64,000 nt of DNA from a virus (lineage: Duplodnaviria; Caudoviricetes), in the IMG/VR virus record IMGVR_UViG_3300010311_001094, positions 1 through 64,000 of that record; one strand, given 5' to 3'. Position numbers and translations under genes: made by a program. The notes below the pieces were generated by a model. The model did not search any database, was not told where the DNA came from, and worked only from the letters and a program-made list of their open reading frames with translations. Of this stretch, positions 1 through 64,000 are shown piece by piece (position 1 is the first letter of the stretch; every line of letters starts with the position of its first letter).

Positions 1-273
1 TTATTCTGCCGACTTTTTCTTTTTCGTTTCCTTCACCGCAGTCTTATCCACACCGTCATTATCCTCGCCTATACATCTTGATCGGATGTACTCGCTGATA
101 CTTTTACAGCCGGCTGCGGCAGCATTAGTCTTGAAGAGCTGTGCTTCTGCCTCTGTTACTCGGAGGCGGATTACTTGGGATTTTATAGATGCAGGATCGG
201 ATTGCTTGTGCCTTGAGGCATGGTAGTAGGCACGCAATCTAGGCTCACTCTCTATGTTCTGTTTGACATTCAT
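1..273 (-). CDS. Small ribbon-helix-helix / MobC-like DNA-binding protein
   Basis: 90 aa; VIRLRVTEAEAQLFKTNAAAAGCKSISEYIRSRC matches the RHH/MobC pattern. Confidence 0.55.
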   Translation of the reverse strand: MNVKQNIESEPRLRAYYHASRHKQSDPASIKSQVIRLRVTEAEAQLFKTNAAAAGCKSISEYIRSRCIGEDNDGVDKTAVKETKKKKSAE

Positions 274-1582
274 TCCTTAGTTGTTTCAATAAGTTCGCAT
301 ATTTGGTCTGACCACATTTTATCATTCCTTCAATAATATAATCATACTCCTGCTTAGGTACAATAGAGTGTTCATCCAGCCATCTTTTCAAGTGCTTACT
401 ATATAAGCGCTGAAAATCTTCTGAATAATACGCACTTTGTTTTTCTGAATATCTCCATCCACTTATATCCGAAAAGGTGAAAAATGCAGTTATCTCTTCT
501 TTGTTTAATTGTCTAAACACAGTGTTCCAATCCAAAATATCAGAAGCAGATTTTGCCAATAGTGCTAATGCCTCTTCTCTTATTGAAATAAGTGGCACTT
601 CTTTTCCGTGATTAGCCGCAAACTCAGGATGTTCATCTATTAACTCTATTATAGAATCAATCTTATTGTTTCCAATTCCATATTTTTCTTTAATAATTCG
701 TTTTGCTTCTTTTATTTTCTCACTAAATTGTTGTGGCGATGGTAATAGTTTGGATATATCTTCTATCTGCTCTCTTGATAAGTCTTTTGTAAAAGTTGCT
801 GTTTGATATTCGTGTTCGATAAGTGAAACATTATACAATATATGCTCAAACAAACCAGTCATCAATACAAATTGATTGTAGACAAGTTCTAAGGAAACAT
901 GCTGAATCCCTTGTGATTCAAAATGTGGCGTTCCGTCATTACTGTACTTATATTTGTACATATCTCCATCTGGATCTTTATCTCTATAGTGCTGCAAAAG
1001 TGGTAAGGTTTCCTTAAATAATACTGGTATTCTTTCATCTACATTGTAATACTTCTCAACCAGTATAATTAATGCATCCAGATTGTGTATTGCAGTCTTT
1101 TCTTTAAGATTATCATACAATTCGTCCCATAAATAACTTAATTCATTCTTAATTACTTCAATCTTTTGCAGGAGTTCCTCGTTAATTAGTGACGACGAAT
1201 CGCTTAATCCTTCTATTGGTAATTCATCTTGTAATTCACTTAGCTCAATTTGTTTTTTTCTGACCAATCTGTACTTATCTGGATTTCGCTTGATAGCAGT
1301 AAGATATATAACGCTACTTAATAGACTTTTTAGGAACAATTCAATGCAATGCCTTACACAATATAAAGTTGGATAAACAATGGTATCTGAAAATGTTTCT
1401 CCAGAGTCTATCCCTTTTAGCATCAATGCCACTGCTTCTTTAAACCCATCATAAATCGTTGACTGATCGTAACCTCCATTAATGCCAACACACGCTCTAT
1501 ATTTACTGCTTCCTTCACCATGATATTCAAATGGAGAAGAGTTAATAATGAACTTTATTCTAGCTTCTTCTTTATTGTCCAT
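245..1582 (-). CDS. Low-GC hypothetical protein with HEPN-like N-terminal region (possible defence gene)
   Basis: 445 aa ORF, AT-rich versus flanks; motifs RHCIELFLK...HNLDALI...DPDGDMYKY. Confidence 0.5.
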   Translation of the reverse strand: MDNKEEARIKFIINSSPFEYHGEGSSKYRACVGINGGYDQSTIYDGFKEAVALMLKGIDSGETFSDTIVYPTLYCVRHCIELFLKSLLSSVIYLTAIKRNPDKYRLVRKKQIELSELQDELPIEGLSDSSSLINEELLQKIEVIKNELSYLWDELYDNLKEKTAIHNLDALIILVEKYYNVDERIPVLFKETLPLLQHYRDKDPDGDMYKYKYSNDGTPHFESQGIQHVSLELVYNQFVLMTGLFEHILYNVSLIEHEYQTATFTKDLSREQIEDISKLLPSPQQFSEKIKEAKRIIKEKYGIGNNKIDSIIELIDEHPEFAANHGKEVPLISIREEALALLAKSASDILDWNTVFRQLNKEEITAFFTFSDISGWRYSEKQSAYYSEDFQRLYSKHLKRWLDEHSIVPKQEYDYIIEGMIKCGQTKYANLLKQLRNECQTEHRE

Positions 1583-1786
1583 AATTATTGCACCATGCTT
1601 TCATTGAATTTATACTACATCGAAAATTGCCGATTTTTCAAATATTAACAACCCCACACAAGCAAAAACAGCCCCCAGAACCAGCTACATACATTTCGCA
1701 GATTCCAAGGGGGCTTGTTGTAGCCGGTATTCATTTCATATCTACAGTATATCAGAAAATCCGACATCTGTCAAGATAGGGTGTAG

Positions 1787-2293
1787 CTATTTCTTAGATG
1801 GCTTCGACTGTTTCGCCTGTTTCTTTTTCAGCGTGTCTTGCGGTTTATCTGCTGTTGTGGTGTCCACAGTATCCTCACCGATGTGGCAGCCTTCGTGAAC
1901 AACACTGTTGTGGTTTAAGATCACTCCGGCGGAGAGTATGCATCCTGTTTCAACGGTCACTGCGGTATGAACAACAACCATAGGCTCTATGAAGCAACCT
2001 ATGCCGATTTATGCCGACGGACTAACATATGCTTTTTCATGAATGAGTGTCGGTACTTCATAACCAATCTCACATAATCCTTTTATCAGATTCAGGCGGA
2101 GCTCCGTATTTCCAATCGCAACAACCGCCGAATCGTATTCATGAATCAACTTATTAATATCACAGATCTTTCCGACGGCAGACGGATAAACATCATCGAC
2201 AAAGTCGATTTTCTCAAAGCACTTCATCGATTCTGCGATTTCCTTGGCGACCATACCATATTGTCCGGCACCTATGATAAGTAAGTTCTTCAT
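1787..2293 (-). pseudogene. PglD/NeuD-family sugar O-acetyltransferase pseudogene
   Basis: MKNLLIIGAGQYG...VAIGNTELRL...TLIHEKAYVSPSA, in-frame TAA at 2009-2011, then hexapeptide repeats IGIGCFIEPMVVVHTAVTVETGCIL; C-terminus replaced by an unrelated Lys-rich tail. Confidence 0.8.
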
Positions 2294-2879
2294 AAACACG
2301 CCCCCTAAAAAGATTATAAAAGTGTCAAGCTGGATCAATACTACGACTTTTAGAGACCAGGTAATACTCCGGTCTCGGAAATACTATATATAATAACCAA
2401 CCGTGTGCACCTAACACACTGTGTTTATAAGCAAGCTCATATCAACCTCTAATAAATTTAGAAGTTTATATCAACCCGCCAACTTTTATACATCAATACT
2501 TCTTATGTACATACTACCAACAATTTACATACTAATGACCTTCTTCAGCTCAAAAGGTAAATTCTCCGCCGATGTGTCGGAAGTGTTCATACCTGATAAT
2601 GCAATGATATTACCCCGAAAATGTAACGAAACAATGATGGGTTTTAATGTGCATTTTCCTCGATTTTACGCCGTTTTTGCCATGTTTTCACCTTTTATAA
2701 ATAAGAGGTTCCAAGTTTGTCAGTAGGGATTGCGCAATCGGCGGAGAATGAAAATCCCGATTTTACGCCATTTTCTTAAAATCCGGTATTTTTGGATAGT
2801 TCCGAGCGAGGGATAAAGTTCTATTTTTGAAATGTTCATTCTGGCAGAATATCCCCTTATCAGAGGGATAAATGAAAAA

Positions 2880-2946
2880 CAGCCCACCAGGTATGTCTCC
2901 GTCTTACGAAATGTTGCGTAATTTGGAAACATACCCAGTGGGCTGC
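2880..2946. other. Long imperfect hairpin downstream of the LSR module
   Basis: CAGCCCAC..GGTATGTCTCC...GGAAACATACC..GTGGGCTG. Confidence 0.55.
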
Positions 2947-3069
2947 TTCATTGTTTACTTTTATGTATCGGCCTCACGGATCTTCCGCATCTTGATGTGA
3001 TGAAAGTATCGTTCGGCACTTATTGCAATAAACCGCGATATCTGGTATAATACAGCTGATATCTACAGT

Positions 3070-3450
3070 TCAGCCTACCAGATGTCCTTCCTGCACACGA
3101 TACGCCGTTGTAAGGTCGAATACGACCAAATCTCGGTCAGGCACAGCTATGCCGCGTATACGGTATGTGGACTTTATATCCCAGCCGCAGGTCTGATATA
3201 TAAAACGTACCATATCCATGCTTTTAAGCTCATAACCATCGTGGGAAGTATCCTCCGGCAGCTGATGAGCTCCGCTTGACTGATAGCTGCATTTCTCAAC
3301 AGCCAGCTTTCCATTCTCCGGATCTAACAGAAATCTGAAATACTGCGGTAAGCCAATAGCTTTCAGAGTTGTCTTGAATACAGTGATCCGTCCATATGCA
3401 ACCGAGAAGCTGATTCCAAGATCAGCATTCTCCCATGATAGGTTCTCCAT
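3070..3450 (-). CDS. LSR-associated hypothetical protein (paralogue of the LSR C-terminal domain)
   Basis: 126 aa, overlaps the upstream gene; pattern GRITVFKTTLKAIG..YFRFLLDPENGKLAVEKC..W..YRIRG. Confidence 0.7.
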   Translation of the reverse strand: MENLSWENADLGISFSVAYGRITVFKTTLKAIGLPQYFRFLLDPENGKLAVEKCSYQSSGAHQLPEDTSHDGYELKSMDMVRFIYQTCGWDIKSTYRIRGIAVPDRDLVVFDLTTAYRVQEGHLVG

Positions 3451-4216
3451 CTGACACCTCCTCTTCTACGTCAGGGTATACTACGCCCGTAGAATTCGCA
3501 GTGGCAGAATTATCCTCAAGAGTCAGCTGCTGCCCGACCTGCTCGATCTCCACAGGTTTCTTGTCGCCTGTGAGCATAGCTACGTTGATATACCCGTTCT
3601 CGACTGTGACCTGTGTCTGCTTTTTATGCTCTTCCACAGGGACTCCGAATGTTCCGGCAATATCCTCGGAGTAGTATCCCTTCTTGTAGTCCACGGTCTC
3701 GTCGATCACTTCGCCCTTCTTGGGCTTTTCACGGAATGTCTCCTTCACGATCAGGTCGAAAACATAATAGGTCTCGCCCTCAAACTCGATCTTATAGCCC
3801 AGTATCTTATAACGGCACTTAGAATCCCAATGCATGAGTTCATACAGCTTATCCGTAAAATCGGGGCAGGTCATCTTACGGCTTTTACGCTTATCCGGCT
3901 TGGCTATGCACCAGCGTAGAGCATCCTTGTCGTTCTCCTGACAGCCCTTGACCGCAAACTTTTTCTCGTCCTCGCAAAGCAGCAGCTGTACAAAGACCAC
4001 ATCTTCCAGACCGTTGATGCAGGCGGTATTGAACGTGATACTGCCTTTTCTGATCGTAACAGCCGGATCACGAAGGTGTGCAAACAGTTCCTTGCGGACA
4101 ACCACAAAGTTATAACTTCCGAAAGCCTGTTCCAGCTCTCTTCTTCGGAGTTCCTTTTCGGTAGTCAGTTCTTCGAGCGCCATTTCTTCACTCGTCGGCA
4201 TCATCTGCTCGGTCAT
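3422..4216 (-). CDS. LSR-associated hypothetical protein
   Basis: 264 aa, overlaps the LSR 3' end; GSITFNTACINGLEDVVFVQLLL..FAVKGC..W..YKILG. Confidence 0.75.
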   Translation of the reverse strand: MTEQMMPTSEEMALEELTTEKELRRRELEQAFGSYNFVVVRKELFAHLRDPAVTIRKGSITFNTACINGLEDVVFVQLLLCEDEKKFAVKGCQENDKDALRWCIAKPDKRKSRKMTCPDFTDKLYELMHWDSKCRYKILGYKIEFEGETYYVFDLIVKETFREKPKKGEVIDETVDYKKGYYSEDIAGTFGVPVEEHKKQTQVTVENGYINVAMLTGDKKPVEIEQVGQQLTLEDNSATANSTGVVYPDVEEEVSDGEPIMGEC

Positions 4217-6044
4217 ATCCTAAGTTCCATCCTTCCATAATTGTTTCGGCTTCTTTCATCAGCTCTGCAAGAGTTTCTGAAGATAGTGCATTCATTTCTT
4301 CTATAACCTTTGCCGGTCTGAGAACATCCCAGTCACCACTGTAGTGCTGCTGTGACAGCAGATGTCCTCGTGCAAGCGATACGATCGGAGTTCCGAAACC
4401 TGCGCCCCATGACGGCGGATAGACTCTCACTGTTTCCTGAACCACGATCTGCTCCTCATCATCTTTTTCCGGGACGATGACCTGCTCTACAGTTTTCGAT
4501 ACTACGGGTTCGTCCAGTTCAAATAAAAGGAGCTTATCAGAGCCGTTGCTGCGGAATTCTCCTTTAAATCTGTACTTGCCGTCATCCTCCCACGACATCA
4601 GGCTGAATATGACCTTTGCCAGCCCACGGCAGCTCATGCTGTTCACGATCCACTTATCTTCTTTCAACCTTCCCCAGTGGATTGCATTCGGATTATCGCT
4701 CTCACAAGGGCGGATCGCGATGCAGTTATTCACAGTGTTGATAAGCAGTTCAACGTACTCCACATCCTCAAATTTCTTTAAACACGCAGTACTAAAGCGC
4801 ATCTTTCCGCCTGATATCGTCAGAGACAGATCATCAGAAGACGGAAAGAAATGTGAACTGACACGCTGATATCCGTTCAGATTCAGCTTAAGACCTGACT
4901 GGACATATTCTTCCTTTTCAATAGCGGTCTGAACACTTTCACAGGCCTTCTGATAGTCCTCGGGAGAAAAGCCCTCCCAGTTTCGGTCGATCGGAACATA
5001 TCCTTTGAGCGCACCGTCCTCCACAACGCTCAGCACGGGCAGAGCATGCTTTTTTCTTTTGTAAAATGCAGATGAACGGATAAGCTGGGCGGCATTGAAT
5101 ACTTCACGGCTGATAATGGCATCGTGATGATCACGCTTTCTATATTTCGGGAGCTTGCCGTCATTCTTTACTGCTTTATGCGTTTTGAAGTCAGGCGTGT
5201 AAGTCTTATGAGCAAGAACGTCGCCGCAATGGCGCTCGTTGTCTATAATTCTGGTTATCCATGAAGATTTCCACTCGGTATTGCCAAGCTTGGTCTCACG
5301 CTGATAATCCGTCAGAAGATCGGCAATTTCCTTACTTGACCATCCGTTCACATACAGATAGTAGATGACCTTGACTGTCTCCGCCTCGGACTCATTTATT
5401 ACCAGTCCGCCGTCCTCGTCGTTGTCATAGCCCAGAAGCTCCGGAGTCAGGAAGATTCCGTTCTGGAAACGGCGCTGGACAGACCAGTTCATGATGAAGG
5501 ACTTGGAGCGTGACTCCTCCTCGGCAACAGTAGCGAGGATAGTCAGAAGCATAGTGCCTTCTGCGCCCAGTGTGCAGAGATTGTTTTCATCAAAGCGCAC
5601 GCCAACACCGTAGTTTTTCAACTCCTGAACGATAGAGAGGCAGTCCACAACATTTCTGGCGAAACGGGCGATGGATTTTACAAGGATAAGCTGGACTTTT
5701 CCTGCTTTCGCATCCTCAATCAGAGACAGCATACCTGCACGGTGAGACAGTTCTGTTCCGGAAATACCTTCATCACTGTAGATGCCGGCAAACTCCCAGT
5801 TCGGATTCTCATTGATACGCTTTGTGAAATCATTGACCTGTAATTCAAACGAGGAAGTCTGCTCGTCATTCTGTGTGGAAACACGGACATAGGCAGCGAC
5901 CTTCATCTTTCTGTTCTCTATATCAAGATCGCTTTCTTCATTTGCAGGGATGACTTCAATCTCAGAAGAATCGATTCCCTTGTATTTTTCCCTGATCTCG
6001 CCTTTATGTTCAGAATTTCTGATTCTGCGCTTTGACGCCTTCAC
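4188..6044 (-). CDS. Large serine recombinase with extra C-terminal domain
   Basis: YVRVSTQNDEQ catalytic motif, KSIARFARN, AEEESRSKS, recombinase domain LLGYD...HHDAIISRE. Confidence 0.92.
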   Translation of the reverse strand: MKASKRRIRNSEHKGEIREKYKGIDSSEIEVIPANEESDLDIENRKMKVAAYVRVSTQNDEQTSSFELQVNDFTKRINENPNWEFAGIYSDEGISGTELSHRAGMLSLIEDAKAGKVQLILVKSIARFARNVVDCLSIVQELKNYGVGVRFDENNLCTLGAEGTMLLTILATVAEEESRSKSFIMNWSVQRRFQNGIFLTPELLGYDNDEDGGLVINESEAETVKVIYYLYVNGWSSKEIADLLTDYQRETKLGNTEWKSSWITRIIDNERHCGDVLAHKTYTPDFKTHKAVKNDGKLPKYRKRDHHDAIISREVFNAAQLIRSSAFYKRKKHALPVLSVVEDGALKGYVPIDRNWEGFSPEDYQKACESVQTAIEKEEYVQSGLKLNLNGYQRVSSHFFPSSDDLSLTISGGKMRFSTACLKKFEDVEYVELLINTVNNCIAIRPCESDNPNAIHWGRLKEDKWIVNSMSCRGLAKVIFSLMSWEDDGKYRFKGEFRSNGSDKLLLFELDEPVVSKTVEQVIVPEKDDEEQIVVQETVRVYPPSWGAGFGTPIVSLARGHLLSQQHYSGDWDVLRPAKVIEEMNALSSETLAELMKEAETIMEGWNLGYDRADDADE

Positions 6045-6056
6045 CGTTTTTACCCT

Positions 6057-7040
6057 TTACCTTTCTGCTCCCGGAAGTACCCAGTACCATGTCCGCATTT
6101 TCTTATACGGCTTGATACCAAGCTCTGTTTTGACCTCGTTCATTGTTTTATCGCCTATACGATGTTCAGCCATGATGCGCCTGATCTCCATAGATTCTAC
6201 GGCACCCTTCTCCAACGCTTTCTTGATGAGAATTGCTGCAAGCTCGTGCTTGTTCTTCGGAAACGCCTCATACACAGGCTCTACGCCTATGATGCTTGCA
6301 CTTGACTGCTCAGAAGCTACTCCGAGCCAACGGAATCCGGTGGAAGGGCGAATCTCAAATGAAAGATCGGCGCCTTTGGAATCAAGGCTGTTCTTGACTT
6401 GCTTTACGATACGGACATCTTCGTCCTCGGGGCTTTTCTCAACCTGAATCACGCTGCGGGCGGCGGCGACAACATCAATGCTGCCAAGTCCTCGATACAG
6501 GTCTTTTGCGCCTTCCTTTTTGCTGAAGTGTCCGATCAGGACCACGGCGCAGTTATATGTAGATGCCCACATACCGATGCGGCGCATCAGCTTTCTTGCT
6601 TTCCCCGCTATCTGAAGGTCAGAATCATTCCCGATGTATGACTGTATGGGATCAATGACCAGAAGCCGCGGTCTCCATTCAGTGATAGCCTCTCTGATAC
6701 GCTCGTCATCCAGAGTCAGACCGCTGTAGACCTCTTCATCGATAAAAGCGATGTTACTGCAATCAGCTCCTGCGGCCAGCAACCTTGGCTTGATCGTATC
6801 CTTCGCTCCATCCTCCGAACACTGATAGATGACTCTCTGTGGAATACCGAAAGCTCTGCCATCAGGCGCTGATCCGCCTTTTGACAGTTCGGCAATCAGA
6901 TTCATCATCATGCTTGACTTTCCGCTGCCGGGGTCACCTTGAAGAAGTGTGATCTTCCCGATTGCTATGTATGGCTGCCACAGCCAGTTGACCGGCATAG
7001 CGGTCACATCGCTGTACAGCGTTAAGAGCTTTGATTCCAC
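6057..7040 (-). CDS. AAA_25 / RepA-like ATPase (helicase-like)
   Basis: VNWLWQPYIAIGKITLLQGDPGSGKS Walker A; LLVIDPIQ Walker B; YRGLGSID. Confidence 0.85.
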   Translation of the reverse strand: MESKLLTLYSDVTAMPVNWLWQPYIAIGKITLLQGDPGSGKSSMMMNLIAELSKGGSAPDGRAFGIPQRVIYQCSEDGAKDTIKPRLLAAGADCSNIAFIDEEVYSGLTLDDERIREAITEWRPRLLVIDPIQSYIGNDSDLQIAGKARKLMRRIGMWASTYNCAVVLIGHFSKKEGAKDLYRGLGSIDVVAAARSVIQVEKSPEDEDVRIVKQVKNSLDSKGADLSFEIRPSTGFRWLGVASEQSSASIIGVEPVYEAFPKNKHELAAILIKKALEKGAVESMEIRRIMAEHRIGDKTMNEVKTELGIKPYKKMRTWYWVLPGAER

Positions 7041-7109
7041 GGTTTCTCACACTTCCTTCCGGCATCACTATTTCATCTTCTATTATACATGATGCAGGGA
7101 TATCTTACC

Positions 7110-7159
7110 ATGAACGGGTAGTTCATAATTATCCGCTATTCTATGAACTATCCGTTCAT
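7110..7159. promoter_or_regulatory. Paired palindromic operators between divergent AAA and XRE genes
   Basis: ATGAACgggtaGTTCAT at 7110-7126 and ATGAACtatccGTTCAT at 7143-7159. Confidence 0.65.
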
Positions 7160-7299
7160 AAAAACGAGTAAGATGGTGCTATAGCTGGAGGGGAAATGAC
7201 CACCATCTTAAAACCTTTCAAATCGACTTGCTATGTGCTCGAACTGGTGGTAATATAGATACTGCCGATGCGGGCAACATAGAAAGGCTGATTTGAATC

Positions 7300-7641
7300 A
7301 TGGACTTAGACTACGTCCTGATCGGAACACGCATCAGGAAGTACAGAGAAGAAAAAAGCCTCTCGCAAGAAGAACTCGCCTTCAACGCAGGCATCTCATG
7401 GAGACATCTCAATTACGTTGAGCATGGCGAGCGTAAGGTAAGCGTTGATGTACTTATCGCACTTGCCAATGCACTTGACGTCACCGTCAATGATCTTCTT
7501 GCCGATCATCTGACGACCTCGAGCACGACATTCAAGGAAGAAGTCATCGACCTCTTGACAGACTGCACTCCCGCAGAAAAAGCTATCCTCATGGATATGC
7601 TCAGACACATGAAAAAGCTCCTTCAGGAGCACGGAATCTAA
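7300..7641 (+). CDS. XRE-family HTH transcriptional regulator
   Basis: IGTRIRKYREEKSLSQEELAFNAGISWRHLNYVEHGERKVSVDVLIALANALDV. Confidence 0.9.
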   Translation: MDLDYVLIGTRIRKYREEKSLSQEELAFNAGISWRHLNYVEHGERKVSVDVLIALANALDVTVNDLLADHLTTSSTTFKEEVIDLLTDCTPAEKAILMDMLRHMKKLLQEHGI

Positions 7642-7646
7642 AACAA

Positions 7647-7721
7647 AAATACTGCCCGCATAGGCAGCAGAGCATCCGGATCAGGTCTTGGGTGCTTCTG
7701 CTCTCTACGCGGGCAGTATTT
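7647..7721. terminator. Long hairpin between convergent genes (probable bidirectional terminator)
   Basis: 13-bp perfect arms AAATACTGCCCGC / GCGGGCAGTATTT plus inner stem. Confidence 0.6.
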
Positions 7722-7732
7722 CTCTTATATTT

Positions 7733-8143
7733 TTATTCGCCGGCTTTCAGCGCATAGTACAGTTTGGTGATGTATTCAGCCAGTTCAACGCTCATATTCA
7801 TCACAACCGATTTGCCGGAGATATTATCCAGCATTTCCTTGGCGGATGCAAAGATATCTCCTATATCGGAATCTGAATGATCGGTTTGATCTGCTTTCAC
7901 AAATGCAACCGCTTCATCGATCAGTTTTGCAAGGTGTTCACCTTCAAGCACTGTCTTCAGCGGAATCGCATCCTGATCTTGGGCAGGACTCGGAAGCTTC
8001 AGCACAATACCTTCGCTGAGCACAGCAGCCAGTTTTTGCTCGGCATCCTTACATCTGACAAGATATGTGCGGAGCAGAATTGCGATAATACGATCTCCGA
8101 AAGGAATGTCATCAATGCTCACAGAGTAAAATGGATGTTTCAT
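7733..8143 (-). CDS. Hypothetical protein
   Basis: 136 aa ORF with AGGAGG RBS. Confidence 0.65.
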   Translation of the reverse strand: MKHPFYSVSIDDIPFGDRIIAILLRTYLVRCKDAEQKLAAVLSEGIVLKLPSPAQDQDAIPLKTVLEGEHLAKLIDEAVAFVKADQTDHSDSDIGDIFASAKEMLDNISGKSVVMNMSVELAEYITKLYYALKAGE

Positions 8144-8318
8144 TTTATGTACCTCCTACGTGGGTTTCTTTTGCTTATCAGCTTACTACAAAAAAATTTA
8201 CATTGCAAGAGGTGGCAGAAAAGTTTGTAATAGCATTACAAAAACGATGCCCACAAACTATGCGTTCAACCGGCAAATTATCTATGCCATTTGAAGCCGT
8301 AGTAAGTGGGCATTATGT

Positions 8319-9386
8319 TTATTTATAATATTCAGCGTACCACTGAGCGAACTTTCTCAGTCCTTCACGGATGCTGATCGTCGGTCTGAAACCGTAGTCA
8401 TCCTCCAGAGCCTTGCTGTCCGCATAGGTCACAGGTACATCTCCGGGCTGCATCCCGACCAGTTCACGATGACCTTCAAAGTCATAATCAGCAGGAAGCA
8501 CACCTGCGTTCACAAGCTCTTCCTGTAATGTGCTGATATAGTCCAGCAGGTTCTCAGGAGTACCGCCGCCGATGTTATACACTGCATAAGGCGGAAGCGG
8601 CAGTCCGTCCTCGCCGTTCTGTTTCTCCGGCGCTCCCTGCATGACTCTGTACACGCCCTCAACGATATCGTCAACGTAGGTGAAATCACGCTTGCAGTTG
8701 CCGTAGTTGAAGATCTTGATCGTTCCGTCCTTGGCTAATGTGTTCGTAGCTGAGAAGTAGAACATATCAGGTCTGCCGGCAGGGCCGTATACTGTGAAGA
8801 AACGCAGGCCTGTGGACGGGATGTTGTAGAGCTTGGAATAGCTGTGTGCAAGCAGTTCATTGCTTTTCTTAGTCGCAGCATAAAGGCTCACAGGATTGTC
8901 AACCTTATCATCTACTGAAAACGGAACCTTCTTGTTGCCACCGTAGACAGAAGAGCTGGACGCATACACCAGATGCTCCACCGGATTATGGCGGCAGGCT
9001 TCAAGGATATTGTAGAAACCAATGATATTGCTTTCAATGTACACATCCGGGTGGTCGATGGAATAACGAACACCTGCCTGTGCTGCTAAGTTGACCACTA
9101 CATCAAAGTGATACTCAGCAAACAGCTTGTCAATCAGTGCCTTGTCTGCGATTGAACCCTTGACGAATATATGCTTGACCGGCGAAGTATCAGTCGCCTT
9201 TTCGATCAGTGAAAGACGATATTCCTTCAGTGCCGGGTCATAGTAGTCATTCATATTGTCAAGGGAGACCACTGTGCCGGATGACATTTCTTTCATCAGT
9301 CTCAGCACAAGATTTGCACCGATAAATCCGGGAGAACCGGTCACAAGTATCGTCTTGCCGTTTAAGTCAATTCTTTCTTTGCTCAT
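8319..9386 (-). CDS. NAD-dependent epimerase, UDP-glucuronate 4-epimerase type
   Basis: VTGSPGFIG, NLAAQAGVRYS, YASSSSVYG, YAATKK, GLRFFTVYGPAGRPDM. Confidence 0.92.
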   Translation of the reverse strand: MSKERIDLNGKTILVTGSPGFIGANLVLRLMKEMSSGTVVSLDNMNDYYDPALKEYRLSLIEKATDTSPVKHIFVKGSIADKALIDKLFAEYHFDVVVNLAAQAGVRYSIDHPDVYIESNIIGFYNILEACRHNPVEHLVYASSSSVYGGNKKVPFSVDDKVDNPVSLYAATKKSNELLAHSYSKLYNIPSTGLRFFTVYGPAGRPDMFYFSATNTLAKDGTIKIFNYGNCKRDFTYVDDIVEGVYRVMQGAPEKQNGEDGLPLPPYAVYNIGGGTPENLLDYISTLQEELVNAGVLPADYDFEGHRELVGMQPGDVPVTYADSKALEDDYGFRPTISIREGLRKFAQWYAEYYK

Positions 9387-9389
9387 ATC

Positions 9390-10886
9390 TTAATCCCTCC
9401 GGAACAGATCTCTTGTATAGACCTTCTCTGCAACATCATCAAGCACGGTGTCATAGCGGTTCGCCACGATGCAGCCGCACTTCTTCTTGAACTTCTTCAG
9501 ATCATTCACAACGAGAGAACCGAAGAAGGTGCTGCCGTTTTCAAGGGTCGGCTCATAAATGATAACTGTAGCACCCTTTGCTTTGATACGCTTCATGACG
9601 CCCTGAATGGAGCTTTGACGGAAGTTGTCTGAGTTGGATTTCATTGTCAGGCGATACACACCCACAACGATCTCCTTTTGCTTCATCTCCTGTTCAGCGG
9701 AATAGTCTGCACTGTTGCCATAAGTGCCGGCAATCTCCATGATTCGGTCAGCAATGAAGTCCTTACGGGTGCGGTTAGACTCGACGATAGCAGTCATCAT
9801 ATTCTGAGGAACATTCTGATAGTTTGCAAGCAGCTGCTTTGTATCCTTGGGCAGACAGTAACCGCCGTAACCGAAGGACGGGTTGTTGTAGTAGTCGCCA
9901 ACACGGGGATCAAGACAGATACCTCTGATGATATTTGCAGTATTCAGCCCCTTGACCTCTGCATAGGTATCCAGTTCGTTGAAGTAGCTGACACGAAGCG
10001 CAAGATATGTATTTGCGAACAGCTTCACTGCCTCAGCCTCTGTGGTTGCCATAAAAAGAATATCAATATTCGGCTTGATCGCACCGTGCTGTAAAAGTGC
10101 TGCAAACTCCTCAGCAGCCTTCATGTTCGCTTCATCGGAGCCAACGATGATACGGCTCGGATAGAGGTTGTCATAAAGCGCCTTGGATTCACGAAGAAAC
10201 TCAGGGCTGAAAATGATATTGTCCATGCCCAGCTTTTCACGAACCTGTGCTGTGTAGCCGACAGGGATCGTGGATTTGATGACAATGGTGGGCTTATTCT
10301 TCTTTTTGCCTGTTACTGTCTTAATGAGGGAAAGCACTGCTTCAACAGCGGAGCAGTCAAAGAAGTTGGTCTTGGGATCATAGTTCGTGGGTGCAGCAAC
10401 GATGATGAAATCCGCATCCTTGTAGGCAGATTCGCCGTCGGTTGTAGCTTTGAGGGAAAGCTGACGCTCTTCATGCTCTGCAAGGTACTGCTCGATGAAG
10501 TCATCCTGAATCGGAGACTGCCAGTTGTTAAGCTTCTCAACCTTCTCGGGAATGATGTCCACAGCGGTCACATCGTTGTGCTGAGAAAGCAGAACTGCGA
10601 GAGACAGTCCCACATAGCCGGTACCTGCCACAGCAATCTTCTTGCGCTCTACAGGAGTAACCTTCGAAGCAGTATCGTCTACGAATACATCTCTGTGATC
10701 GAATTCAAGGACCTCTGCAAGAGCGAGCAGCTGATCCACAGAGGGCGTATAGTCTTCACTTTCCAGTCTAGAGATGATCGAACGATTGATGCCTGTTTTT
10801 TTAGACAGGGTAAGCTGCGACATCTTGATTGCCTTTCTTCTGCTTATAACAGTCTCAGCAAGCAGTTTTGAAGATAAGTGCTTCAT
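9390..10886 (-). CDS. ugd: UDP-glucose 6-dehydrogenase with N-terminal XRE HTH domain
   Basis: N-terminal HTH ([27 protein letters not shown]) then [35 protein letters not shown]. Confidence 0.93.
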
Positions 10887-10902
10887 AAGTACCTCCTACA
10901 CA

Positions 10903-11054
10903 CAGTGTTACCACTAGCAACACTGGCAATTTCAAATATGATGATATTATTATAGCAGATGTTTCGGCAAAAGTCAATACAAATGTCACCAAATATGAAA
11001 TCACATAGCATCATCGGTTTATGTATTGTGCTTTAAGTGTTGCTAGTGATAACA
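10903..11054 (-). promoter_or_regulatory. Sigma-A promoter of HTH-ugd bracketed by 19-bp inverted repeats
   Basis: Minus strand TTGACT-N17-TATAAT with TG extension (about 10949-10977); IRs 10906-10924 and 11036-11054 (18/19 match). Confidence 0.75.
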
Positions 11055-11334
11055 AAAAGGTCCACTAAGCGGCTGCCGGTTTTTTCGACAGTTGCTCAGT
11101 GGGCGCAGCAGATAGTTATTCGGGTTCCTATCGCCGAGGTGATAGAGATCTTACGGTAATAATTCAATCAATCCGAGATCCATTAATGCAACGATCAATA
11201 GACTCATGCATTGGTAAAGACCGCTTTTTTCTCTATGACTTTCCTCGTAATGATATACATCCAGATTGCATTCAGAGAAATCATCAAGGTCGTAAGCGTA
11301 AATAAATTACAGCACGTATCTTCCGTTATCGACT

Positions 11335-12537
11335 TTATACTATATTATCGGCGTATTCTATCGATATATCCTCCATTTCAATAAGCACCTTTTTGAGCAT
11401 TGACGCATTTTCTTCTGTAAGTTCTTCGCCTATTCTTTCTGAAATGGCGGCAATTAACTCGTTTTCTTTCATATTCCTGCATTTGCAGCCATTTCCTTTC
11501 CGTCCCTCATGGCGTCCTCTGCAGGTCCATACCTTATGCTTGATACCCTTCGGGCCGTTCAGTGTACGTCTTGTCATCGGTTCACCGCATTCGCCGCAGA
11601 ACAGCTTTCCGTACAGGAAGTGTGGTCTGCCGCCAATTCTTCCGACCGCTGCCGTCACCGCTTTCTTTTGACGTATGATCTCCTGTACAGTATCCCATGT
11701 TTTCCTGTCCACAATGGCCTCATGATCATTTTCAAGATAATTACTTTCATACGGCACTCTTTCATCTGGTTTCTTCGTCAGGAAATTCTTGGGAGGCTGC
11801 TTCTGCAGCAGCTTATCTCCCATATATGTCTCATTCTGAAGGATATACATGATATTATTATGTGCAAGCGGCTGGCCTTTTTTCGTCCTGATTCCATAAT
11901 CAGTCAGCAAGCGTCGGATCTCCTCAATGCTCTTGCCTTCAATATACATCTGAAAGATCATGCGAACCGCATCCGCATCCTGATTCGGTACAAGTTTGCC
12001 GTCAACACAGTCATATCCAAGGATACGGTTATTCCCGAGGTTATACTCTCCGCGCTTGAAGCGTTCCCGATATCCCCACCTGACGTTTTCCGAAATAGAG
12101 CGGCTCTCGTCCTGCGCGATTGCAGATAGAAATGAAAACATCATGGAACAGGAAGGCTCGGCGGTATCCAGATTCTCCTTATCGAAATGAATATCAACGC
12201 CGTTACCGTGCAGAAGATTGGCATATTTCTGGCAATCTACGATATTTCGTGAAAATCTGGATATGCTCTTTACAAGGATATAGTCCACCTTGCCGTTCAG
12301 CGCATCCTTGATAAGTCTCTGAAATCCTGGGCGGTTTGAGGCCTTGACACCGCTTTTCTCGTCACTGTATACTCCGGCAAAGTCCCAGTCATCATGTGCC
12401 TGTATGAGCCTTGTATAATAGGAAAGCTGCGCCTCGTAGCTTTCTTCCTGCTCGTCAAGAGTTGTAGACACACGACAGTAGGCCGCTACACGCTTCTTAT
12501 GCTGATCTCTGATTCTGGGGATTCTTGTAATCTTCAT
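11335..12537 (-). CDS. Large serine recombinase
   Basis: YCRVSTT, KSISRFSRN, AQDESRSISEN, zinc ribbon CGECG..WTC..C. Confidence 0.93.
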   Translation of the reverse strand: MKITRIPRIRDQHKKRVAAYCRVSTTLDEQEESYEAQLSYYTRLIQAHDDWDFAGVYSDEKSGVKASNRPGFQRLIKDALNGKVDYILVKSISRFSRNIVDCQKYANLLHGNGVDIHFDKENLDTAEPSCSMMFSFLSAIAQDESRSISENVRWGYRERFKRGEYNLGNNRILGYDCVDGKLVPNQDADAVRMIFQMYIEGKSIEEIRRLLTDYGIRTKKGQPLAHNNIMYILQNETYMGDKLLQKQPPKNFLTKKPDERVPYESNYLENDHEAIVDRKTWDTVQEIIRQKKAVTAAVGRIGGRPHFLYGKLFCGECGEPMTRRTLNGPKGIKHKVWTCRGRHEGRKGNGCKCRNMKENELIAAISERIGEELTEENASMLKKVLIEMEDISIEYADNIV

Positions 12538-14036
12538 TTCTTATCCCTCCCTTTACTTGTCTTTTTCTTTTCAGCTTTCCTCTGCTGCTGATTATAATAG
12601 CGCTTTGCAATTCTGCCCGGAAGATCCGAATCATAAAATACGTCTGAAGGAACCGTTGTCACAAGTCCGCATTTCCAGAAAACTTTCATGGACCTGTCAT
12701 CCGGATCAGGCGTTCCTTTCACTTCCAAAGCAATCAATTCCTTGGTGGTCCTGATGTGTTTTCCGAACTCAATATGGTCAACAAGATCATCCACCCACCA
12801 ATAATCGACCTTTTTCATTCTGGGATATTCTCTTTTGTATCTCAGCATAATTTCTGCCTCAGAGCCGAATTTTGGGCTATCAAGTTTCTTCTCTACAATG
12901 CCGTTGTCCAATGTGTGATAAGCATTGAGCAGCGCTTGATCCACAAAGCTTGCACGGATAATAAACTGTCGGCAGGCATGTTCACCGATCTCACAGCTCC
13001 ATCCGCTTCCGGGTCTTTGTATCTTGATACTCCTCTTAAACAGTCTGGAACCGCAGATCGGACACACGAGTTTGTCTCCGAGCGGGTACTGATTGTTATA
13101 CTTACCGGGCATATCCGGATGAGGTGTTCTTCTTAATGCAAAGATCTGCTTACACCGATTGAATTGTTTCCTGCTGATTATGGCTTGATGATGATTTTCA
13201 ATATAGTAACTGGGCACCTCAGTGGTATCATTCTTTATTTGCTTATGTGTAATATGGCTTTCGCAGATGGTCTTTTGCAGGAGAATATCTCCACAGTATC
13301 TTTCATTCTGAAGCATTAACCGCACTGTACACATGGACCACGTTTCGCAGTTTTCCGGTGTTGGAACATGATTGCTCTGTAAATGCTTCATGATCTTGTC
13401 GATGGACTCACCGTGCTCGTACAGCGTGAATATTTCCTTCACAACCCTGGCCTGTTCCGGCACGATCTGGTATTCTCCGTTTTCATTCTTCTCGTATCCG
13501 TACAGTTTGCTCCAACGGGATCTTCCTTCCTCATAGCGTTTTCTGATACTCCATGTCGTATTCAGCGAAATAGAGCGGCTTTCCTCCTGTGCAAATGCTG
13601 CAAGGACGGTCAGAAGCATTTCTGAGAATGCTGTTCTGGTATCGATATGATTGCTTTCAAAGATAAGATGTACTCCGATCTCATTGAGGTGTCTGACAAA
13701 CGTCAGGCATTCAAGGGTATTTCTGGCAAAGCGGGAAATACTCTTGGTTACGATAAGATCGATTTTTCCGGCTTCACAATCCCTGATCATTTTCCGGAAT
13801 TGTTTTCGCTTTGAAACACTGGTACCTGTCATGCCTTCATCTGCATAGATTCCTGCCAGCTTCCAGCCCGGTCTGCTTTCTATCATATCAGTATAGGATC
13901 TGACCTGATTCTCGAAGCTGGTTCTCTGCTCATCATTGTCAGTAGACACACGGCAGTATGCTGCAACTCTCAGCTCTTTCGCAGTATCCGGTTCTTCAGG
14001 ATTCTGCGGCTCAAGAATGATCTTCTCAATATTCAT
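12534..14036 (-). CDS. Large serine recombinase
   Basis: YCRVSTD, KSISRFARN, AQEESRSIS, zinc ribbon CPICG; start placed at MNIEK. Confidence 0.93.
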   Translation of the reverse strand: MNIEKIILEPQNPEEPDTAKELRVAAYCRVSTDNDEQRTSFENQVRSYTDMIESRPGWKLAGIYADEGMTGTSVSKRKQFRKMIRDCEAGKIDLIVTKSISRFARNTLECLTFVRHLNEIGVHLIFESNHIDTRTAFSEMLLTVLAAFAQEESRSISLNTTWSIRKRYEEGRSRWSKLYGYEKNENGEYQIVPEQARVVKEIFTLYEHGESIDKIMKHLQSNHVPTPENCETWSMCTVRLMLQNERYCGDILLQKTICESHITHKQIKNDTTEVPSYYIENHHQAIISRKQFNRCKQIFALRRTPHPDMPGKYNNQYPLGDKLVCPICGSRLFKRSIKIQRPGSGWSCEIGEHACRQFIIRASFVDQALLNAYHTLDNGIVEKKLDSPKFGSEAEIMLRYKREYPRMKKVDYWWVDDLVDHIEFGKHIRTTKELIALEVKGTPDPDDRSMKVFWKCGLVTTVPSDVFYDSDLPGRIAKRYYNQQQRKAEKKKTSKGRDKK

Positions 14037-14090
14037 AATTTGCCCCTTTCTGAATGGGATCAACTGAGTATTATCCCTCAGCGTTATCCT

Positions 14091-14190
14091 ATTATTGCGT
14101 AAAACAGCCGATATATCAAGTCATTTCGCAATCATAAATCGGAGAATAATCCCGATGTTTCAGCAGGATAACTGGTCAATATACAGAAAA
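14091..14190 (-). promoter_or_regulatory. Putative promoter of the second LSR pair with upstream conserved motif
   Basis: TTGATA-N17-AATAAT on minus strand; upstream TAAATCGGAGAATAATCCCGATGTTTCAGCA resembles 48161-48190. Confidence 0.5.
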
Positions 14191-14218
14191 AAGCGGCCTC
14201 CTGTAATCAGAAAGCCGC
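14187..14218 (-). terminator. Rho-independent terminator
   Basis: GCGGCTTTCTG-atta-CAGGAGGCCGC followed by a T-run on the minus strand. Confidence 0.7.
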
Positions 14219-14224
14219 ATAGTA

Positions 14225-15700
14225 TTATTTATTATTCCGCACTTCTTCAACAAGCTTCGGAAACTGTGAAGGGTACCTCAGAAGATAGGCATCCCATAAT
14301 TCTGCCTTGTGTCTTGGATCCTGTGAGTCCCGCAGCACACCGGAAGATAATGTTGTCACACTGCCGCATTTCCAGTGAATGCTAATCGTTCTGTCATCAA
14401 TACCACCTTTTTTCAGTTCAGAAGCCGTGTGGCTGTGCAAGCCAAAATCTATCCTTTCAATCAGATCATCCAGCCACCAGTAATCAATTTTACTGAATGA
14501 TGGATATTTTTCTTTTACCTGCAGGAGCAGTTCTGCATTTTCTGCCCTATCAGCATTTTTGCTATTTACGATACGCTTCACTTCTTCTAAATCAAGCGTT
14601 TCATAGGCTTTAAGAATTGCTTTTTCTACTTCCTGAGACTGTATTACGAATTCTCTGCATGCTCCTTCGCCCTCACAGCAGAAATGAGTATAACAGTTCT
14701 GGATCAACAGTTTTCTGTGGCGGAGAACATGTCCACAATAGGGGCAGCGGATGAATTCTGCAAATGGATACTGCAGCGGCGTTGTTGATTTCTTCAGTTC
14801 AAGGATCACATTGCACCGTTCAAACTGTTTCCTTGATATAATGGGCTCATGGTGATTTTTTATATATACACTTGGCAGTGCTCCGTTATTCCGGCGTGAA
14901 CGATGAGTGATATAATCCTTTACATAGTATTTCTGAGCTATGATATCACCAACATATTTCTCATTGGCTATCATGTAGTGGATCCTTGAATCGTCCCAAA
15001 TCTTATCTTTTCCATCCGGTCTCGTATATCCTTTCTCATACAGTATCCTTGTTATCTCAGGAACAGATGTCCCGTGTTCATATAAATCAAAAATCAGTCT
15101 GACGGCCTCTGCCTCTCTTGGAACGATCTCTATATTATCGTTTGCTTCATTCTTTCGGTAACCGTAGCACCTTATCAAAAGCGGTTCACCGTTCTGAAGC
15201 CGTTTCCGTTTTCCCCATCTTACATTCTCCGAATGTGAATGGCTCTCTTCCTGGGCGAACGCCGCAAATACAGAAAGCAGTATTTCTGAAGAGATCATAT
15301 CTGTATCGATTCCTTCTTTTTCAAGTATTAATCGTACTCCAAGATCTCTGAGCTTTTTGATACAATTCAGTGCATCAAGCGTATTACGCGCAAATCGGGA
15401 CAGTGATTTACAGATCACGCAATCTATAAGGCCTTTTTCACAGTCTTCAAGCATTCTGAGGAACTCTTTACGTCTCGCCATCATTGTCGCAGAAGTACCT
15501 CTGTCGGCGTAGATCCCTGCAAACTCCCAGTCGGGCTCCGAAGAAATCTTTTCTGTATATACTGCAACCTGTGTTTCGTAACTGGTAAGCTGCTCTTCAG
15601 ACTTTGAGGAAACACGACAATAAGCACATACACGCAGCTTCGGCTTTGTGGTCCCGGAAATATCCTGATTGAGTATTCGCTTTATCTTTGTGCTTCCCAC
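14225..15700 (-). CDS. Large serine recombinase
   Basis: YCRVSSK, KSLSRFARN, AQEESHSHSEN, zinc ribbon CPYCG; GTG start with GGAGG. Confidence 0.93.
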   Translation of the reverse strand: MGSTKIKRILNQDISGTTKPKLRVCAYCRVSSKSEEQLTSYETQVAVYTEKISSEPDWEFAGIYADRGTSATMMARRKEFLRMLEDCEKGLIDCVICKSLSRFARNTLDALNCIKKLRDLGVRLILEKEGIDTDMISSEILLSVFAAFAQEESHSHSENVRWGKRKRLQNGEPLLIRCYGYRKNEANDNIEIVPREAEAVRLIFDLYEHGTSVPEITRILYEKGYTRPDGKDKIWDDSRIHYMIANEKYVGDIIAQKYYVKDYITHRSRRNNGALPSVYIKNHHEPIISRKQFERCNVILELKKSTTPLQYPFAEFIRCPYCGHVLRHRKLLIQNCYTHFCCEGEGACREFVIQSQEVEKAILKAYETLDLEEVKRIVNSKNADRAENAELLLQVKEKYPSFSKIDYWWLDDLIERIDFGLHSHTASELKKGGIDDRTISIHWKCGSVTTLSSGVLRDSQDPRHKAELWDAYLLRYPSQFPKLVEEVRNNK

Positions 15701-16430
15701 AATTTTACCTCCTTTTCCGCGATCTTTTGGCTTTTTTCCATCAGATATTTTTCTTCAGCAGAGAATACCGATCTTCCGCCTCCGATTGTCCCGTGTTTTA
15801 TCAATTCCTGAACAATGTCGAATAACTCGTGGCTTACGATTGCCGGATGATGCCCTTCAATAAGGATCTGATCTACAAAACCTTTATTTTTGACTCTTTT
15901 TTCCTTTCCGTTACTATCAATGATCGTACATTCTTTGTTGGATAGGAAATCACCCACATAGTTCTCACTGCGCAGAAGCAATGCCACAGTAGGATTTGTC
16001 CATACTTTTTCGCTTCCTTCTTCTCTTTCCATACGATTCATTTCATCTCTGATTTCAGAGTATGTGTGGCACATAGCAGCCATGTAGAAGGCCATTCTGA
16101 CAACTTCTGCCTGATTCGGAACGATCACCCAGCCATGATTCTTTCCGTCAGATGTGTAGCCATATCTTGGAGGAGACCATGTTTCTCCTCGTTCAAGGTG
16201 TTTCATTCTGCTCCATGCCTGATTCTGCGATAAAGAAATGCTCTCTTCCTGCGCGATCGTTGCAAGTATACCGAGTATCAATTCTCCTGTCATGGTATCA
16301 GTATCAAGGTTTTCTTTCTCAAATAATACACGCACCCCAAGTTCCTTGAGATGTCTGACCGTTTCAACACAGTCTGCCATGTTTCTTGCAAATCGTGATA
16401 TACTTTTCGTCAGGATAAGATCTATCTTCC
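15682..16430 (-). pseudogene. 5'-truncated large serine recombinase (3' part of a gene interrupted by the prophage)
   Basis: Homology starts abruptly at KIDLILTKSISRFARN (about 16428); the catalytic RVS motif is absent; upstream sequence is repeats and a terminator. Confidence 0.85.
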
Positions 16431-16479
16431 TACTTCCGTAGATACAAGCTGATTCTGATTGTCGGTCAGCTATCAAATT

Positions 16480-16649
16480 GGGTGCATCGGGGGTGCATAG
16501 AAAAGACGGCGAAGGTGCAGTAGGGTGCATCACCAAACGATAGCTTTTCAGGCACTTCCAAAAACATCGTAAAATCGGCATTTCCAAAAGGTGCATTGGG
16601 TGCGTCAGGGGTGCAATCGAGGGTGCATTGGGTGCAATCGGGGGTGCAT
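16480..16649 (+). repeat. Ten GGTGC(A) direct repeats at the prophage end
   Basis: Copies at 16481, 16492, 16514, 16524, 16590, 16599, 16610, 16622, 16631, 16643. Confidence 0.85.
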
Positions 16650-16696
16650 AAACAAACGAAAGCCCTATGTATAGCACAATGCTCATCCATACAAAC

Positions 16697-16733
16697 AAAA
16701 AAAGAAGGCACTCCGCTGAAATAGCAAAGTGCC
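16697..16733 (-). terminator. Rho-independent terminator after the prophage LSR pair
   Basis: GGCACTTTGCT-attt-CAGCGGAGTGCC then TTCTTTTTTT. Confidence 0.75.
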
Positions 16734-16768
16734 ATAGAGATGCATCTTTGATTTTAATGTTTCTATTT

Positions 16769-18322
16769 TCAGTCCTTGAATTTCACTCGAATGTCGTCCT
16801 TGCTGTACACAGTCACACTCTCCACAAGCAGCCCCCAGAGGTCTTCGTCAAATTCGTTCAGCGGGTTCTGCTTGTCAATGTTTGCAATAAAGCTCTCCAT
16901 CGCCTGCACCCGCGCCTGCCGTGCGGTAATTTCCCTGTCAAGCTCCTCGTACTTGCTCTTGGCAACATCGTAGCGATCAACGAGCATATTGTATCGCTGT
17001 TGGTACTCCTGCTGGTTCTGTGCGATCCGAGCGTTCTCCCGAATACAGTTTTCGACCATTTCAGCCAGCATTGCAGTCTCTTCCTTGAAGTGTTCGTGCT
17101 CTGCCATCAGTGCAGTCATATCTGAAATTTCTGCAATGCTCGCCCGAAGGTTCGCTATGATCTCTGCTTTGTTTTGGAGCATATTGTTGACAGCCTGAAT
17201 GAAAACAGTCTTGATCTCATCGGCGGTCAGGTGTGGTGTTTCGCAGCGTTTTGCATCCTTGTACTTATGACCACATTGGTATACTACACGCCGATAGCGG
17301 TCACTCGAATGCCAGACTTTCGGACTGTAAAAGCATCCGCATTCGCCGCAGACCAGTTTTGCCGCAAGAATATCCACGCCACTATAGCGGCTTTTCTGTG
17401 ACTGCCGTCTCTCCATTTCAACCTGTACCGCTTCAAATATCTCAGGGGTAACAATGCCCTCATGACTGCCCTCCACATAATACATCGGGATCTCCCCGTG
17501 ATTGATTTTCTTTTTTTTCGTCAGAAAATCGGAGGTGTAGGTCTTTTGCAGAAGTGCATCGCCCTTATACTTTTCATTTGTCAGGATACTTTTCACAGTG
17601 CTGCTGTGCCATTTGTCCTTTCCGGCGGGAGTTTTAATTCCCCGCTCGGTGAGTCTCTTCGCAATGGTATGCGGTGTCAGTCCGGTCAGAAACAGGCTGT
17701 AAATTTCACGCACGATTTCCGCCTCGGCTTCATTCACAACCAGTTTTCCGCCCGGGCCTTTATCATAACCGAGAAACCGTCCAAACGGAACATTCGGTTT
17801 TCCGTCTGCCATGCGCTTTCGCTGCCCCCAGATCACGTTTTCTGAAATCGAGCGTGACTCCTCCTGCGCTAAACTCGACATAATGCTGATGAGCAATTCT
17901 CCGCGTCCGTCAAATGTCCAGATATTCTCTTTCTCAAAAAAGCACTCAACATTATGCTCCTTCAGTTCACGGATCGTTGAGAGGCTGTCAACCGTATTTC
18001 GGGCGAATCTCGACACGCTCTTTGTTATGATGAGATCCAACCGGCCTGCCAGCGCATCTGCGACCATTTGTCTGAAGCCTTCTCTCTTTGCCGTTGAGCA
18101 ACCACTCAGACCTTCATCGGCGTAGACCTTGACGAATTCCCAATCTGCGTGTTCTTTGATGTAGTCGGTGTAGTAGCTGACCTGCGCCTCATAAGATGTG
18201 AGCTGTTCTTCGTGGTCAGTCGATACTCTTGCGTAGGCAGCCACACGCCTTTTCACCGGTGCATTGATCGGCGCAGAGGTATATCGGCTTATCGATGCAG
18301 GGATTTTTGTTACTGTACTCAT
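16769..18322 (-). CDS. Prophage large serine recombinase (integrase) with zinc ribbon and coiled coil
   Basis: YARVSTDHEEQ, KSVSRFARN, CGECG, C-terminal coiled coil. Confidence 0.93.
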   Translation of the reverse strand: MSTVTKIPASISRYTSAPINAPVKRRVAAYARVSTDHEEQLTSYEAQVSYYTDYIKEHADWEFVKVYADEGLSGCSTAKREGFRQMVADALAGRLDLIITKSVSRFARNTVDSLSTIRELKEHNVECFFEKENIWTFDGRGELLISIMSSLAQEESRSISENVIWGQRKRMADGKPNVPFGRFLGYDKGPGGKLVVNEAEAEIVREIYSLFLTGLTPHTIAKRLTERGIKTPAGKDKWHSSTVKSILTNEKYKGDALLQKTYTSDFLTKKKKINHGEIPMYYVEGSHEGIVTPEIFEAVQVEMERRQSQKSRYSGVDILAAKLVCGECGCFYSPKVWHSSDRYRRVVYQCGHKYKDAKRCETPHLTADEIKTVFIQAVNNMLQNKAEIIANLRASIAEISDMTALMAEHEHFKEETAMLAEMVENCIRENARIAQNQQEYQQRYNMLVDRYDVAKSKYEELDREITARQARVQAMESFIANIDKQNPLNEFDEDLWGLLVESVTVYSKDDIRVKFKD

Positions 18323-19734
18323 TTTTCTGCCTTTCTGCGATATTGCCGCTTGCTTGGGATATACTGCTGTGTGACCGTATGACCATCACGAAAATGGAAT
18401 GTCAGCATATCTCCGAGAATCGATATGTGCGACAGCCGCTGTTCCATGATTTCTGCATCAAATTCAGAAATTTCAAGTACGGCGGCAATCTGCTTTTTCA
18501 GTGCTGCATCCTGCATTGTTTTTGGTCTCTCCGTGCTCGCAGAAACACGATGATGCTTGAAGCATTCCCACCACAGTTCTGTTGTGCCGTCAGCATAGTA
18601 TTTGGTATTCGCTGTCATATTTTGCCCACAGGTCTCGCATTTGATAAAAAGCGATAGATCATACCTGAAATGCCTGTAGGTCTCTCTGGACTTATAGATT
18701 TCGGCATGGTTTGCACGTTGTTCATCCGACCAGTATGCTTTTCTGCGTGGGTATGATGACTTCGGCTTTTTCCCATCTTTCGGATGATGCATATAGGTAT
18801 CCTTGGCGGCAATGCCGTTCACGATGGGAACACCATACCGCCTTGCGATCTCCTGCTGTACCGCATCGAATGTTTCCTGTGATATAATCGCAGGGTGCGA
18901 ATCATGAATCAAAAACATAGGCAGTTCACCGTTGTTCCTGCGTTCCTTGTGCGACACATGACTCTCAGTATAAAACTTTTGCAAGAGCATATTTCCGGTA
19001 TACTTTTCCTGACGGAGAATATAGCTCAGTACTGTCCCCGTGAACTTTTTTCCGTAATAGGATTTTGTACCGGAAGCATTCAGCTTCTTGCAGATGATAT
19101 AGCAGGAATCACCCGCAAGATACCAATCAAAAATCTGCCGGATAATTTCTGCTTCATCCGGCACGATTTCAAGCTTTCCGTCAACAACTCGATAACCGTA
19201 GCAGATGCAGTTTTTCGGCTGTCCGCTTTCATATCGTTTCCAGATACCCCATTTGCAATTTTCGGAAATTGAGCGCGACTCCTCCTGTGCGAAACTTGCA
19301 AGCAGGGTAAGCATCAATTCTCCACCGTCTGAAAAGGAGCTGATATGCTCTTTTTCAAATCGCACTTCGATTCCGATTTCCTTCAAATGGCGCACTGTTT
19401 CAAGCAGGTCTACAGTATTTCTTGCGAAGCGTGAGATGCTTTTTACCAGCACAATGTCGATAAGCCCTTTATCACAATCTGCGATTAGCCGCTTGAACTC
19501 CTGCCGATTGGAAATACCTGTTCCGGAAACCGCACTGTCCGCATATACCCCTGCATATTGCCATTCGGGGTTTCTTTGGATCAGATCACTGTAGTAGCTG
19601 ACCTGCGCAGACAAGGAATGCATCAGGCGGTCAGTTACCATCGAAACACGGGCATAAGCAGCAACCCGCTTTCTTATTGGAAGACTTGCGATAGCAGGCT
19701 CAATTTTCGTGATTTTGGGCGCTTTTTCTGCCAT
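18319..19734 (-). CDS. Prophage large serine recombinase
   Basis: YARVSMVTD, KSISRFARN, AQEESRSISEN, CETCG. Confidence 0.92.
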   Translation of the reverse strand: MAEKAPKITKIEPAIASLPIRKRVAAYARVSMVTDRLMHSLSAQVSYYSDLIQRNPEWQYAGVYADSAVSGTGISNRQEFKRLIADCDKGLIDIVLVKSISRFARNTVDLLETVRHLKEIGIEVRFEKEHISSFSDGGELMLTLLASFAQEESRSISENCKWGIWKRYESGQPKNCICYGYRVVDGKLEIVPDEAEIIRQIFDWYLAGDSCYIICKKLNASGTKSYYGKKFTGTVLSYILRQEKYTGNMLLQKFYTESHVSHKERRNNGELPMFLIHDSHPAIISQETFDAVQQEIARRYGVPIVNGIAAKDTYMHHPKDGKKPKSSYPRRKAYWSDEQRANHAEIYKSRETYRHFRYDLSLFIKCETCGQNMTANTKYYADGTTELWWECFKHHRVSASTERPKTMQDAALKKQIAAVLEISEFDAEIMEQRLSHISILGDMLTFHFRDGHTVTQQYIPSKRQYRRKAEK

Positions 19735-19767
19735 ATAGCAGACCTCCTTCCTCGTTTATCAGCTACC

Positions 19768-19796
19768 ATATTACCACCTTATTTCGGTTCAGTCAA
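19768..19796 (-). promoter_or_regulatory. Sigma-A promoter of the prophage LSR pair
   Basis: TTGACT-N17-TAATAT with TGG extension. Confidence 0.65.
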
Positions 19797-19952
19797 CGGT
19801 ATTTTGACAAATATTGTGCCGATTTTAGGGCGGTATTTCTCCCTCATCTTTGTATCAATTACGGCGTATTCATCAGCGGTCAGCAAGCCTTGTTTCGCCA
19901 TTTTTCGCACAAGACTCATTGTGACATGATACTTAAAATCATTCTGTTCCAT
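19779..19952 (-). CDS. Small SHOCT-like protein preceding the recombinases
   Basis: MEQNDFKYHVTMSLVRKMAKQGLLTADEYAVIDTKMREKYRP; GGAGG RBS. Confidence 0.7.
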   Translation of the reverse strand: MEQNDFKYHVTMSLVRKMAKQGLLTADEYAVIDTKMREKYRPKIGTIFVKIPLTEPK

Positions 19953-20331
19953 TTGCTGCACCTCCGTAGCGATGGCCGATATAGCAAGCGTGTGAGCAAT
20001 ATTTTCTGTGGTGTCCCTTGTAGTCGGAGAAAGTCTTTCCGCAGGCGGGACAAATGAGCGACACAAACGAAATATGCTTTATAAGGTTGCTGTTTTCCCG
20101 CCAATACTTCTGACGGCAGGAAGCAGAACAAAACGTTTTCTGCCGGTGTCCGGGTGTGTTGACAAGAGGCTGACCGCATCGTTTACAGCCGTCTTTCATA
20201 GGTGAAACATCTTTTCTTCTGCAAAACGATTTCACCGAATTGACAGACAGATTCATCTTTTCTGCAATTGAAGAAATAGACTCTCCGTTTTTCCGCAGTT
20301 CTGTGATTTTTTCTTTCTGTAAATCTGTCAT
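19939..20331 (-). CDS. HTH plus zinc-finger protein (sigma-70 region-4-like)
   Basis: MTDLQKEKITELRKNGESISSIAEKMNLSVNSVKSFCRR; CKRCG, FCSASC, CPACG, YCSHAC. Confidence 0.75.
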   Translation of the reverse strand: MTDLQKEKITELRKNGESISSIAEKMNLSVNSVKSFCRRKDVSPMKDGCKRCGQPLVNTPGHRQKTFCSASCRQKYWRENSNLIKHISFVSLICPACGKTFSDYKGHHRKYCSHACYIGHRYGGAANGTE

Positions 20332-20367
20332 AGCATACCTCCTGACTTGCTGATACATATGAAAAGA

Positions 20368-20393
20368 ACGGGCAGAGAACATCCTCTGCCCGT
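20368..20393 (-). terminator. Terminator after endolysin
   Basis: ACGGGCAGAG-gatgtt-CTCTGCCCGT then TCTTTT. Confidence 0.75.
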
Positions 20394-20403
20394 GAGAAGA
20401 TAA

Positions 20404-21597
20404 TCACGCCTTTACAATCGTACCCTTGTAGGTCTCGTTGCCGATCTGCACGGTCACAGTAGCGGTCTTGCTGTCTGCGGTCGGCTCAGGATCAGGTACA
20501 GGCGTGGGATTCGCCGCCTTGCCCCAGCCGTTCAGCCCCTTGCCCTTGATGATGGTCGGGAAATCCTTATAGCAGATATCGAGGTCAACATTTCCGGAGA
20601 TACCGTCTACCTTGCCCTTTTCGCTGTACTGCCACACCGCATAGGCACCGCTGTAGTTGGTCCTATCCACCCAGTGCGCAAGCCAGATCGTGTAGTGGGA
20701 TTTAATATCATCGGCTGTGTGGGTAAACAGGGGGGATGCAGAGCCGTAGAGACCAGTGAAATAGCCTGCGGACTCCACTCTTTCAAGAAATGCTCTCATG
20801 ATAGCAGAGACTTTTTCCTTGCCGAGATCGAACTGCTTTTTCTCCTCAAGGTCGAAGTATATGGGCATCTCGAACTGCTTTCCCTTGATGACCTTGAGGA
20901 ACACATTGGCTTCAAGCTCTGCCTCTTCCGGACTCATCGCATAGGAGTACCAATAGGCACCCACGGGGATTCCTGCCGCCTTTGCTTCAGCATAATTCTG
21001 CTCGAACTTCTCATCCTTCTGCTTTTCCAGTCTGCCGAAGCCCGCACGCAGTATCGCAAACTCGATGTCGTCAGCCTTGACTTTGTTCCAGTCGATATTG
21101 CCGTTGTGAACACTCACATCAATACCCTTCATATCCTCGCCTCCGAAATACTTGTAGAAATCATCGGTCACAGTGCTGTTGCCGTGGACTTCATCGCCGT
21201 ACCATTTCTTTCCGGTGCGAACATCGACATGCGTGTACTGATAGGCAGCGGTGATGTTTGCAATGCCTGTGAATCCGATATCCTGTGCCTTACAGCAGAC
21301 CACCTTCGAGCTGATTGGCCGCCCGTCTTGACCGAAGCAGCAGATATCCGCTGCCTTACCGAGTGTATGCTGCCCGGAGCCTGAACCTCCGACATTCTTG
21401 TCATGCTGCTCACAGCGATAACCGCTTGTCACGATGATCTTGGAGCAGTTGAGAGCTGTGAACAGCTTTTCGAGCTTCTCGACCAGTTCCTGGCTGTTCA
21501 GAGTCTCATGCTCCTTGCCGCACTTGCAGCGGAACTCTGAGATATTGAAGTGCGGAGAAAGCTGTGTGGTATCATTGAAATCGTAGGTCTTACTCAT
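20404..21597 (-). CDS. Endolysin: peptidase M15 plus GH25 muramidase
   Basis: HFNISEFRCKCG, TSGYRC, SGQHTLGKAADI, HVDVR; then GIDVSVHNG, YFDLEE, WQYSEKG, VDLD. Confidence 0.9.
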   Translation of the reverse strand: MSKTYDFNDTTQLSPHFNISEFRCKCGKEHETLNSQELVEKLEKLFTALNCSKIIVTSGYRCEQHDKNVGGSGSGQHTLGKAADICCFGQDGRPISSKVVCCKAQDIGFTGIANITAAYQYTHVDVRTGKKWYGDEVHGNSTVTDDFYKYFGGEDMKGIDVSVHNGNIDWNKVKADDIEFAILRAGFGRLEKQKDEKFEQNYAEAKAAGIPVGAYWYSYAMSPEEAELEANVFLKVIKGKQFEMPIYFDLEEKKQFDLGKEKVSAIMRAFLERVESAGYFTGLYGSASPLFTHTADDIKSHYTIWLAHWVDRTNYSGAYAVWQYSEKGKVDGISGNVDLDICYKDFPTIIKGKGLNGWGKAANPTPVPDPEPTADSKTATVTVQIGNETYKGTIVKA

Positions 21598-22055
21598 TTC
21601 TTATCATCCTCCATGTTATCGATCATTTCCTGAATTTCATCATCAATATGCGATGCACGTTTCTGAAGAACCTCAATAGCCTTCTTGATTGCAGGTGGAT
21701 ACGGGATGCCCATTAAAGACGTATTTTCAATAATTGAGAGCAGCTCATTGACGCAGAATCCGATGCAGGTCGCATCGCGGATGTAGGTCGTACCGATGAG
21801 AATATCCATGCGGACGGCGACCACAACCATGAGCAGAATGCAGAACTTCTTTGCAAGTCCTACCCAGCCTGCTTTTGAACTGAGCTTGCCGGTCTTGCTG
21901 TGTTTGGATTTGCCCATAGATGCGGCAATCAGACCTGTGGTGAAGTCAATTGCCATGAACAGCACAAGCGTGATGAGAGCAGAATCCCAGCCGCCGAGCA
22001 GTGCCGCAAAAAAGCCGCCGATCACTCCGGCGGCAGTACAGATATTTTCTTTCAT
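21594..22055 (-). CDS. Phage holin
   Basis: LLGGWDSALITLVLFMAIDFTTG, NELLSIIENTSLMGIP. Confidence 0.88.
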   Translation of the reverse strand: MKENICTAAGVIGGFFAALLGGWDSALITLVLFMAIDFTTGLIAASMGKSKHSKTGKLSSKAGWVGLAKKFCILLMVVVAVRMDILIGTTYIRDATCIGFCVNELLSIIENTSLMGIPYPPAIKKAIEVLQKRASHIDDEIQEMIDNMEDDKK

Positions 22056-22723
22056 GATGTTTCCTCCAGAATTTTAATGGTGCGGATATACGGATGTGTA
22101 TTATCGCTGACTGCTTTCCACGCAAGGTAATAGTCACCAGCTGTTATGTTTCCGCAGTCGAGCAGAGCAGTGGTGTAGTTATCACCCGTTTGCAGCCAGT
22201 TGAACGGAATAGAGACAGTCTGTCCTGCCATGATGGTTTCGTGGATATACCTTGCGGTCTCTGCCGGAGACAGATTACCCACATTTTTCGGAACAAGCCA
22301 CATTTCACCCACATCCGCAGCACCGGAGCGATAGCTGAACAGGATGGACATTGAGGGCGTGAGTGCAACAGGTGTGACACATTGCGTATAAATGGTTGCG
22401 CCCCAGTTGAAGTCCGGCTGATTGTAGTACAGCGCATAACCGTTCTCCTCTGAGCAGAAATTCGGATAGGATTCCGCAAAGCCCGCAAGGGAACGATAGC
22501 CGTCATTATAGAAGGTGTACAGCTTTTCTCCGAAGTCGTGGAGCGTGTCGATAGATGCTTTGAACAGTGTAACATCCGGCTTTGTTTGCGGAATCTGCAG
22601 CACTTTCGGAACAAGCGTATTCAGCTTTTCAGTTTCCGAAGCGGATACACCCATTGTGGTCAGATTTCGGGCTAAAGCGTCTCTCTGCTCATCGAGAGCT
22701 GTCAGATAATTTGCAATGCTCAT
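22052..22723 (-). CDS. Hypothetical tail-associated protein
   Basis: 223 aa, translationally coupled in the tail operon. Confidence 0.65.
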   Translation of the reverse strand: MSIANYLTALDEQRDALARNLTTMGVSASETEKLNTLVPKVLQIPQTKPDVTLFKASIDTLHDFGEKLYTFYNDGYRSLAGFAESYPNFCSEENGYALYYNQPDFNWGATIYTQCVTPVALTPSMSILFSYRSGAADVGEMWLVPKNVGNLSPAETARYIHETIMAGQTVSIPFNWLQTGDNYTTALLDCGNITAGDYYLAWKAVSDNTHPYIRTIKILEETS

Positions 22724-24078
22724 ACTGTCACCTCCACGATAGCCGCTAAAGCTGTCTCTACACCTGCAAGAGCTTCCTCGACAGCAGCGAGTTTTGTATT
22801 GATATCCGTGATAGAGGTCTTTGCGCCCTGCATATCATAGAGAATTTCCGTCTTGAAACGCTCGAACACACCCTCGTTGACACCCACGCGCTCGTTCAGG
22901 TTCATTGCGGCGGTGTATGCTTCATTCCAGCGGGAAACGCTGGAATCTGTGATACCGTTGAGCGTTGTGAGATTATGATGCCAGTGCGCCTGCCCGATCA
23001 CAGTCGAGATGGATGCAATGTCATCGAGCATTTCCTGTGTGATAGAATCCAGAATCGCCTTATTCGCATGAGAATGCGCCTGTGCGGATACCTCACTCAG
23101 TCCGGTAGACAGCCCATGCAGAGCGTTTGCTGTGGATGCCTGAAATGCCGTCAGATCTTGCATATACTGCTCTGTGATAGAATCCAGAACAGCCTTGTTC
23201 TCATGCGTGTGTGCGGTATTGGAGAAGTTATTGACGGATTCAAAGAGCGTGTGGATCTGCTCTCTTGTCCAGTCCTCGAAAGGACCGTACTCCTCCATTG
23301 CAGAGATCATTGCCTTGGTAATGCGGTCAAGCACAGCCTGATTGTTATGGTTATGCTTGTACTGCTGCAAATTAAGAATTTCCTCATTGACTGTCTGGAT
23401 ATCATAAACAGTCTTGTCCTCAAACTGCTGCAGCTCATACAGCTCTGCGAAAAGCTCCGGTGTCAGGCTGTCCAGTGTAGCCTTGTTGTCATGTGTATGG
23501 GCTTCCTCTGCCACCAGAGTGATCTGCTGTTCAACAATCGTCTGCACTTCTGTTGTCTTGGGATACTCGGACATATCCGGAGTAATGCCGTCCTTGCCAT
23601 GCAGACTTGCCAGCCATTCCTCCTCAGTACCGATATAGCCGTGATCCACTGCGATCTGGTAGGCAGATTTTCCGTCCAGTCCATGCTCGGCATCCTCGAT
23701 GCGTTTCAGAAGCTGTGTATACAGATCGGGCGTCGGCGGAATCGGAGGTTCTTCACCCTCAAAGCCGGATTCTCGGATATTCAGCGTTACCGGAACAGTT
23801 GTCGCTCTGACAGTGGTATCCGATGCGGTATCGTAGCCGTATATGCCCATTTTCACCGCGCCCACATGAAGCTCCGCAGGCAGATAACAGCTTGTGCCAT
23901 CTGTTCCCAGAACAACGGAATACACCTCATCACACTGGCTGAACTGCACGGTTTTATGATACCGTTTCCAGTCACCGTCAAATGTGAACTTGAACTGCAC
24001 ATACTGAATTTGATGATCTGCGAGAACCTCTCGCTCCAGAATCTCAATGCTCTGGTTTTTCACAAGGAATTTCCACAT
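22720..24078 (-). CDS. Tail fibre / baseplate upper protein with HxHxN repeats
   Basis: BppU-like N-terminus, PPTPDLYTQLL, GKSAYQIAVDHGYIGTEEEWLASL, five HxHxN..LD.IT-type repeats. Confidence 0.75.
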   Translation of the reverse strand: MWKFLVKNQSIEILEREVLADHQIQYVQFKFTFDGDWKRYHKTVQFSQCDEVYSVVLGTDGTSCYLPAELHVGAVKMGIYGYDTASDTTVRATTVPVTLNIRESGFEGEEPPIPPTPDLYTQLLKRIEDAEHGLDGKSAYQIAVDHGYIGTEEEWLASLHGKDGITPDMSEYPKTTEVQTIVEQQITLVAEEAHTHDNKATLDSLTPELFAELYELQQFEDKTVYDIQTVNEEILNLQQYKHNHNNQAVLDRITKAMISAMEEYGPFEDWTREQIHTLFESVNNFSNTAHTHENKAVLDSITEQYMQDLTAFQASTANALHGLSTGLSEVSAQAHSHANKAILDSITQEMLDDIASISTVIGQAHWHHNLTTLNGITDSSVSRWNEAYTAAMNLNERVGVNEGVFERFKTEILYDMQGAKTSITDINTKLAAVEEALAGVETALAAIVEVTV

Positions 24079-25433
24079 TATTCACGCACCTCCGTCCATT
24101 CCTTCGTTTCTGTATCATACTGCATATATCCGTCAAGGCAGATGACCTTTTTGAGTGTGCCATCAACCTGACCGCCTCTGCCGTCCCAGTTGCCGCCCTT
24201 TACAACGGCAGCCCATTCATCAAGGCTTCCCTCATAGGTAAGCTGAGTAAGGCTGTTGCAGTAGTTGATCCAGTGAGAGCCGATTTTCGTCACATTATGG
24301 CTGAGGGTAAGGTTACGCAGGTTTGAACACCATACGAAACAGAATCCCGGCACTTCGGAACATTCTACTCTTGCAGTTGTCAACGTGTCACTGCCGTCAA
24401 AAATATAGGTGCCGAGCGTAGTGAGCGTTGCAGGCATGATGATAGAAGTCAATGCCTGATCAACAAACGCCTTCTCACCAATTGTTGTAATAGTCGGAGG
24501 AATCGTCAGGGAGGTAAGACCACCCTGCGTGTACATAAAGAATGCACGTGCTTTGATGGTTATCAGTGTACTGGGGAATGTGGCCGTTGCCATATTGTAG
24601 CATCGCTCGAACACACTGGTACCAATTGCTGTGATGCCCTCGCCGATCACAAGCGAACGGATATCCTCTCGTTCCCAGAACGGCGATCTGCCGATCTCAT
24701 AATCGTAGGTCTCGCCTGTACCGTGAAGCAGGAGCTTTCCGTTTTCATAAAGAACATAATGGATATTCTCGCCGCAGGTGCCGATCTCCACAATGCCACC
24801 GATGATATCATCGACCTCGGTCTGCAAGGTTTCAACCTGTGTGGTCAGTGCCTGAACAGTCTCGTTATATTCTGAAATGTCCGCCTCGATCTGTGCGAGC
24901 TGTGCCAGCATCTCCGTTACTCTGCACTTGCCGAGGATACAACGGCAGTAACCGCAGACATTCCTGTCCTCGCGGTAGTCGTACCAGTCACGCTCGGTCA
25001 GACTTGTAGCACCGGGATTCAGGCGTACCGCATACATGAGTAGCCGCACGTGATTTTCATCCTGTGGAATGGACGGAAGCTGCGGGTTTTCTGCCGGAGT
25101 GCCGGGAAAGAGCTTCAACGTCACGCTGCGGACAGCTTCTGTGGTATCCAGATAGATGGCGAGACCCACATATCTCGGAAGCGACTCGTCCATATACTCG
25201 GACAGATCGATAGAATAGCGGGCATCGTTGATGAAGTAGTGTCCGTTGATCCATGCCTTGCCCCTACCGACAGACACACTTAATCAACGATGCCCGGCTG
25301 TCAGCTTGAAGCAGTCGCCGTAGTTATCCTGAATGCCGTTGCAAATGATACTGGACAGATAATCATTGAAATTCTCCGCTGTGTAGGTGCGGTCAAGGTT
25401 CTTTGAATTGAAAAATCCGCTGTGAAAAGCCAT
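24078..25433 (-). pseudogene. Tail protein with BspA-type leucine-rich repeats, interrupted by an in-frame TGA at codon 50
   Basis: ATG 25433 MAFHSGFFNSKNLDRTYTAENF..LTAGHR*LSVSVGRGKAWINGH (TGA 25284-25286); LRRs IGEGITAIGTSVF, IPPTITTIGEKAF. Confidence 0.75.
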
Positions 25434-25437
25434 AAAA

Positions 25438-26550
25438 TCACCCCTCTTTGAATGTGGGCGTTAGACTGCGCCCGTTCTGGTCGAAAGCCTCTATCATACC
25501 GATGAGCTGAATGCAGGGCTGTATCATGCCGAACCGTTTATGCTCCACAGTCACATAATCACCGACATAATAATCACGGTTATGAACATACTGCGTACTG
25601 TTTGCTGCAATCTCGGACTCCGATGCCGTCTTGGGAGATTCCAGCCGTTCCGAGCCTCTTGTTTTCAGCAGCTCGATATACTGCTCCTCCGGGATCGGTA
25701 CAGTCTCACCCTCGACCTGTTCTGTTTCGGAAATATCATCCGCATCTACATACAGCTCATATCGGTCAAGATATGTCGGCTCTGCACCAACACAATATGT
25801 GGTACGCTTTCGCTCCTCCCCTTTGCCCTGACCGAAGATATATGCGAAATTGCGCTGAATACTACTGTCAGAAGCATAGGAAAATGACAGCAGATTGCTG
25901 TATGCGTCCGAGAAAATGATGTGAGGGTTGTCCTCCTGCATCAGACTTCTGTCCTCTCCCTGTGCCAGATCGAATACCATGCGGTACTGCTCACCGGTAT
26001 CCTTCACAAGCCGGATATTCGCCGTGCCGCCGATCTTCTCACAGATGGTGTATATCCATTTCATCAGATTGGCATAGGAAATTTGCAGCGTGGTTGTCTG
26101 CTCCCAGCAGGTGCCGGATACTGTGCCGAGCGATAAGCCGGGAATCTTCCGGCTGTCATTCAGCAGCGTGTTCTGCGTGACGACCTCTCGGACAATCTCA
26201 GAATATGCCTTTTCTGCGGTCACATTGTAGGTCGGATGAATGATACGCCGTTCCAACAGGCACATGAGGAATCTGCCCTTAACTGTCAGGTAGTCGCCGT
26301 TCTCCACATCGGTATTGATCTGCACAGATTCAATGATGCCGAAATGCTGGTTGTCATCATCTCTGCCGACAATGCGTCCGGGCTGGAAGATGTCCACGTT
26401 CTGCGGATTGGCGGCGATATACACCTCAAAGCTGCCGCACTTGTAGTATTCAATATCCCACAGCAGACTTGAAAAGGTGTCGCAGATGGCTTCCAGCGTG
26501 ATCGTGAGAGCATCGTCCTCTGCTGTCATCTTGTAAACTTCAATCTGCAT
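25438..26550 (-). CDS. Siphovirus Gp37-like minor tail protein
   Basis: SLLWDIEYYKCGSFE, GQGKGEER, RYELYVDADD, DYYVGDYVTV; position after Dit. Confidence 0.8.
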   Translation of the reverse strand: MQIEVYKMTAEDDALTITLEAICDTFSSLLWDIEYYKCGSFEVYIAANPQNVDIFQPGRIVGRDDDNQHFGIIESVQINTDVENGDYLTVKGRFLMCLLERRIIHPTYNVTAEKAYSEIVREVVTQNTLLNDSRKIPGLSLGTVSGTCWEQTTTLQISYANLMKWIYTICEKIGGTANIRLVKDTGEQYRMVFDLAQGEDRSLMQEDNPHIIFSDAYSNLLSFSYASDSSIQRNFAYIFGQGKGEERKRTTYCVGAEPTYLDRYELYVDADDISETEQVEGETVPIPEEQYIELLKTRGSERLESPKTASESEIAANSTQYVHNRDYYVGDYVTVEHKRFGMIQPCIQLIGMIEAFDQNGRSLTPTFKEG

Positions 26551-26552
26551 CG

Positions 26553-27410
26553 TTATACCCCCAGATACGCATTTGTGTGAATGATCTTCACTCGCAGTTT
26601 TGTAAGCCCCGTGCCGCGCAGATAAAAGCGGTTCTTGCCCTCACGCAGCGTCAGCCATGTCGAGCTGGAAACAAGGCGGTTGATGATATTCGTCTTGACA
26701 CCACCCCTGTCGAGTGTCACAGTCTTATTGCCTGTTTTGGTGGTGATCGTCACAATGTCTCTGGCTTGCAGATCGCCTGTGATCTGTAAATATTCATCTG
26801 TATCCGCATTGTACAGCGTAGGCGAACGGACATCTTCGAGGGCTTCGATTTCGAGCGTGAAGCCTGTTTCATCACCGTCATTGATGATCTCCATGACATT
26901 GTTGGTGTTGTATTTGCCGAGAACGAAGGGCTCCGGGTTGCTTTCCGTTGGGAACGGGAATGTGAAGGCTCCTGTGATCTGCGAGTAATACGCCCTGACC
27001 GAGGTCGTGGAATACCAGTAGATGTCAGGACACAGAATAGAAATCTGTCCAGTAACAAGCTGCTCAAAGTTGGATACTTCACAGGTCTCGACATAACCAG
27101 TTGTGAAAACATCGATGCCTGCGGTCTTGTAGTAAACCTTGATAAAGCGGCTCGGTTTCACCACCTTATAAAGCTGATGGCGTCGCTTTTCAACACCGAT
27201 TCCTCGCATCTCGAAGGAAATGACAACATTCCGCTTCTCAATGAAGGCATTGTTCAGGTAGCTTCCGTCCATGCCCGCATAGCTGGAGGTGCTGATCGTG
27301 CCGGGTGGCGGGGAAAGCCCCTCGATCTTTGAGGTCATATACTGGTTTGCCGTAGCGGTCATGTCTACACGATCGCCGTTGGCGTTTTCAAGGATAAGTT
27401 TGAAAAACAT
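26553..27410 (-). CDS. Distal tail protein (Dit / Sipho_tail)
   Basis: IEGLSPP, GMDGSY, WLTLREGKNRF; follows TMP. Confidence 0.8.
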   Translation of the reverse strand: MFFKLILENANGDRVDMTATANQYMTSKIEGLSPPPGTISTSSYAGMDGSYLNNAFIEKRNVVISFEMRGIGVEKRRHQLYKVVKPSRFIKVYYKTAGIDVFTTGYVETCEVSNFEQLVTGQISILCPDIYWYSTTSVRAYYSQITGAFTFPFPTESNPEPFVLGKYNTNNVMEIINDGDETGFTLEIEALEDVRSPTLYNADTDEYLQITGDLQARDIVTITTKTGNKTVTLDRGGVKTNIINRLVSSSTWLTLREGKNRFYLRGTGLTKLRVKIIHTNAYLGV

Positions 27411-27422
27411 GGTATCACCTCC

Positions 27423-27451
27423 TTGCTTTTTCTATGGGATTGATGTATAAT
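27423..27451 (+). promoter_or_regulatory. Sigma-A promoter of the moron
   Basis: TTGCTT-N17-TATAAT. Confidence 0.7.
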
Positions 27452-27473
27452 AATGACAGAGGTGAGATTCAAA

Positions 27474-28493
27474 ATGAGTAATTTGGAGATATTACTTGAC
27501 TTAATTGAAAGGAACTTGGAAACTCACAAAAATCACCCGTTCAACACACATCCGAAATACTATGAAGATTTTTTATGTATACTTAATGAGTACCCTTGTG
27601 AGTTCCTGTATTCCACATCAGGTAAACGTAACGCATTATTATCAAAACTTCAGTTATCAAAAAATGCGGCATATAATCCTGTGACTTATTGTCAAGGAAT
27701 TAGTGAAATAGTTTTGTACTTTAATGCTATGCAAAAAAATTTGAATTTTACGCCTGAGAAAAAACTTACAGCAGGCGGAACAGATGTTGATATGCAGATT
27801 CAAACAAAGAATGCTACATATAATATAGAAATCAAATCACCTGATATAAATATACCTTCAGCAAGTTCTGGACTGCTTATTGAAAATCTTTTTAGAACAA
27901 CTGAAAATGACTGGACTAAAGGGATCGATCAGATTGACAATATTAAGCTGAAAAAGAATGATGATAATAAAGTATGTAGTTTTTTGAAGTCTGCACAATC
28001 AAAATTCTGTGAATCATCTAATGGCATTTGTAATATTCTTTTCATTTCACTTCCGCTCTGTGAAATACCAAGATATTTTGGTTACATTACTAATGGCTAT
28101 TCTGGTATCTTTTCTCTTAATGCTCCTATTCGTTTTTTGTCGGCAGATTGTTTCGATAAAACAGATATTATTATACTTTCAAGTATTGCCGATGGGCATA
28201 CATTCTCATATGAAGATGTTGATTCGCCATGGAAATTAGATGAATTTTTTACTCATTTTATAAGCAATCCATTCAAATCCATTGACGCAAATATTGCTCA
28301 TGAATTATTAGAGATTATTCCGAATTCAACATTAGAATTTGATGAATTTTTCTTTAAATTTGAAAGTACACTACAGGAACAAGGGGAGAAGATAAACGAT
28401 AAAAACTATGCCAATGATGTTATGCCCTTAGTATTTCCAAAATACTTTTCAAGGTTTTATCCGAAATTTTATAATCAGCACACTGATTTATAA
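27474..28493 (+). CDS. Low-GC moron, putative PD-(D/E)xK nuclease-fold protein
   Basis: Opposite strand, AT-rich, own promoter and AGAGGTGA RBS; E..TDVDMQIQ...NIEIKSP motif. Confidence 0.6.
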   Translation: MSNLEILLDLIERNLETHKNHPFNTHPKYYEDFLCILNEYPCEFLYSTSGKRNALLSKLQLSKNAAYNPVTYCQGISEIVLYFNAMQKNLNFTPEKKLTAGGTDVDMQIQTKNATYNIEIKSPDINIPSASSGLLIENLFRTTENDWTKGIDQIDNIKLKKNDDNKVCSFLKSAQSKFCESSNGICNILFISLPLCEIPRYFGYITNGYSGIFSLNAPIRFLSADCFDKTDIIILSSIADGHTFSYEDVDSPWKLDEFFTHFISNPFKSIDANIAHELLEIIPNSTLEFDEFFFKFESTLQEQGEKINDKNYANDVMPLVFPKYFSRFYPKFYNQHTDL

Positions 28494-28556
28494 AATATAT
28501 GTTTTAGATTATTATTTCATTTTGTGCCTTGATATATCTGGGAATAATAAGTACAT

Positions 28557-28578
28557 GGGGCGAGTTTGATTCCGCCCC
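28557..28578. terminator. Hairpin between convergent moron and TMP
   Basis: GGGGCGAG-tttgat-TCCGCCCC. Confidence 0.55.
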
Positions 28579-28584
28579 AAATAT

Positions 28585-31500
28585 TCACACATTCAGCGCA
28601 TTCCGCGTCTGACGATAAATCTCCAGCCGTGACAGCGACTTAGGCGAATTATTCGTCTGGTTGACTGTCCGGCTGTTGTCGTTGTTGTAGTAGTTATTGA
28701 CCACACCACCGCTGCCGGCATCCAGCATTGCGCCCGAAATGCCGTCAAACTTCATATCAAAGCCCGACTGCATTGTGAGCGACATCGCATCGGCTACGGA
28801 GGATACAGCCTTTTCCACATACTTCTTGCTCTTGTTGATGCCCTGTGCCAGTCCCTTCATGAAGTCCGGCATCCAGCTCTCGAATTCGGAAAGAGGACCC
28901 TTGTCCGGCACCGAGAAGTGCAGATAATCACTTATCGCTCGTGCCACATCCGCAACAGTGTTGATGAGATTTCCGAGCATATAGTTCAGGCCATTGATGA
29001 GGTTCTGCATGAGATCCCGTCCCCAAGACCACGAGCTGTTGACCTTGTCCATGACCGCCTGATACACGGCATTCATAGCACCGGTCACTGCATCCCGCAC
29101 ACTGCCGAGCCTGTCTCCGATGCCGTTTTTAATGTTGTCCCAGATAGACAGCACAGCATCCTTGACCTGATTCATCGGATTGCGCACGATGTCAGGCATA
29201 GTGTTCCAGATGGAAGAAACTACGGACTTGATACCGTTCAGAACTGTGTTTACTACATCCTTTGCAGCGTTCCATGTGGTAGTGATCACATTCTTGATGT
29301 CAAGCTGCCCGGTCTGGATCAGATTTTTCAGTGCCGCCCATACAGCAGTGATGATCTTTTTGATTCCGCTCAGAGCAGAATCAATCACAGAAAATACAGC
29401 CCTCCACGTTGTCGTCACCACGCTCTTGATGTTGTCAAGGGCGTTTTTAATTGTAGCCACAACCGCTTTCCAGCCGGACGATACATCGCTGCTGATCTGC
29501 GACATCGTTGCATCAATTGCGGCATTGACGTTTGCCCAGACCGTTTTCACGGTATCGAACACCTGCGTCATGAAGCCCTGCACCGAGGTTACCACAGTGG
29601 ACAGTGCATTCTGGATCACGCTGCTGATCTTCTCAGCAAGACCTCCGGCAAAGTTGTTGACGGCATCGCCCACAACATTGGTATTTGCGTTGATTCCGTC
29701 CGCAAGTCCCTGCATGAAGTCCGGCATCCAGGACTCGAAATCCGCAAGAGGTCCCTCGTCAGGTACAGAGAAGTGAAGGAAAGACTTGATCTTGTCAGCC
29801 ACACCCTTGACCGCATCGGATACCTTGTTGATACAGCTCTTGATACCGTTCACAATGCCGTTGATGATGTCAGCGCCCCAAGAGAAAGCCTCATATGCAA
29901 GGTTCTTGATGAAGCTGACCGCCGCATTAAAGCCATTGACAATCGTTGTTTTGATCGCAGTGATCTTCTGAGATACAGCGGATTTCACGTTCTCCCAGAT
30001 ATTCGAGACTGTTGTTTTGATGGCGTTCATGACGGTTGTGATGGTCGTCTTGATGCTGTTCCAGATATTTGCGACTGTCGCAAAAATTGTGTTCAGGACG
30101 CTGCTGATGAATCCGGAGATAGCGTTCCATACGCTGCTTACCACAGCATGAATCGCATTCAGCACAGCCGAAATGTGTGCGCTGATGCTGTTCCAGATGG
30201 AAGATACCACAGACCAGATCGCGTTCAGAATCGTGCTGATAAAGCCGGAAATTGCATTCCACACAGTCTCTATCACGCTTTTGATCGTATCAAGCACAGT
30301 ACTGATCGTAGTGCAGATCGCATCCCAAATGGTCTGGAAGAAGTCGCGGATACTCTCCAAAATGGGAGTCAAGAAGGCTACAATGGCATTCCAGATAGCA
30401 GTGATTTTCTCGTGAATCCAGTCCATTGCCATGCCGATGAGAATCTGAATTGCCTGAAAAATGGTCTCGAACAGATAACGGAATGCTTCGAGCAGCGGAG
30501 AGATAATGTCATAGATCGTCTGCCATACAGTCGTAATGACTGACCAGATGGCGTTCATGACTGTTGTGATTGCTGTATGGATGGCGTTCCACACAGTCTC
30601 AATGACGGTCTTGATGAGATTGATTTTTGTGGTTACATCGTTATAAATTGCCGTCCAGATGCCGACAAAAAAGTTCTTGATGCCTGTCCAGATGTTGGTG
30701 AAAAATGTTGCAATGCCATTTATGACACCTGTAAAGAAGTTTTTGATACCGTTCCAGATACCGACAAAAAAGTTCTTGATTGCATTCCAGACATTCACCC
30801 AGAACTCTTTCACTTCGTCAAGGCTTGTGCCGAAAATGTTACACAGCACATTCATATAGTTTTGGAGCGTGTCTTTCAGGAAGTTCCATACCGCTACAAA
30901 AATACCCTTGATGCCGTTCCAGACTTTTTCCCAGTCACCCGTGAAGATACCGATAAAAATGTCCAACACATTCAGTAGGATATCCGTTACCGCCTTGAAG
31001 ATGTTAGCAATCTGCTGAAATACGCCCTCAAAAATCGGCGCAAGAAAATTGCACAGTCCTTCCCATACAGCTTTAATGACCTCGCCGATGTTCTCAAAGT
31101 CGAAGCCTAAAGCGTTGAGACGGTCTACGATGCCCTGACAGAAGCCCTGAAAAATACCCTTGATCTGCTCCCAGATCGCCGTGATTTTCGCTCTGAATTC
31201 ATCATTTGTTTTCCACAGGTGTACGAAAGCCGCTACCAAAGCAGCGATAACCGCAATGACAGCGACCACGGGCGCAGAGATACCGCCGATAGCAGCACCG
31301 AACGAACTGAATGCCGCCTTTGCACCTGCAATAATGGTCGGCAGATTGGAAATGAACTGCATGAGCTTGCCGACTGTGACCATTGTTTTGCCGACAACGA
31401 CTAAAAGCGGACCCAGTGCAGCGGCTACCAGAGCGATTTTGACGATCGTTTCTTTGGTCGCCGGATCCATTTGATTCAGCTTATCTACCAGAGCTTGAAT

Positions 31501-33144
31501 TTTGCTAACGATAGCACGGATCGCAGGCATAAGAATTTCACCGAAGGAAATGGCTAATTCTTCAAGCTGCGATTTCAGAATGGTGAGCTGACCGCCGAGG
31601 TTGTCCTGCATGACAGCGGCCATTTTTTCGGTAACGCCGTTGTAGCCGTCCACTTCATCGGAACAAGTGCTGATCGCACTGTTCAGCTTCTCAATATCTG
31701 AGGGTGCGGCGTTCATAACTGCAAGAAAACCGGACATTGCATTTTTGCCGACAAGTGCTTGTGCCGCAGATGCTTGTTCCGATTCCGACATCTGTGAGAA
31801 TGCCACCCGGCAGTCTGCAAGGATATCGTTCAGATCACGCATCGAGCCGTCTGCATTGGTAGTAGCGATCTCGATCTCTCCGAAGGAATCACCGCAGAAT
31901 TTTACCTCTCCGGCAAGCGCATTCATCATAGAACGGAGCGCCGTACCTGCCTGTGAACCCTTGATACCGGAATTCGCCATGAGACCGATTGCCTCGGCAG
32001 TGTCCTCACAGGAGAAACCCAGCGCACCTGCAACAGGTGCACAATACTTGAAGGTTTCACCCATCATGGACACATTTGTATTCGCATTCGAGCTTGCTGC
32101 CGCAAGTACGTCCGCAAAATGTCCGCTGTCGGCAGCAGATAAGCCGAAAGCGGTCAGAGCGTCCGTGACGATATCCGATGTGGTTGCGAGATCTTCTCCA
32201 CTCGCCGCCGCAAGGTTCATGATACCCTCAATACCGTCAAGAATATCTCCAGTTTTCCAGCCTGCCATCGCCATATAGTTCATGGCTTCTGCGGCTTCGG
32301 ATGCGGAGAATTTTGTCTTGGAGCCCATCTCACGGGCTTTGTCTCTCAGGTCTTGCAGCTCGTCACCGGTCGCACCGGATACAGCGGCGACCTTGCTCAT
32401 GGCAGTGTCGAAATCCGATGCCGTTTTCACAGCGGCAGTACCAGCAGCAAGGATAGGCACGGTCACATGGGTAGTCAGTGTTTCACCGACATCGGCGATT
32501 TTTCCGCCGACCTTTTCAAGGGTTTCACTCGTCTGACCGATTTTCACAAGAGCCTCTTGGGATTTGCTTGCCTCCGTTTGCAAATTCTGAAGCTCCTGCT
32601 CGGTCTCGATGATCTCACGCTGAAGGGCATCGTATTGCTCCGGGCTGATCGGGTTGCCAAACTCATCGGATACATCCTTAGCGGACTGCTTCAAAGATGT
32701 CAGCTCGTCAGATGTTTCCTTGATCTCACGCTGCAAGGCATCATATTTCTCCTGCGAGATCTCACCCTTTGAAAGCTGCTCATCGGCGGTTTTCGCCTGT
32801 TCCTTCAGTTCTTTCAGCTTGTTTTCGGTCTCACCGATCTTCTGTTTGATCGGATCGTATTTTGCCTTCCAAGCATCGTAGTTGTCTTTGGTTTTGGCGG
32901 CTTCCTCGCTGGCTTTTTTCAGGGTATCCAGCCGTTCTTTCGTGCTTTTGACGGCATCACCGAGGAACTTCTGCTTTTGAGCAAGCAGCTCTGTATTCTT
33001 CGGATCGAGTTTCAGCAGCTTTTCGACATCTTTGAGCTGAGTCTGCGTATTTTTGATGTTTCTGTCAACGGATTGTAGTGCTTTCGATAGCTTCGTGGTG
33101 TCGCCGTTGATCTCGACTGTAATGCCCTTAATTCTTCCTGCCAT
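28585..33144 (-). CDS. Tail tape measure protein (TP901-family core)
   Basis: 1519 aa; MAGRIKGITVEINGDTT, FSASEAAEAMNYMAMAGW, Trp-periodic amphipathic repeats. Confidence 0.95.
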   Translation of the reverse strand: MAGRIKGITVEINGDTTKLSKALQSVDRNIKNTQTQLKDVEKLLKLDPKNTELLAQKQKFLGDAVKSTKERLDTLKKASEEAAKTKDNYDAWKAKYDPIKQKIGETENKLKELKEQAKTADEQLSKGEISQEKYDALQREIKETSDELTSLKQSAKDVSDEFGNPISPEQYDALQREIIETEQELQNLQTEASKSQEALVKIGQTSETLEKVGGKIADVGETLTTHVTVPILAAGTAAVKTASDFDTAMSKVAAVSGATGDELQDLRDKAREMGSKTKFSASEAAEAMNYMAMAGWKTGDILDGIEGIMNLAAASGEDLATTSDIVTDALTAFGLSAADSGHFADVLAAASSNANTNVSMMGETFKYCAPVAGALGFSCEDTAEAIGLMANSGIKGSQAGTALRSMMNALAGEVKFCGDSFGEIEIATTNADGSMRDLNDILADCRVAFSQMSESEQASAAQALVGKNAMSGFLAVMNAAPSDIEKLNSAISTCSDEVDGYNGVTEKMAAVMQDNLGGQLTILKSQLEELAISFGEILMPAIRAIVSKIQALVDKLNQMDPATKETIVKIALVAAALGPLLVVVGKTMVTVGKLMQFISNLPTIIAGAKAAFSSFGAAIGGISAPVVAVIAVIAALVAAFVHLWKTNDEFRAKITAIWEQIKGIFQGFCQGIVDRLNALGFDFENIGEVIKAVWEGLCNFLAPIFEGVFQQIANIFKAVTDILLNVLDIFIGIFTGDWEKVWNGIKGIFVAVWNFLKDTLQNYMNVLCNIFGTSLDEVKEFWVNVWNAIKNFFVGIWNGIKNFFTGVINGIATFFTNIWTGIKNFFVGIWTAIYNDVTTKINLIKTVIETVWNAIHTAITTVMNAIWSVITTVWQTIYDIISPLLEAFRYLFETIFQAIQILIGMAMDWIHEKITAIWNAIVAFLTPILESIRDFFQTIWDAICTTISTVLDTIKSVIETVWNAISGFISTILNAIWSVVSSIWNSISAHISAVLNAIHAVVSSVWNAISGFISSVLNTIFATVANIWNSIKTTITTVMNAIKTTVSNIWENVKSAVSQKITAIKTTIVNGFNAAVSFIKNLAYEAFSWGADIINGIVNGIKSCINKVSDAVKGVADKIKSFLHFSVPDEGPLADFESWMPDFMQGLADGINANTNVVGDAVNNFAGGLAEKISSVIQNALSTVVTSVQGFMTQVFDTVKTVWANVNAAIDATMSQISSDVSSGWKAVVATIKNALDNIKSVVTTTWRAVFSVIDSALSGIKKIITAVWAALKNLIQTGQLDIKNVITTTWNAAKDVVNTVLNGIKSVVSSIWNTMPDIVRNPMNQVKDAVLSIWDNIKNGIGDRLGSVRDAVTGAMNAVYQAVMDKVNSSWSWGRDLMQNLINGLNYMLGNLINTVADVARAISDYLHFSVPDKGPLSEFESWMPDFMKGLAQGINKSKKYVEKAVSSVADAMSLTMQSGFDMKFDGISGAMLDAGSGGVVNNYYNNDNSRTVNQTNNSPKSLSRLEIYRQTRNALNV

Positions 33145-33226
33145 GCGATATCACCTGCCTTTCAGGAAAAATAAATATACCTACTGTGGTAGGTAGACAA
33201 GTAGGTTGGATAGGTGTATAATACGG

Positions 33227-33860
33227 CTATCTCCTGTGCAGTGTTTCGGATATACTTTTGTGGTGCAATGCCCTCGGCTCGAAATGAATGAGCATATAAA
33301 ACAGATGCATCACAGCACCCGCACCGAAGATAGAAATGAGTGTACCGATACCTACAGCGCCGCCGAGCAGCCAACCGATCAGTGTAACGAAGGCAAACAG
33401 CAGTATCTCAACCACACCTATGGGTATCTTAGGCAGCCGTTTCCCGATTGCTATGAGTAGCCCATCCTTCGGACCGTAGCCCTGTTGCGCCTTCATATAT
33501 ACATACATTCCCAGAGCAATAAACAGGAAGCCGAACAGCATATATACGATTCCGAGCCAAAGGCTGTGATTTTCAGGTTACGGGGAAATATTGCAGAAAA
33601 GTTGCGTCAGATTTCCCGTGATAATTGCATCAAGGACAGTAGCAATGCCAATGCGCTCGTGCAGGAGTAGTTGTATCACAATTGCCGCAAGGGATACTGC
33701 CACCATAGCACTGCCATAATTCAGCGGTGCATGACGGGATATCCCCACAGCGAGACAGTCCCACGGTGCAAGCCCAATATTGACATAGATGGTCAGATAT
33801 ACACCGAAGGAGTAAATTGAAAGTCCGAGGAGTATCCGCAGCAGACTGCTGAACGGTTCA
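33227..33860 (-). pseudogene. YczE/YyaS-like membrane protein pseudogene
   Basis: NIGLAPWDCLAVGIS, GYGPKDGL, LLGGAVGIGT; in-frame TAA at 33578-33580; no clear own start. Confidence 0.7.
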
Positions 33861-34399
33861 AAATTTATCCATGTCGATTTGAGTCGCTTTGTAGCTGTAA
33901 GTCGCTTCATCATTGTCCCTTTCGATAAACATTTCGTTGACCATTCCGATGGTGAGCAGATCAAGGTCGGAGAGTGTCAGCCCGATCTGCGCACATCGGA
34001 GGAGGAACAGCGGCGTTGTCATCTCGCGGTCAACTGGGCGAGATTTTTTTTTGACTCTGCCTGTGTCTCCAGATTCATGCCCCACAGCTCGAAAAGCTGC
34101 GGCAGCACCTCGTAGATCGAGAAGCAGTTGAACTGTTCGAGCCAGTCGTCCGGGCTGTCGGGAACGTTCTCCGGATCGGCGTGCTTCGCCATCGTCCATG
34201 CGATATTCTCGAAGACCTCAAGGCTCTCGATGCCGAGACCGGAATCCTGCTCATCGCTTTCGTCCACAGAGTCCTTCAGTGCGGCAAAATCCTTGAAAAT
34301 GTCCTTACGGAACTTCGCACGGTAAAGGCGAGGCAGGGTTGCGCTCGCCTTGAAAGGAACATCGATACCGTCAACAGTGATGATTTTCTTGATAGCCAT
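33858..34399 (-). CDS. Tail assembly chaperone pair (34019-34399 plus -1 frameshift extension to 33858)
   Basis: A9 run at 34044-34052 at the ESKKN end; -1 frame reads SRPVDREMTTPLFLLRCAQIG; lambda G/GT position. Confidence 0.85.
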
Positions 34400-34414
34400 A
34401 TTCTCTCCTCCGAA

Positions 34415-35062
34415 TCAGTCAGTTGTAGTGGATGCGGCAGTGCTGCTCTTGGTGGAAGATGCAGAACGTGTGCCGGTGCTGTTGTTTGTGGTCGCAGCGG
34501 TCGGGATATACACCGCATTATACCAGTTGTCATAGGTGGTCTGGTCGGTGCTTTCACAGGTCTTGGACTTCACCAGACCGTCAGGAAGTGCCGTTGCCTT
34601 CATCGAGAGAGTCTCCGTCTTGACCTCAGTGGACTCCTCCGTAGTGTAGCTCTCGGTCGAGGGACGGGATGCCGAGCAGCAGTACAGCACATGACGGATG
34701 TGGTTCTTGTCGCCGTTGAACTCGAAGAGCAGTGCAAACTGCGAGGTCTCGGCATCGTTACGCTCCACAAGAACACCCTTGCTGTCGAGCTGCTCACCGA
34801 GGATCGTAGTGGCGAAATCGGTCGTGATGAGTGCCACCTCAAGGTCGCCCTCGTAGCCCGCATTGTTGTTGATGACATAGTACACGCCGTTATCAGCAAA
34901 AAAGTTCTCGTTCTCGCCGTTGGCATCGATAGAAAGCGACACCGCACCGGGCAGGCGCACCGGCGTTGCGAATGTCGGCACACCCTCTTCCGACCATGCC
35001 GTGATTTTTGCATAATGAACCTTGTTCAGACCGAACTTGACTTTGTTTTTCTGAAGTGCCGT
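34415..35062 (-). CDS. Major tail protein (phi13 family); start codon reads ACG
   Basis: ACG-ALQKNKVKFGLNKVHYAK..PGAVSLSIDANGENENFFADN; GGAGG 8 nt upstream of ACG 35062. Confidence 0.85.
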   Translation of the reverse strand, partial: TALQKNKVKFGLNKVHYAKITAWSEEGVPTFATPVRLPGAVSLSIDANGENENFFADNGVYYVINNNAGYEGDLEVALITTDFATTILGEQLDSKGVLVERNDAETSQFALLFEFNGDKNHIRHVLYCCSASRPSTESYTTEESTEVKTETLSMKATALPDGLVKSKTCESTDQTTYDNWYNAVYIPTAATTNNSTGTRSASSTKSSTAASTTTD

Positions 35063-35065
35063 TTT

Positions 35066-35383
35066 TCATACCTCCATGATATAGAGGACTTCGTAGAGCC
35101 GTTCAGACTCTATCCATACCTCTGATTTTGTGTAATAGATGTTGTGCTGTGTCAGCACTTCCTCCACACGCTGTTCCGTATCCGGCGATTTTTCATCCGT
35201 ATAAAGCTCGATGTGCAGCTCTTTGAAGCTGTGGTACATGAAATTATCTGCGGAAAAGGTATCCTCGCCGGGAGACAGAAACAATGTGAAGGGCGGATCG
35301 GGGCTTTCACCCTCTGCGAAGTGATGATACGCAAAGGGCAGCCCGATCTCCTGCATCATCTCATTGATCTCTTCGTAGCTCAC
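35066..35383 (-). CDS. Tail completion / terminator-like protein
   Basis: GLPFAYHHFAEGESPDPPF; synteny. Confidence 0.75.
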   Translation of the reverse strand: MSYEEINEMMQEIGLPFAYHHFAEGESPDPPFTLFLSPGEDTFSADNFMYHSFKELHIELYTDEKSPDTEQRVEEVLTQHNIYYTKSEVWIESERLYEVLYIMEV

Positions 35384-35748
35384 GATAACTCCTTCTTGAT
35401 GAGCGTTTCGAGCATATCTGCACCGTTTGCTTCGGCAGGAGCGATATGCGGGATAGCCGCAACTCTGCCGCCGCCCCTTTTCGCATGACCGTGTTCCAGC
35501 AGATGTGCGATCTGATAGCGGTTCTTGCTGTGAACGGTCATTTCAAGGCTGTGGCTGTTTTCCTTGACCTTTTTTGTAGCCCAGCTCTTTTTGTATCTGC
35601 CGGACTTTTTCGGAGCATTGGCGGAAATTTCGTTCTTGACTGCGGTCGCTGTCTTTTTCACAGCCTTTTTCATGGCTGTATCGGCAAGCTCTGCGTATTC
35701 CGTCAGCCCTTTCATGACCTCCGATGCCAGATCGTCAATAGATGTCAT
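35380..35748 (-). CDS. HK97 gp10-family protein
   Basis: APKKSGRYKKSW, AHLLEHGHAKRGGGRV..PHIAPA. Confidence 0.85.
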   Translation of the reverse strand: MTSIDDLASEVMKGLTEYAELADTAMKKAVKKTATAVKNEISANAPKKSGRYKKSWATKKVKENSHSLEMTVHSKNRYQIAHLLEHGHAKRGGGRVAAIPHIAPAEANGADMLETLIKKELS

Positions 35749-36094
35749 CCTTCGCACCTGCCTTTCTGGATTCGCAGATCAGCTTCATATAGTCCTGCGT
35801 CTGGTAATTCGGCACAATGCCTTTGATGTCGTAGTCCAGACCGTCAAAGCGGATGCGATAAAGCGTTGAGGACATTCTTTTTGTCTGCGGAGTTTGCCGG
35901 ATGATGACCTCAATCTTCTGAATCGCTCTGGTCACGCCGGTATCCGTCTCCTCAGAAGCACCGTTATTGGATACAGTCACAGATGCCCAGAGTGAGAACA
36001 CCTCCTCCCACTGAGCCTTGTGATTGCCGATCGCATCTTTTTTGACATGATTTTCAAGGACGGCGATGCGCTGATTCAGTTTTCCGATCTCCAT
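35735..36094 (-). CDS. Head closure / head-tail adaptor (SPP1 gp16-like)
   Basis: MEIGKLNQRI..KDAIGN..W..WA; YRIRFDGLDYDI. Confidence 0.82.
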   Translation of the reverse strand: MEIGKLNQRIAVLENHVKKDAIGNHKAQWEEVFSLWASVTVSNNGASEETDTGVTRAIQKIEVIIRQTPQTKRMSSTLYRIRFDGLDYDIKGIVPNYQTQDYMKLICESRKAGAKDDIY

Positions 36095-36372
36095 CAGACG
36101 ATGCCCTCCCTCTGTGCGAATAACAGTGCCCTGAGTGTCAGCGTCAGCGCATGATAATCAGCAGTATTGCGGTTTTCATAGAGGTACGAAACAGTATACA
36201 GCATAGCCTGCCGGGAGGTCTCCTCATTTTCCGCGAGCTGCTTTTCATTCATGCGCCCCACATCCATCACGAGCCGCTGTGCCGTATCGATCAGAGTGAG
36301 GATGAGCTTGTCATCCTCGCAATGATCTACACGGAGATAGTTTTTTGTTTCAGGCAGTGAGATCAGAGTCAC
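36094..36372 (-). CDS. Head-tail connector (gp6-like)
   Basis: LPETKNYLRVDHCEDDKLI..YLYENR. Confidence 0.85.
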   Translation of the reverse strand: MTLISLPETKNYLRVDHCEDDKLILTLIDTAQRLVMDVGRMNEKQLAENEETSRQAMLYTVSYLYENRNTADYHALTLTLRALLFAQREGIV

Positions 36373-36390
36373 TTATCTGCCCTCCGTTCA

Positions 36391-37644
36391 TCAGCCGTTG
36401 CCGCCTGCACCGCCGCCGGTGTTACCGCCAGTCGTAGTAGCCTTTGTTCCAGCCATCTTGAGAACCTTGACGGATTCCGGCAGGATCAGACGGCCGTCCA
36501 CACGCTGCGTGGTGAGGAAGCCGACCTGATCGGTGCGGGCATACAGCTCGTTCAGACGGCGGAAGGTGCGGTTCTGACGGTCTGCCACCCAGTAATTCTT
36601 CATGTCACCGAAGAGGAGAACACGCTCACCCTTTGCGATACCGGGCATGAAGGAAGAGGTGCGGATCGGTCTGCCGAGAATTGTATCCGGCTTTGCGATA
36701 TCAAGGCTCGGCTTCCAGAGGTAGTTGTCGTTCTTGTCTTTCAGCTTCATGAGCTGAAGGAGAATGGTCTCGTTGCAGACGAACTGTGCGTTGCGGCGGT
36801 AGGGAGACTTCAGGCTGTAGTAGAGGTTGAAGATCTCATCGAAGGTGATCGCAGTCTGAGATGCCGCAGTGACACCAAGCTCAGCGCCGCCGGTCTCATC
36901 GAGAATACCGAGGGGCTTCTTGTCACCGTCACCGGTGAAGAACGCTCTTTCCTCGGCGTTGCCCATTGCCACACCGAAACGTGCAGCGATATAGCTTGCG
37001 AGGTCGAAGGCAGAATCGTGAAGCAGTTCGTTGGAGATCTTGATCATTGTGCCGAGCTTGTATGCGGAGAGCGTGGTCTGACCGAAACGAGTATCGGTCT
37101 CCGGAATTTCCTCGCCCTCATCGATCCACTGTGCCTCCATCGTGTCATTGGCAATCGGGATCTTGCGGGTACCAGAATTGGTCTTGATGACCGTTGCCAT
37201 CTGGCGGAAGATGTTGTTTTCCTCAAGCGCCTGAATCAGACGGCGCTCGAACTCGTCGGGCACAGTGTAGCCGCCCTCGGTGTCCTCACCGACAGAGAGT
37301 GCGTTGCGGACTGCAAGCTGATCGCCCTTGTTGCGGATCATATCCCAGAACGCACACTTGTACTCGTCCGTTGCGGTCGGGTTAGTGGGCGGCGTGTTCT
37401 TTGCGCCGGGAGCGTTGGTGACGGGCTTGGAGGTCGGTGCGGAAAGTGCCGCATCCACGGCTGCCTGCTGTTCCAGACGCTCGATCTCTGCACCGAGAGC
37501 CTGCACCTCACCGGCCATTTTGTTGTACTGCTCAACTGCGGATGCCTCCACGAGACCGTTCTCACCACGGTGCTTTTCAAGGAATGCCTTTGTCTGCTCC
37601 CACAGGGTATTACGTTTACTGCGAAGTTCCATGATCTTGCTCAT
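36391..37644 (-). CDS. Major capsid protein, HK97 family
   Basis: GGYTVPDEF, KISNELLHDSAFDL, LFGDMKNY, QVGFLTTQRVDG. Confidence 0.95.
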   Translation of the reverse strand: MSKIMELRSKRNTLWEQTKAFLEKHRGENGLVEASAVEQYNKMAGEVQALGAEIERLEQQAAVDAALSAPTSKPVTNAPGAKNTPPTNPTATDEYKCAFWDMIRNKGDQLAVRNALSVGEDTEGGYTVPDEFERRLIQALEENNIFRQMATVIKTNSGTRKIPIANDTMEAQWIDEGEEIPETDTRFGQTTLSAYKLGTMIKISNELLHDSAFDLASYIAARFGVAMGNAEERAFFTGDGDKKPLGILDETGGAELGVTAASQTAITFDEIFNLYYSLKSPYRRNAQFVCNETILLQLMKLKDKNDNYLWKPSLDIAKPDTILGRPIRTSSFMPGIAKGERVLLFGDMKNYWVADRQNRTFRRLNELYARTDQVGFLTTQRVDGRLILPESVKVLKMAGTKATTTGGNTGGGAGGNG

Positions 37645-37700
37645 ATCTTTTCTCCATTTCTCCGGATAAAATCCGGTGTCGCATAAAAATACAGCCAGCC

Positions 37701-38438
37701 TTATCTCAAAAATGCAAGCTGCTGTTTCAGAATTTCATACGGCATTGCGCCGTCTGCGGTTTTACCGTCCATGCCGATCACAGGCATATCGGGGACAGTG
37801 ACCACAGGTGCGGTCAGCCCTTTTTCGGCAGATTCCGGTGTTTCGGTTTTGTCATCGGGAGTGTCGTCCGTGTCTGCGATTTCTGCGCCTGCGGTGATCT
37901 TTCCCAAGATGGTCTGCCCCATGATACGGGTACTGTAAGACCAGTCGGATTCCAGCTTGAACGGCTTCTTTTCGGTCTCTTTCTTTTCATCACCCTCATC
38001 GTCACCGCCTTCCTGATCAAGCTTCTCAGGCTCGTCCGGATCGTCAGGCTCATCCTTCTTGTCCGGTTTGGACTTTTCATCGAACAGAATCTCATCTGCA
38101 AAGCCCAGCTCAACTGCCTTTTTCGCATTGATCCATGTCTCGTCCGACATGAGCTTGCTGATGCGGTTTCTGCTGAGTCCGGTTTTTGCGGCATATGCGT
38201 TGATGATGCTCTCTTTGACCTCATTCAGTGTTGCGATGGTTTTTTCCATGTCCTTGGCGTTTCCCATCGCAATTGTGGACGGATCATGCACGAACAGGAG
38301 TGCGGTCGGAGACATCTGCACAGTATTTCCTGCCATAGCAATCACGCTCGCCGCCGATGCTGCAATGCTTGCGATTTTTACCGTTACCCTGTGCGGATAA
38401 TCACGTATCATCGTGTAAATTTCTGCTGCTGCGAACAC
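37701..38438 (-). CDS. Prohead ClpP-type protease, exon 2
   Basis: VFAAAEIY..AASAASVIAMAG..HDP..ETWINAKKAVELGFAD; in frame with exon 1 after intron removal. Confidence 0.9.
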   Translation of the reverse strand: MFAAAEIYTMIRDYPHRVTVKIASIAASAASVIAMAGNTVQMSPTALLFVHDPSTIAMGNAKDMEKTIATLNEVKESIINAYAAKTGLSRNRISKLMSDETWINAKKAVELGFADEILFDEKSKPDKKDEPDDPDEPEKLDQEGGDDEGDEKKETEKKPFKLESDWSYSTRIMGQTILGKITAGAEIADTDDTPDDKTETPESAEKGLTAPVVTVPDMPVIGMDGKTADGAMPYEILKQQLAFLR

Positions 38439-40940
38439 GTAGGGTAGGCAAGTGTCGCCTTGCTGTATTGCTACAGTAGGTTTACACAAGCCCCCCTCCG
38501 AACCGGACTTACCCCTCTCAGAGTATCCGGCTCTCCATTTGCGTTCAATCAACTTTGTTTCCCGTGAATCTTCTTGTGGCATTCCCGACATACCACAAGC
38601 GTTTTTCGCTTTTTTGCTATCATAATTTGTTCCCAGAGTGTTTTCCCTTTGAGATTTTTCACTTTGTTTACGTGATGAATCTCGTAATGCTCGCTGTTCT
38701 CACTGCCGCAGAGTTCGCATTTTCTTGCTTTAAGCCTGTCCTCAAATTTTGTACGACTGTGTAGATGTTGTATTGTCAATATCGGAATGGTATCCGTTCC
38801 GTTCTTGACATTTGCGCAGTCTGCTTGTGTGGGAAGTGCTGCGATTTTCTGTCCCTTTTTGGTTTCATAGGGTACACCCCAGCTCTTACCGTTGGCATAT
38901 TTATTCCGAATCTTTTTCAGACTCGTTCTATGCTTTGCGGCAAGTGTTTTCAGGCAACTGTACTCCATAAGGTAACAGAAGTAATGCAAATCTGAGTAGT
39001 TGCTGGCAAGATTATAGTAATTACAAATGCCTCTGATTTCTGCACCGTATGCGGTCACTATTTCAAGGTCTGTCAAATGCAGCAATCTATCTCTGTGGCA
39101 TGGTGTAAGTTTCCCGTTTTTAAGGTAGACAATACCGTGAGAAAAAAGGAATTTTTCAATTTTGTCTTTTATGGGAACTGTGCGTTCTACTTTGTTGCTC
39201 AGGGTTCTGACTTTACGTCCTGCCTTAGTCTTTTTTACCTTACTGTCTCTGCGCACTCGAATGTCATAGCCTAAAAACCGCGCTTTATTGTTGCTGTGTG
39301 TAATGAGCGTTTTTTCTGCGCTCAGTTCCATTTTTAGCTCTTCTGCAACATATTCTGTCAATTCTTGTTTGATTCGTTCGCAGTCCTCTCGGCTGCCGAC
39401 TACACCAATGATAAAATCATCTGCATAGCGGACGTATGATAGGCGTTTATCTGTCTGTGAAACACAAGGCGCGTTTCTCTGGCGTTTACGGACTTCTTTC
39501 AGTTCCCTTATCAACCCTGCCTTTTCTTCTCCCTCTGCACGGCTGATTTTGGTTTTAATTGCGCGTAATTCATGCTGTAATTTAGAGTATTCCGGAGTGT
39601 ATGCGCGTTCTCGCGGCTTATAACAGTTCTGGCGTATTACCATTACTTTCTGGTCCAATTCATGCAGGTAAATATTAGCAAGAATCGGGGAAATGATACC
39701 GCCTTGCGGCGTTCCGCTGAATGTTTTGTTGTATCTCCAGTCCTCTAAATATCCGGCTTTCAGGATTTTCCAAAGGAGTTGGATAAATCGTGCGTCTTTG
39801 ATTTTGCGGTTCACAATGGAGACAAGTGTTTCATGGTCAATGTTGTCAAAACAGCCTTTAATGTCACCCTCAACAAACCATCTTACTCCTGTAAACTCGT
39901 GTTTGATTTGTTCCAGTGCTGTATGACAGCTCCTGTTAGGTCTGAACCCATGTGAAACATCTAAGAAAATCGGCTCATATACCGCTTCCAAAATCATTCT
40001 CATGACTTCCTGCACCAATTTATCCGTAAAAGTAGGAATACTAATCGGGCGCATTTTCCCATTGGATTTTTCAATATAGGTTCTTCGTGTGGGTTTTGGC
40101 TGATACGTACCATTCCGCAAACTTTCGGTTATGGAATGAATATATTCCACGCTGAACCCGTCTGCTGTATCATCGTCTATTCCTTTGGTCGCTGCGCCGC
40201 TGTTTGCGTACAGATTCTTATATGCGATAAAATAAATATCCTCTCGCAACAAATATCTGTACAAGCGTGTAAATACTTCGTCGGGATGTTTTAGGGAATT
40301 TTCGTTGATTCTCGCCAAAATCTCTATTGTTGAATTCATATGAGGCTTTCCTCTCTAATCAAGTTTTGATTTTGGTACACACAAACTGTCTCCCTTCGCC
40401 ATGTAGACGGCGTTACCGTCCTCGGACTACTATGGAGACTCCGTTACCCTGTCGGATATTCAGTGTCATCTTTCTTGCGTTTCACGGCTTGAAATTTATC
40501 ACCTTTCGGTATTACACATAGACTTTTCAGTCATTCCGATTTAGGTAATCCTCAGTTAGCGTTGTTAATAGGTGTTGTGGATTGTCGGATATGCTTTCGT
40601 TTCGTTTGCACAAGTTCTCTTGCACGTGGCTTGAAGTATCTGACAACACAATAATCGGTAACTTACATTATTGTTCTTCAAGCGAGAAGTTTCAGGCACT
40701 TTCTTCTCTCCACCCGGGAACGGACACTGGAAACTCACATTCACCAAACCCAGATTTATCCTCATATCCACTTGCCATTGCGGTTCAGTCGTGCCCGAAT
40801 GCCTTTAGGCAACTTACCGCTTTCCTGCCGTGCTATGTTCCCGTATCAGCTTTCGCCTTTCGGTTAGGCAGGTTGGCTGCTGCGTTATCTTACAGCGTAG
40901 TACCTTAAGCTACTTTTAACAACGCCCTATCTGAGCGCAC
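38439..40940 (-). mobile_element. Group II intron (Ll.LtrB-like, IIA), 2502 nt, in the prohead protease gene
   Basis: 5' end GTGCGCTCAGATAGGG; domain V GAGCCGGATACTCTGAGAGGGGTAAGTCCGGTTC; 3' end CCCTAC; splicing restores NSPGGN|VFAAAEIY. Confidence 0.93.
38549..40339 (-). CDS. ltrA: Group II intron reverse transcriptase/maturase with C-terminal HNH-type endonuclease
   Basis: GTPQGGIISP, YVRYADD, maturase X domain, CELCG..EIHH..VVCRECH. Confidence 0.92.
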   Translation of the reverse strand: MNSTIEILARINENSLKHPDEVFTRLYRYLLREDIYFIAYKNLYANSGAATKGIDDDTADGFSVEYIHSITESLRNGTYQPKPTRRTYIEKSNGKMRPISIPTFTDKLVQEVMRMILEAVYEPIFLDVSHGFRPNRSCHTALEQIKHEFTGVRWFVEGDIKGCFDNIDHETLVSIVNRKIKDARFIQLLWKILKAGYLEDWRYNKTFSGTPQGGIISPILANIYLHELDQKVMVIRQNCYKPRERAYTPEYSKLQHELRAIKTKISRAEGEEKAGLIRELKEVRKRQRNAPCVSQTDKRLSYVRYADDFIIGVVGSREDCERIKQELTEYVAEELKMELSAEKTLITHSNNKARFLGYDIRVRRDSKVKKTKAGRKVRTLSNKVERTVPIKDKIEKFLFSHGIVYLKNGKLTPCHRDRLLHLTDLEIVTAYGAEIRGICNYYNLASNYSDLHYFCYLMEYSCLKTLAAKHRTSLKKIRNKYANGKSWGVPYETKKGQKIAALPTQADCANVKNGTDTIPILTIQHLHSRTKFEDRLKARKCELCGSENSEHYEIHHVNKVKNLKGKTLWEQIMIAKKRKTLVVCRECHKKIHGKQS

Positions 40941-41117
40941 ATTGCCGCCTGGACTATTCAGCCAAAGTGTAATGTCACCCTCCTCGGCATACAGTTCATC
41001 GCGGAAAGATTGCGGCGTAATTTCATCACCCCAGAAGCTCTCCGAGTCGATAGGACCTTCAAGCCGGAGGACTCTGCCGCCGCTGTCATCGTGAATCCAG
41101 TTCCAGAACTTTTCCAT
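40941..41117 (-). CDS. Prohead ClpP-type protease, exon 1
   Basis: MEKFWNW..LRLEGPID..WGDEITPQSF..ITLWLNSPGGN. Confidence 0.9.
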
Positions 41118-42506
41118 TTACATACCCCCATTTCTGTACTTCTTCCTGCGTTTTTGCCGCAGGAAACGGTCATCGGTTTCTTCGTCCGGGCTCTCATCCG
41201 GCTCATCCTGTTCCTCGGTATCCGGTGGTTCATCCTCCTGCGGAGCATTCAGGTTATACGCCGCACCTGCATCCTGCAATTTATTGTAGCTGCCATTGAG
41301 GTAATAATCCTCACCGCCCTGATCTTCAGGAATGAGATCCATATTTTCCAGACGGCGCACATCGTTGGGCGACATAAATCCGTTGCCCACGCCGATAGCG
41401 TAGGCGTTCATACGGCTCTGGTAGTCGCCGCGCATGAGACCATCCACATTGAATTTCGGGAAGTAGATGTCTTTTTCATCTTCCAGTAATAGGTCTTTGA
41501 TGATGCCTTTCTCGATGCGAATGATCCAGGGCATGAGAGAATACTGTACAAATGCGATGCCCTGATGCTCGATGTTATTGAAGGTGCTGCGTTTCAGATC
41601 CTGTACCAGATGCGGCGGCACCTGAAACATACGGCAGATTTCCTCCACATCGAATTCTCTTGTGGACAGAAACTGCGAATCCTCCGGCGGCAGGGAGATT
41701 GGCTTATACTGCATACCTTCTTCGAGGACTGCGATGCGGTGTGCATTTCGGGAACCGCCGTACACTCTCGTCCAGTTCTCACGGATCTTTTCGGGATTCT
41801 TCAGCACACCCGGATGCTCCAGAACACCGGCAGGCTGCGCTCCGTTTTTGAAGAATGCACTGCCGTAACGCTCCACAGCCATAGCTGCGCCGAGTGCGTT
41901 TTTCATCATGGCTATGGGAGAAAATCCCACCAGACCATTGAATCCCAGACCGGGAATGTGCAGTATCTCATCCCTCTGAAAGATGATATCCTTGTCATGC
42001 TCACCGGGCTTTTCATCAGTGTATGCATGATAGGTGTAAATGAGGTCACCGCTTTTCGGGTCGCGGTCGATCTCGACGTTCTCAGGAAGAAGCGGATACA
42101 GACCAACGATGCCGTTTTTGCCGTCCCGGACAATCTGTGCATAGGCGTTGCCCCATAGTAAAAGGTGGCACATCAGTGCCTCCCAGAACGAAAATGAACT
42201 CATTTCGGGATTCGGCTGACGGTACAAAATCTTATACAGCGGATGATCGGTTGCGCGTTCTTTATCCTCGCCGTCACCTGTATATCTGTACAGATGCAGC
42301 GGAAGTCCTGCGATCGTATTTGAAAGCAGTCTCACGCAGGCATAAACGGTAACAATCTGCATTGCAGTGCGTTCATCCACACGTTCACCGCTGTGCGTCA
42401 TGCCGAATACGAACAGATTTCCAGAATCACGGACATTGTCCTGAATATCAGGCAGCATCGGCGCATCTCTCGGCTTGCTGATGCCAAGCCAGCTCAAAAA
42501 GCCCAT
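41118..42506 (-). CDS. Portal protein, HK97 family
   Basis: VYACVRLLS, LLLWGNAYA, GFNGLVGFSP, ICRMFQVPPH. Confidence 0.95.
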   Translation of the reverse strand: MGFLSWLGISKPRDAPMLPDIQDNVRDSGNLFVFGMTHSGERVDERTAMQIVTVYACVRLLSNTIAGLPLHLYRYTGDGEDKERATDHPLYKILYRQPNPEMSSFSFWEALMCHLLLWGNAYAQIVRDGKNGIVGLYPLLPENVEIDRDPKSGDLIYTYHAYTDEKPGEHDKDIIFQRDEILHIPGLGFNGLVGFSPIAMMKNALGAAMAVERYGSAFFKNGAQPAGVLEHPGVLKNPEKIRENWTRVYGGSRNAHRIAVLEEGMQYKPISLPPEDSQFLSTREFDVEEICRMFQVPPHLVQDLKRSTFNNIEHQGIAFVQYSLMPWIIRIEKGIIKDLLLEDEKDIYFPKFNVDGLMRGDYQSRMNAYAIGVGNGFMSPNDVRRLENMDLIPEDQGGEDYYLNGSYNKLQDAGAAYNLNAPQEDEPPDTEEQDEPDESPDEETDDRFLRQKRRKKYRNGGM

Positions 42507-42521
42507 AAACATTACCTCCTG

Positions 42522-44633
42522 TCAGATGACCACAAGATCGTGGTCGGGTTCATCGTATACACTACCTTGCATCTCGTGGCGAATACAGCGGTCAAGTGCC
42601 ATGATCCATGCCACGATGCCATCGATTTTCTCTGTACTTTTCTTTTTACTCGGTTTGATGTTTTCCGCAGCATCGATCTCAGCCACCACATTTCCAGCCA
42701 TCCAGCGGAGTACAGGGTTGCCGCCGTGGATAAACTGCCCTTCGAGTATAAGCTTGTATAGCTCTTTCATCGGCGGTGACATATCCTTGAAGCCCATGCC
42801 CATCGGGACAACCGTGAAACCGTCACCCTCAAGATCGGTGATAAGTTGTGTCGCATTCCAGCGGTCGGCAGCAATTTCCTTGATGTTGTACATCGTGTGC
42901 AGATCGTTGATCGTTTTCCGCACGAAATTATAATCGACCACATTGCCCTCGGTGATATGAAATAATCCCATGCGCTCCCATACATCGTAGGGAACATGGT
43001 CTCGCCGTACTCGCAAATCGAGCGTTTCTCTCGGCAGCCAGAAGTGCGGGACAACGATGTATTTCTCGCCGTCATGCAGCGGAGGGAACACCAGCACAAA
43101 TGCCGTGATATCCGATGTGCTGGATAGGTCAAGACCTGCGTAGCACTCCCGTCCCCGGAGCTTTTCGAGGTTGATCGGAAGATTGCCCCTGTCGTAGATA
43201 TGCTCCGGAATCCATGCCACCGCACTGCCTACCCACTGATCCAGACGAAGCTGACGGAATACGTTTTCTTCCGCTGGGTTTGTCAGTGCCTCGCGGTGAG
43301 CGTCACGCACTCGGTCGATGGTAATGGTGTATCCAAGCGAAGGATTCGCCTTGTACCAAGACTCCTCGGCATTCCAGTCGTCGCCATCATCAAGTCCGTA
43401 GATCACCGGATAAAAGGACGGATCAATGCGTCTGCCCTCCAGAATATCTTTTGCTTTGGTGTGATATTCGTAGCAGATGCTGTTGCGGTCGGTACCGGCG
43501 GTTGTGATCAGGAAGTACAGCGGCTGCGTTCTTGCATCGCCGGAGCCCTTCGTAAGAACATCCACAAGGCTTCGATTCGGCTGGGCATGAAGCTCATCAA
43601 GCACCAAACCGGAAACATTCAGACCATGTTTTGTACCGACCTCCGCTGAAAGCACCTGATAAAAGCCGACATTGCTGTAATCGACCAGACGCTTTGTAGC
43701 CGCCATGATCTTGGAGCGTTTCAGAAGTGCCGGTGTCATCTCAACCATTCTTTTGGCGACATCGAATACAATGGATGCCTGCCCACGATCAGCAGCAGCG
43801 CCGTAGACCTCAGCAGACGGCTCGTTGTCGGCGTAGAGCAGATACAGTGCAATTGCCGCTGCAAGCTCACTGTTGTGCGTAGGCACAAACGATGTTCCAG
43901 CAAGATATTGATGACTCGGACTATCCACCTGAATACACTGCATTTTCACAGGATGATCCATAGGCTGGATGTCCAGCAGGTAATGATAACGAGGGTTATT
44001 GCCGTGAGAAGCCTCCCAATGTTGCAGAATATCTTTGTTTGATGTCTCGGGGCATTTACTTGAAACGATTTTGATATCGGTGTTCATCTCGTAAATCTCA
44101 CGAGTTGAAACGAGTTTGCCGCTACTATCGATTTCGATGTTCCACAGATGTCGTTCCCCGGCAATGATCGAGGTGCCGTCCTTGAAGGTCAGCTTGTAGG
44201 CTTGCTCTGTATCATCCACAGGACTTTTCGCAACCACATGGCACGGAATGCCGTTTTCATCAAATACAGTATCTCCGACTTCCAAATCTCCCATATTGGT
44301 GAATCCATCAGGAGTCGGAATCGGTGTATCCAGAGCGAGCTGTTTGCCATTTTTCTTGGGTATCTCGACATAGGCGGTACGAAATTGCCGCATATCGTCC
44401 TCTTTGACGATGCCAAAAATATCCCGGATGATCTGTTCCTGCCACGGAAGCAGCCAGAACGGTTTGCCTGCCCAGCGTCCTTTGGTATGACACAGGTTTT
44501 CTATAAAACGCACGGCTCTGTCTGCCTTTGCCGCATCGTAATGGGAATCCGGCAGCATAAACCGTGTGGGCTTATAGTCTTTCAGTTTCGGATAATTCGC
44601 AGGTCTTTCCCTTGCTTTTGCTGTTCTTGCCAT
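42522..44633 (-). CDS. Terminase large subunit containing an intein
   Basis: LLPWQEQII, IPKKNGK|SELAAA Walker A split by the intein, LVLDELHA, GLDLSSTSD, KIDGIVA. Confidence 0.95.
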   Translation of the reverse strand: MARTAKARERPANYPKLKDYKPTRFMLPDSHYDAAKADRAVRFIENLCHTKGRWAGKPFWLLPWQEQIIRDIFGIVKEDDMRQFRTAYVEIPKKNGKQLALDTPIPTPDGFTNMGDLEVGDTVFDENGIPCHVVAKSPVDDTEQAYKLTFKDGTSIIAGERHLWNIEIDSSGKLVSTREIYEMNTDIKIVSSKCPETSNKDILQHWEASHGNNPRYHYLLDIQPMDHPVKMQCIQVDSPSHQYLAGTSFVPTHNSELAAAIALYLLYADNEPSAEVYGAAADRGQASIVFDVAKRMVEMTPALLKRSKIMAATKRLVDYSNVGFYQVLSAEVGTKHGLNVSGLVLDELHAQPNRSLVDVLTKGSGDARTQPLYFLITTAGTDRNSICYEYHTKAKDILEGRRIDPSFYPVIYGLDDGDDWNAEESWYKANPSLGYTITIDRVRDAHREALTNPAEENVFRQLRLDQWVGSAVAWIPEHIYDRGNLPINLEKLRGRECYAGLDLSSTSDITAFVLVFPPLHDGEKYIVVPHFWLPRETLDLRVRRDHVPYDVWERMGLFHITEGNVVDYNFVRKTINDLHTMYNIKEIAADRWNATQLITDLEGDGFTVVPMGMGFKDMSPPMKELYKLILEGQFIHGGNPVLRWMAGNVVAEIDAAENIKPSKKKSTEKIDGIVAWIMALDRCIRHEMQGSVYDEPDHDLVVI
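43872..44342 (-). mobile_element. 157-aa mini-intein, class-3 type (Gln1; W-C-T signature)
   Basis: QLALDTPIPTPDG..GERHLW..MQCIQVD..VPTHN|S; no LAGLIDADG domain. Confidence 0.88.
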
Positions 44634-45106
44634 CAGTTTCCTCCCAGAAGTGCATCCATATCGTCAACGGCAGCGTCCTTCATATCCGCACCTGCGGTGA
44701 TCCTGCTTCTTGCGGCAGGAGTCAGACCGAACTGCTCTGCGATCTTGTTCATGATCTTCAGATAAGTTTGCGCAATGGATACCTGCGGAACCTGCTGCCA
44801 GTAACCTGATTTTGTTTTTACGATCGTGCCGTGCTGGGTCATGAATTCCTCGGCTTCTTTCCATCGTGCGTATGCCTGACAGTAGGATGCGAATGCCGCC
44901 TGGTCGACCTCGGTCAGCACACCGATCTGTTCCAATTGTTTTGATAACCTGCGCCATTCTTTTTTGGCTTCCGGCTCCAGCCATTTCGGGCAGGGCGGAG
45001 CTTTTTTCGCAGGCTTAGGTTCTGCTTCATTCAGCGGTCGTTTTCCGGGATTGCCTTCCAGTTCCTTGATTGCTGTGGGCTTGGGTTTTCTGCCCCTCTG
45101 AGCCAT
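44633..45106 (-). CDS. Terminase small subunit, P27 family
   Basis: RGRKPKPTAIKELEGNPGKRPL, CPKWL..AKKEW, FGLTPAARSRI. Confidence 0.92.
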   Translation of the reverse strand: MAQRGRKPKPTAIKELEGNPGKRPLNEAEPKPAKKAPPCPKWLEPEAKKEWRRLSKQLEQIGVLTEVDQAAFASYCQAYARWKEAEEFMTQHGTIVKTKSGYWQQVPQVSIAQTYLKIMNKIAEQFGLTPAARSRITAGADMKDAAVDDMDALLGGN

Positions 45107-45254
45107 CCGCATCACTCCTTTTCTCAAAAAATCTGCATAAAGAAAAGGCCTGCGTGCTGCAAGCCTCTCCTATGTATATCCACCTTGAATTTATATGTGT
45201 GTCCGTCTTGGTTTGGATGGGCGGCTTAATGCTACCGCCCACCGACCGTTCTAT

Positions 45255-45483
45255 TTACTTGTACTCGTACATCAGGATCGCAAGGGCAATCTCCGCAGCC
45301 TCGTTTTGCTCGGGTACATCCTCGCCTCTGTCGTAGTTGTAGATGACCTTGCCATTCTCCTTGAGTGTCAGTTTACTGATTCTGCCCTCGTTGATGCCGT
45401 ACTGGCTGCCCCCGTCGTAGACCTTTGCCCAGTAGTGAACCACCGTCTTGCCTTCCTTGGTCGGTGCCAGAATCGTGCCACAT
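45255..45483 (-). pseudogene. Small phage protein, frameshifted near its start
   Basis: RBS plus ATG TGG CAC GA at 45483 is out of frame with TILAPTKEGKTVVHYWAKVYD..YGINEGRISKL..NYDRG. Confidence 0.6.
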
Positions 45484-45625
45484 AGTGTTTACCTCGTTCT
45501 TTCGTAGTTTTCGGCTCGGTTTCCCGTTCCGTTGTACACACTATAACTCTTTTCGGCAGATATATCAAGCGGCTAAACTACCAGAATGTGCAAGGCGATT
45601 TTTTGTCGGTTGTTGTACATATTAT
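45484..45625 (-). promoter_or_regulatory. Regulatory cassette copy A
   Basis: TTGATA-N17-TATAGT; leader ACAACGGAACGGGAAACCG; upstream bipartite motif. Confidence 0.75.
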
Positions 45626-45739
45626 GCCTTGCCGCAGGAGGCACACAAATGCGCCGTGTGGGCGGCTTTTCGCAGGGGCAAGCTGTACGCATCTCCCCGG
45701 CACCGCCCCACACGAGGCAACGTGGTGCGTGTGTCGTCG

Positions 45740-45919
45740 CTATCCGCCGTACTCTTCCAAGTATGCGTTCACGCAGTCGCCGTAGCCGAGCTGTTCAAGC
45801 TCCTTCGGTTCAAAGACATCCAGCGGCGTTTTCATCACTTCTCGCTCCGTCCATGTTCCCGTGGCCGACAGGTTTGCGATGACTGCGGTCAGCATTTCAA
45901 GCTGTGCGTATGTATCCAT
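45740..45919 (-). CDS. Small hypothetical protein
   Basis: MDTYAQLEML..; AGGAGG RBS. Confidence 0.6.
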   Translation of the reverse strand: MDTYAQLEMLTAVIANLSATGTWTEREVMKTPLDVFEPKELEQLGYGDCVNAYLEEYGG

Positions 45920-45981
45920 GTTCTTTCCTCCTTCGGGATTGGCAGCCCCTCCCTGCGGAAGGGCTGCGCTGTTCCGTTTGG

Positions 45982-46347
45982 TTACTTGCTCTTGCATCCT
46001 GCCTCGTAGGTATCCTTGAGGGCGGCTTCCAGCCCCCAGACCGAAACCTCGATGAAGTCCTCGCTGTCGCAGTGGCGGGCTTCAAGGTCTCCGCGCTCCT
46101 GCACCGTGATCAGGTGCTTTGCTGCGATCTCGAAGAGCTGTTTGTCGATGCCTGTCAGCGGATGCTCGGCTCTGAAAATCTCCTGCTCGGTTTTGGCAAG
46201 GGCGGCGTTTGTGTTTGCAAGTGCCTGCGCTCTGCTGATCCCGAAAAGCTCAAGGCAGTCCGCTTCGGTCATTCCCTCAAGGGCGGCTTTGCCGTTCTGC
46301 AGCATCTTCAGCTTGGCAACTGCGGCTTTCATTTCCTTCTTTGTCAT
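45982..46347 (-). CDS. DUF6900-like phage protein
   Basis: IAAKHL..GDLEARHCDSEDFIEVSVWGLEAAL. Confidence 0.7.
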   Translation of the reverse strand: MTKKEMKAAVAKLKMLQNGKAALEGMTEADCLELFGISRAQALANTNAALAKTEQEIFRAEHPLTGIDKQLFEIAAKHLITVQERGDLEARHCDSEDFIEVSVWGLEAALKDTYEAGCKSK

Positions 46348-46490
46348 GGTGGTTTACCTCCGTGTTTTGTATTCGGTGGGCGTTTGCCCTTCCGTTGTGT
46401 AGCATATTACCATGATCTTTCCGGAATAGCAAGCGGCTAAATGTTCAGAACAAAATCGGCGTATCTGCGCCATTTGTTGTATACATAGCA
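46348..46490 (-). promoter_or_regulatory. Regulatory cassette copy B
   Basis: TTGCTA-N17-TAATAT; leader ACAACGGAAGGGCAAACGCCCACCG. Confidence 0.8.
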
Positions 46491-46612
46491 CCAAGCCCAC
46501 AGGAGGCACACAAACGCGCCGTGTGAGGCGGCTTTCCGCAGGGGCAAGCTTATCGCAGGAAAACCGCACAAAGGACAACGTGGGGCAAGTCAGCCCCGCA
46601 GGGCTGAACCTA

Positions 46613-46996
46613 TCAGTCCTCGGTCGGCGGAAGCCATGCTCCTTTTTCCTCATCGAAAAGGTAGTAATACGGAATGCCCCAGTCATCGCTCATCAGGGAA
46701 ACAACGCTCTTGTGGGTGACCGCAGGCTGCATCGGCTCTTTGCGGTCGCGGTGGTAAGCAACCGTCACACCATCGGCAGGCTTTTCGAAGCTGTGCGGCT
46801 CATCCGCATCGGGAGCAAGGCGCTCGCCGAGGATGCTGATGTCTCCAAGGGCAAGCAGTGCCTTGACCTTCTCGGCGGTGTTATAATGCTCGGTGAGGAT
46901 GGGCATCTGGTGTTCGGGGTAGCCGTCCCAATGGCAGTAGATTGTCTCCGTGACGCCGTCCTGATGCAGAATTCCGACTCTTGAATTCGTACTCAT
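46613..46996 (-). CDS. Phage hypothetical protein (IYCHWDGYP motif)
   Basis: MSTNSRVG..IYCHWDGYPEH..LGDISILG; GGAGG RBS. Confidence 0.7.
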   Translation of the reverse strand: MSTNSRVGILHQDGVTETIYCHWDGYPEHQMPILTEHYNTAEKVKALLALGDISILGERLAPDADEPHSFEKPADGVTVAYHRDRKEPMQPAVTHKSVVSLMSDDWGIPYYYLFDEEKGAWLPPTED

Positions 46997-47064
46997 GTTC
47001 GTAAACCTCCATGTTTTTTTTTCTGCGGTAAGCCCTCCCCGCAGGAAGGGCTCCGCTGTTTTGC

Positions 47065-47385
47065 TTATGCTCTCTTCACATCGACCAGCCACTCTGCTTC
47101 CTTGTGGGCGATGCCCGTAGCCTTCTCGGTAATGCTGCTGTCCTCATCGATGTAATGCAGTCCCTTGCCGACCTTAACGAATCTCACATTCTCGTAGCCC
47201 TCGATGATGGTGCGGTAAACGTAACCGCTGCGGCTCTCGCCATCATAGCTCTTGCCGTCCCAACCGTTGAAGGTAAAGGTGACACGCTCTGCAGTCTTGC
47301 AGAAGAGGCTCTCGAAGTCCTCGCGGGTGATCGCCGTGTTGGCATCAATCAGGTTCAGGCTCTTTCTCAGTGTGTAGGGGTTCAT
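47065..47385 (-). CDS. Hypothetical protein
   Basis: 106 aa; FNGWDGKSYDGESR; GGAGG RBS downstream of cassette promoter. Confidence 0.7.
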   Translation of the reverse strand: MNPYTLRKSLNLIDANTAITREDFESLFCKTAERVTFTFNGWDGKSYDGESRSGYVYRTIIEGYENVRFVKVGKGLHYIDEDSSITEKATGIAHKEAEWLVDVKRA

Positions 47386-47537
47386 GGTGTTATCCTCCGT
47401 TTCGTTTTTCGGTAGGCGTTCTGCCCTTCCGTTGTGTCACATATTACCATGATCCTGCTGATAAGTCCACGCCTATGTGCAAAATAAAACGTAGAAGAAT
47501 CGCCGATCTCAGCCTTTCGTATTGTAGGATTTACACA
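47386..47537 (-). promoter_or_regulatory. Regulatory cassette copy C
   Basis: TGGACT-N17-TAATAT; leader ACAACGGAAGGGCAGAACGCCTACCG. Confidence 0.78.
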
Positions 47538-47587
47538 TGAGGAAAAGGGGGAGGGGGAGCAGAGCCGAAGCCCTGCTCCTGTCGATA

Positions 47588-48058
47588 TCAGTTCACCTTG
47601 AAAAGGATGCCCTGTGCCGTTTCGTATTCTTCCTCGCCCCAGCGCAGGCTCTTCTTGGTGATGGTGTGCGTTCCGACCATCGTGCAGCCTTCTGCAATAA
47701 ATCCGTAGATGTTCTCCATCAGCGCCGTGCTCTGATTGGTGATCGTGAACTCGGTGATGCCTAGCTTGCGGAGCGTTTCGATGAAATCGTGGAATTCCTT
47801 GTCCCAGCAGTAATCGCTCATCTCGAACTCGTCACCGTCGTTCTCGCGGCGCATCTTGTACACCCAGTAGGCTTTCATCTCACCGCCGCTGTAGGGGTAA
47901 GGACCCGCCGCCTTCTCCTCAGCGTACCAAGCGTCCATCTCCGGGCTGTCGTAGCCGTGGGCTTCGGCAATCTGAGCCTTGCGCTCGGCGCGCTCCTTTT
48001 TGGCGCGTTCATAGGCGGCGCACTGGAAGGTCATCTCCTCAAAGTAGCTGTCGTTCAT
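47588..48058 (-). CDS. Hypothetical phage protein
   Basis: MNDSYFEEM..FIETLRKLGITEFTITNQSTALMENI. Confidence 0.7.
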   Translation of the reverse strand: MNDSYFEEMTFQCAAYERAKKERAERKAQIAEAHGYDSPEMDAWYAEEKAAGPYPYSGGEMKAYWVYKMRRENDGDEFEMSDYCWDKEFHDFIETLRKLGITEFTITNQSTALMENIYGFIAEGCTMVGTHTITKKSLRWGEEEYETAQGILFKVN

Positions 48059-48213
48059 GTTCGTATCCTCCATGTTATGAATTCCGGTGGGCTGTCTGCC
48101 CCTGCCGTTGTGTAGCATATTACCATGATCCCGGCGATATGTCCACGCCTATGTGCAAAATAAATCGTAGAAGAATCGCCGTTTTCAGCAAGCTGAACAG
48201 GTACATATACACA
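48059..48213 (-). promoter_or_regulatory. Regulatory cassette copy D
   Basis: TGGACA-N17-TAATAT; leader ACAACGGCAGGGGCAGACAGCCCACCG; about 40 bp near-identical to copy C. Confidence 0.78.
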
Positions 48214-48316
48214 AGCCCACAGTTTGCGCCAGAACGCGCCGTGTCACGCCCGGAAAGTGGGGGATAAGTTATCCCTGAGAATGCGGAAAGGGGCTGTAAT
48301 GCCCCTTTATGTCGCC

Positions 48317-48520
48317 TTATTCGTCGTTGTACTTCTCGTGGATGATGCCGAGGATCTTGTCCTGTTCCTCGATGCTGATGCCCATGCTTTCGAGTGCCTC
48401 CCTCGTGCCGCAGTCCGGGCAGATGATCGTGTCGTTGTCGTAGCGGGATAGGGCAGGGCGCTCGGTGTAGGTGCGTCCGCATTTCGGACATGTACGCTTT
48501 TCAAAAACTTGTTCTTTCAT
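48317..48520 (-). CDS. Small zinc-finger protein
   Basis: CPKCGRTYTERPALSRYDNDTIICPDCGTREAL. Confidence 0.75.
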   Translation of the reverse strand: MKEQVFEKRTCPKCGRTYTERPALSRYDNDTIICPDCGTREALESMGISIEEQDKILGIIHEKYNDE

Positions 48521-48522
48521 TT

Positions 48523-48984
48523 TCAGTCCTCCTTTGTGCTTCTCATGTATGCCCTGTCAAGGTACTTCAAATCAAATCCGAAGTTGCGGTAGCCTTCCTC
48601 GCAGGTGCGGATGTAGGTCATTGACGGGATCGCAATCTCACGCTCCTCGTGCATGATGTAGACAAATGCCGTGACCTTTTTGGTCTTGCCGTTTGCCAGC
48701 CTGATTGGCAGGCGGACTTCCTTCTTGTAGTAGAAGTTCGGGTAGCCCTCGTAGATGTCGAGGTGCTTCTCATCGTCGGCTGTCACTTCCCACACGGCGA
48801 CCGGAACAAGCCCGCCGTCCTTCGGCTCGATGGTGAGGTACGCTCCCGTCTTGCTGCCCTTGAAGAGCAGTTCGTAGTCAGGAATCGCGGAAATGCCGAT
48901 GGGCTTTGCGCCTGGGCAGCGGAATCGCATCTGGCGGATGTTGAGGTTGCTGCCGTAGGCTATGTAGTATTTTTTCTTGTTCAT
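48523..48984 (-). CDS. Gamma-glutamylcyclotransferase (AIG2-like)
   Basis: YIAYGSNLN..QMRFRCPGA..LDIYEGYPNFY. Confidence 0.88.
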   Translation of the reverse strand: MNKKKYYIAYGSNLNIRQMRFRCPGAKPIGISAIPDYELLFKGSKTGAYLTIEPKDGGLVPVAVWEVTADDEKHLDIYEGYPNFYYKKEVRLPIRLANGKTKKVTAFVYIMHEEREIAIPSMTYIRTCEEGYRNFGFDLKYLDRAYMRSTKED

Positions 48985-49115
48985 GCTATGTTCTCCTTTG
49001 CGTTTTTTCCTTGCGGTAGTGCTATGTTAACTCATTTCGGCGGCATTATCAAGCGAGTAAATGAACAGATCATCGAGGGCGATTCTGTGCCGTATGTTGT
49101 GCATTTTATGCCTTG
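48985..49115 (-). promoter_or_regulatory. Regulatory cassette copy E
   Basis: TTGATA-N17-TAACAT; upstream (plus strand) TAAATGAACAGAT-N26-TTGTGCAT. Confidence 0.7.
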
Positions 49116-49317
49116 CCTACATTTGCGTTGTGTGGCGCGGTTGACTGAGATGGGATACCGATTCGGAGGATACCCTTTCCGCCCCACACGGGGGTGCGGG
49201 TTGCCAGTGGCAACCTCTGCGAAGCAGAAGCACCGACCGAGGCGAGAGCCGAGACCGTGGCGGCTGTGTGCGCCGCCGTGCCGTTCCGCTTGTTCTTCCG
49301 CCCCGAAGGGCAGGCCT

Positions 49318-50262
49318 TTAAGATCTGCCGAAGCGGAAGCTGTTGTCGCCCGTAAGATTCTCAGTGAGGACCTCTCTCGCCGTTGCGAATTCATCCCCGA
49401 TGAATCCCATTCTCATCAGCCAAGTCCGCATGGCGAACTTTTTGTTTTCCTTCTGCTGTTCCTTGGGGCTGGCGCTCCGCAGGTCCTTTGCCATCTGGCT
49501 CATTGCGAGGCAGAGCTGAATGTAGCTCTTGAGCTTGCCTGCGTGGAGCCCGTTCTGCTTGCCGTTGGAAGGCGGTGCGAACTGGAAAAGTCTGAACTCG
49601 ACCGTGCCTTTGGTGAAGGTAGCGTGGAGGTTGAGCATGTGATAGCGGCTGTCGTTGTAGTGGTGGGTTCTGCCGTATTCGCAGCCCTGTGCGCCGTACC
49701 AGATGTCCGCAAGCTGTGCCATCGTGGTGGGCTTTTTGCGGTTGAGCTGTTCAAGGAATCTCGGGTCAACTGTTCTGCAGTAGCGGCGCATTCTGCTCTG
49801 GTCTACTCTGATTGCCTCGGCGATCAGGGTTTCGTGGCTTGCCATCAGGTTTGCGAGGTTTCTCAAGGTCTGCGGTGTGTGTCCCTGGGCTCCAATGTGG
49901 CAGTGGACTCCACATCCCCGCGTGTAATCACTGCGCGCTCCTGCCTTCCTGAGCTTTCTCACAAGCTCCTGCAGGGTTTCGATGTCTGCGTAGTGCAGGA
50001 TCGGTGTGACCAGTTCGCACTTTTCGCTGTCGGGGCCTGCGATGCTGACGTCCTTCTGGAATTTCCACTCGCGTCCCTGTGCATCCCATGCGCTGTAGGT
50101 TTCGTAGCCGTTGCGGTGTGCGGTGTACTCGGTGCGGCCGGTGCCGAAGAAGTCGGCGGCGAGCTTTGCGGCAGCCTTGCGGGTGATGTTGTTCATCTCG
50201 ATCTCCACCCCTATCGACTGCTCCTTCGTTCTGCTCTGCTGCTGTGCGGTCTTCTCAGTCAT
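49318..50262 (-). CDS. Putative amidoligase (Amidoligase_2, COOH-NH2 ligase fold)
   Basis: IGVEIEM, DVSI, CELVTP, CGVHCHIG, RYHMLN, TVEFRLF. Confidence 0.88.
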   Translation of the reverse strand: MTEKTAQQQSRTKEQSIGVEIEMNNITRKAAAKLAADFFGTGRTEYTAHRNGYETYSAWDAQGREWKFQKDVSIAGPDSEKCELVTPILHYADIETLQELVRKLRKAGARSDYTRGCGVHCHIGAQGHTPQTLRNLANLMASHETLIAEAIRVDQSRMRRYCRTVDPRFLEQLNRKKPTTMAQLADIWYGAQGCEYGRTHHYNDSRYHMLNLHATFTKGTVEFRLFQFAPPSNGKQNGLHAGKLKSYIQLCLAMSQMAKDLRSASPKEQQKENKKFAMRTWLMRMGFIGDEFATAREVLTENLTGDNSFRFGRS

Positions 50263-50407
50263 TTTTGTATCCTCCGATTCGGTTTTTCGGTGGGCGTTTG
50301 CCCTTCCGTTGTGTCACATGTTACCGTCTTTCGGAGGATATAGCAAGCCGCTAAAACCACAGAATATCGAGGAAAATACATTGCGCATATCTGGTGTATG
50401 TGTACAC
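50263..50407 (-). promoter_or_regulatory. Regulatory cassette copy F
   Basis: TTGCTA-N17-TAACAT; 29 bp (50286-50314) identical to copy B (46372-46400). Confidence 0.8.
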
Positions 50408-50459
50408 TTGATATCCTTGAAATTCTATGGTATACTCGGATACAATGGAATAGGCTCTT

Positions 50460-50708
50460 CTATTTTCCGGGGCCCCCATTGCGGTCAGAAATGACCTGGA
50501 AATCATCCACGCCTTCTATAAGGGAGAGCGTTCTGCCGTTCTGCCAGACCATGTGTATGTTGCCGCCGTCATCGACCATCTGAACCTCGCCGATTGTTCC
50601 GGGCGGCACTGGTGCGTAGGGATCGTCCATGTGCTTCAGTCGGATAAGGGTGCCTTCGGGATAACGCTCCCGCAAGGCTCTGAGCTGTCGTTCATTCGGA
50701 AACTGCAT
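50460..50708 (-). CDS. DUF4314-like protein
   Basis: LRERYPEGTLIRLKHMDDPYAPVPPGTIGEV..VDDGGNIHMVW. Confidence 0.8.
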   Translation of the reverse strand: MQFPNERQLRALRERYPEGTLIRLKHMDDPYAPVPPGTIGEVQMVDDGGNIHMVWQNGRTLSLIEGVDDFQVISDRNGGPGK

Positions 50709-51600
50709 TGTTCTCTTCCTCCTCGTTCTGTTCTTCTTTGGCAACATCACGCTTTGCCTTCTGCTTTGCCTCCCAGCGTTCACGCTCCTCATCGTTGCGG
50801 AATGCGGTGTGTCCGGAAAGCGGAGCCATGAGGCGCTTGCGGTCAACCTTGAAGTCAGCACCGTTCAGCCCAAGGCGGATCAGCCAGATGCGGAGTGCGT
50901 ACTTTTCGTTGCTGTCATCGACATCCTTTGCTTGCACACGTTTCTGCGTGATCGCCATCTTGTTCATAGCTGCGGCGAGCTTGGTGAAGGTCTTCACCGT
51001 CTCGGCATCCTGTGCTGCACCGAAGCCGTCAAAGATCAGTTTGTCATCGGCGAAACGGATGCCCTTCAGTTCGGGATTCGTTTCCTCCCATACTCTGATG
51101 TAGGCGATAAGCTCGTGGATGCTGCGGAAGGTCTTGTCATCGAGGATCGCATCGGCGAGGCTCTTGTCTGCGAAGAACTGTCCGCCGGTCGCCTTGCTGA
51201 GAAGTGCGCCGCGGGAGTGGATCATGCAGATAAGGTTTGTAAGGCTCTGCACCGTGTGCTCTGCAATCGGGAAGCTGATGCTTGCGAGCAGCGGAAATCC
51301 GCTGCTCGGTTCGTCAGGGATATCCGGCTCTGATTCAGCCGAAGCATCCGTTTCTTCCGGCGGTGCTACTGTTTTGCTTTCATATCCTGCCTCTGCAAGC
51401 CCATTCAGTACCTTCTCTACGATATCTGTGTCGATGCGGTCGCTGAAACTGAGGACTGCGTTTTTGTCCAGGGTGAAGAAGTCGATCTGGTATCTGCAGC
51501 CCGGTACACCGAGGTACTTGACCTCTGCTCCTGTCAGCTCGCCGATTTTCTGTGCCAGTGCCTTGCGCTGGCTCTTTTCAATATTGAACTTGATTTCCAT
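50692..51600 (-). CDS. Conserved phage/ICE protein (often labelled virulence-related)
   Basis: RKALAQKIGELTG..YLGVP; NEKYALRIWLIRLGLNG..RKRLMAPLSGHTAFR. Confidence 0.75.
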   Translation of the reverse strand: MEIKFNIEKSQRKALAQKIGELTGAEVKYLGVPGCRYQIDFFTLDKNAVLSFSDRIDTDIVEKVLNGLAEAGYESKTVAPPEETDASAESEPDIPDEPSSGFPLLASISFPIAEHTVQSLTNLICMIHSRGALLSKATGGQFFADKSLADAILDDKTFRSIHELIAYIRVWEETNPELKGIRFADDKLIFDGFGAAQDAETVKTFTKLAAAMNKMAITQKRVQAKDVDDSNEKYALRIWLIRLGLNGADFKVDRKRLMAPLSGHTAFRNDEERERWEAKQKAKRDVAKEEQNEEEENNAVSE

Positions 51601-51757
51601 ATGATTACCTCCGTTTTTACTGCCGCCCCTCAGCCTTGTGCGTTGGGCTGCGGCGTTTTCGTAGTCACATATTACCGTCTTTTGCCCCGGAATGCAAGAC
51701 TGTAAAACGGAGAATGTACGGGGCGTGTCTGCCCTTTAGATTGTGCATAGTACAGAA
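51601..51757 (-). promoter_or_regulatory. Regulatory cassette copy G
   Basis: TTGCAT-N17-TAATAT; upstream (plus strand) TAAAACGGAGAA-N26-TTGTGCAT. Confidence 0.7.
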
Positions 51758-51832
51758 TAGAAAGAAGCCCTGCGGCAGAACATCTGATTTAGTATCAGAA
51801 TGTTCACAATTTGCTGCATGGCTTCTTTATTA

Positions 51833-52171
51833 CTATTTCTTTTTCGGTGCGAAAACCCTGACCGGAACGTGCTGTTCCCGGCAATGGTCTATCACATATT
51901 TCGTGCCGCGTGACTGTCCGTCCCAGAATGCCAGCACCACATCTGCATAGGCGATAATCTCCAGATTCCGTTTCAGCGGGGCGCTTCGTCCGAAGCGTTC
52001 ATAATCCGGCAGAAATTCCTTCAGCGGAATGCCGTGTGCCTTTGCGTATGCCCGTGCATCAGAATCAATACCCCTCGCTCCTCCGCTGACGATCTCTGTG
52101 ATACCCTCCGGCAGATACCGTTCAAGGTCATTCACATGAAGTCCTCGTGAGCCAATAATTGCTATTTTCAT
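51833..52171 (-). CDS. SLOG/YspA-family protein
   Basis: IAIIGSR, IVSGGARGID, APLKRN, AFWDGQSRGT. Confidence 0.85.
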   Translation of the reverse strand: MKIAIIGSRGLHVNDLERYLPEGITEIVSGGARGIDSDARAYAKAHGIPLKEFLPDYERFGRSAPLKRNLEIIAYADVVLAFWDGQSRGTKYVIDHCREQHVPVRVFAPKKK

Positions 52172-52284
52172 ATCGTGCAACTCCTTGTAGATATATTTTA
52201 GATACAATTTATATCCATTTCAAACATTATACCACAGAATAGGTCTAAAATAAAGTCATAATATATCTGAAAGGAATTCGTTTT

Positions 52285-52488
52285 ATGGCTATCAAAAGTG
52301 TATCCATCCGCATTGAACAGGAGATGCTTGATAAACTTCACGTTGTTGCTGACTACGAAGGTCGTTCTGCCAACAGTCAGGTTTTGATCCTGATCCGTGA
52401 TTGCATTGAAAAATATGAGGAAAAGCACGGAAAGATCGAGCTTGGCGGAGACAAGAAATCCGAAATAAGTGTATCTCATCGGCACTGA
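52285..52488 (+). CDS. Arc-family ribbon-helix-helix regulator
   Basis: SVSIRIEQEMLDKLHVVADYEGRSANSQVLILI. Confidence 0.85.
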   Translation: MAIKSVSIRIEQEMLDKLHVVADYEGRSANSQVLILIRDCIEKYEEKHGKIELGGDKKSEISVSHRH

Positions 52489-52541
52489 ACCGACGCAGGT
52501 TCGTCTTTTTCCGATGCTTTCAAAACGGGCGCGTTATGCGT

Positions 52542-54710
52542 TCACTTTTGTGTATCTCTCTGCGCCACCCAAGCGATACCCGAAAGCACGAAGTATGGAA
52601 TCGGCAGTGAGATCCCGTTGCCCCACAGCTTGTACTCTGCGGAATCCGTGTAGGGATCAGCAAGCCATTTCCTGATTTGCTTTTCAGTTTTCGGTTTTCC
52701 CTTGGGGTTTGTGACCCGCCGCCATGTCTCCCAGACCTCCGTCCAGAAGGTGATCTTCTCATCGGTCGGATCGGGAATCGCAAGGTCGGCACACCACCAG
52801 TCGGGGAATCCCTGCAATCTGGCGCACTCCACCGGAGTCAGACGACGAACGATATATACCGGCTCGTCATTCGGAAGGTCGTTCACAAGCGGAGGATCCT
52901 TCCAGTCGGATGCGACCAGCGTGTTTGCCTGTTCATGTGCGGCGACTGTGTGGTGAGAATTCTTGCTTGTGCTGTAGTGATCGGCATCCGGTGCTGCGAC
53001 AGCATGCCTGTCTGTTGTGTTCAGCGTAAAGCACACATCTTCATTGATACCATCACCCTGCGGTCCGTTCTGATCGGCGCGACCGATCATCGAGCCTTGC
53101 AGTGCATAGGTCTCCTTCTCGGCTACCACAACAGCCTGCTGATTGTCTCCGGCATTTGCACGGAGCGTGCCGCTTTTGCCGTCACTGTATACATGACCGC
53201 CGATACGGGATGCCGCCCCCGGTTCGAGAGCCACCACCGCAACTCCTCCGTGATTGCTGTCCGGGTTCGCCTCGCTCGTATCAAGGCATCGGGAAATGTC
53301 TGTCGGGTAACAATGCCCACGAGCATTTTTCGTGCCGTCCGATGTGAAACGCACATCGAAGGTCTCCGGTGCAGGTGCTACCACGCAGATGCCGCCCTGA
53401 TTCGATGTCACAGAATTTCCACCACTTCGGTCGAGCGTTCTGCTTGTGGTCGCCTCATAGAATCCGCTGTGCGGATTGTCGGACATCATCGCATTGGAAT
53501 GCTTGCTGCATACACCGAAGGCTTTGATCTCTGGCTGAAAGAGTGTCTGGTCGTTGTTGGTAGCAAGCGTAGCAGATTTATCAGTTTGCCAGAGAGCGCC
53601 CTTGCCGCCGCCTTCGCAGCCTGACCTGATTTTCAGCGTGATCGGTTCAGCGACAAGCGGTACATTGTTGCCGCCCGTCCCGGCTCTGCTGCAAAGTGTC
53701 TGGCAGGTGTCGTCCTCACGGATCTTCACCCGACCGTCCGTCGGATGGTTTTCGACCGAGAGTGCGGCGGGAACAACTCCTGCCCTCAGTGTCGGGGAGA
53801 CTTCCTCCTCGTATCCGATGCTGCGTGCTTTGGCACTGTGTTCTGTGGAGAATCCCGCCGCATGAAGTACCGCCGGATGGTTGCCGTGATCCTGTGCGAC
53901 CAGTGCGAGAGCCTTGTTCTCGGTGATGCCGACGCCGCTGTTGCCCTGTGTATTCAGGCAGAGGGTTCCACCTCCAGCGTCAGACCGCCCGCCTGTCTCT
54001 CCAGTGCCTTCTTCAGCACCTCCGGCAGCTCCTTGCCACGCACGGAAGCCCTGCGGAGTATACCCAGACACGCCTTCGGACTTAAATAGTATTTCTCCGG
54101 CACTTCCGCCAGCAAAATCTGCGACAAGGTAGATTCTTGCTCTGCGTTGGGGGACACCCCAGTATTGAGCATCGAAAACTCGGTAAGCCACGCTCCATCC
54201 GTCTCCCAGATACACGTCTGATTTTGCCCATCTGTGATTTTCAGGCGCAGGCACCTCGATCCCTTTTTCTTTAACTCCGATAACTGCTTCGAGGACAGCC
54301 TTGAAGTCGTTTCCTCCGTTGGATGAGAAAGCGCCGGGGACATTTTCCCAGACGCAGTATCGCGGATATCGTCCATTTGTTGCATCCCTCATTTCTTTGA
54401 TGATGCGGATCGCCTGAAAGAACAGGTTCGACCGATCACCGTCATGGATTCCGGCACGCTTGCCCGCAATAGACAGGTCCTGACAAGGACTGCCTAAGGT
54501 GATGATATCCACCGGCGGAAGCTCTGCGCCGTTTAGCGTAGATACATCACCGTAGTGCTGCACCTGCGGCAGCCGCTTGTGCGTGACAAGCACCGGAAAA
54601 GGTTCAATTTCGCTGCTCCACCTTGGCTCGATCCCTGCGAGGATGCCACCAAGCGGAAAGCCCCCGGAGCCGTCAAACAGGCTGCCGAGGGTCAAGTGTT
54701 TCTTATCCAT
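52542..54710 (-). CDS. DNA (cytosine-5) methyltransferase with long variable region
   Basis: SLFDGSGGF, GSPCQDLS, WENVPG, PQRRARI, RRLTPVECARLQGFPD, LWGNG. Confidence 0.92.
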   Translation of the reverse strand: MDKKHLTLGSLFDGSGGFPLGGILAGIEPRWSSEIEPFPVLVTHKRLPQVQHYGDVSTLNGAELPPVDIITLGSPCQDLSIAGKRAGIHDGDRSNLFFQAIRIIKEMRDATNGRYPRYCVWENVPGAFSSNGGNDFKAVLEAVIGVKEKGIEVPAPENHRWAKSDVYLGDGWSVAYRVFDAQYWGVPQRRARIYLVADFAGGSAGEILFKSEGVSGYTPQGFRAWQGAAGGAEEGTGETGGRSDAGGGTLCLNTQGNSGVGITENKALALVAQDHGNHPAVLHAAGFSTEHSAKARSIGYEEEVSPTLRAGVVPAALSVENHPTDGRVKIREDDTCQTLCSRAGTGGNNVPLVAEPITLKIRSGCEGGGKGALWQTDKSATLATNNDQTLFQPEIKAFGVCSKHSNAMMSDNPHSGFYEATTSRTLDRSGGNSVTSNQGGICVVAPAPETFDVRFTSDGTKNARGHCYPTDISRCLDTSEANPDSNHGGVAVVALEPGAASRIGGHVYSDGKSGTLRANAGDNQQAVVVAEKETYALQGSMIGRADQNGPQGDGINEDVCFTLNTTDRHAVAAPDADHYSTSKNSHHTVAAHEQANTLVASDWKDPPLVNDLPNDEPVYIVRRLTPVECARLQGFPDWWCADLAIPDPTDEKITFWTEVWETWRRVTNPKGKPKTEKQIRKWLADPYTDSAEYKLWGNGISLPIPYFVLSGIAWVAQRDTQK
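53954..54376 (-). CDS. Nested out-of-frame gene resembling the M.EcoHK31I beta polypeptide
   Basis: Alternative-frame ORF with GAGG RBS; ESTLSQIL..VPEKYYLSPKACLGILRRASVRGKELP. Confidence 0.7.
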   Translation of the reverse strand: MDDIRDTASGKMSPALSHPTEETTSRLSSKQLSELKKKGSRCLRLKITDGQNQTCIWETDGAWLTEFSMLNTGVSPNAEQESTLSQILLAEVPEKYYLSPKACLGILRRASVRGKELPEVLKKALERQAGGLTLEVEPSA

Positions 54711-54918
54711 CATCCGCCTCCTTTGCGTTCCTGCACAGATTGAGGAAGTCCTCCCTGATCTGCTCTCTGTAAGCCATCGCCACCGCAGGAATCTCGTGTG
54801 TATACACCGGTCTGCCGATAAAGCCGGAAAGATAGTCATACAGATATTTCAGATCATCGCCCTTGAGCATAGAAATCTCTGTGTAAGCGGTCACGACCGC
54901 GCATTCATGCTTCGTCAT
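54703..54918 (-). CDS. Small hypothetical protein
   Basis: MTKHECAVVTAYT..IGRPVYTHE; overlaps both neighbours. Confidence 0.7.
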   Translation of the reverse strand: MTKHECAVVTAYTEISMLKGDDLKYLYDYLSGFIGRPVYTHEIPAVAMAYREQIREDFLNLCRNAKEADDG

Positions 54919-55684
54919 CGGTATCCTCCCCAAGCATCAGTTCACAGGCTTTATTATAAAAATCCCGGCTGACTTCAAAGCCGTAGCTGTGTCTGCCAAG
55001 CTCCCTCGCCGCACGCAGCGTTGAGCCGGAACCGGCGCAGGGATCGATGACCACATCACCCTCGTCGGTAAATATCCCGATCAGACGTTTCAGTACGGAA
55101 ATCGGCTTCTGCGAAGGATGTATCTTCGGGATATCCTTGCCGTCCCGCATCCAGTCAAAATGGTCGAAGATCATGTGCCTCTTGCCGTATGCATCGGTAT
55201 TGCGGAACTTCGGCAGCTTTCCCCGATACAGCACCAGAGCATACTCCGTTGCGCCCACGATCCTCATGTTCGCCTTCAGCACCTGCGGACTGTAATTCTT
55301 CATAAAGCACAAAAACTGATACTTCTTGAAGCCGTATTTCTCCGCCTGCCGGATGACCTCGGGTATCTGCTGAAAGGCACAGAATACGATCATGCAGGGA
55401 GCATCCTTCTCACCTTTGGACGGCTCCTTTTTGAGCAGCCGGTTACAGAAGGCGAAGTATTCAGCGATGTTGAAGGTGTAATCCGTGTGGAATGCAGCCT
55501 TGTGCGCTTTGCTGCTTTCACCGTTCTGATTGTCACCGTTCACATACCAGTCGGGACGGGATGCGTAAAAGTCCCCGCCGATATTGTAGGGAATGTCTGC
55601 GATGACGAGTTGTGCTTTCGGAATGCAGTAGGATTTGAAGTTCTGGAAATTATCGTGATACAGCTCACATTTCACATCAGCCAT
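54905..55684 (-). CDS. DNA methyltransferase (N6-A/N4-C, beta class)
   Basis: IADIPY, HPSQKP, VIDPCAGSGST. Confidence 0.88.
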   Translation of the reverse strand: MADVKCELYHDNFQNFKSYCIPKAQLVIADIPYNIGGDFYASRPDWYVNGDNQNGESSKAHKAAFHTDYTFNIAEYFAFCNRLLKKEPSKGEKDAPCMIVFCAFQQIPEVIRQAEKYGFKKYQFLCFMKNYSPQVLKANMRIVGATEYALVLYRGKLPKFRNTDAYGKRHMIFDHFDWMRDGKDIPKIHPSQKPISVLKRLIGIFTDEGDVVIDPCAGSGSTLRAARELGRHSYGFEVSRDFYNKACELMLGEDTDDEA

Positions 55685-56480
55685 CGACATCCTCCAGTCT
55701 CTTTTTCAGCGCCTTGCGGAATTCCTTGGTGCCGAGCTGATTTCCGTCCGTCTGCCATTCCAGTTCAAAATCAAAACGAGCCTCCAGTTTCCGGACTGAC
55801 CATCCGGGCTTGAAGGTGCGCCATGTTGCATCATCCCATGCTCTGAGCTGTTTCCAGAGATCAGGGAAATCGAAATACAGAATCCGCAGCTCGTTCAGCG
55901 GCTGCAGCGGACAGCACCAACAGGATACTCGTCCGAACTTCTCATACAGACCGCCCCAGTCGTAGCCGCGTTCCTTGCAGTATTGCAGGCAGTCGGCTTC
56001 GGTCATGCCCCACTCCACAAGCGGCAGCCGGACCTTCGGTCGGCTGTTGCACTTGTGCGTGATGCGCTCCGTCTCATCGGCGGCGATGCCGATGTACTCG
56101 ATCACCGTGTACTTCTTTCGCAGTTCGCTGAGGAATTTCTCACGGGGTACTGTTTTCAGAAGATTGGTACACCACCGCATCAGCGGTCCCGCCCAACTGT
56201 ATCCGGTCTTGCCGCGCAGTTCCGGCTTTTTCCGTTTGATTGGCTTATGGAGCATGAGATATTCAAAGGTATATTCGCTCTTGACAGTCGTAACCTTCAT
56301 GCCGGTATCCTGTTCGACTTTGTGTACATGGTCATACAGTGCCGGGAATTCTAATCCGGTATCGCAAAACAGCACCAGATCAACCTGCATTCCCATTTCT
56401 AACATCTTCAGGAGCATCGCAGTGCTGTCTTTCCCGCCGCTGAAGGAGACCACATGAAGCAGAGGTTTCAGTTCACCCAT
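55677..56480 (-). CDS. PAPS-reductase-family (PP-loop) protein
   Basis: SFSGGKDS, DTGLEFP, RWCT..K, RVSCWCCP. Confidence 0.85.
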   Translation of the reverse strand: MGELKPLLHVVSFSGGKDSTAMLLKMLEMGMQVDLVLFCDTGLEFPALYDHVHKVEQDTGMKVTTVKSEYTFEYLMLHKPIKRKKPELRGKTGYSWAGPLMRWCTNLLKTVPREKFLSELRKKYTVIEYIGIAADETERITHKCNSRPKVRLPLVEWGMTEADCLQYCKERGYDWGGLYEKFGRVSCWCCPLQPLNELRILYFDFPDLWKQLRAWDDATWRTFKPGWSVRKLEARFDFELEWQTDGNQLGTKEFRKALKKRLEDVDG

Positions 56481-57756
56481 TCGTATCACCACCCTCTGCT
56501 GTCGGCATCGCTGCCACCGCTTCATCGAAGGAAAGCTTCTGTCCGTCACGGATGACATACACATCATCGTACTTGCCCTCGCGGAATTTGATATACCGCT
56601 TCACTTGAACGTCCACAAACTTTTCATCCAATTCTACAGCTCTGCATTTTCGGTCGAGCTGTTCACAGGCGATCATGGTAGAACCGGAACCGTGGAAGCC
56701 GTCCAGCACAATGCCGTTTGTCATGGTGGACTGCTTGATGAGATATGCCATCAGCGGTACAGGCTTTGCAGTCGGATGTCCCTCACCCTCGGCTTTGGAG
56801 CTTTTCGGACGGTCGAAGTCAAAGCAGGTGGTCTGCTTACGGTCACCGTACCATGTGTGCTTGCCGTCCTTTTTCCAGCCGTAGATCACAGGCTCGAAGT
56901 TCTGCTGATAGTCCGTCCTCGACAGCACAAGCCTGTCCTTGCGCCAGACCAATCCGCAAGAAACACGGAATCCGGCATCCTCGAAAGCGTCATAGAACAC
57001 CCTCGATTTTGATGTCGCGTAGAAAACATACACCGCAGAATCATCTGCAAGGTTCTCTTTGAAACAGGCAAATGCGCTTTTCAGGAATTCATAGCCTTCC
57101 TTATCCGAAAGGTCATCGTTCTTGATGCTGCCGGAGGTATTGCTGTATGCTACGAGGTACGGCGGATCGGTCAGCAGGAGATTTGCTTTTTCACCGTTCA
57201 TAAGCAGCTCGTAGGTTTCCGACTTGGTGCTGTCACCGCAGACGATACGGTGCTTGCCCAGAATCCACAGGTCACCGAGTTTTGAGAAGGTCGGCTGTTT
57301 CAGCTCTTCTTCAATATCAAAGTCATCTTCCTTGATGTCTTTATTGTGTACCTGATTGAAAAGCTGCTCGATCTCCGGCGGATCAAAGCCGGTCTTTCCG
57401 AGGTCGAAGTCGCTGTCCTGAATGTCCTGCAACAGTTCAGCCAGAAGGCTCTCGTCCCATGCGCCGGTGATCTTGTTGAGCGCAATGTTCAGCGCCTTTT
57501 CTCTGACCTTGTCGATGTCCACCACCGCACAGGGTACCTCGGTGTATCCGAGCGCCATCGCTACGGTCAGTCGCTGATGCCCGCCGATGATGGTCATGTC
57601 GGCGTTGACTACCAGCGGATCGGCAAAGCCGAATTCCTCGATGCTGTTTTTGATCTTTTCGTATTCCTTGTCGCCGGGCTTCAGCTTTTTGCGCGGGTTA
57701 TATGCCGCAGGCTTCAGCTCCGTGACAGGGATCACACGAAGTTCTGCTGTCTTCAT
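56473..57756 (-). CDS. ParB-like domain fused to N6/N4 DNA methyltransferase
   Basis: PAAYNPRK..IIGGHQRL; LTDPPY; HPTAKPV; LDGFHGSGST. Confidence 0.9.
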   Translation of the reverse strand: MKTAELRVIPVTELKPAAYNPRKKLKPGDKEYEKIKNSIEEFGFADPLVVNADMTIIGGHQRLTVAMALGYTEVPCAVVDIDKVREKALNIALNKITGAWDESLLAELLQDIQDSDFDLGKTGFDPPEIEQLFNQVHNKDIKEDDFDIEEELKQPTFSKLGDLWILGKHRIVCGDSTKSETYELLMNGEKANLLLTDPPYLVAYSNTSGSIKNDDLSDKEGYEFLKSAFACFKENLADDSAVYVFYATSKSRVFYDAFEDAGFRVSCGLVWRKDRLVLSRTDYQQNFEPVIYGWKKDGKHTWYGDRKQTTCFDFDRPKSSKAEGEGHPTAKPVPLMAYLIKQSTMTNGIVLDGFHGSGSTMIACEQLDRKCRAVELDEKFVDVQVKRYIKFREGKYDDVYVIRDGQKLSFDEAVAAMPTAEGGDTNG

Positions 57757-57757
57757 C

Positions 57758-58092
57758 TCATCCCTCCACATAGTACAACTGCCGTAGCTTTGCGGCTCGT
57801 TTTAAGTTCTGCTCTTTCAGCGCAGCCATCTCGCGGAGCGACTGTTCACTCAGCGGCTTGATCTTGTGCTTTTCCGCAAGCGTTCTGTATCTGCGGATAT
57901 CCTTGCAGAGGTCTGCATCCGTAACGGATACGAGATACGCCTTGCCGCAATAGTCGCAGCGGAAGAAGCTGTATTCGATCTCACCCTCACGCTGCGTCAG
58001 TGTTTCCGGCACAAATGCACATCCGCACTTATCGCACCGCACTGCATTCTTCAGCACAATGCGAGGTTTGCTTTTCTTGTTTTTTCGCTCAT
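57758..58092 (-). CDS. Zinc-ribbon hypothetical protein; RBS-associated ATG is out of frame by one base
   Basis: CDKCG..CDYCG; AGGAAAGGAG plus ATG 58092 would join the ORF with one extra A in the A6 run at 58080-58085. Confidence 0.6.
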
Positions 58093-58109
58093 ACGGCTCC
58101 TTTCCTGGT

Positions 58110-58251
58110 CATGATCTGCACAAAGAATGTGCATTATCTGCGCTCGATGTTCTGTACATTTAGCCGCTTGCTATAATACCGAAGCTATGGTAATATGGGT
58201 ACAACGGAGGCGGGAAAGCCCCGCCAAATGCAGAACACGGAGGATACAGAT
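58110..58251 (+). promoter_or_regulatory. Regulatory cassette copy H (inverted orientation)
   Basis: TTGCTA-N17-TAATAT; leader ACAACGGAGGCGGGAAAGCCCCGCC; GGAGG. Confidence 0.8.
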
Positions 58252-58440
58252 ATGAAGTACGAGGTTATCATCAACAACTACCAGAAGGGCACACAGCTCA
58301 AGACCGCCATGCAGGATCATGTGATTCTGCTCGAAAAGATCGACCGGAATCACCACCGGGTGGTCTACGAGCTGGAGAACGACCGCCAGCGGCAGTTCAT
58401 CGAGAAGGTGTACGCCCGGAAGCTCCGCCCCCTCGACTGA
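58252..58440 (+). CDS. Small hypothetical protein driven by cassette H
   Basis: MKYEVIINNYQKG.. 62 aa; RBS and downstream hairpin. Confidence 0.7.
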   Translation: MKYEVIINNYQKGTQLKTAMQDHVILLEKIDRNHHRVVYELENDRQRQFIEKVYARKLRPLD

Positions 58441-58448
58441 GGGCGGGG

Positions 58449-58919
58449 TTACCAGACTACCTCACCGCCGCGCAGGCGGAGGATGCGCTGATTCTGGCTG
58501 CCCCGGAAAGCAAGCGAGATATCCTTCTGTTCCAGCAGAAACGGACCGTCAACAAGTACATCAACGTACCTGAGAATTTCCTCGCCCTGCAGCATCTCGT
58601 AGGTGTATCCGGAGAACAGCCAAGTGTCCGAATTCGGAGACTCAAGTTTTATCCGTTTCAGAAACGGGATCAGGACTTCCTCATTTTCCTCCTCGCAGGG
58701 TTCACCGCCGAGAACAGAAAGCCCCTGTATCCACGAGGGACGCAGGGCTTCAATGATCTCATCTTCAGTTTCTTTAGTGAACGGCTTGCCGTAGCCGAAA
58801 TCCCAGGCTCCGGGGTTATGACAGCCCTTGCAGTGATTCCGGCATCCGCTGACAAACAGCGAGACTCTGACACCTTCGCCATTAGCGATGTCGTTTTTGT
58901 TCAGACCGCAGTAATTCAA
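58449..58919 (-). CDS. nrdG: Anaerobic ribonucleotide reductase activase
   Basis: DIANGEGVRVSLFVSGCRNHCKGCHN radical-SAM motif, LGGEP, FRGSQNQ; TTG start overlapping the nrdD stop. Confidence 0.9.
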   Translation of the reverse strand: MNYCGLNKNDIANGEGVRVSLFVSGCRNHCKGCHNPGAWDFGYGKPFTKETEDEIIEALRPSWIQGLSVLGGEPCEEENEEVLIPFLKRIKLESPNSDTWLFSGYTYEMLQGEEILRYVDVLVDGPFLLEQKDISLAFRGSQNQRILRLRGGEVVW

Positions 58920-61063
58920 AGATGCATCACCCTGTCCTTTATTTCGGCAGTGCGTCCCTGATTCCAGAACTGGGTTCCGAGGTAGCCGCAGGTACGGCGG
59001 CAGACATTCAGCGTCCGCTGATCCCGGTTGCCGCAGTTCGGGCATTCCCAGATCAGCTTGCCGTCTTCTTCCACGATCCCGATCTCGCCGTCATAGCCGC
59101 AAGCCTGACAGTAATCGGACTTGGTATTCAGTTCGGCGTACAGAATCGTTTCGTAGATGTGTCTCATGAGCACCAGCACTGCAGGGATATTGTTTTGCAG
59201 ATTCGGTACTTCCACATAACTGATCGCACCGCCCGGAGAAAGCTCCTGAAACTCTGCCTCAAAAATTAGCTTGCTGAAGGCATCGATCGGCTCAGTCACA
59301 TGGACATGATAGCTGTTGGTGATATAGCTCTTGTCGGTCACATGAGGAATGATGCCGTGTCTGCGCTGCAAACATTGTGCAAATTTGTAGGTGACGCTCT
59401 CCATCGGCGTGCCGTACAGCGAAAAGCTGATGTTTGTTTCGGCTCTCCACTTGCTGCACTTGTCGTTCAGGAATTGCATCACTGAAATGGCGAAGGATTT
59501 TCCCTCCGACTCTGTATGCGAACAGCCTGTCATGCGGTAGGTCATTTCCGCAATGCCGGCATAGCCGAGGGAAATGGTGCTGTAATTGTTGTATAGCAGA
59601 TCATCAATGACCTCGCCTTTGCCGAGCCTTGCGAGTGCGCCGTACTGCCAGAGGATCGGCGCAACATCGGACGGTGTTCCTGTCAGCCTGTCATGCATGC
59701 ACATCAGAGCCTTGCGGCACAGTTCGCAGCGTTCATTCAGAAGCTGCCAGAACTTTTCTGTATCACCGTCTGCTGAACACGCCACATCCACCAGATTCAG
59801 CGTGATAACGCCCTGATTGAATCTGCCATAATACTTGTGATCGGTAGACGGTGTGAGAAAACTGCGGCACCCCATGCAGGCATACACATCACCCTTCAGC
59901 TTTTTCATGATCTTGGCAGAGATATAGTCGGGCACCATGCGCTTTGCCGTACACTTGGCAGCAAGCTCGGTCAGATACCAGTAGCGGCTGTCCTCGGTGA
60001 TATTGTCTTCATCGAGAACATAGATCAGCTTCGGGAATGCCGGGGTGATCCAGACCCCCTTTTCGTTTTTGACACCCTCGATACGCTGAAGCAGCGTTTC
60101 CTCGATAATGAGTGCAAGGTCATCTCTGGTCTGTCCCTCCGGTGCCTCGTCCAGATACATAAACACCGTTACAAACGGTGTTTGCCCGTTGGTGGTGAGC
60201 AGTGTGTTTATCTGGTACTGTATCGTCTGCACGCCTCGCTTGACTTCCCGGCGAACTCGTTTCTCAACGATGTGGTTCAGTTCCTCGTCACTTAGCTTTG
60301 CGCCGCAGTCGCAGTTCACATCCTCGAACACCTCGGCACGAATTTTCTGTCGGCTGATATCCACGAAAGGCGCAAGATGTGCCAGAGATACCGTCTGTCC
60401 GCCGTACTGATTTGATGCCACCTGTGCAATGATCTGCGTTGCGATATTGCAGGCAGTCGAAAAGCTGTGCGGCTTCTCAATCATAGTACCGGATACCACT
60501 GTGCCGTTCTGAAGCATATCCTCCAGATTCACCAGACAGCAGTTGTGCATCGGCTCTGCGATGTAGTCCAAATCGTGTACATGAATGATCCCGTCATCGT
60601 GGGCGGCGATCACATCCTCCGGAAACAGGAATCTGCGGCAGATGTCTCTGCTGACCTCCCCCGCCATATAGTCACGGAGCGTGCTGTTGATGATCGGGTT
60701 CTTGTTGGCGTTCTCCTGTTTTGCCTCCTCGTTGTTCCTCTCAAGGAGACTGAGAATCTTGCCGTCCGTTGTGTTCATCCGGCGCTGCTGTTCATGCAGG
60801 AGTCTGTATTCGCTGTAGTGCCGTGCAAGTTTGTAAGCTTCGGCCCTGTCCAGTTCATCAAGAACCATGTCCTGGACTTCTTCGACATGGACAGGCCTTG
60901 CAAGTGCCTCACATCGCTTTTCTACATTACCAGCAATAAAGCCGATTACTGTATCTGTGATCCTGTCGCCGGAATCCATCTCATCGTTTGCCGCAGTAAT
61001 TGCGGCTCTGATCTTTTCACAGTCATACGGCACCTCTGCGCCGTTTCGCTTGATAATTCTCAT
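58916..61063 (-). CDS. nrdD: Anaerobic ribonucleoside-triphosphate reductase
   Basis: ATP cone, HNCCL, MGCRSFL, YGTPMES, CQACG..CPNCG, RRTCGYLG. Confidence 0.95.
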   Translation of the reverse strand: MRIIKRNGAEVPYDCEKIRAAITAANDEMDSGDRITDTVIGFIAGNVEKRCEALARPVHVEEVQDMVLDELDRAEAYKLARHYSEYRLLHEQQRRMNTTDGKILSLLERNNEEAKQENANKNPIINSTLRDYMAGEVSRDICRRFLFPEDVIAAHDDGIIHVHDLDYIAEPMHNCCLVNLEDMLQNGTVVSGTMIEKPHSFSTACNIATQIIAQVASNQYGGQTVSLAHLAPFVDISRQKIRAEVFEDVNCDCGAKLSDEELNHIVEKRVRREVKRGVQTIQYQINTLLTTNGQTPFVTVFMYLDEAPEGQTRDDLALIIEETLLQRIEGVKNEKGVWITPAFPKLIYVLDEDNITEDSRYWYLTELAAKCTAKRMVPDYISAKIMKKLKGDVYACMGCRSFLTPSTDHKYYGRFNQGVITLNLVDVACSADGDTEKFWQLLNERCELCRKALMCMHDRLTGTPSDVAPILWQYGALARLGKGEVIDDLLYNNYSTISLGYAGIAEMTYRMTGCSHTESEGKSFAISVMQFLNDKCSKWRAETNISFSLYGTPMESVTYKFAQCLQRRHGIIPHVTDKSYITNSYHVHVTEPIDAFSKLIFEAEFQELSPGGAISYVEVPNLQNNIPAVLVLMRHIYETILYAELNTKSDYCQACGYDGEIGIVEEDGKLIWECPNCGNRDQRTLNVCRRTCGYLGTQFWNQGRTAEIKDRVMHL

Positions 61064-61545
61064 GCTGTATCCATCAGCTCCTTTTCAGACTCTGCCAGAA
61101 GTTCGGCGCAGTCCTTGCCGTGATACCTCCGGCACTGTCGGTTCAGTATCTCATACACACACTCACGCTCTGTTTCGGTCAGGTCGATTGTGTACATATC
61201 CTCGTTGTCATCTGAATCGGAATTGACGACCACAAAGCTGATGCTGCTGTCAAGCTGACACTGCTGATGGTCGCCGGGTAATTTTGAAACTCCTACATAG
61301 AAATCATACCAACCGTCATTGTCTACATCGTCCGTTCTTCCGTCCCTCGGATGCATCGGGAGATAGCCTTTCTCCATTCGGATGCGGTCTGTGACCTCCG
61401 CAAGTGCATCCGTTGCCATGAGCTGGAACTCGACAGTCGGAAAGCGGCAGGGGTAGGTGTCATAGATCTGATCGCTGCCGTACATGACCTCTGCACCGCT
61501 GTCAAGCTGTATCGCATCACGAATGAAGTTCTCTGTCAGTGTCAT
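61060..61545 (-). CDS. Hypothetical protein
   Basis: MTLTENFIRDAI..; AGGAGG RBS; coupled to nrdD. Confidence 0.65.
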   Translation of the reverse strand: MTLTENFIRDAIQLDSGAEVMYGSDQIYDTYPCRFPTVEFQLMATDALAEVTDRIRMEKGYLPMHPRDGRTDDVDNDGWYDFYVGVSKLPGDHQQCQLDSSISFVVVNSDSDDNEDMYTIDLTETERECVYEILNRQCRRYHGKDCAELLAESEKELMDTA

Positions 61546-61705
61546 GTTTTTCCTCCTCCTGCATCGGACACCAGGCGTCATACGGACAGTGACCGCAGTC
61601 GTTGTAGTGGCATTTCCCGTCATGCTTGATGATCGAAGATATCCAGATCGCATGGATCAGGATGATGATCATCATGTAAGTAAGGCACAAAACGGTTACA
61701 AGCAT
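61517..61705 (-). CDS. Small membrane protein with Cys-rich tail
   Basis: Hydrophobic N-terminus then CHYNDCGHCPYDAWC. Confidence 0.55.
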   Translation of the reverse strand: MLVTVLCLTYMMIIILIHAIWISSIIKHDGKCHYNDCGHCPYDAWCPMQEEEKHDTDRELHS

Positions 61706-62001
61706 TTTGATTCCTCCAGTTTTTCACGATAATATCTTGTTCTGCACCGTCCGGAACAGAAGCGTTTTCGCCGTCCTGTCCTCGGCTGGGTGACCTTTGC
61801 ACCGCAGACCGGACAGCGGTTGTTTTGCTGACACCAGATTTGATAGTTGACATCGACCAGATGATTGTCTCCTGCAAGACCGTGAGCCTTGCAAAAGAGC
61901 TGCACCTGATTGGTTTTCAAGCCCAGCGACCTTGCTATTGCCTTATATCCAATGCCCTGCATCCGCATAATTCGTACTTGATATTTTTGAGAATCTGTCA
62001 T
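61696..62001 (-). CDS. HTH plus zinc-finger protein (paralogue of 19939-20331)
   Basis: MTDSQKYQVRIMRMQGIGYKAIARSLGL..CPVCG..FCSGRC. Confidence 0.75.
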   Translation of the reverse strand: MTDSQKYQVRIMRMQGIGYKAIARSLGLKTNQVQLFCKAHGLAGDNHLVDVNYQIWCQQNNRCPVCGAKVTQPRTGRRKRFCSGRCRTRYYREKLEESKCL

Positions 62002-62289
62002 CTGATTCACCTCGAAACTTCTGATTTTATGCGGTTTTCGGTATCCACACGGGCTCCGCCAAGAATAAAACTGTAAAATGCGGTTTGGCGCTAAAAATGT
62101 GCTAATTCTATCGCTTTTTGACGTAAATTCGCCGTTTTACAGTGCATTTTGTAACGAAACTCTGTATGTATCCTGCCGCCGCAGTTTCCTACGGCAGCAT
62201 ATGGAAAAGCACGAAAAATCTGCGTTTTCTGTTTTCTGCACAGTATTTCATTTACAGCTAATATATCTCTGTCAGGGTCCCAAATGACC

Positions 62290-62410
62290 GGGGCCCTTGC
62301 AAATTCGCGTTTTTTCACACGAGAGGGGCCGACGGTCTTGTGCTGCCCTCATTTTAGAGATTTCGACCGCCCCCGGAGGGGCGCCCCAGCCCCCAGCCCG
62401 CCCCATAGAT
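62290..62410 (-). other. Putative cos/packaging region
   Basis: GC-rich GGGGGCGGTCGAAATCTCT..GACCGTCGGCCCCTCTC..CGCGAATT directly after the HNH gene, the usual cos position in HK97-like phages. Confidence 0.5.
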
Positions 62411-62458
62411 ACACCCCTGAGTCGAGTCTGAATCGCAGAGTAGGTCGGTGAGCCGCAT

Positions 62459-62818
62459 TCAGTACTTGTACTCAGGGGTGTGATCCTCGTTTCGGGTCTT
62501 GATGCTGTGGTGACGGTGACAAAGGCTCTGCCAGTTGCTCTGATCCCAGAAGAGAACACTGTCTCCTCGATGCGGCTTGATGTGGTCGACATCAGTCGCC
62601 TTGACGTACCGCCCTTGCTTCAAGCACTCCACACACAGCGGATGGGTCTCAAGGTAACGCTTGCGGGCTTTGTTCCACGCTGTGCCGTAGCCTCGGCTGC
62701 CTGCCGAGCGTGTCTCCTCCGGGTGGAGGGAACGGTGCTTGTCACAGTACTTCGTACCGTAGGGAACGAGAGCCGCGCAGCCGGGATGCCGGCATGGTGT
62801 GTTCGGTCTCTTGGGCAT
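62459..62818 (-). CDS. Terminase-associated HNH endonuclease
   Basis: CRHPGC, HPLCVEC, VDHIKPHRGD..NWQSLCHRHH. Confidence 0.9.
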   Translation of the reverse strand: MPKRPNTPCRHPGCAALVPYGTKYCDKHRSLHPEETRSAGSRGYGTAWNKARKRYLETHPLCVECLKQGRYVKATDVDHIKPHRGDSVLFWDQSNWQSLCHRHHSIKTRNEDHTPEYKY

Positions 62819-62920
62819 TGGCTTCACCTCCTGTTTTCGAGCCTCGTAAATGAGCCTCTACTATATAGCGTTTCAGGGGGGTATTTTGTGGGTATCGTTG
62901 CAAAAGTTTTTAGAAAAATT

Positions 62921-64000
62921 TTATTTCTCCCACGGAAGCCCCCGCTTTCCAAAGTGTCCGTAGGCGGAAACCTTGTTATAATCTACATCCAGCAGACCGA
63001 GGCTTTCGATAATGCCTCTCGGTGTGAGGTCATAGTTCTCACGGACATAATGCTCGATGAACGCCCTATCCTGATGCTCTGTGCCGAAGGTCTCCACATA
63101 AACAGACACCGGTTCTGCCACGCCAATGGCGTAAGCGATCTGCACCTCTGCTTTGTCCGCATAGCCGGCGCTGACGATATCTCTCGCAATCTTACGGGCG
63201 GCATAGGCACCGCTGCGGTCAACCTTGGACGGGTCCTTGCCGGACATTGCACCGCCGCCGATGTGCCCGATGCCGCCATAGGTATCGCAGGCGAGCTTAC
63301 GTCCGGTCACACCGCAGTCAGCAAAGGAGCTGCCGAGGACGAATCTGCCGGTCGGGTTCACGAGCTTTGTGAAGTCGGTGTTCAGCCCGTACTCTGTCGC
63401 CGTTCTTACCATCAGCCTTTCGATAATCGGTCTGAAATCCTCAACATCCACATCGCGGATATGCTGAACGGAGCAGAGGAATGTAGTGATACAGCCGCTG
63501 TCGTAGTCGAAGCTGACCTGCGCCTTGGCATCTGCTTTCAGCATACGGCAAGGGTACGCTTTGAGCAGTTCCAGAAACCTGGTCGCAAGCACAAACGGGA
63601 TCGGGAGCAGTTCCGGTGTTTCGTTGGTCGCATAGCCGTACATCATGCCCTGATCGCCTGCACCGCCACTGTTCACACCGAGCGCGATATCATTGCTCTG
63701 ATGATCGACCAGTATCGCAATGTCCAGATCGTCGGCTGTGAAGTCCAGTTTGTAGTCAAGACCGGCATCGCTATTCTCAGCTCCGCCGTTGTTGATGCGG
63801 TCGAACACCTGCTGCACCAGTGCCTTGTAGTCCGGCTCATGGGTACTGGTCAGCTCACCGGCAATGACAAGGCAGCGGTTCTTGAAAAGGCACTCGATGG
63901 CAACACGGCTGCTGCGGTCATGCTGAATGCAGTCGGTCACGATAGCGTCTGCGATCTGGTCACAGATCTTGTCGGGGTGTCCTGCGGATACCTGTTCACT
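62921..64000 (-). CDS. metK: S-adenosylmethionine synthetase (5' end beyond the window)
   Basis: GHPDKICDQIAD, GAGDQG, GVTGRKL, GGGAMSGKDPSKVDRS, AYGHFG. Confidence 0.93.
   Translation of the reverse strand, partial: SEQVSAGHPDKICDQIADAIVTDCIQHDRSSRVAIECLFKNRCLVIAGELTSTHEPDYKALVQQVFDRINNGGAENSDAGLDYKLDFTADDLDIAILVDHQSNDIALGVNSGGAGDQGMMYGYATNETPELLPIPFVLATRFLELLKAYPCRMLKADAKAQVSFDYDSGCITTFLCSVQHIRDVDVEDFRPIIERLMVRTATEYGLNTDFTKLVNPTGRFVLGSSFADCGVTGRKLACDTYGGIGHIGGGAMSGKDPSKVDRSGAYAARKIARDIVSAGYADKAEVQIAYAIGVAEPVSVYVETFGTEHQDRAFIEHYVRENYDLTPRGIIESLGLLDVDYNKVSAYGHFGKRGLPWEK

Follow-up and report, generated by a model that had tools for sequence, protein, structure and literature searches.

A repeated promoter-leader module at the head of small gene units in a Ca. 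Heliusvirales-type provirus

Comparable systems in phages and bacteria

The closest published analogy to the array described here, and the one that the sequence-only reading of this DNA had already drawn, is that of the PeSLs, the promoter-early stem-loops of T4-type phages (Arbiol et al., 2010, PMC2839356; Comeau et al., 2014, PMC4122927). At the level of sequence, both comprise many copies of a host-type promoter with a stem-loop and a ribosome site. The copies stand before small genes of unassigned function in a variable region of the genome, and in both cases genes between copies are inserted, deleted or replaced among relatives, with boundaries in the repeats in some clear cases of the array (L086, L033). 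The build is nevertheless different. The PeSL stem-loop is a terminator placed before the start site, inside the promoter or close around it, and the PeSL upstream region is AT-rich. Another trait of PeSLs is the mini-circle that arises when neighboring copies recombine. In the array, the hairpin lies in the predicted transcript with an A-tract after it, separate hairpins follow the stop codons, and the upstream region carries a conserved GC-containing word (class 1) or another conserved word (class 2). Given its place after the predicted start and the A-tract behind it, the hairpin is not a terminator stem-loop of the PeSL type. The setting also differs: a Gram-positive host and a temperate Heliusvirales-type phage.

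Stabilizers of the 5′ end of mRNA are known in Firmicutes, such as the ermC and aprE leaders and a segment of phage SP82 early RNA, and in Bacillus subtilis they protect mRNA against 5′-end-dependent decay. They share with the array a stable stem-loop within a few nucleotides of the 5′ end (predicted, in the array) and a strong ribosome site nearby, but in the array leaders the flanks and an internal loop are conserved as well. Lambda-type nut sites, made of boxA and the boxB hairpin, similarly place a conserved linear word before a short, purine-looped hairpin near the start of a transcript that has to run past terminators. They are, however, few per genome and need an N-type protein, whereas the array has many copies and its loop sequences vary. 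The start-associated sequences of Cluster K mycobacteriophages are another case of a repeated, phage-lineage-specific motif by many gene starts, but these are short motifs at the ribosome site, with neither a promoter nor a covarying hairpin.

The morons of temperate phages were reportedly described by Juhala et al. in 2000. Like the array units (as predicted), each has its own promoter and terminating hairpin and lies between core modules, and units are present or absent between related phages; in the case of the array, relative L039 is without unit B and relative L010 without unit H. Morons are expressed from the repressed prophage and are usually single, unrelated insertions of deviating GC content with unrelated promoters, in contrast to the array, where up to a dozen units have one homologous control module and a GC content that matches the neighbors (morons are reviewed in PMC3594210).

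The cassettes and their place in the provirus

The window, as we call the whole stretch of 64,000 nucleotides that was analyzed (IMG/VR record IMGVR_UViG_3300010311_001094, positions 1 to 64,000), comes from a provirus of a gut or rumen bacterium of the Ruminococcus type. It is a Ca. Heliusvirales-type provirus, and the host belongs to the Oscillospiraceae. Relatives of the phage carry the Ca. Heliusvirales annotation and their hosts are Oscillospiraceae/Ruminococcus MAGs; the phages are not specifically of the kind that had been named for a scan, clostridial phages and ICEs. The array lies between DNA-modification genes on one side and terminase on the other, in the variable ("hyperplastic") part of the temperate phage genome. 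Its GC content is 0.53–0.55, against 0.53 in the adjacent methylase module.

Eight modules (A to H) had been claimed here, and covariance-model matches place every one of them where it was proposed. As read from the sequence, all eight have a TTG or TGG −35, a 17-bp spacer and a TAATAT-type −10. The further anatomy also holds: in six copies an ACAACGG leader follows, with a hairpin in two parts, then an A-rich stretch, then a strong ribosome site, and E and G are ACTAC variants. The features are as follows (bits are covariance-model scores; MFE and z are from folding).

45137–45166, minus strand: intrinsic-terminator-like hairpin in the gap between the array and terS (8-bp stem, T-rich tail)
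45255–45483, minus strand: cargo of cassette A, a DUF7678 gene
45481–45583, minus strand: cassette A (70.6 bits; MFE −10.6, z −3.6), with −35 TTGATA, 17 bp, −10 TATAGT, ACAACGG, hairpin (inner stem CGG/CCG, GAAA loop), ribosome site and ATG
45740–46347, minus strand: cargo of cassette B, a DUF6900 gene (45982–46347), then a GC hairpin, then a 59-codon ORF (45740–45919)
46345–46447, minus strand: cassette B, full promoter and leader (99.8 bits; MFE −11.7, z −2.1)
46613–47385, minus strand: cargo of cassette C, a 106-codon gene (47065–47385) and a 127-codon gene (46613–46996)
47383–47483, minus strand: cassette C, class-2 upstream half (TGGACT −35, extended −10) and leader (89.5 bits; MFE −8.4, z −1.9)
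47588–48058, minus strand: cargo of cassette D, a DUF7698 gene, then a terminator-like hairpin within 47484–47587
48056–48159, minus strand: cassette D, class-2 upstream half and leader (82.2 bits; MFE −11.2, z −2.1)
48317–48984, minus strand: cargo of cassette E, a GGACT/AIG2-like cyclotransferase gene (48523–48984) and a 67-codon zinc-ribbon gene (48317–48520)
48982–49067, minus strand: cassette E, degenerate, promoter kept, ACTAC-type leader without hairpin (34.2 bits; MFE −1.1, z +0.5)
49318–50262, minus strand: cargo of cassette F, an Amidoligase_2 gene
50260–50361, minus strand: cassette F, full promoter (TAACAT −10) and leader (88.7 bits; MFE −11.6, z −2.3)
50460–51600, minus strand: cargo of cassette G, a 302-codon gene and a DUF4314 gene
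51598–51712, minus strand: cassette G, degenerate, promoter kept, ACTAC-type leader, longer weak hairpin (22.8 bits; hairpin z −0.5)
51761–51828, minus strand: strong terminator-like hairpin after a SLOG gene, directly upstream of cassette G (z −4.93)
58153–58254, plus strand: cassette H, full promoter and leader (81.2 bits; MFE −13.0, z −2.35)
58252–58447, plus strand: cargo of cassette H, a 62-codon gene of unassigned function and a GC hairpin directly next to the stop codon of nrdG

The next best match of the model in the window (19.3 bits) is a plain promoter without leader, and the 93-kb provirus record holds no further copy at E < 0.001. E and G still head genes, although the hairpin is lost in E and different in G. 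An 8-nt deletion, as compared with close relatives, puts the ATG of cassette A (45483) out of frame. The cargo of C contains a leader-only remnant without promoter (46994–47044, a partial match to model positions 54–104). Cassette H is inverted, 6.5 kb from the array, and has an orthologue in relative G001; the unit of cassette, gene and GC hairpin is flanked by nrdG on one side and by a zinc-ribbon/methylase operon on the other. Upstream of H there is a 17-bp palindrome, which the orthologue retains. GC hairpins follow the stop codons of units, not all of them with a U-tract. Apart from terminator-like hairpins, the other long intergenic spacers gave modest z values (−0.5 to −2) when folded as RNA.

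The cassettes head unrelated small genes, as had been noticed, and they form a real promoter-leader family, found before 20 gene families. By Pfam, PHROGs, PADLOC and ESM Atlas the cargo belongs to domain-of-unknown-function families, amidoligase, GGACT and zinc ribbon, and the 302-codon gene of G matches part of the "amidoligase enzyme" PHROG. The suggestion that these are early anti-defense genes finds no backing in the four resources.

The modules are conserved across the phage lineage and almost entirely confined to a single genome region. With the covariance model, 186 copies were detected in 42 related sequences, and six in PV036433.1; in whole records they cluster in one region of about 10 kb, with a few outside (e.g., the conserved inverted copy). 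A blastn search of cassette B against 50,697 GenBank phage records gave no match. The region has no Rfam match at gathering score, and E ≤ 5 gives only two chance-level matches. We found no published description of the array in the literature, and the Heliusvirales phylogeny paper makes no mention of promoters, intergenic repeats or amidoligase.

The leader hairpin and its possible roles

The window contains ACAACGG 17 times, where 6.6 would be expected; 6 of the 17 are in cassettes. The extended −35 word is present 7 times vs. 1.4 expected. B and F share an identical leader core of 29 nt, as claimed; the likeness of C and D also stands, but at about 40 bp its length had been put too short (90 nt at 89% identity). 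Covariation of the leader stem had been proposed as a check, and compensatory changes do keep the hairpin in both stems, in agreement with folding energy. In an alignment that was fitted to the model structure and whose copies are related by descent, 88.7% of cells are paired vs. 77.8 in shuffles, and double-change cells number 45 vs. 7.4; none of 500 shuffles matches the observed values, and slid controls reach at most 55%. When 91 distinct cores were folded independently, the mean MFE was −9.1 kcal/mol and the mean z −3.46, with the hairpin starting at the same offset in 69 of them. The outer stem is CGG/CCG, CGC/GCG or CCG/CGG, and the inner stem is of at least 10 types. An AA internal loop is conserved in 51 of 89 cores, and 80 of 89 have AAA, AAU or GAA as the tail 3′ of the hairpin. 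An intrinsic terminator or attenuator in the leader was considered and rejected: the A-rich tail stands where a U-tract would be needed. Pairing of the 3′ strand of the outer stem with the ribosome site was likewise rejected, because the flank of the ribosome site is constant while the outer stem changes. In the six full copies of the window, the ribosome site is unpaired in centroid structures. The amidoligase leader has a variant with a structured insertion of 62 nt.

The modules also evolve slowly. Cassette identity exceeds that of four-fold sites in the downstream orthologous gene in 83% of 422 pairs, and this holds between distant relatives too.

We consider it probable that the array consists of independent moron-like transcription units, each headed by a portable control module. 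Such a module would be a host sigma-A-type promoter (−35, 17 bp, often an extended −10) followed by a predicted start in ACAACGG, a two-part hairpin that begins about 2 nt into the predicted transcript, then an A-rich stretch without structure and a strong ribosome-binding site; a GC-rich hairpin 3′ of the last stop codon would end the unit. The position of the start within ACAACGG is predicted; among 42 JGI metagenome contigs with a leader-only pattern, sought as transcript-like contigs, none begins there. A generic sigma-70 consensus scan counts against the promoter reading, in that it shows no enrichment (8 found vs. 9.9 expected); what is significant is the repeated conserved module, not the consensus matches. 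The promoters would fire with host RNA polymerase without a phage factor, and the 5′-proximal hairpin would mainly shield the mRNA from 5′-end-dependent decay, leaving the ribosome site open. It should be noted that the conserved AA internal loop and the conserved flanks exceed what a plain stabilizer needs.

This excess over the demands of helix stability, in single-stranded flanks as well as in the internal loop, would fit a leader that serves as an RNA operator, bound by a phage or host protein that regulates all cassettes together. Although unlikely, this is the alternative that we take most seriously. The protein might, with similarly limited likelihood, be a translational repressor acting in shut-off (T4 RegA-like) or use the leader as an antiterminator loading site (lambda nut-like). 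In the nut-like version the polymerase would pass the hairpins between units and the terminator before terS. The hairpin that ends each unit and the terminator-like hairpin before terS, with no recognizable promoter after it, fit such a scheme, and so do the slow evolution of the module and loops that are mostly GNRA-like or A-rich. However, the loops vary widely in sequence and length (at least 14 types), which is unusual for a loop recognized by protein, E has no hairpin, and gene conversion among copies could also explain the conservation. Were the leader an operator, it could tentatively be seen as a novel cis-regulatory RNA motif from an abundant order of gut phages, read by one trans-acting factor: first ACAACGG, then an outer stem, the AA internal loop, an inner stem that varies and bears a purine-rich loop, and finally an A-rich tail. 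There is some chance, if a small one, that it controls, as one regulon, as many as a dozen accessory genes with promoters of their own, through timed shut-off or antitermination into late genes. The 62-nt insertion in the amidoligase leader would then be an elaborated form of the same element.

The module could instead act as DNA, either as the operator of a phage repressor or activator or as the promoter of a phage-directed RNA polymerase, with the inverted repeat serving as a protein-binding dyad. We regard this as improbable. The conserved word directly upstream of the −35, GC-containing in class 1 and different in class 2, is unlike the AT-rich UP element of a plain strong promoter, and 42 of 117 copies (vs. 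1.65% in controls) have a second conserved box upstream, at a constant distance. Both speak for a DNA site, as does the retention of the palindrome upstream of H. Yet the stem sequences change while pairing is kept, which suits RNA or single-strand structure rather than a dyad recognized by its sequence; the promoter elements (−35, spacer and −10) are a good fit to sigma-A, with no extra factor needed; and the same downstream half is found with several unrelated classes of upstream half. Directly upstream of the −35, the segment has no significant structure overall (mean z −0.34); a small PeSL-like terminator there was considered and rejected, as it is seen in some copies only.

Gain, loss and re-pairing of units

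Promoter halves, leaders and genes have been re-paired. One gene family is found behind five promoter classes, identical leader cores stand before different gene families, and in orthologous pairs the promoter class differs in about one-third, even at 85–97% protein identity. Gene content differs among relatives, as anticipated. Units may be lost cleanly, as in close relative L039, where 45895–46505 is absent. Neither end of this deletion is in a cassette: one falls in a gene, the other in a different intergenic element. In close relatives L086 and L033 the breakpoints are inside cassettes, and chimeric cassettes occur; in L111 they are in neighboring intergenic repeats. The expectation that gene content switches precisely at the repeats does not hold as a rule: 15 of 74 distinct alignment ends fall in cassettes vs. 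13% expected (p 0.05), and many fall in other intergenic repeats or within genes. Overall, the enrichment of breakpoints in cassettes is weak. The description of the array as recombination-shuffled is apt for gain, loss and re-pairing but not for free shuffling. Shared genes mostly keep their relative order, and the pattern is therefore one of gain, loss and replacement of genes and of promoter/leader re-pairing.

In the moron-like reading that we prefer, the repeated modules would act as homology patches, by which cassettes may be deleted, replaced or given another promoter or leader. The weak breakpoint enrichment and the L039 deletion, with its ends outside cassettes, count against this part. 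The first of these, together with the identical leader cores before different genes, would also suit repeats that are only a trace of tandem duplication and gene conversion, with ordinary promoters, no selected function of the leader and no role in recombination. This has little to recommend it, given the compensatory changes in both stems, the fixed offset of the hairpin, a conservation above four-fold sites that extends to distant relatives, and the chimeric cassettes in close relatives.

That the cassettes are true mobile elements with a dedicated recombinase, integron-like or transposon-like, is very improbable: H is inverted and away from the array and a promoter-gene-hairpin block can be present or absent as a unit in close relatives, but the mechanism is rejected because there is no recombinase or transposase gene within or adjoining the array and no defined junctions, the indel junctions examined having neither terminal repeats nor target duplications. 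Of the earlier view of H as a mobile unit, the inverted placement outside the array stands; a fresh insertion does not, since the same module, gene and place are found in an 85%-identical relative.

In closing, phages of the Ca. Heliusvirales type, of whose gene expression next to nothing is known, are reported to occur very widely in the guts of humans and animals. For this lineage the module is a marker of the variable region that holds the accessory genes, and it provides a counterpart, in a temperate phage of a Gram-positive host, to the T4 PeSL model, in which repeated control sequences drive modular gene exchange. It is also a testable promoter and 5′ UTR for non-model Oscillospiraceae, and thus a possible expression part. 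Should the leader turn out to bind a regulator, a new phage RNA regulon would thereby be defined.

The eight modules and their setting

The eight promoter-leader modules described in the sequence-only reading are all present, each with a TTG/TGG -35 separated by a constant 17 bp from a -10 of TAATAT, TAACAT or TATAGT; in four of them (B, C, D, and H) a TG extends the -10. In A, B, C, D, F, and H, ACAACGG follows 4-5 nt past the -10, and then come a hairpin, an A-rich stretch and a GGAGG-type ribosome site, the ATG being about 55 nt downstream of ACAACGG. E and G have an ACTAC variant; E is without the hairpin, and that of G is longer and weak. A covariance model, the check proposed in the same reading, was trained on 71 distinct cassettes of relatives and scores the eight copies from 99.8 down to 22.8 bits. 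It gives no match above 19.3 bits in the rest of the window, and no further copy at E < 0.001 in the 93-kb record. The modules and associated elements are as follows.

Modules, partial copies and spacer elements
45481-51712, minus: array of modules A to G
58153-58254, plus: module H
46994-47044, minus: leader-only remnant (hairpin, A-run and ribosome site; model positions 54-104), promoterless, heading a 127-codon gene
19732-19810, minus: strong consensus promoter of the same general type (TTGACT and extended -10), without leader, heading a 471-codon gene
within 47484-47587: GC hairpin between units (z -2.0)
within 51713-51832: strong GC hairpin (z -4.9)
45617-45640, 46480-46500, and 49095-49115: second conserved box, also seen in relatives

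The leader is specific to the array, since the like promoter at 19732-19810 has none. In relatives, the 127-codon gene behind the remnant has a full cassette, with an upstream (promoter) half of class 1 or class 2. The typical unit runs from a stop codon through a GC hairpin, a spacer of 100-300 nt, promoter and leader to one or more genes. The last unit and terS are separated by a terminator-like hairpin with a T-run, as read from the sequence. The second box is found in the spacer of 42 of 117 distinct copies, compared with 1.65% in controls. It resembles the -10 and start-site part of the module, stands at a constant distance upstream of the -35, and may be a second promoter, a relic or a protein site.

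The provirus record is 93 kb long, and the window covers its first 64 kb; nearly all genes are on the minus strand.

Gene order in the direction of transcription
Primase-helicase, family A DNA polymerase, SNF2 helicase, and MetK
nrdD and nrdG
Zinc-ribbon gene, ParB-methylase, PAPS-reductase-like gene, N6/N4 methylase, and 765-codon C5 methylase
SLOG gene
Cassette array
terS (P27-type, read from the sequence), terL, and then structural genes

Several other features of the record were observed. A group II intron domain (38439-38535, minus; Rfam RF00029, 60.9 bits) adjoins a 596-codon ORF (38549-40339) in the phage head-gene region. Beyond the window, in the replication module, a PemK/MazF-like toxin gene lies directly 3′ of a D5-type primase-helicase gene (stretch L121, 6824-7318; record 66824-67318, minus). 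Stretch L122 (record 80121-89686, plus) has a LexA/CI-like HTH and S24 peptidase gene, a Y-family polymerase and a complete type I restriction-modification system; lying at the far end of the record, it may be host flank or another island.

Among named phages, the closest relatives come from the human gut and carry the annotation Ca. Heliusvirales, their hosts being Ruminococcus, Acutalibacteraceae or Lachnospiraceae; they have the amidoligase and cyclotransferase genes in common with the window at about 70% identity. When one genome per prokaryote species was scanned for the exact pattern, the cassette turned up mostly in MAGs of Oscillospiraceae, Ruminococcus and other Clostridia from rumen and gut. 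Three of the 16 matches were labelled as other taxa, two of these probably by chance. In IMG/VR, an initial pattern search yielded many single matches due to chance and about 20 contigs with 2-7 copies; the covariance model finds 186 copies (E < 0.001) in 42 sources. In whole records, the copies are mostly within one stretch of about 10 kb ahead of the terminase, with the exception of a lone inverted copy several kb upstream in one record and an inverted copy at the cluster edge in another.

The lone inverted copy, in relative G001, is the orthologue of H: window 57116-59600 aligns colinearly with that region (85% identity), the 62-codon gene is the same, and the leader stem differs in sequence with pairing kept. 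The 440-bp H block is absent from another relative, L010. A 17-bp palindrome at 58118-58134 (TGCACA, 5 nt, TGTGCA) separates H from the divergent zinc-ribbon/methylase operon; its conservation in the matching region of G001 makes it a candidate operator. In the divergent zinc-ribbon gene (57758-58092, minus), the ATG at 58092 has a good ribosome site, does not share the frame of the 99-codon ORF and is immediately followed by a run of six A, which may reflect a sequencing error or a frameshift; a comparator sequence sought for this start was not found.

Structure and constraint of the leader

On comparative grounds, the leader hairpin is a selected structure. A stem without covariation had been named as a refuting condition; compensatory changes are kept: in a model-guided alignment of 115 distinct copies, standard pairs fill 88.7% of cells (77.8% in column shuffles) and changes on both sides of a pair are seen in 45 cells (7.4 in shuffles), values that none of 500 shuffles reached. 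As a control, sliding the partners by 1-3 columns lowered pairing to 55% or less. Since a model-guided alignment is biased towards its model, 91 distinct leader cores were also folded model-free. Their mean MFE is -9.1 kcal/mol and their mean z is -3.46 relative to shuffles, with z below -1 in 99% of them; the helix starts at a constant offset after CACAA/UACAA in 69 of the 91.

The outer stem is of the type CGG/CCG, CGC/GCG, or CCG/CGG, and the inner stem of at least 10 types. Hairpin loops are purine-rich (GAAA, GGAAA, AGACA, and others), and a 5′ AA internal loop is present in 51 of 89 cores. The ribosome site is unpaired in the centroid structures of the window's full copies. An intrinsic terminator is ruled out, since the tail of the hairpin is A-rich.

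Constraint extends to the module. In 422 cassette pairs heading orthologous genes on different contigs, which are non-independent so that the comparison is descriptive, the cassettes are more alike than the four-fold degenerate sites of their genes in 83%, and where the proteins are 70-85% identical the identities come to 0.69 for cassettes and 0.55 for four-fold sites. This sequence comparison argues against neutral drift. The conservation could stem from purifying selection or from gene conversion between copies.

Cargo genes and mosaicism

Cargo with an assignable family consists of Amidoligase_2, a GGACT/AIG2-like cyclotransferase and a zinc-ribbon protein, to which are added the DUF proteins DUF4314, DUF7698, DUF6900, and DUF7678. 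Four cargo proteins have no Pfam family. For most cargo, PHROGs gave families without known function; PADLOC gave nothing convincing, and ESM Atlas viral hypothetical proteins only. These searches neither back nor argue against the anti-defence role suggested in the sequence-only reading. The 302-codon protein of cassette G (50692-51600, minus) matches positions 156-429 of the 801-position PHROG "amidoligase enzyme," and from this match looks like a domain fused to amidoligases elsewhere. The cassette A gene (DUF7678) is frameshifted within 45455-45483 (minus): 8 nt present in relatives L039, L111, and L065 are missing from the window and from L086, just past codon 4 and between two short direct repeats, so that the ATG behind the cassette no longer enters the conserved frame.

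A 62-nt element (49194-49255, minus) follows the amidoligase coding region, in the 3′ untranslated part; it is cleanly inserted by comparison with L039 and L086, both close relatives. It is known in at least 20 distinct versions from 36 viral contigs (among them L083 4336-4489, L106, L008, L111, L136, and about 30 more from IMG/VR, L182-L213), in most of them in the opposite orientation and inside the loop of the leader hairpin that heads the amidoligase gene. By RNAalifold it is predicted to fold into three hairpins, four pairs of which show compensatory changes, and it matches nothing in Rfam. It is possibly a mobile element of miniature size or a structured element.

Genes and modules are variously combined. 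Among the best 150 copies, 20 gene families stand behind the module; the DUF7678 family follows five different upstream-half classes, and six identical leader cores are paired with different gene families and promoter classes. Promoter class differs in about a third of orthologous gene pairs at 85-97% protein identity. The sequence-only reading asked whether gene content switches precisely at the repeats, and some junctions are clearly inside cassettes. L086 keeps the promoter and leader of D to 9 nt short of the ATG, where one different gene replaces the D cargo and units C and B; L033, another relative, has a C-type promoter fused to an A-type leader and gene, the crossover being within the shared core of about 40 nt. 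However, only 15 of 74 distinct alignment ends are in cassettes (13% expected; p 0.05). Intergenic ends number 41 of the 74, compared with 31% expected. A 1.25-kb insertion in L111 brings extra cassettes and has a duplicated intergenic repeat (45648-45725) at its borders. Promoter B with its gene and hairpin (45895-46505) is missing from L039, in a deletion whose ends fall within the next ORF and in a different intergenic element. The relative order of shared genes is mostly preserved among relatives. From these alignments, the array is fairly described as changing by gain, loss, replacement and re-pairing; junctions are often, not always, in cassettes and the neighboring intergenic repeats.

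Known systems and proposed working

The closest published system is PeSL of T4-type phages (PMC2839356; PMC4122927). Common to both are a repeated host-type promoter with a stem-loop, a place ahead of ORFans in a variable region, and, at least in some relatives, indels between copies. The AT-rich upstream region of PeSL, however, is absent from the array cassettes, and, contrary to the defining features of PeSL, the array stem-loop is inside the predicted transcript and has no terminator tail. The units also match the definition of morons (PMC3594210) in their own promoter and terminator (both predicted) and in patchy presence. Morons, however, have no single homologous control module common to them, whereas the array units have one, and the GC deviation of morons is not seen in the array. 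The leader motif matches no Rfam family, the Heliusvirales phylogeny paper does not mention the cassette motif, and literature searches found no published description of the family.

In sum, the module joins promoter-like elements to a covarying hairpin and a ribosome site; it is conserved, constrained and mosaic between relatives. Whichever the spacing variant, the third base of ACAACGG is 7-8 nt past the -10; the transcript would therefore start about 2 nt ahead of the helix, the predicted start being at that base. In Firmicute mRNA, a stable helix near the 5′ end together with a strong ribosome site nearby protects from 5′-end-dependent decay. Because of this, we favor a stabilizer-type module: by analogy, the cassette would be a portable strong-expression module of promoter, 5′ stabilizer and ribosome site. 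We leave room for the main rival, in which the leader is the binding site of a regulator, as the leader flanks and the internal loop are conserved. That the hairpin is a DNA dyad operator is unlikely, because it is pairing rather than sequence that is conserved.

The cassette family is real, lineage-wide and regulatory, and the mechanism given for it is a proposed one. As a portable expression module, each copy would make its accessory gene an autonomous unit, and the hairpins would insulate the units from their neighbors and from the late operon.
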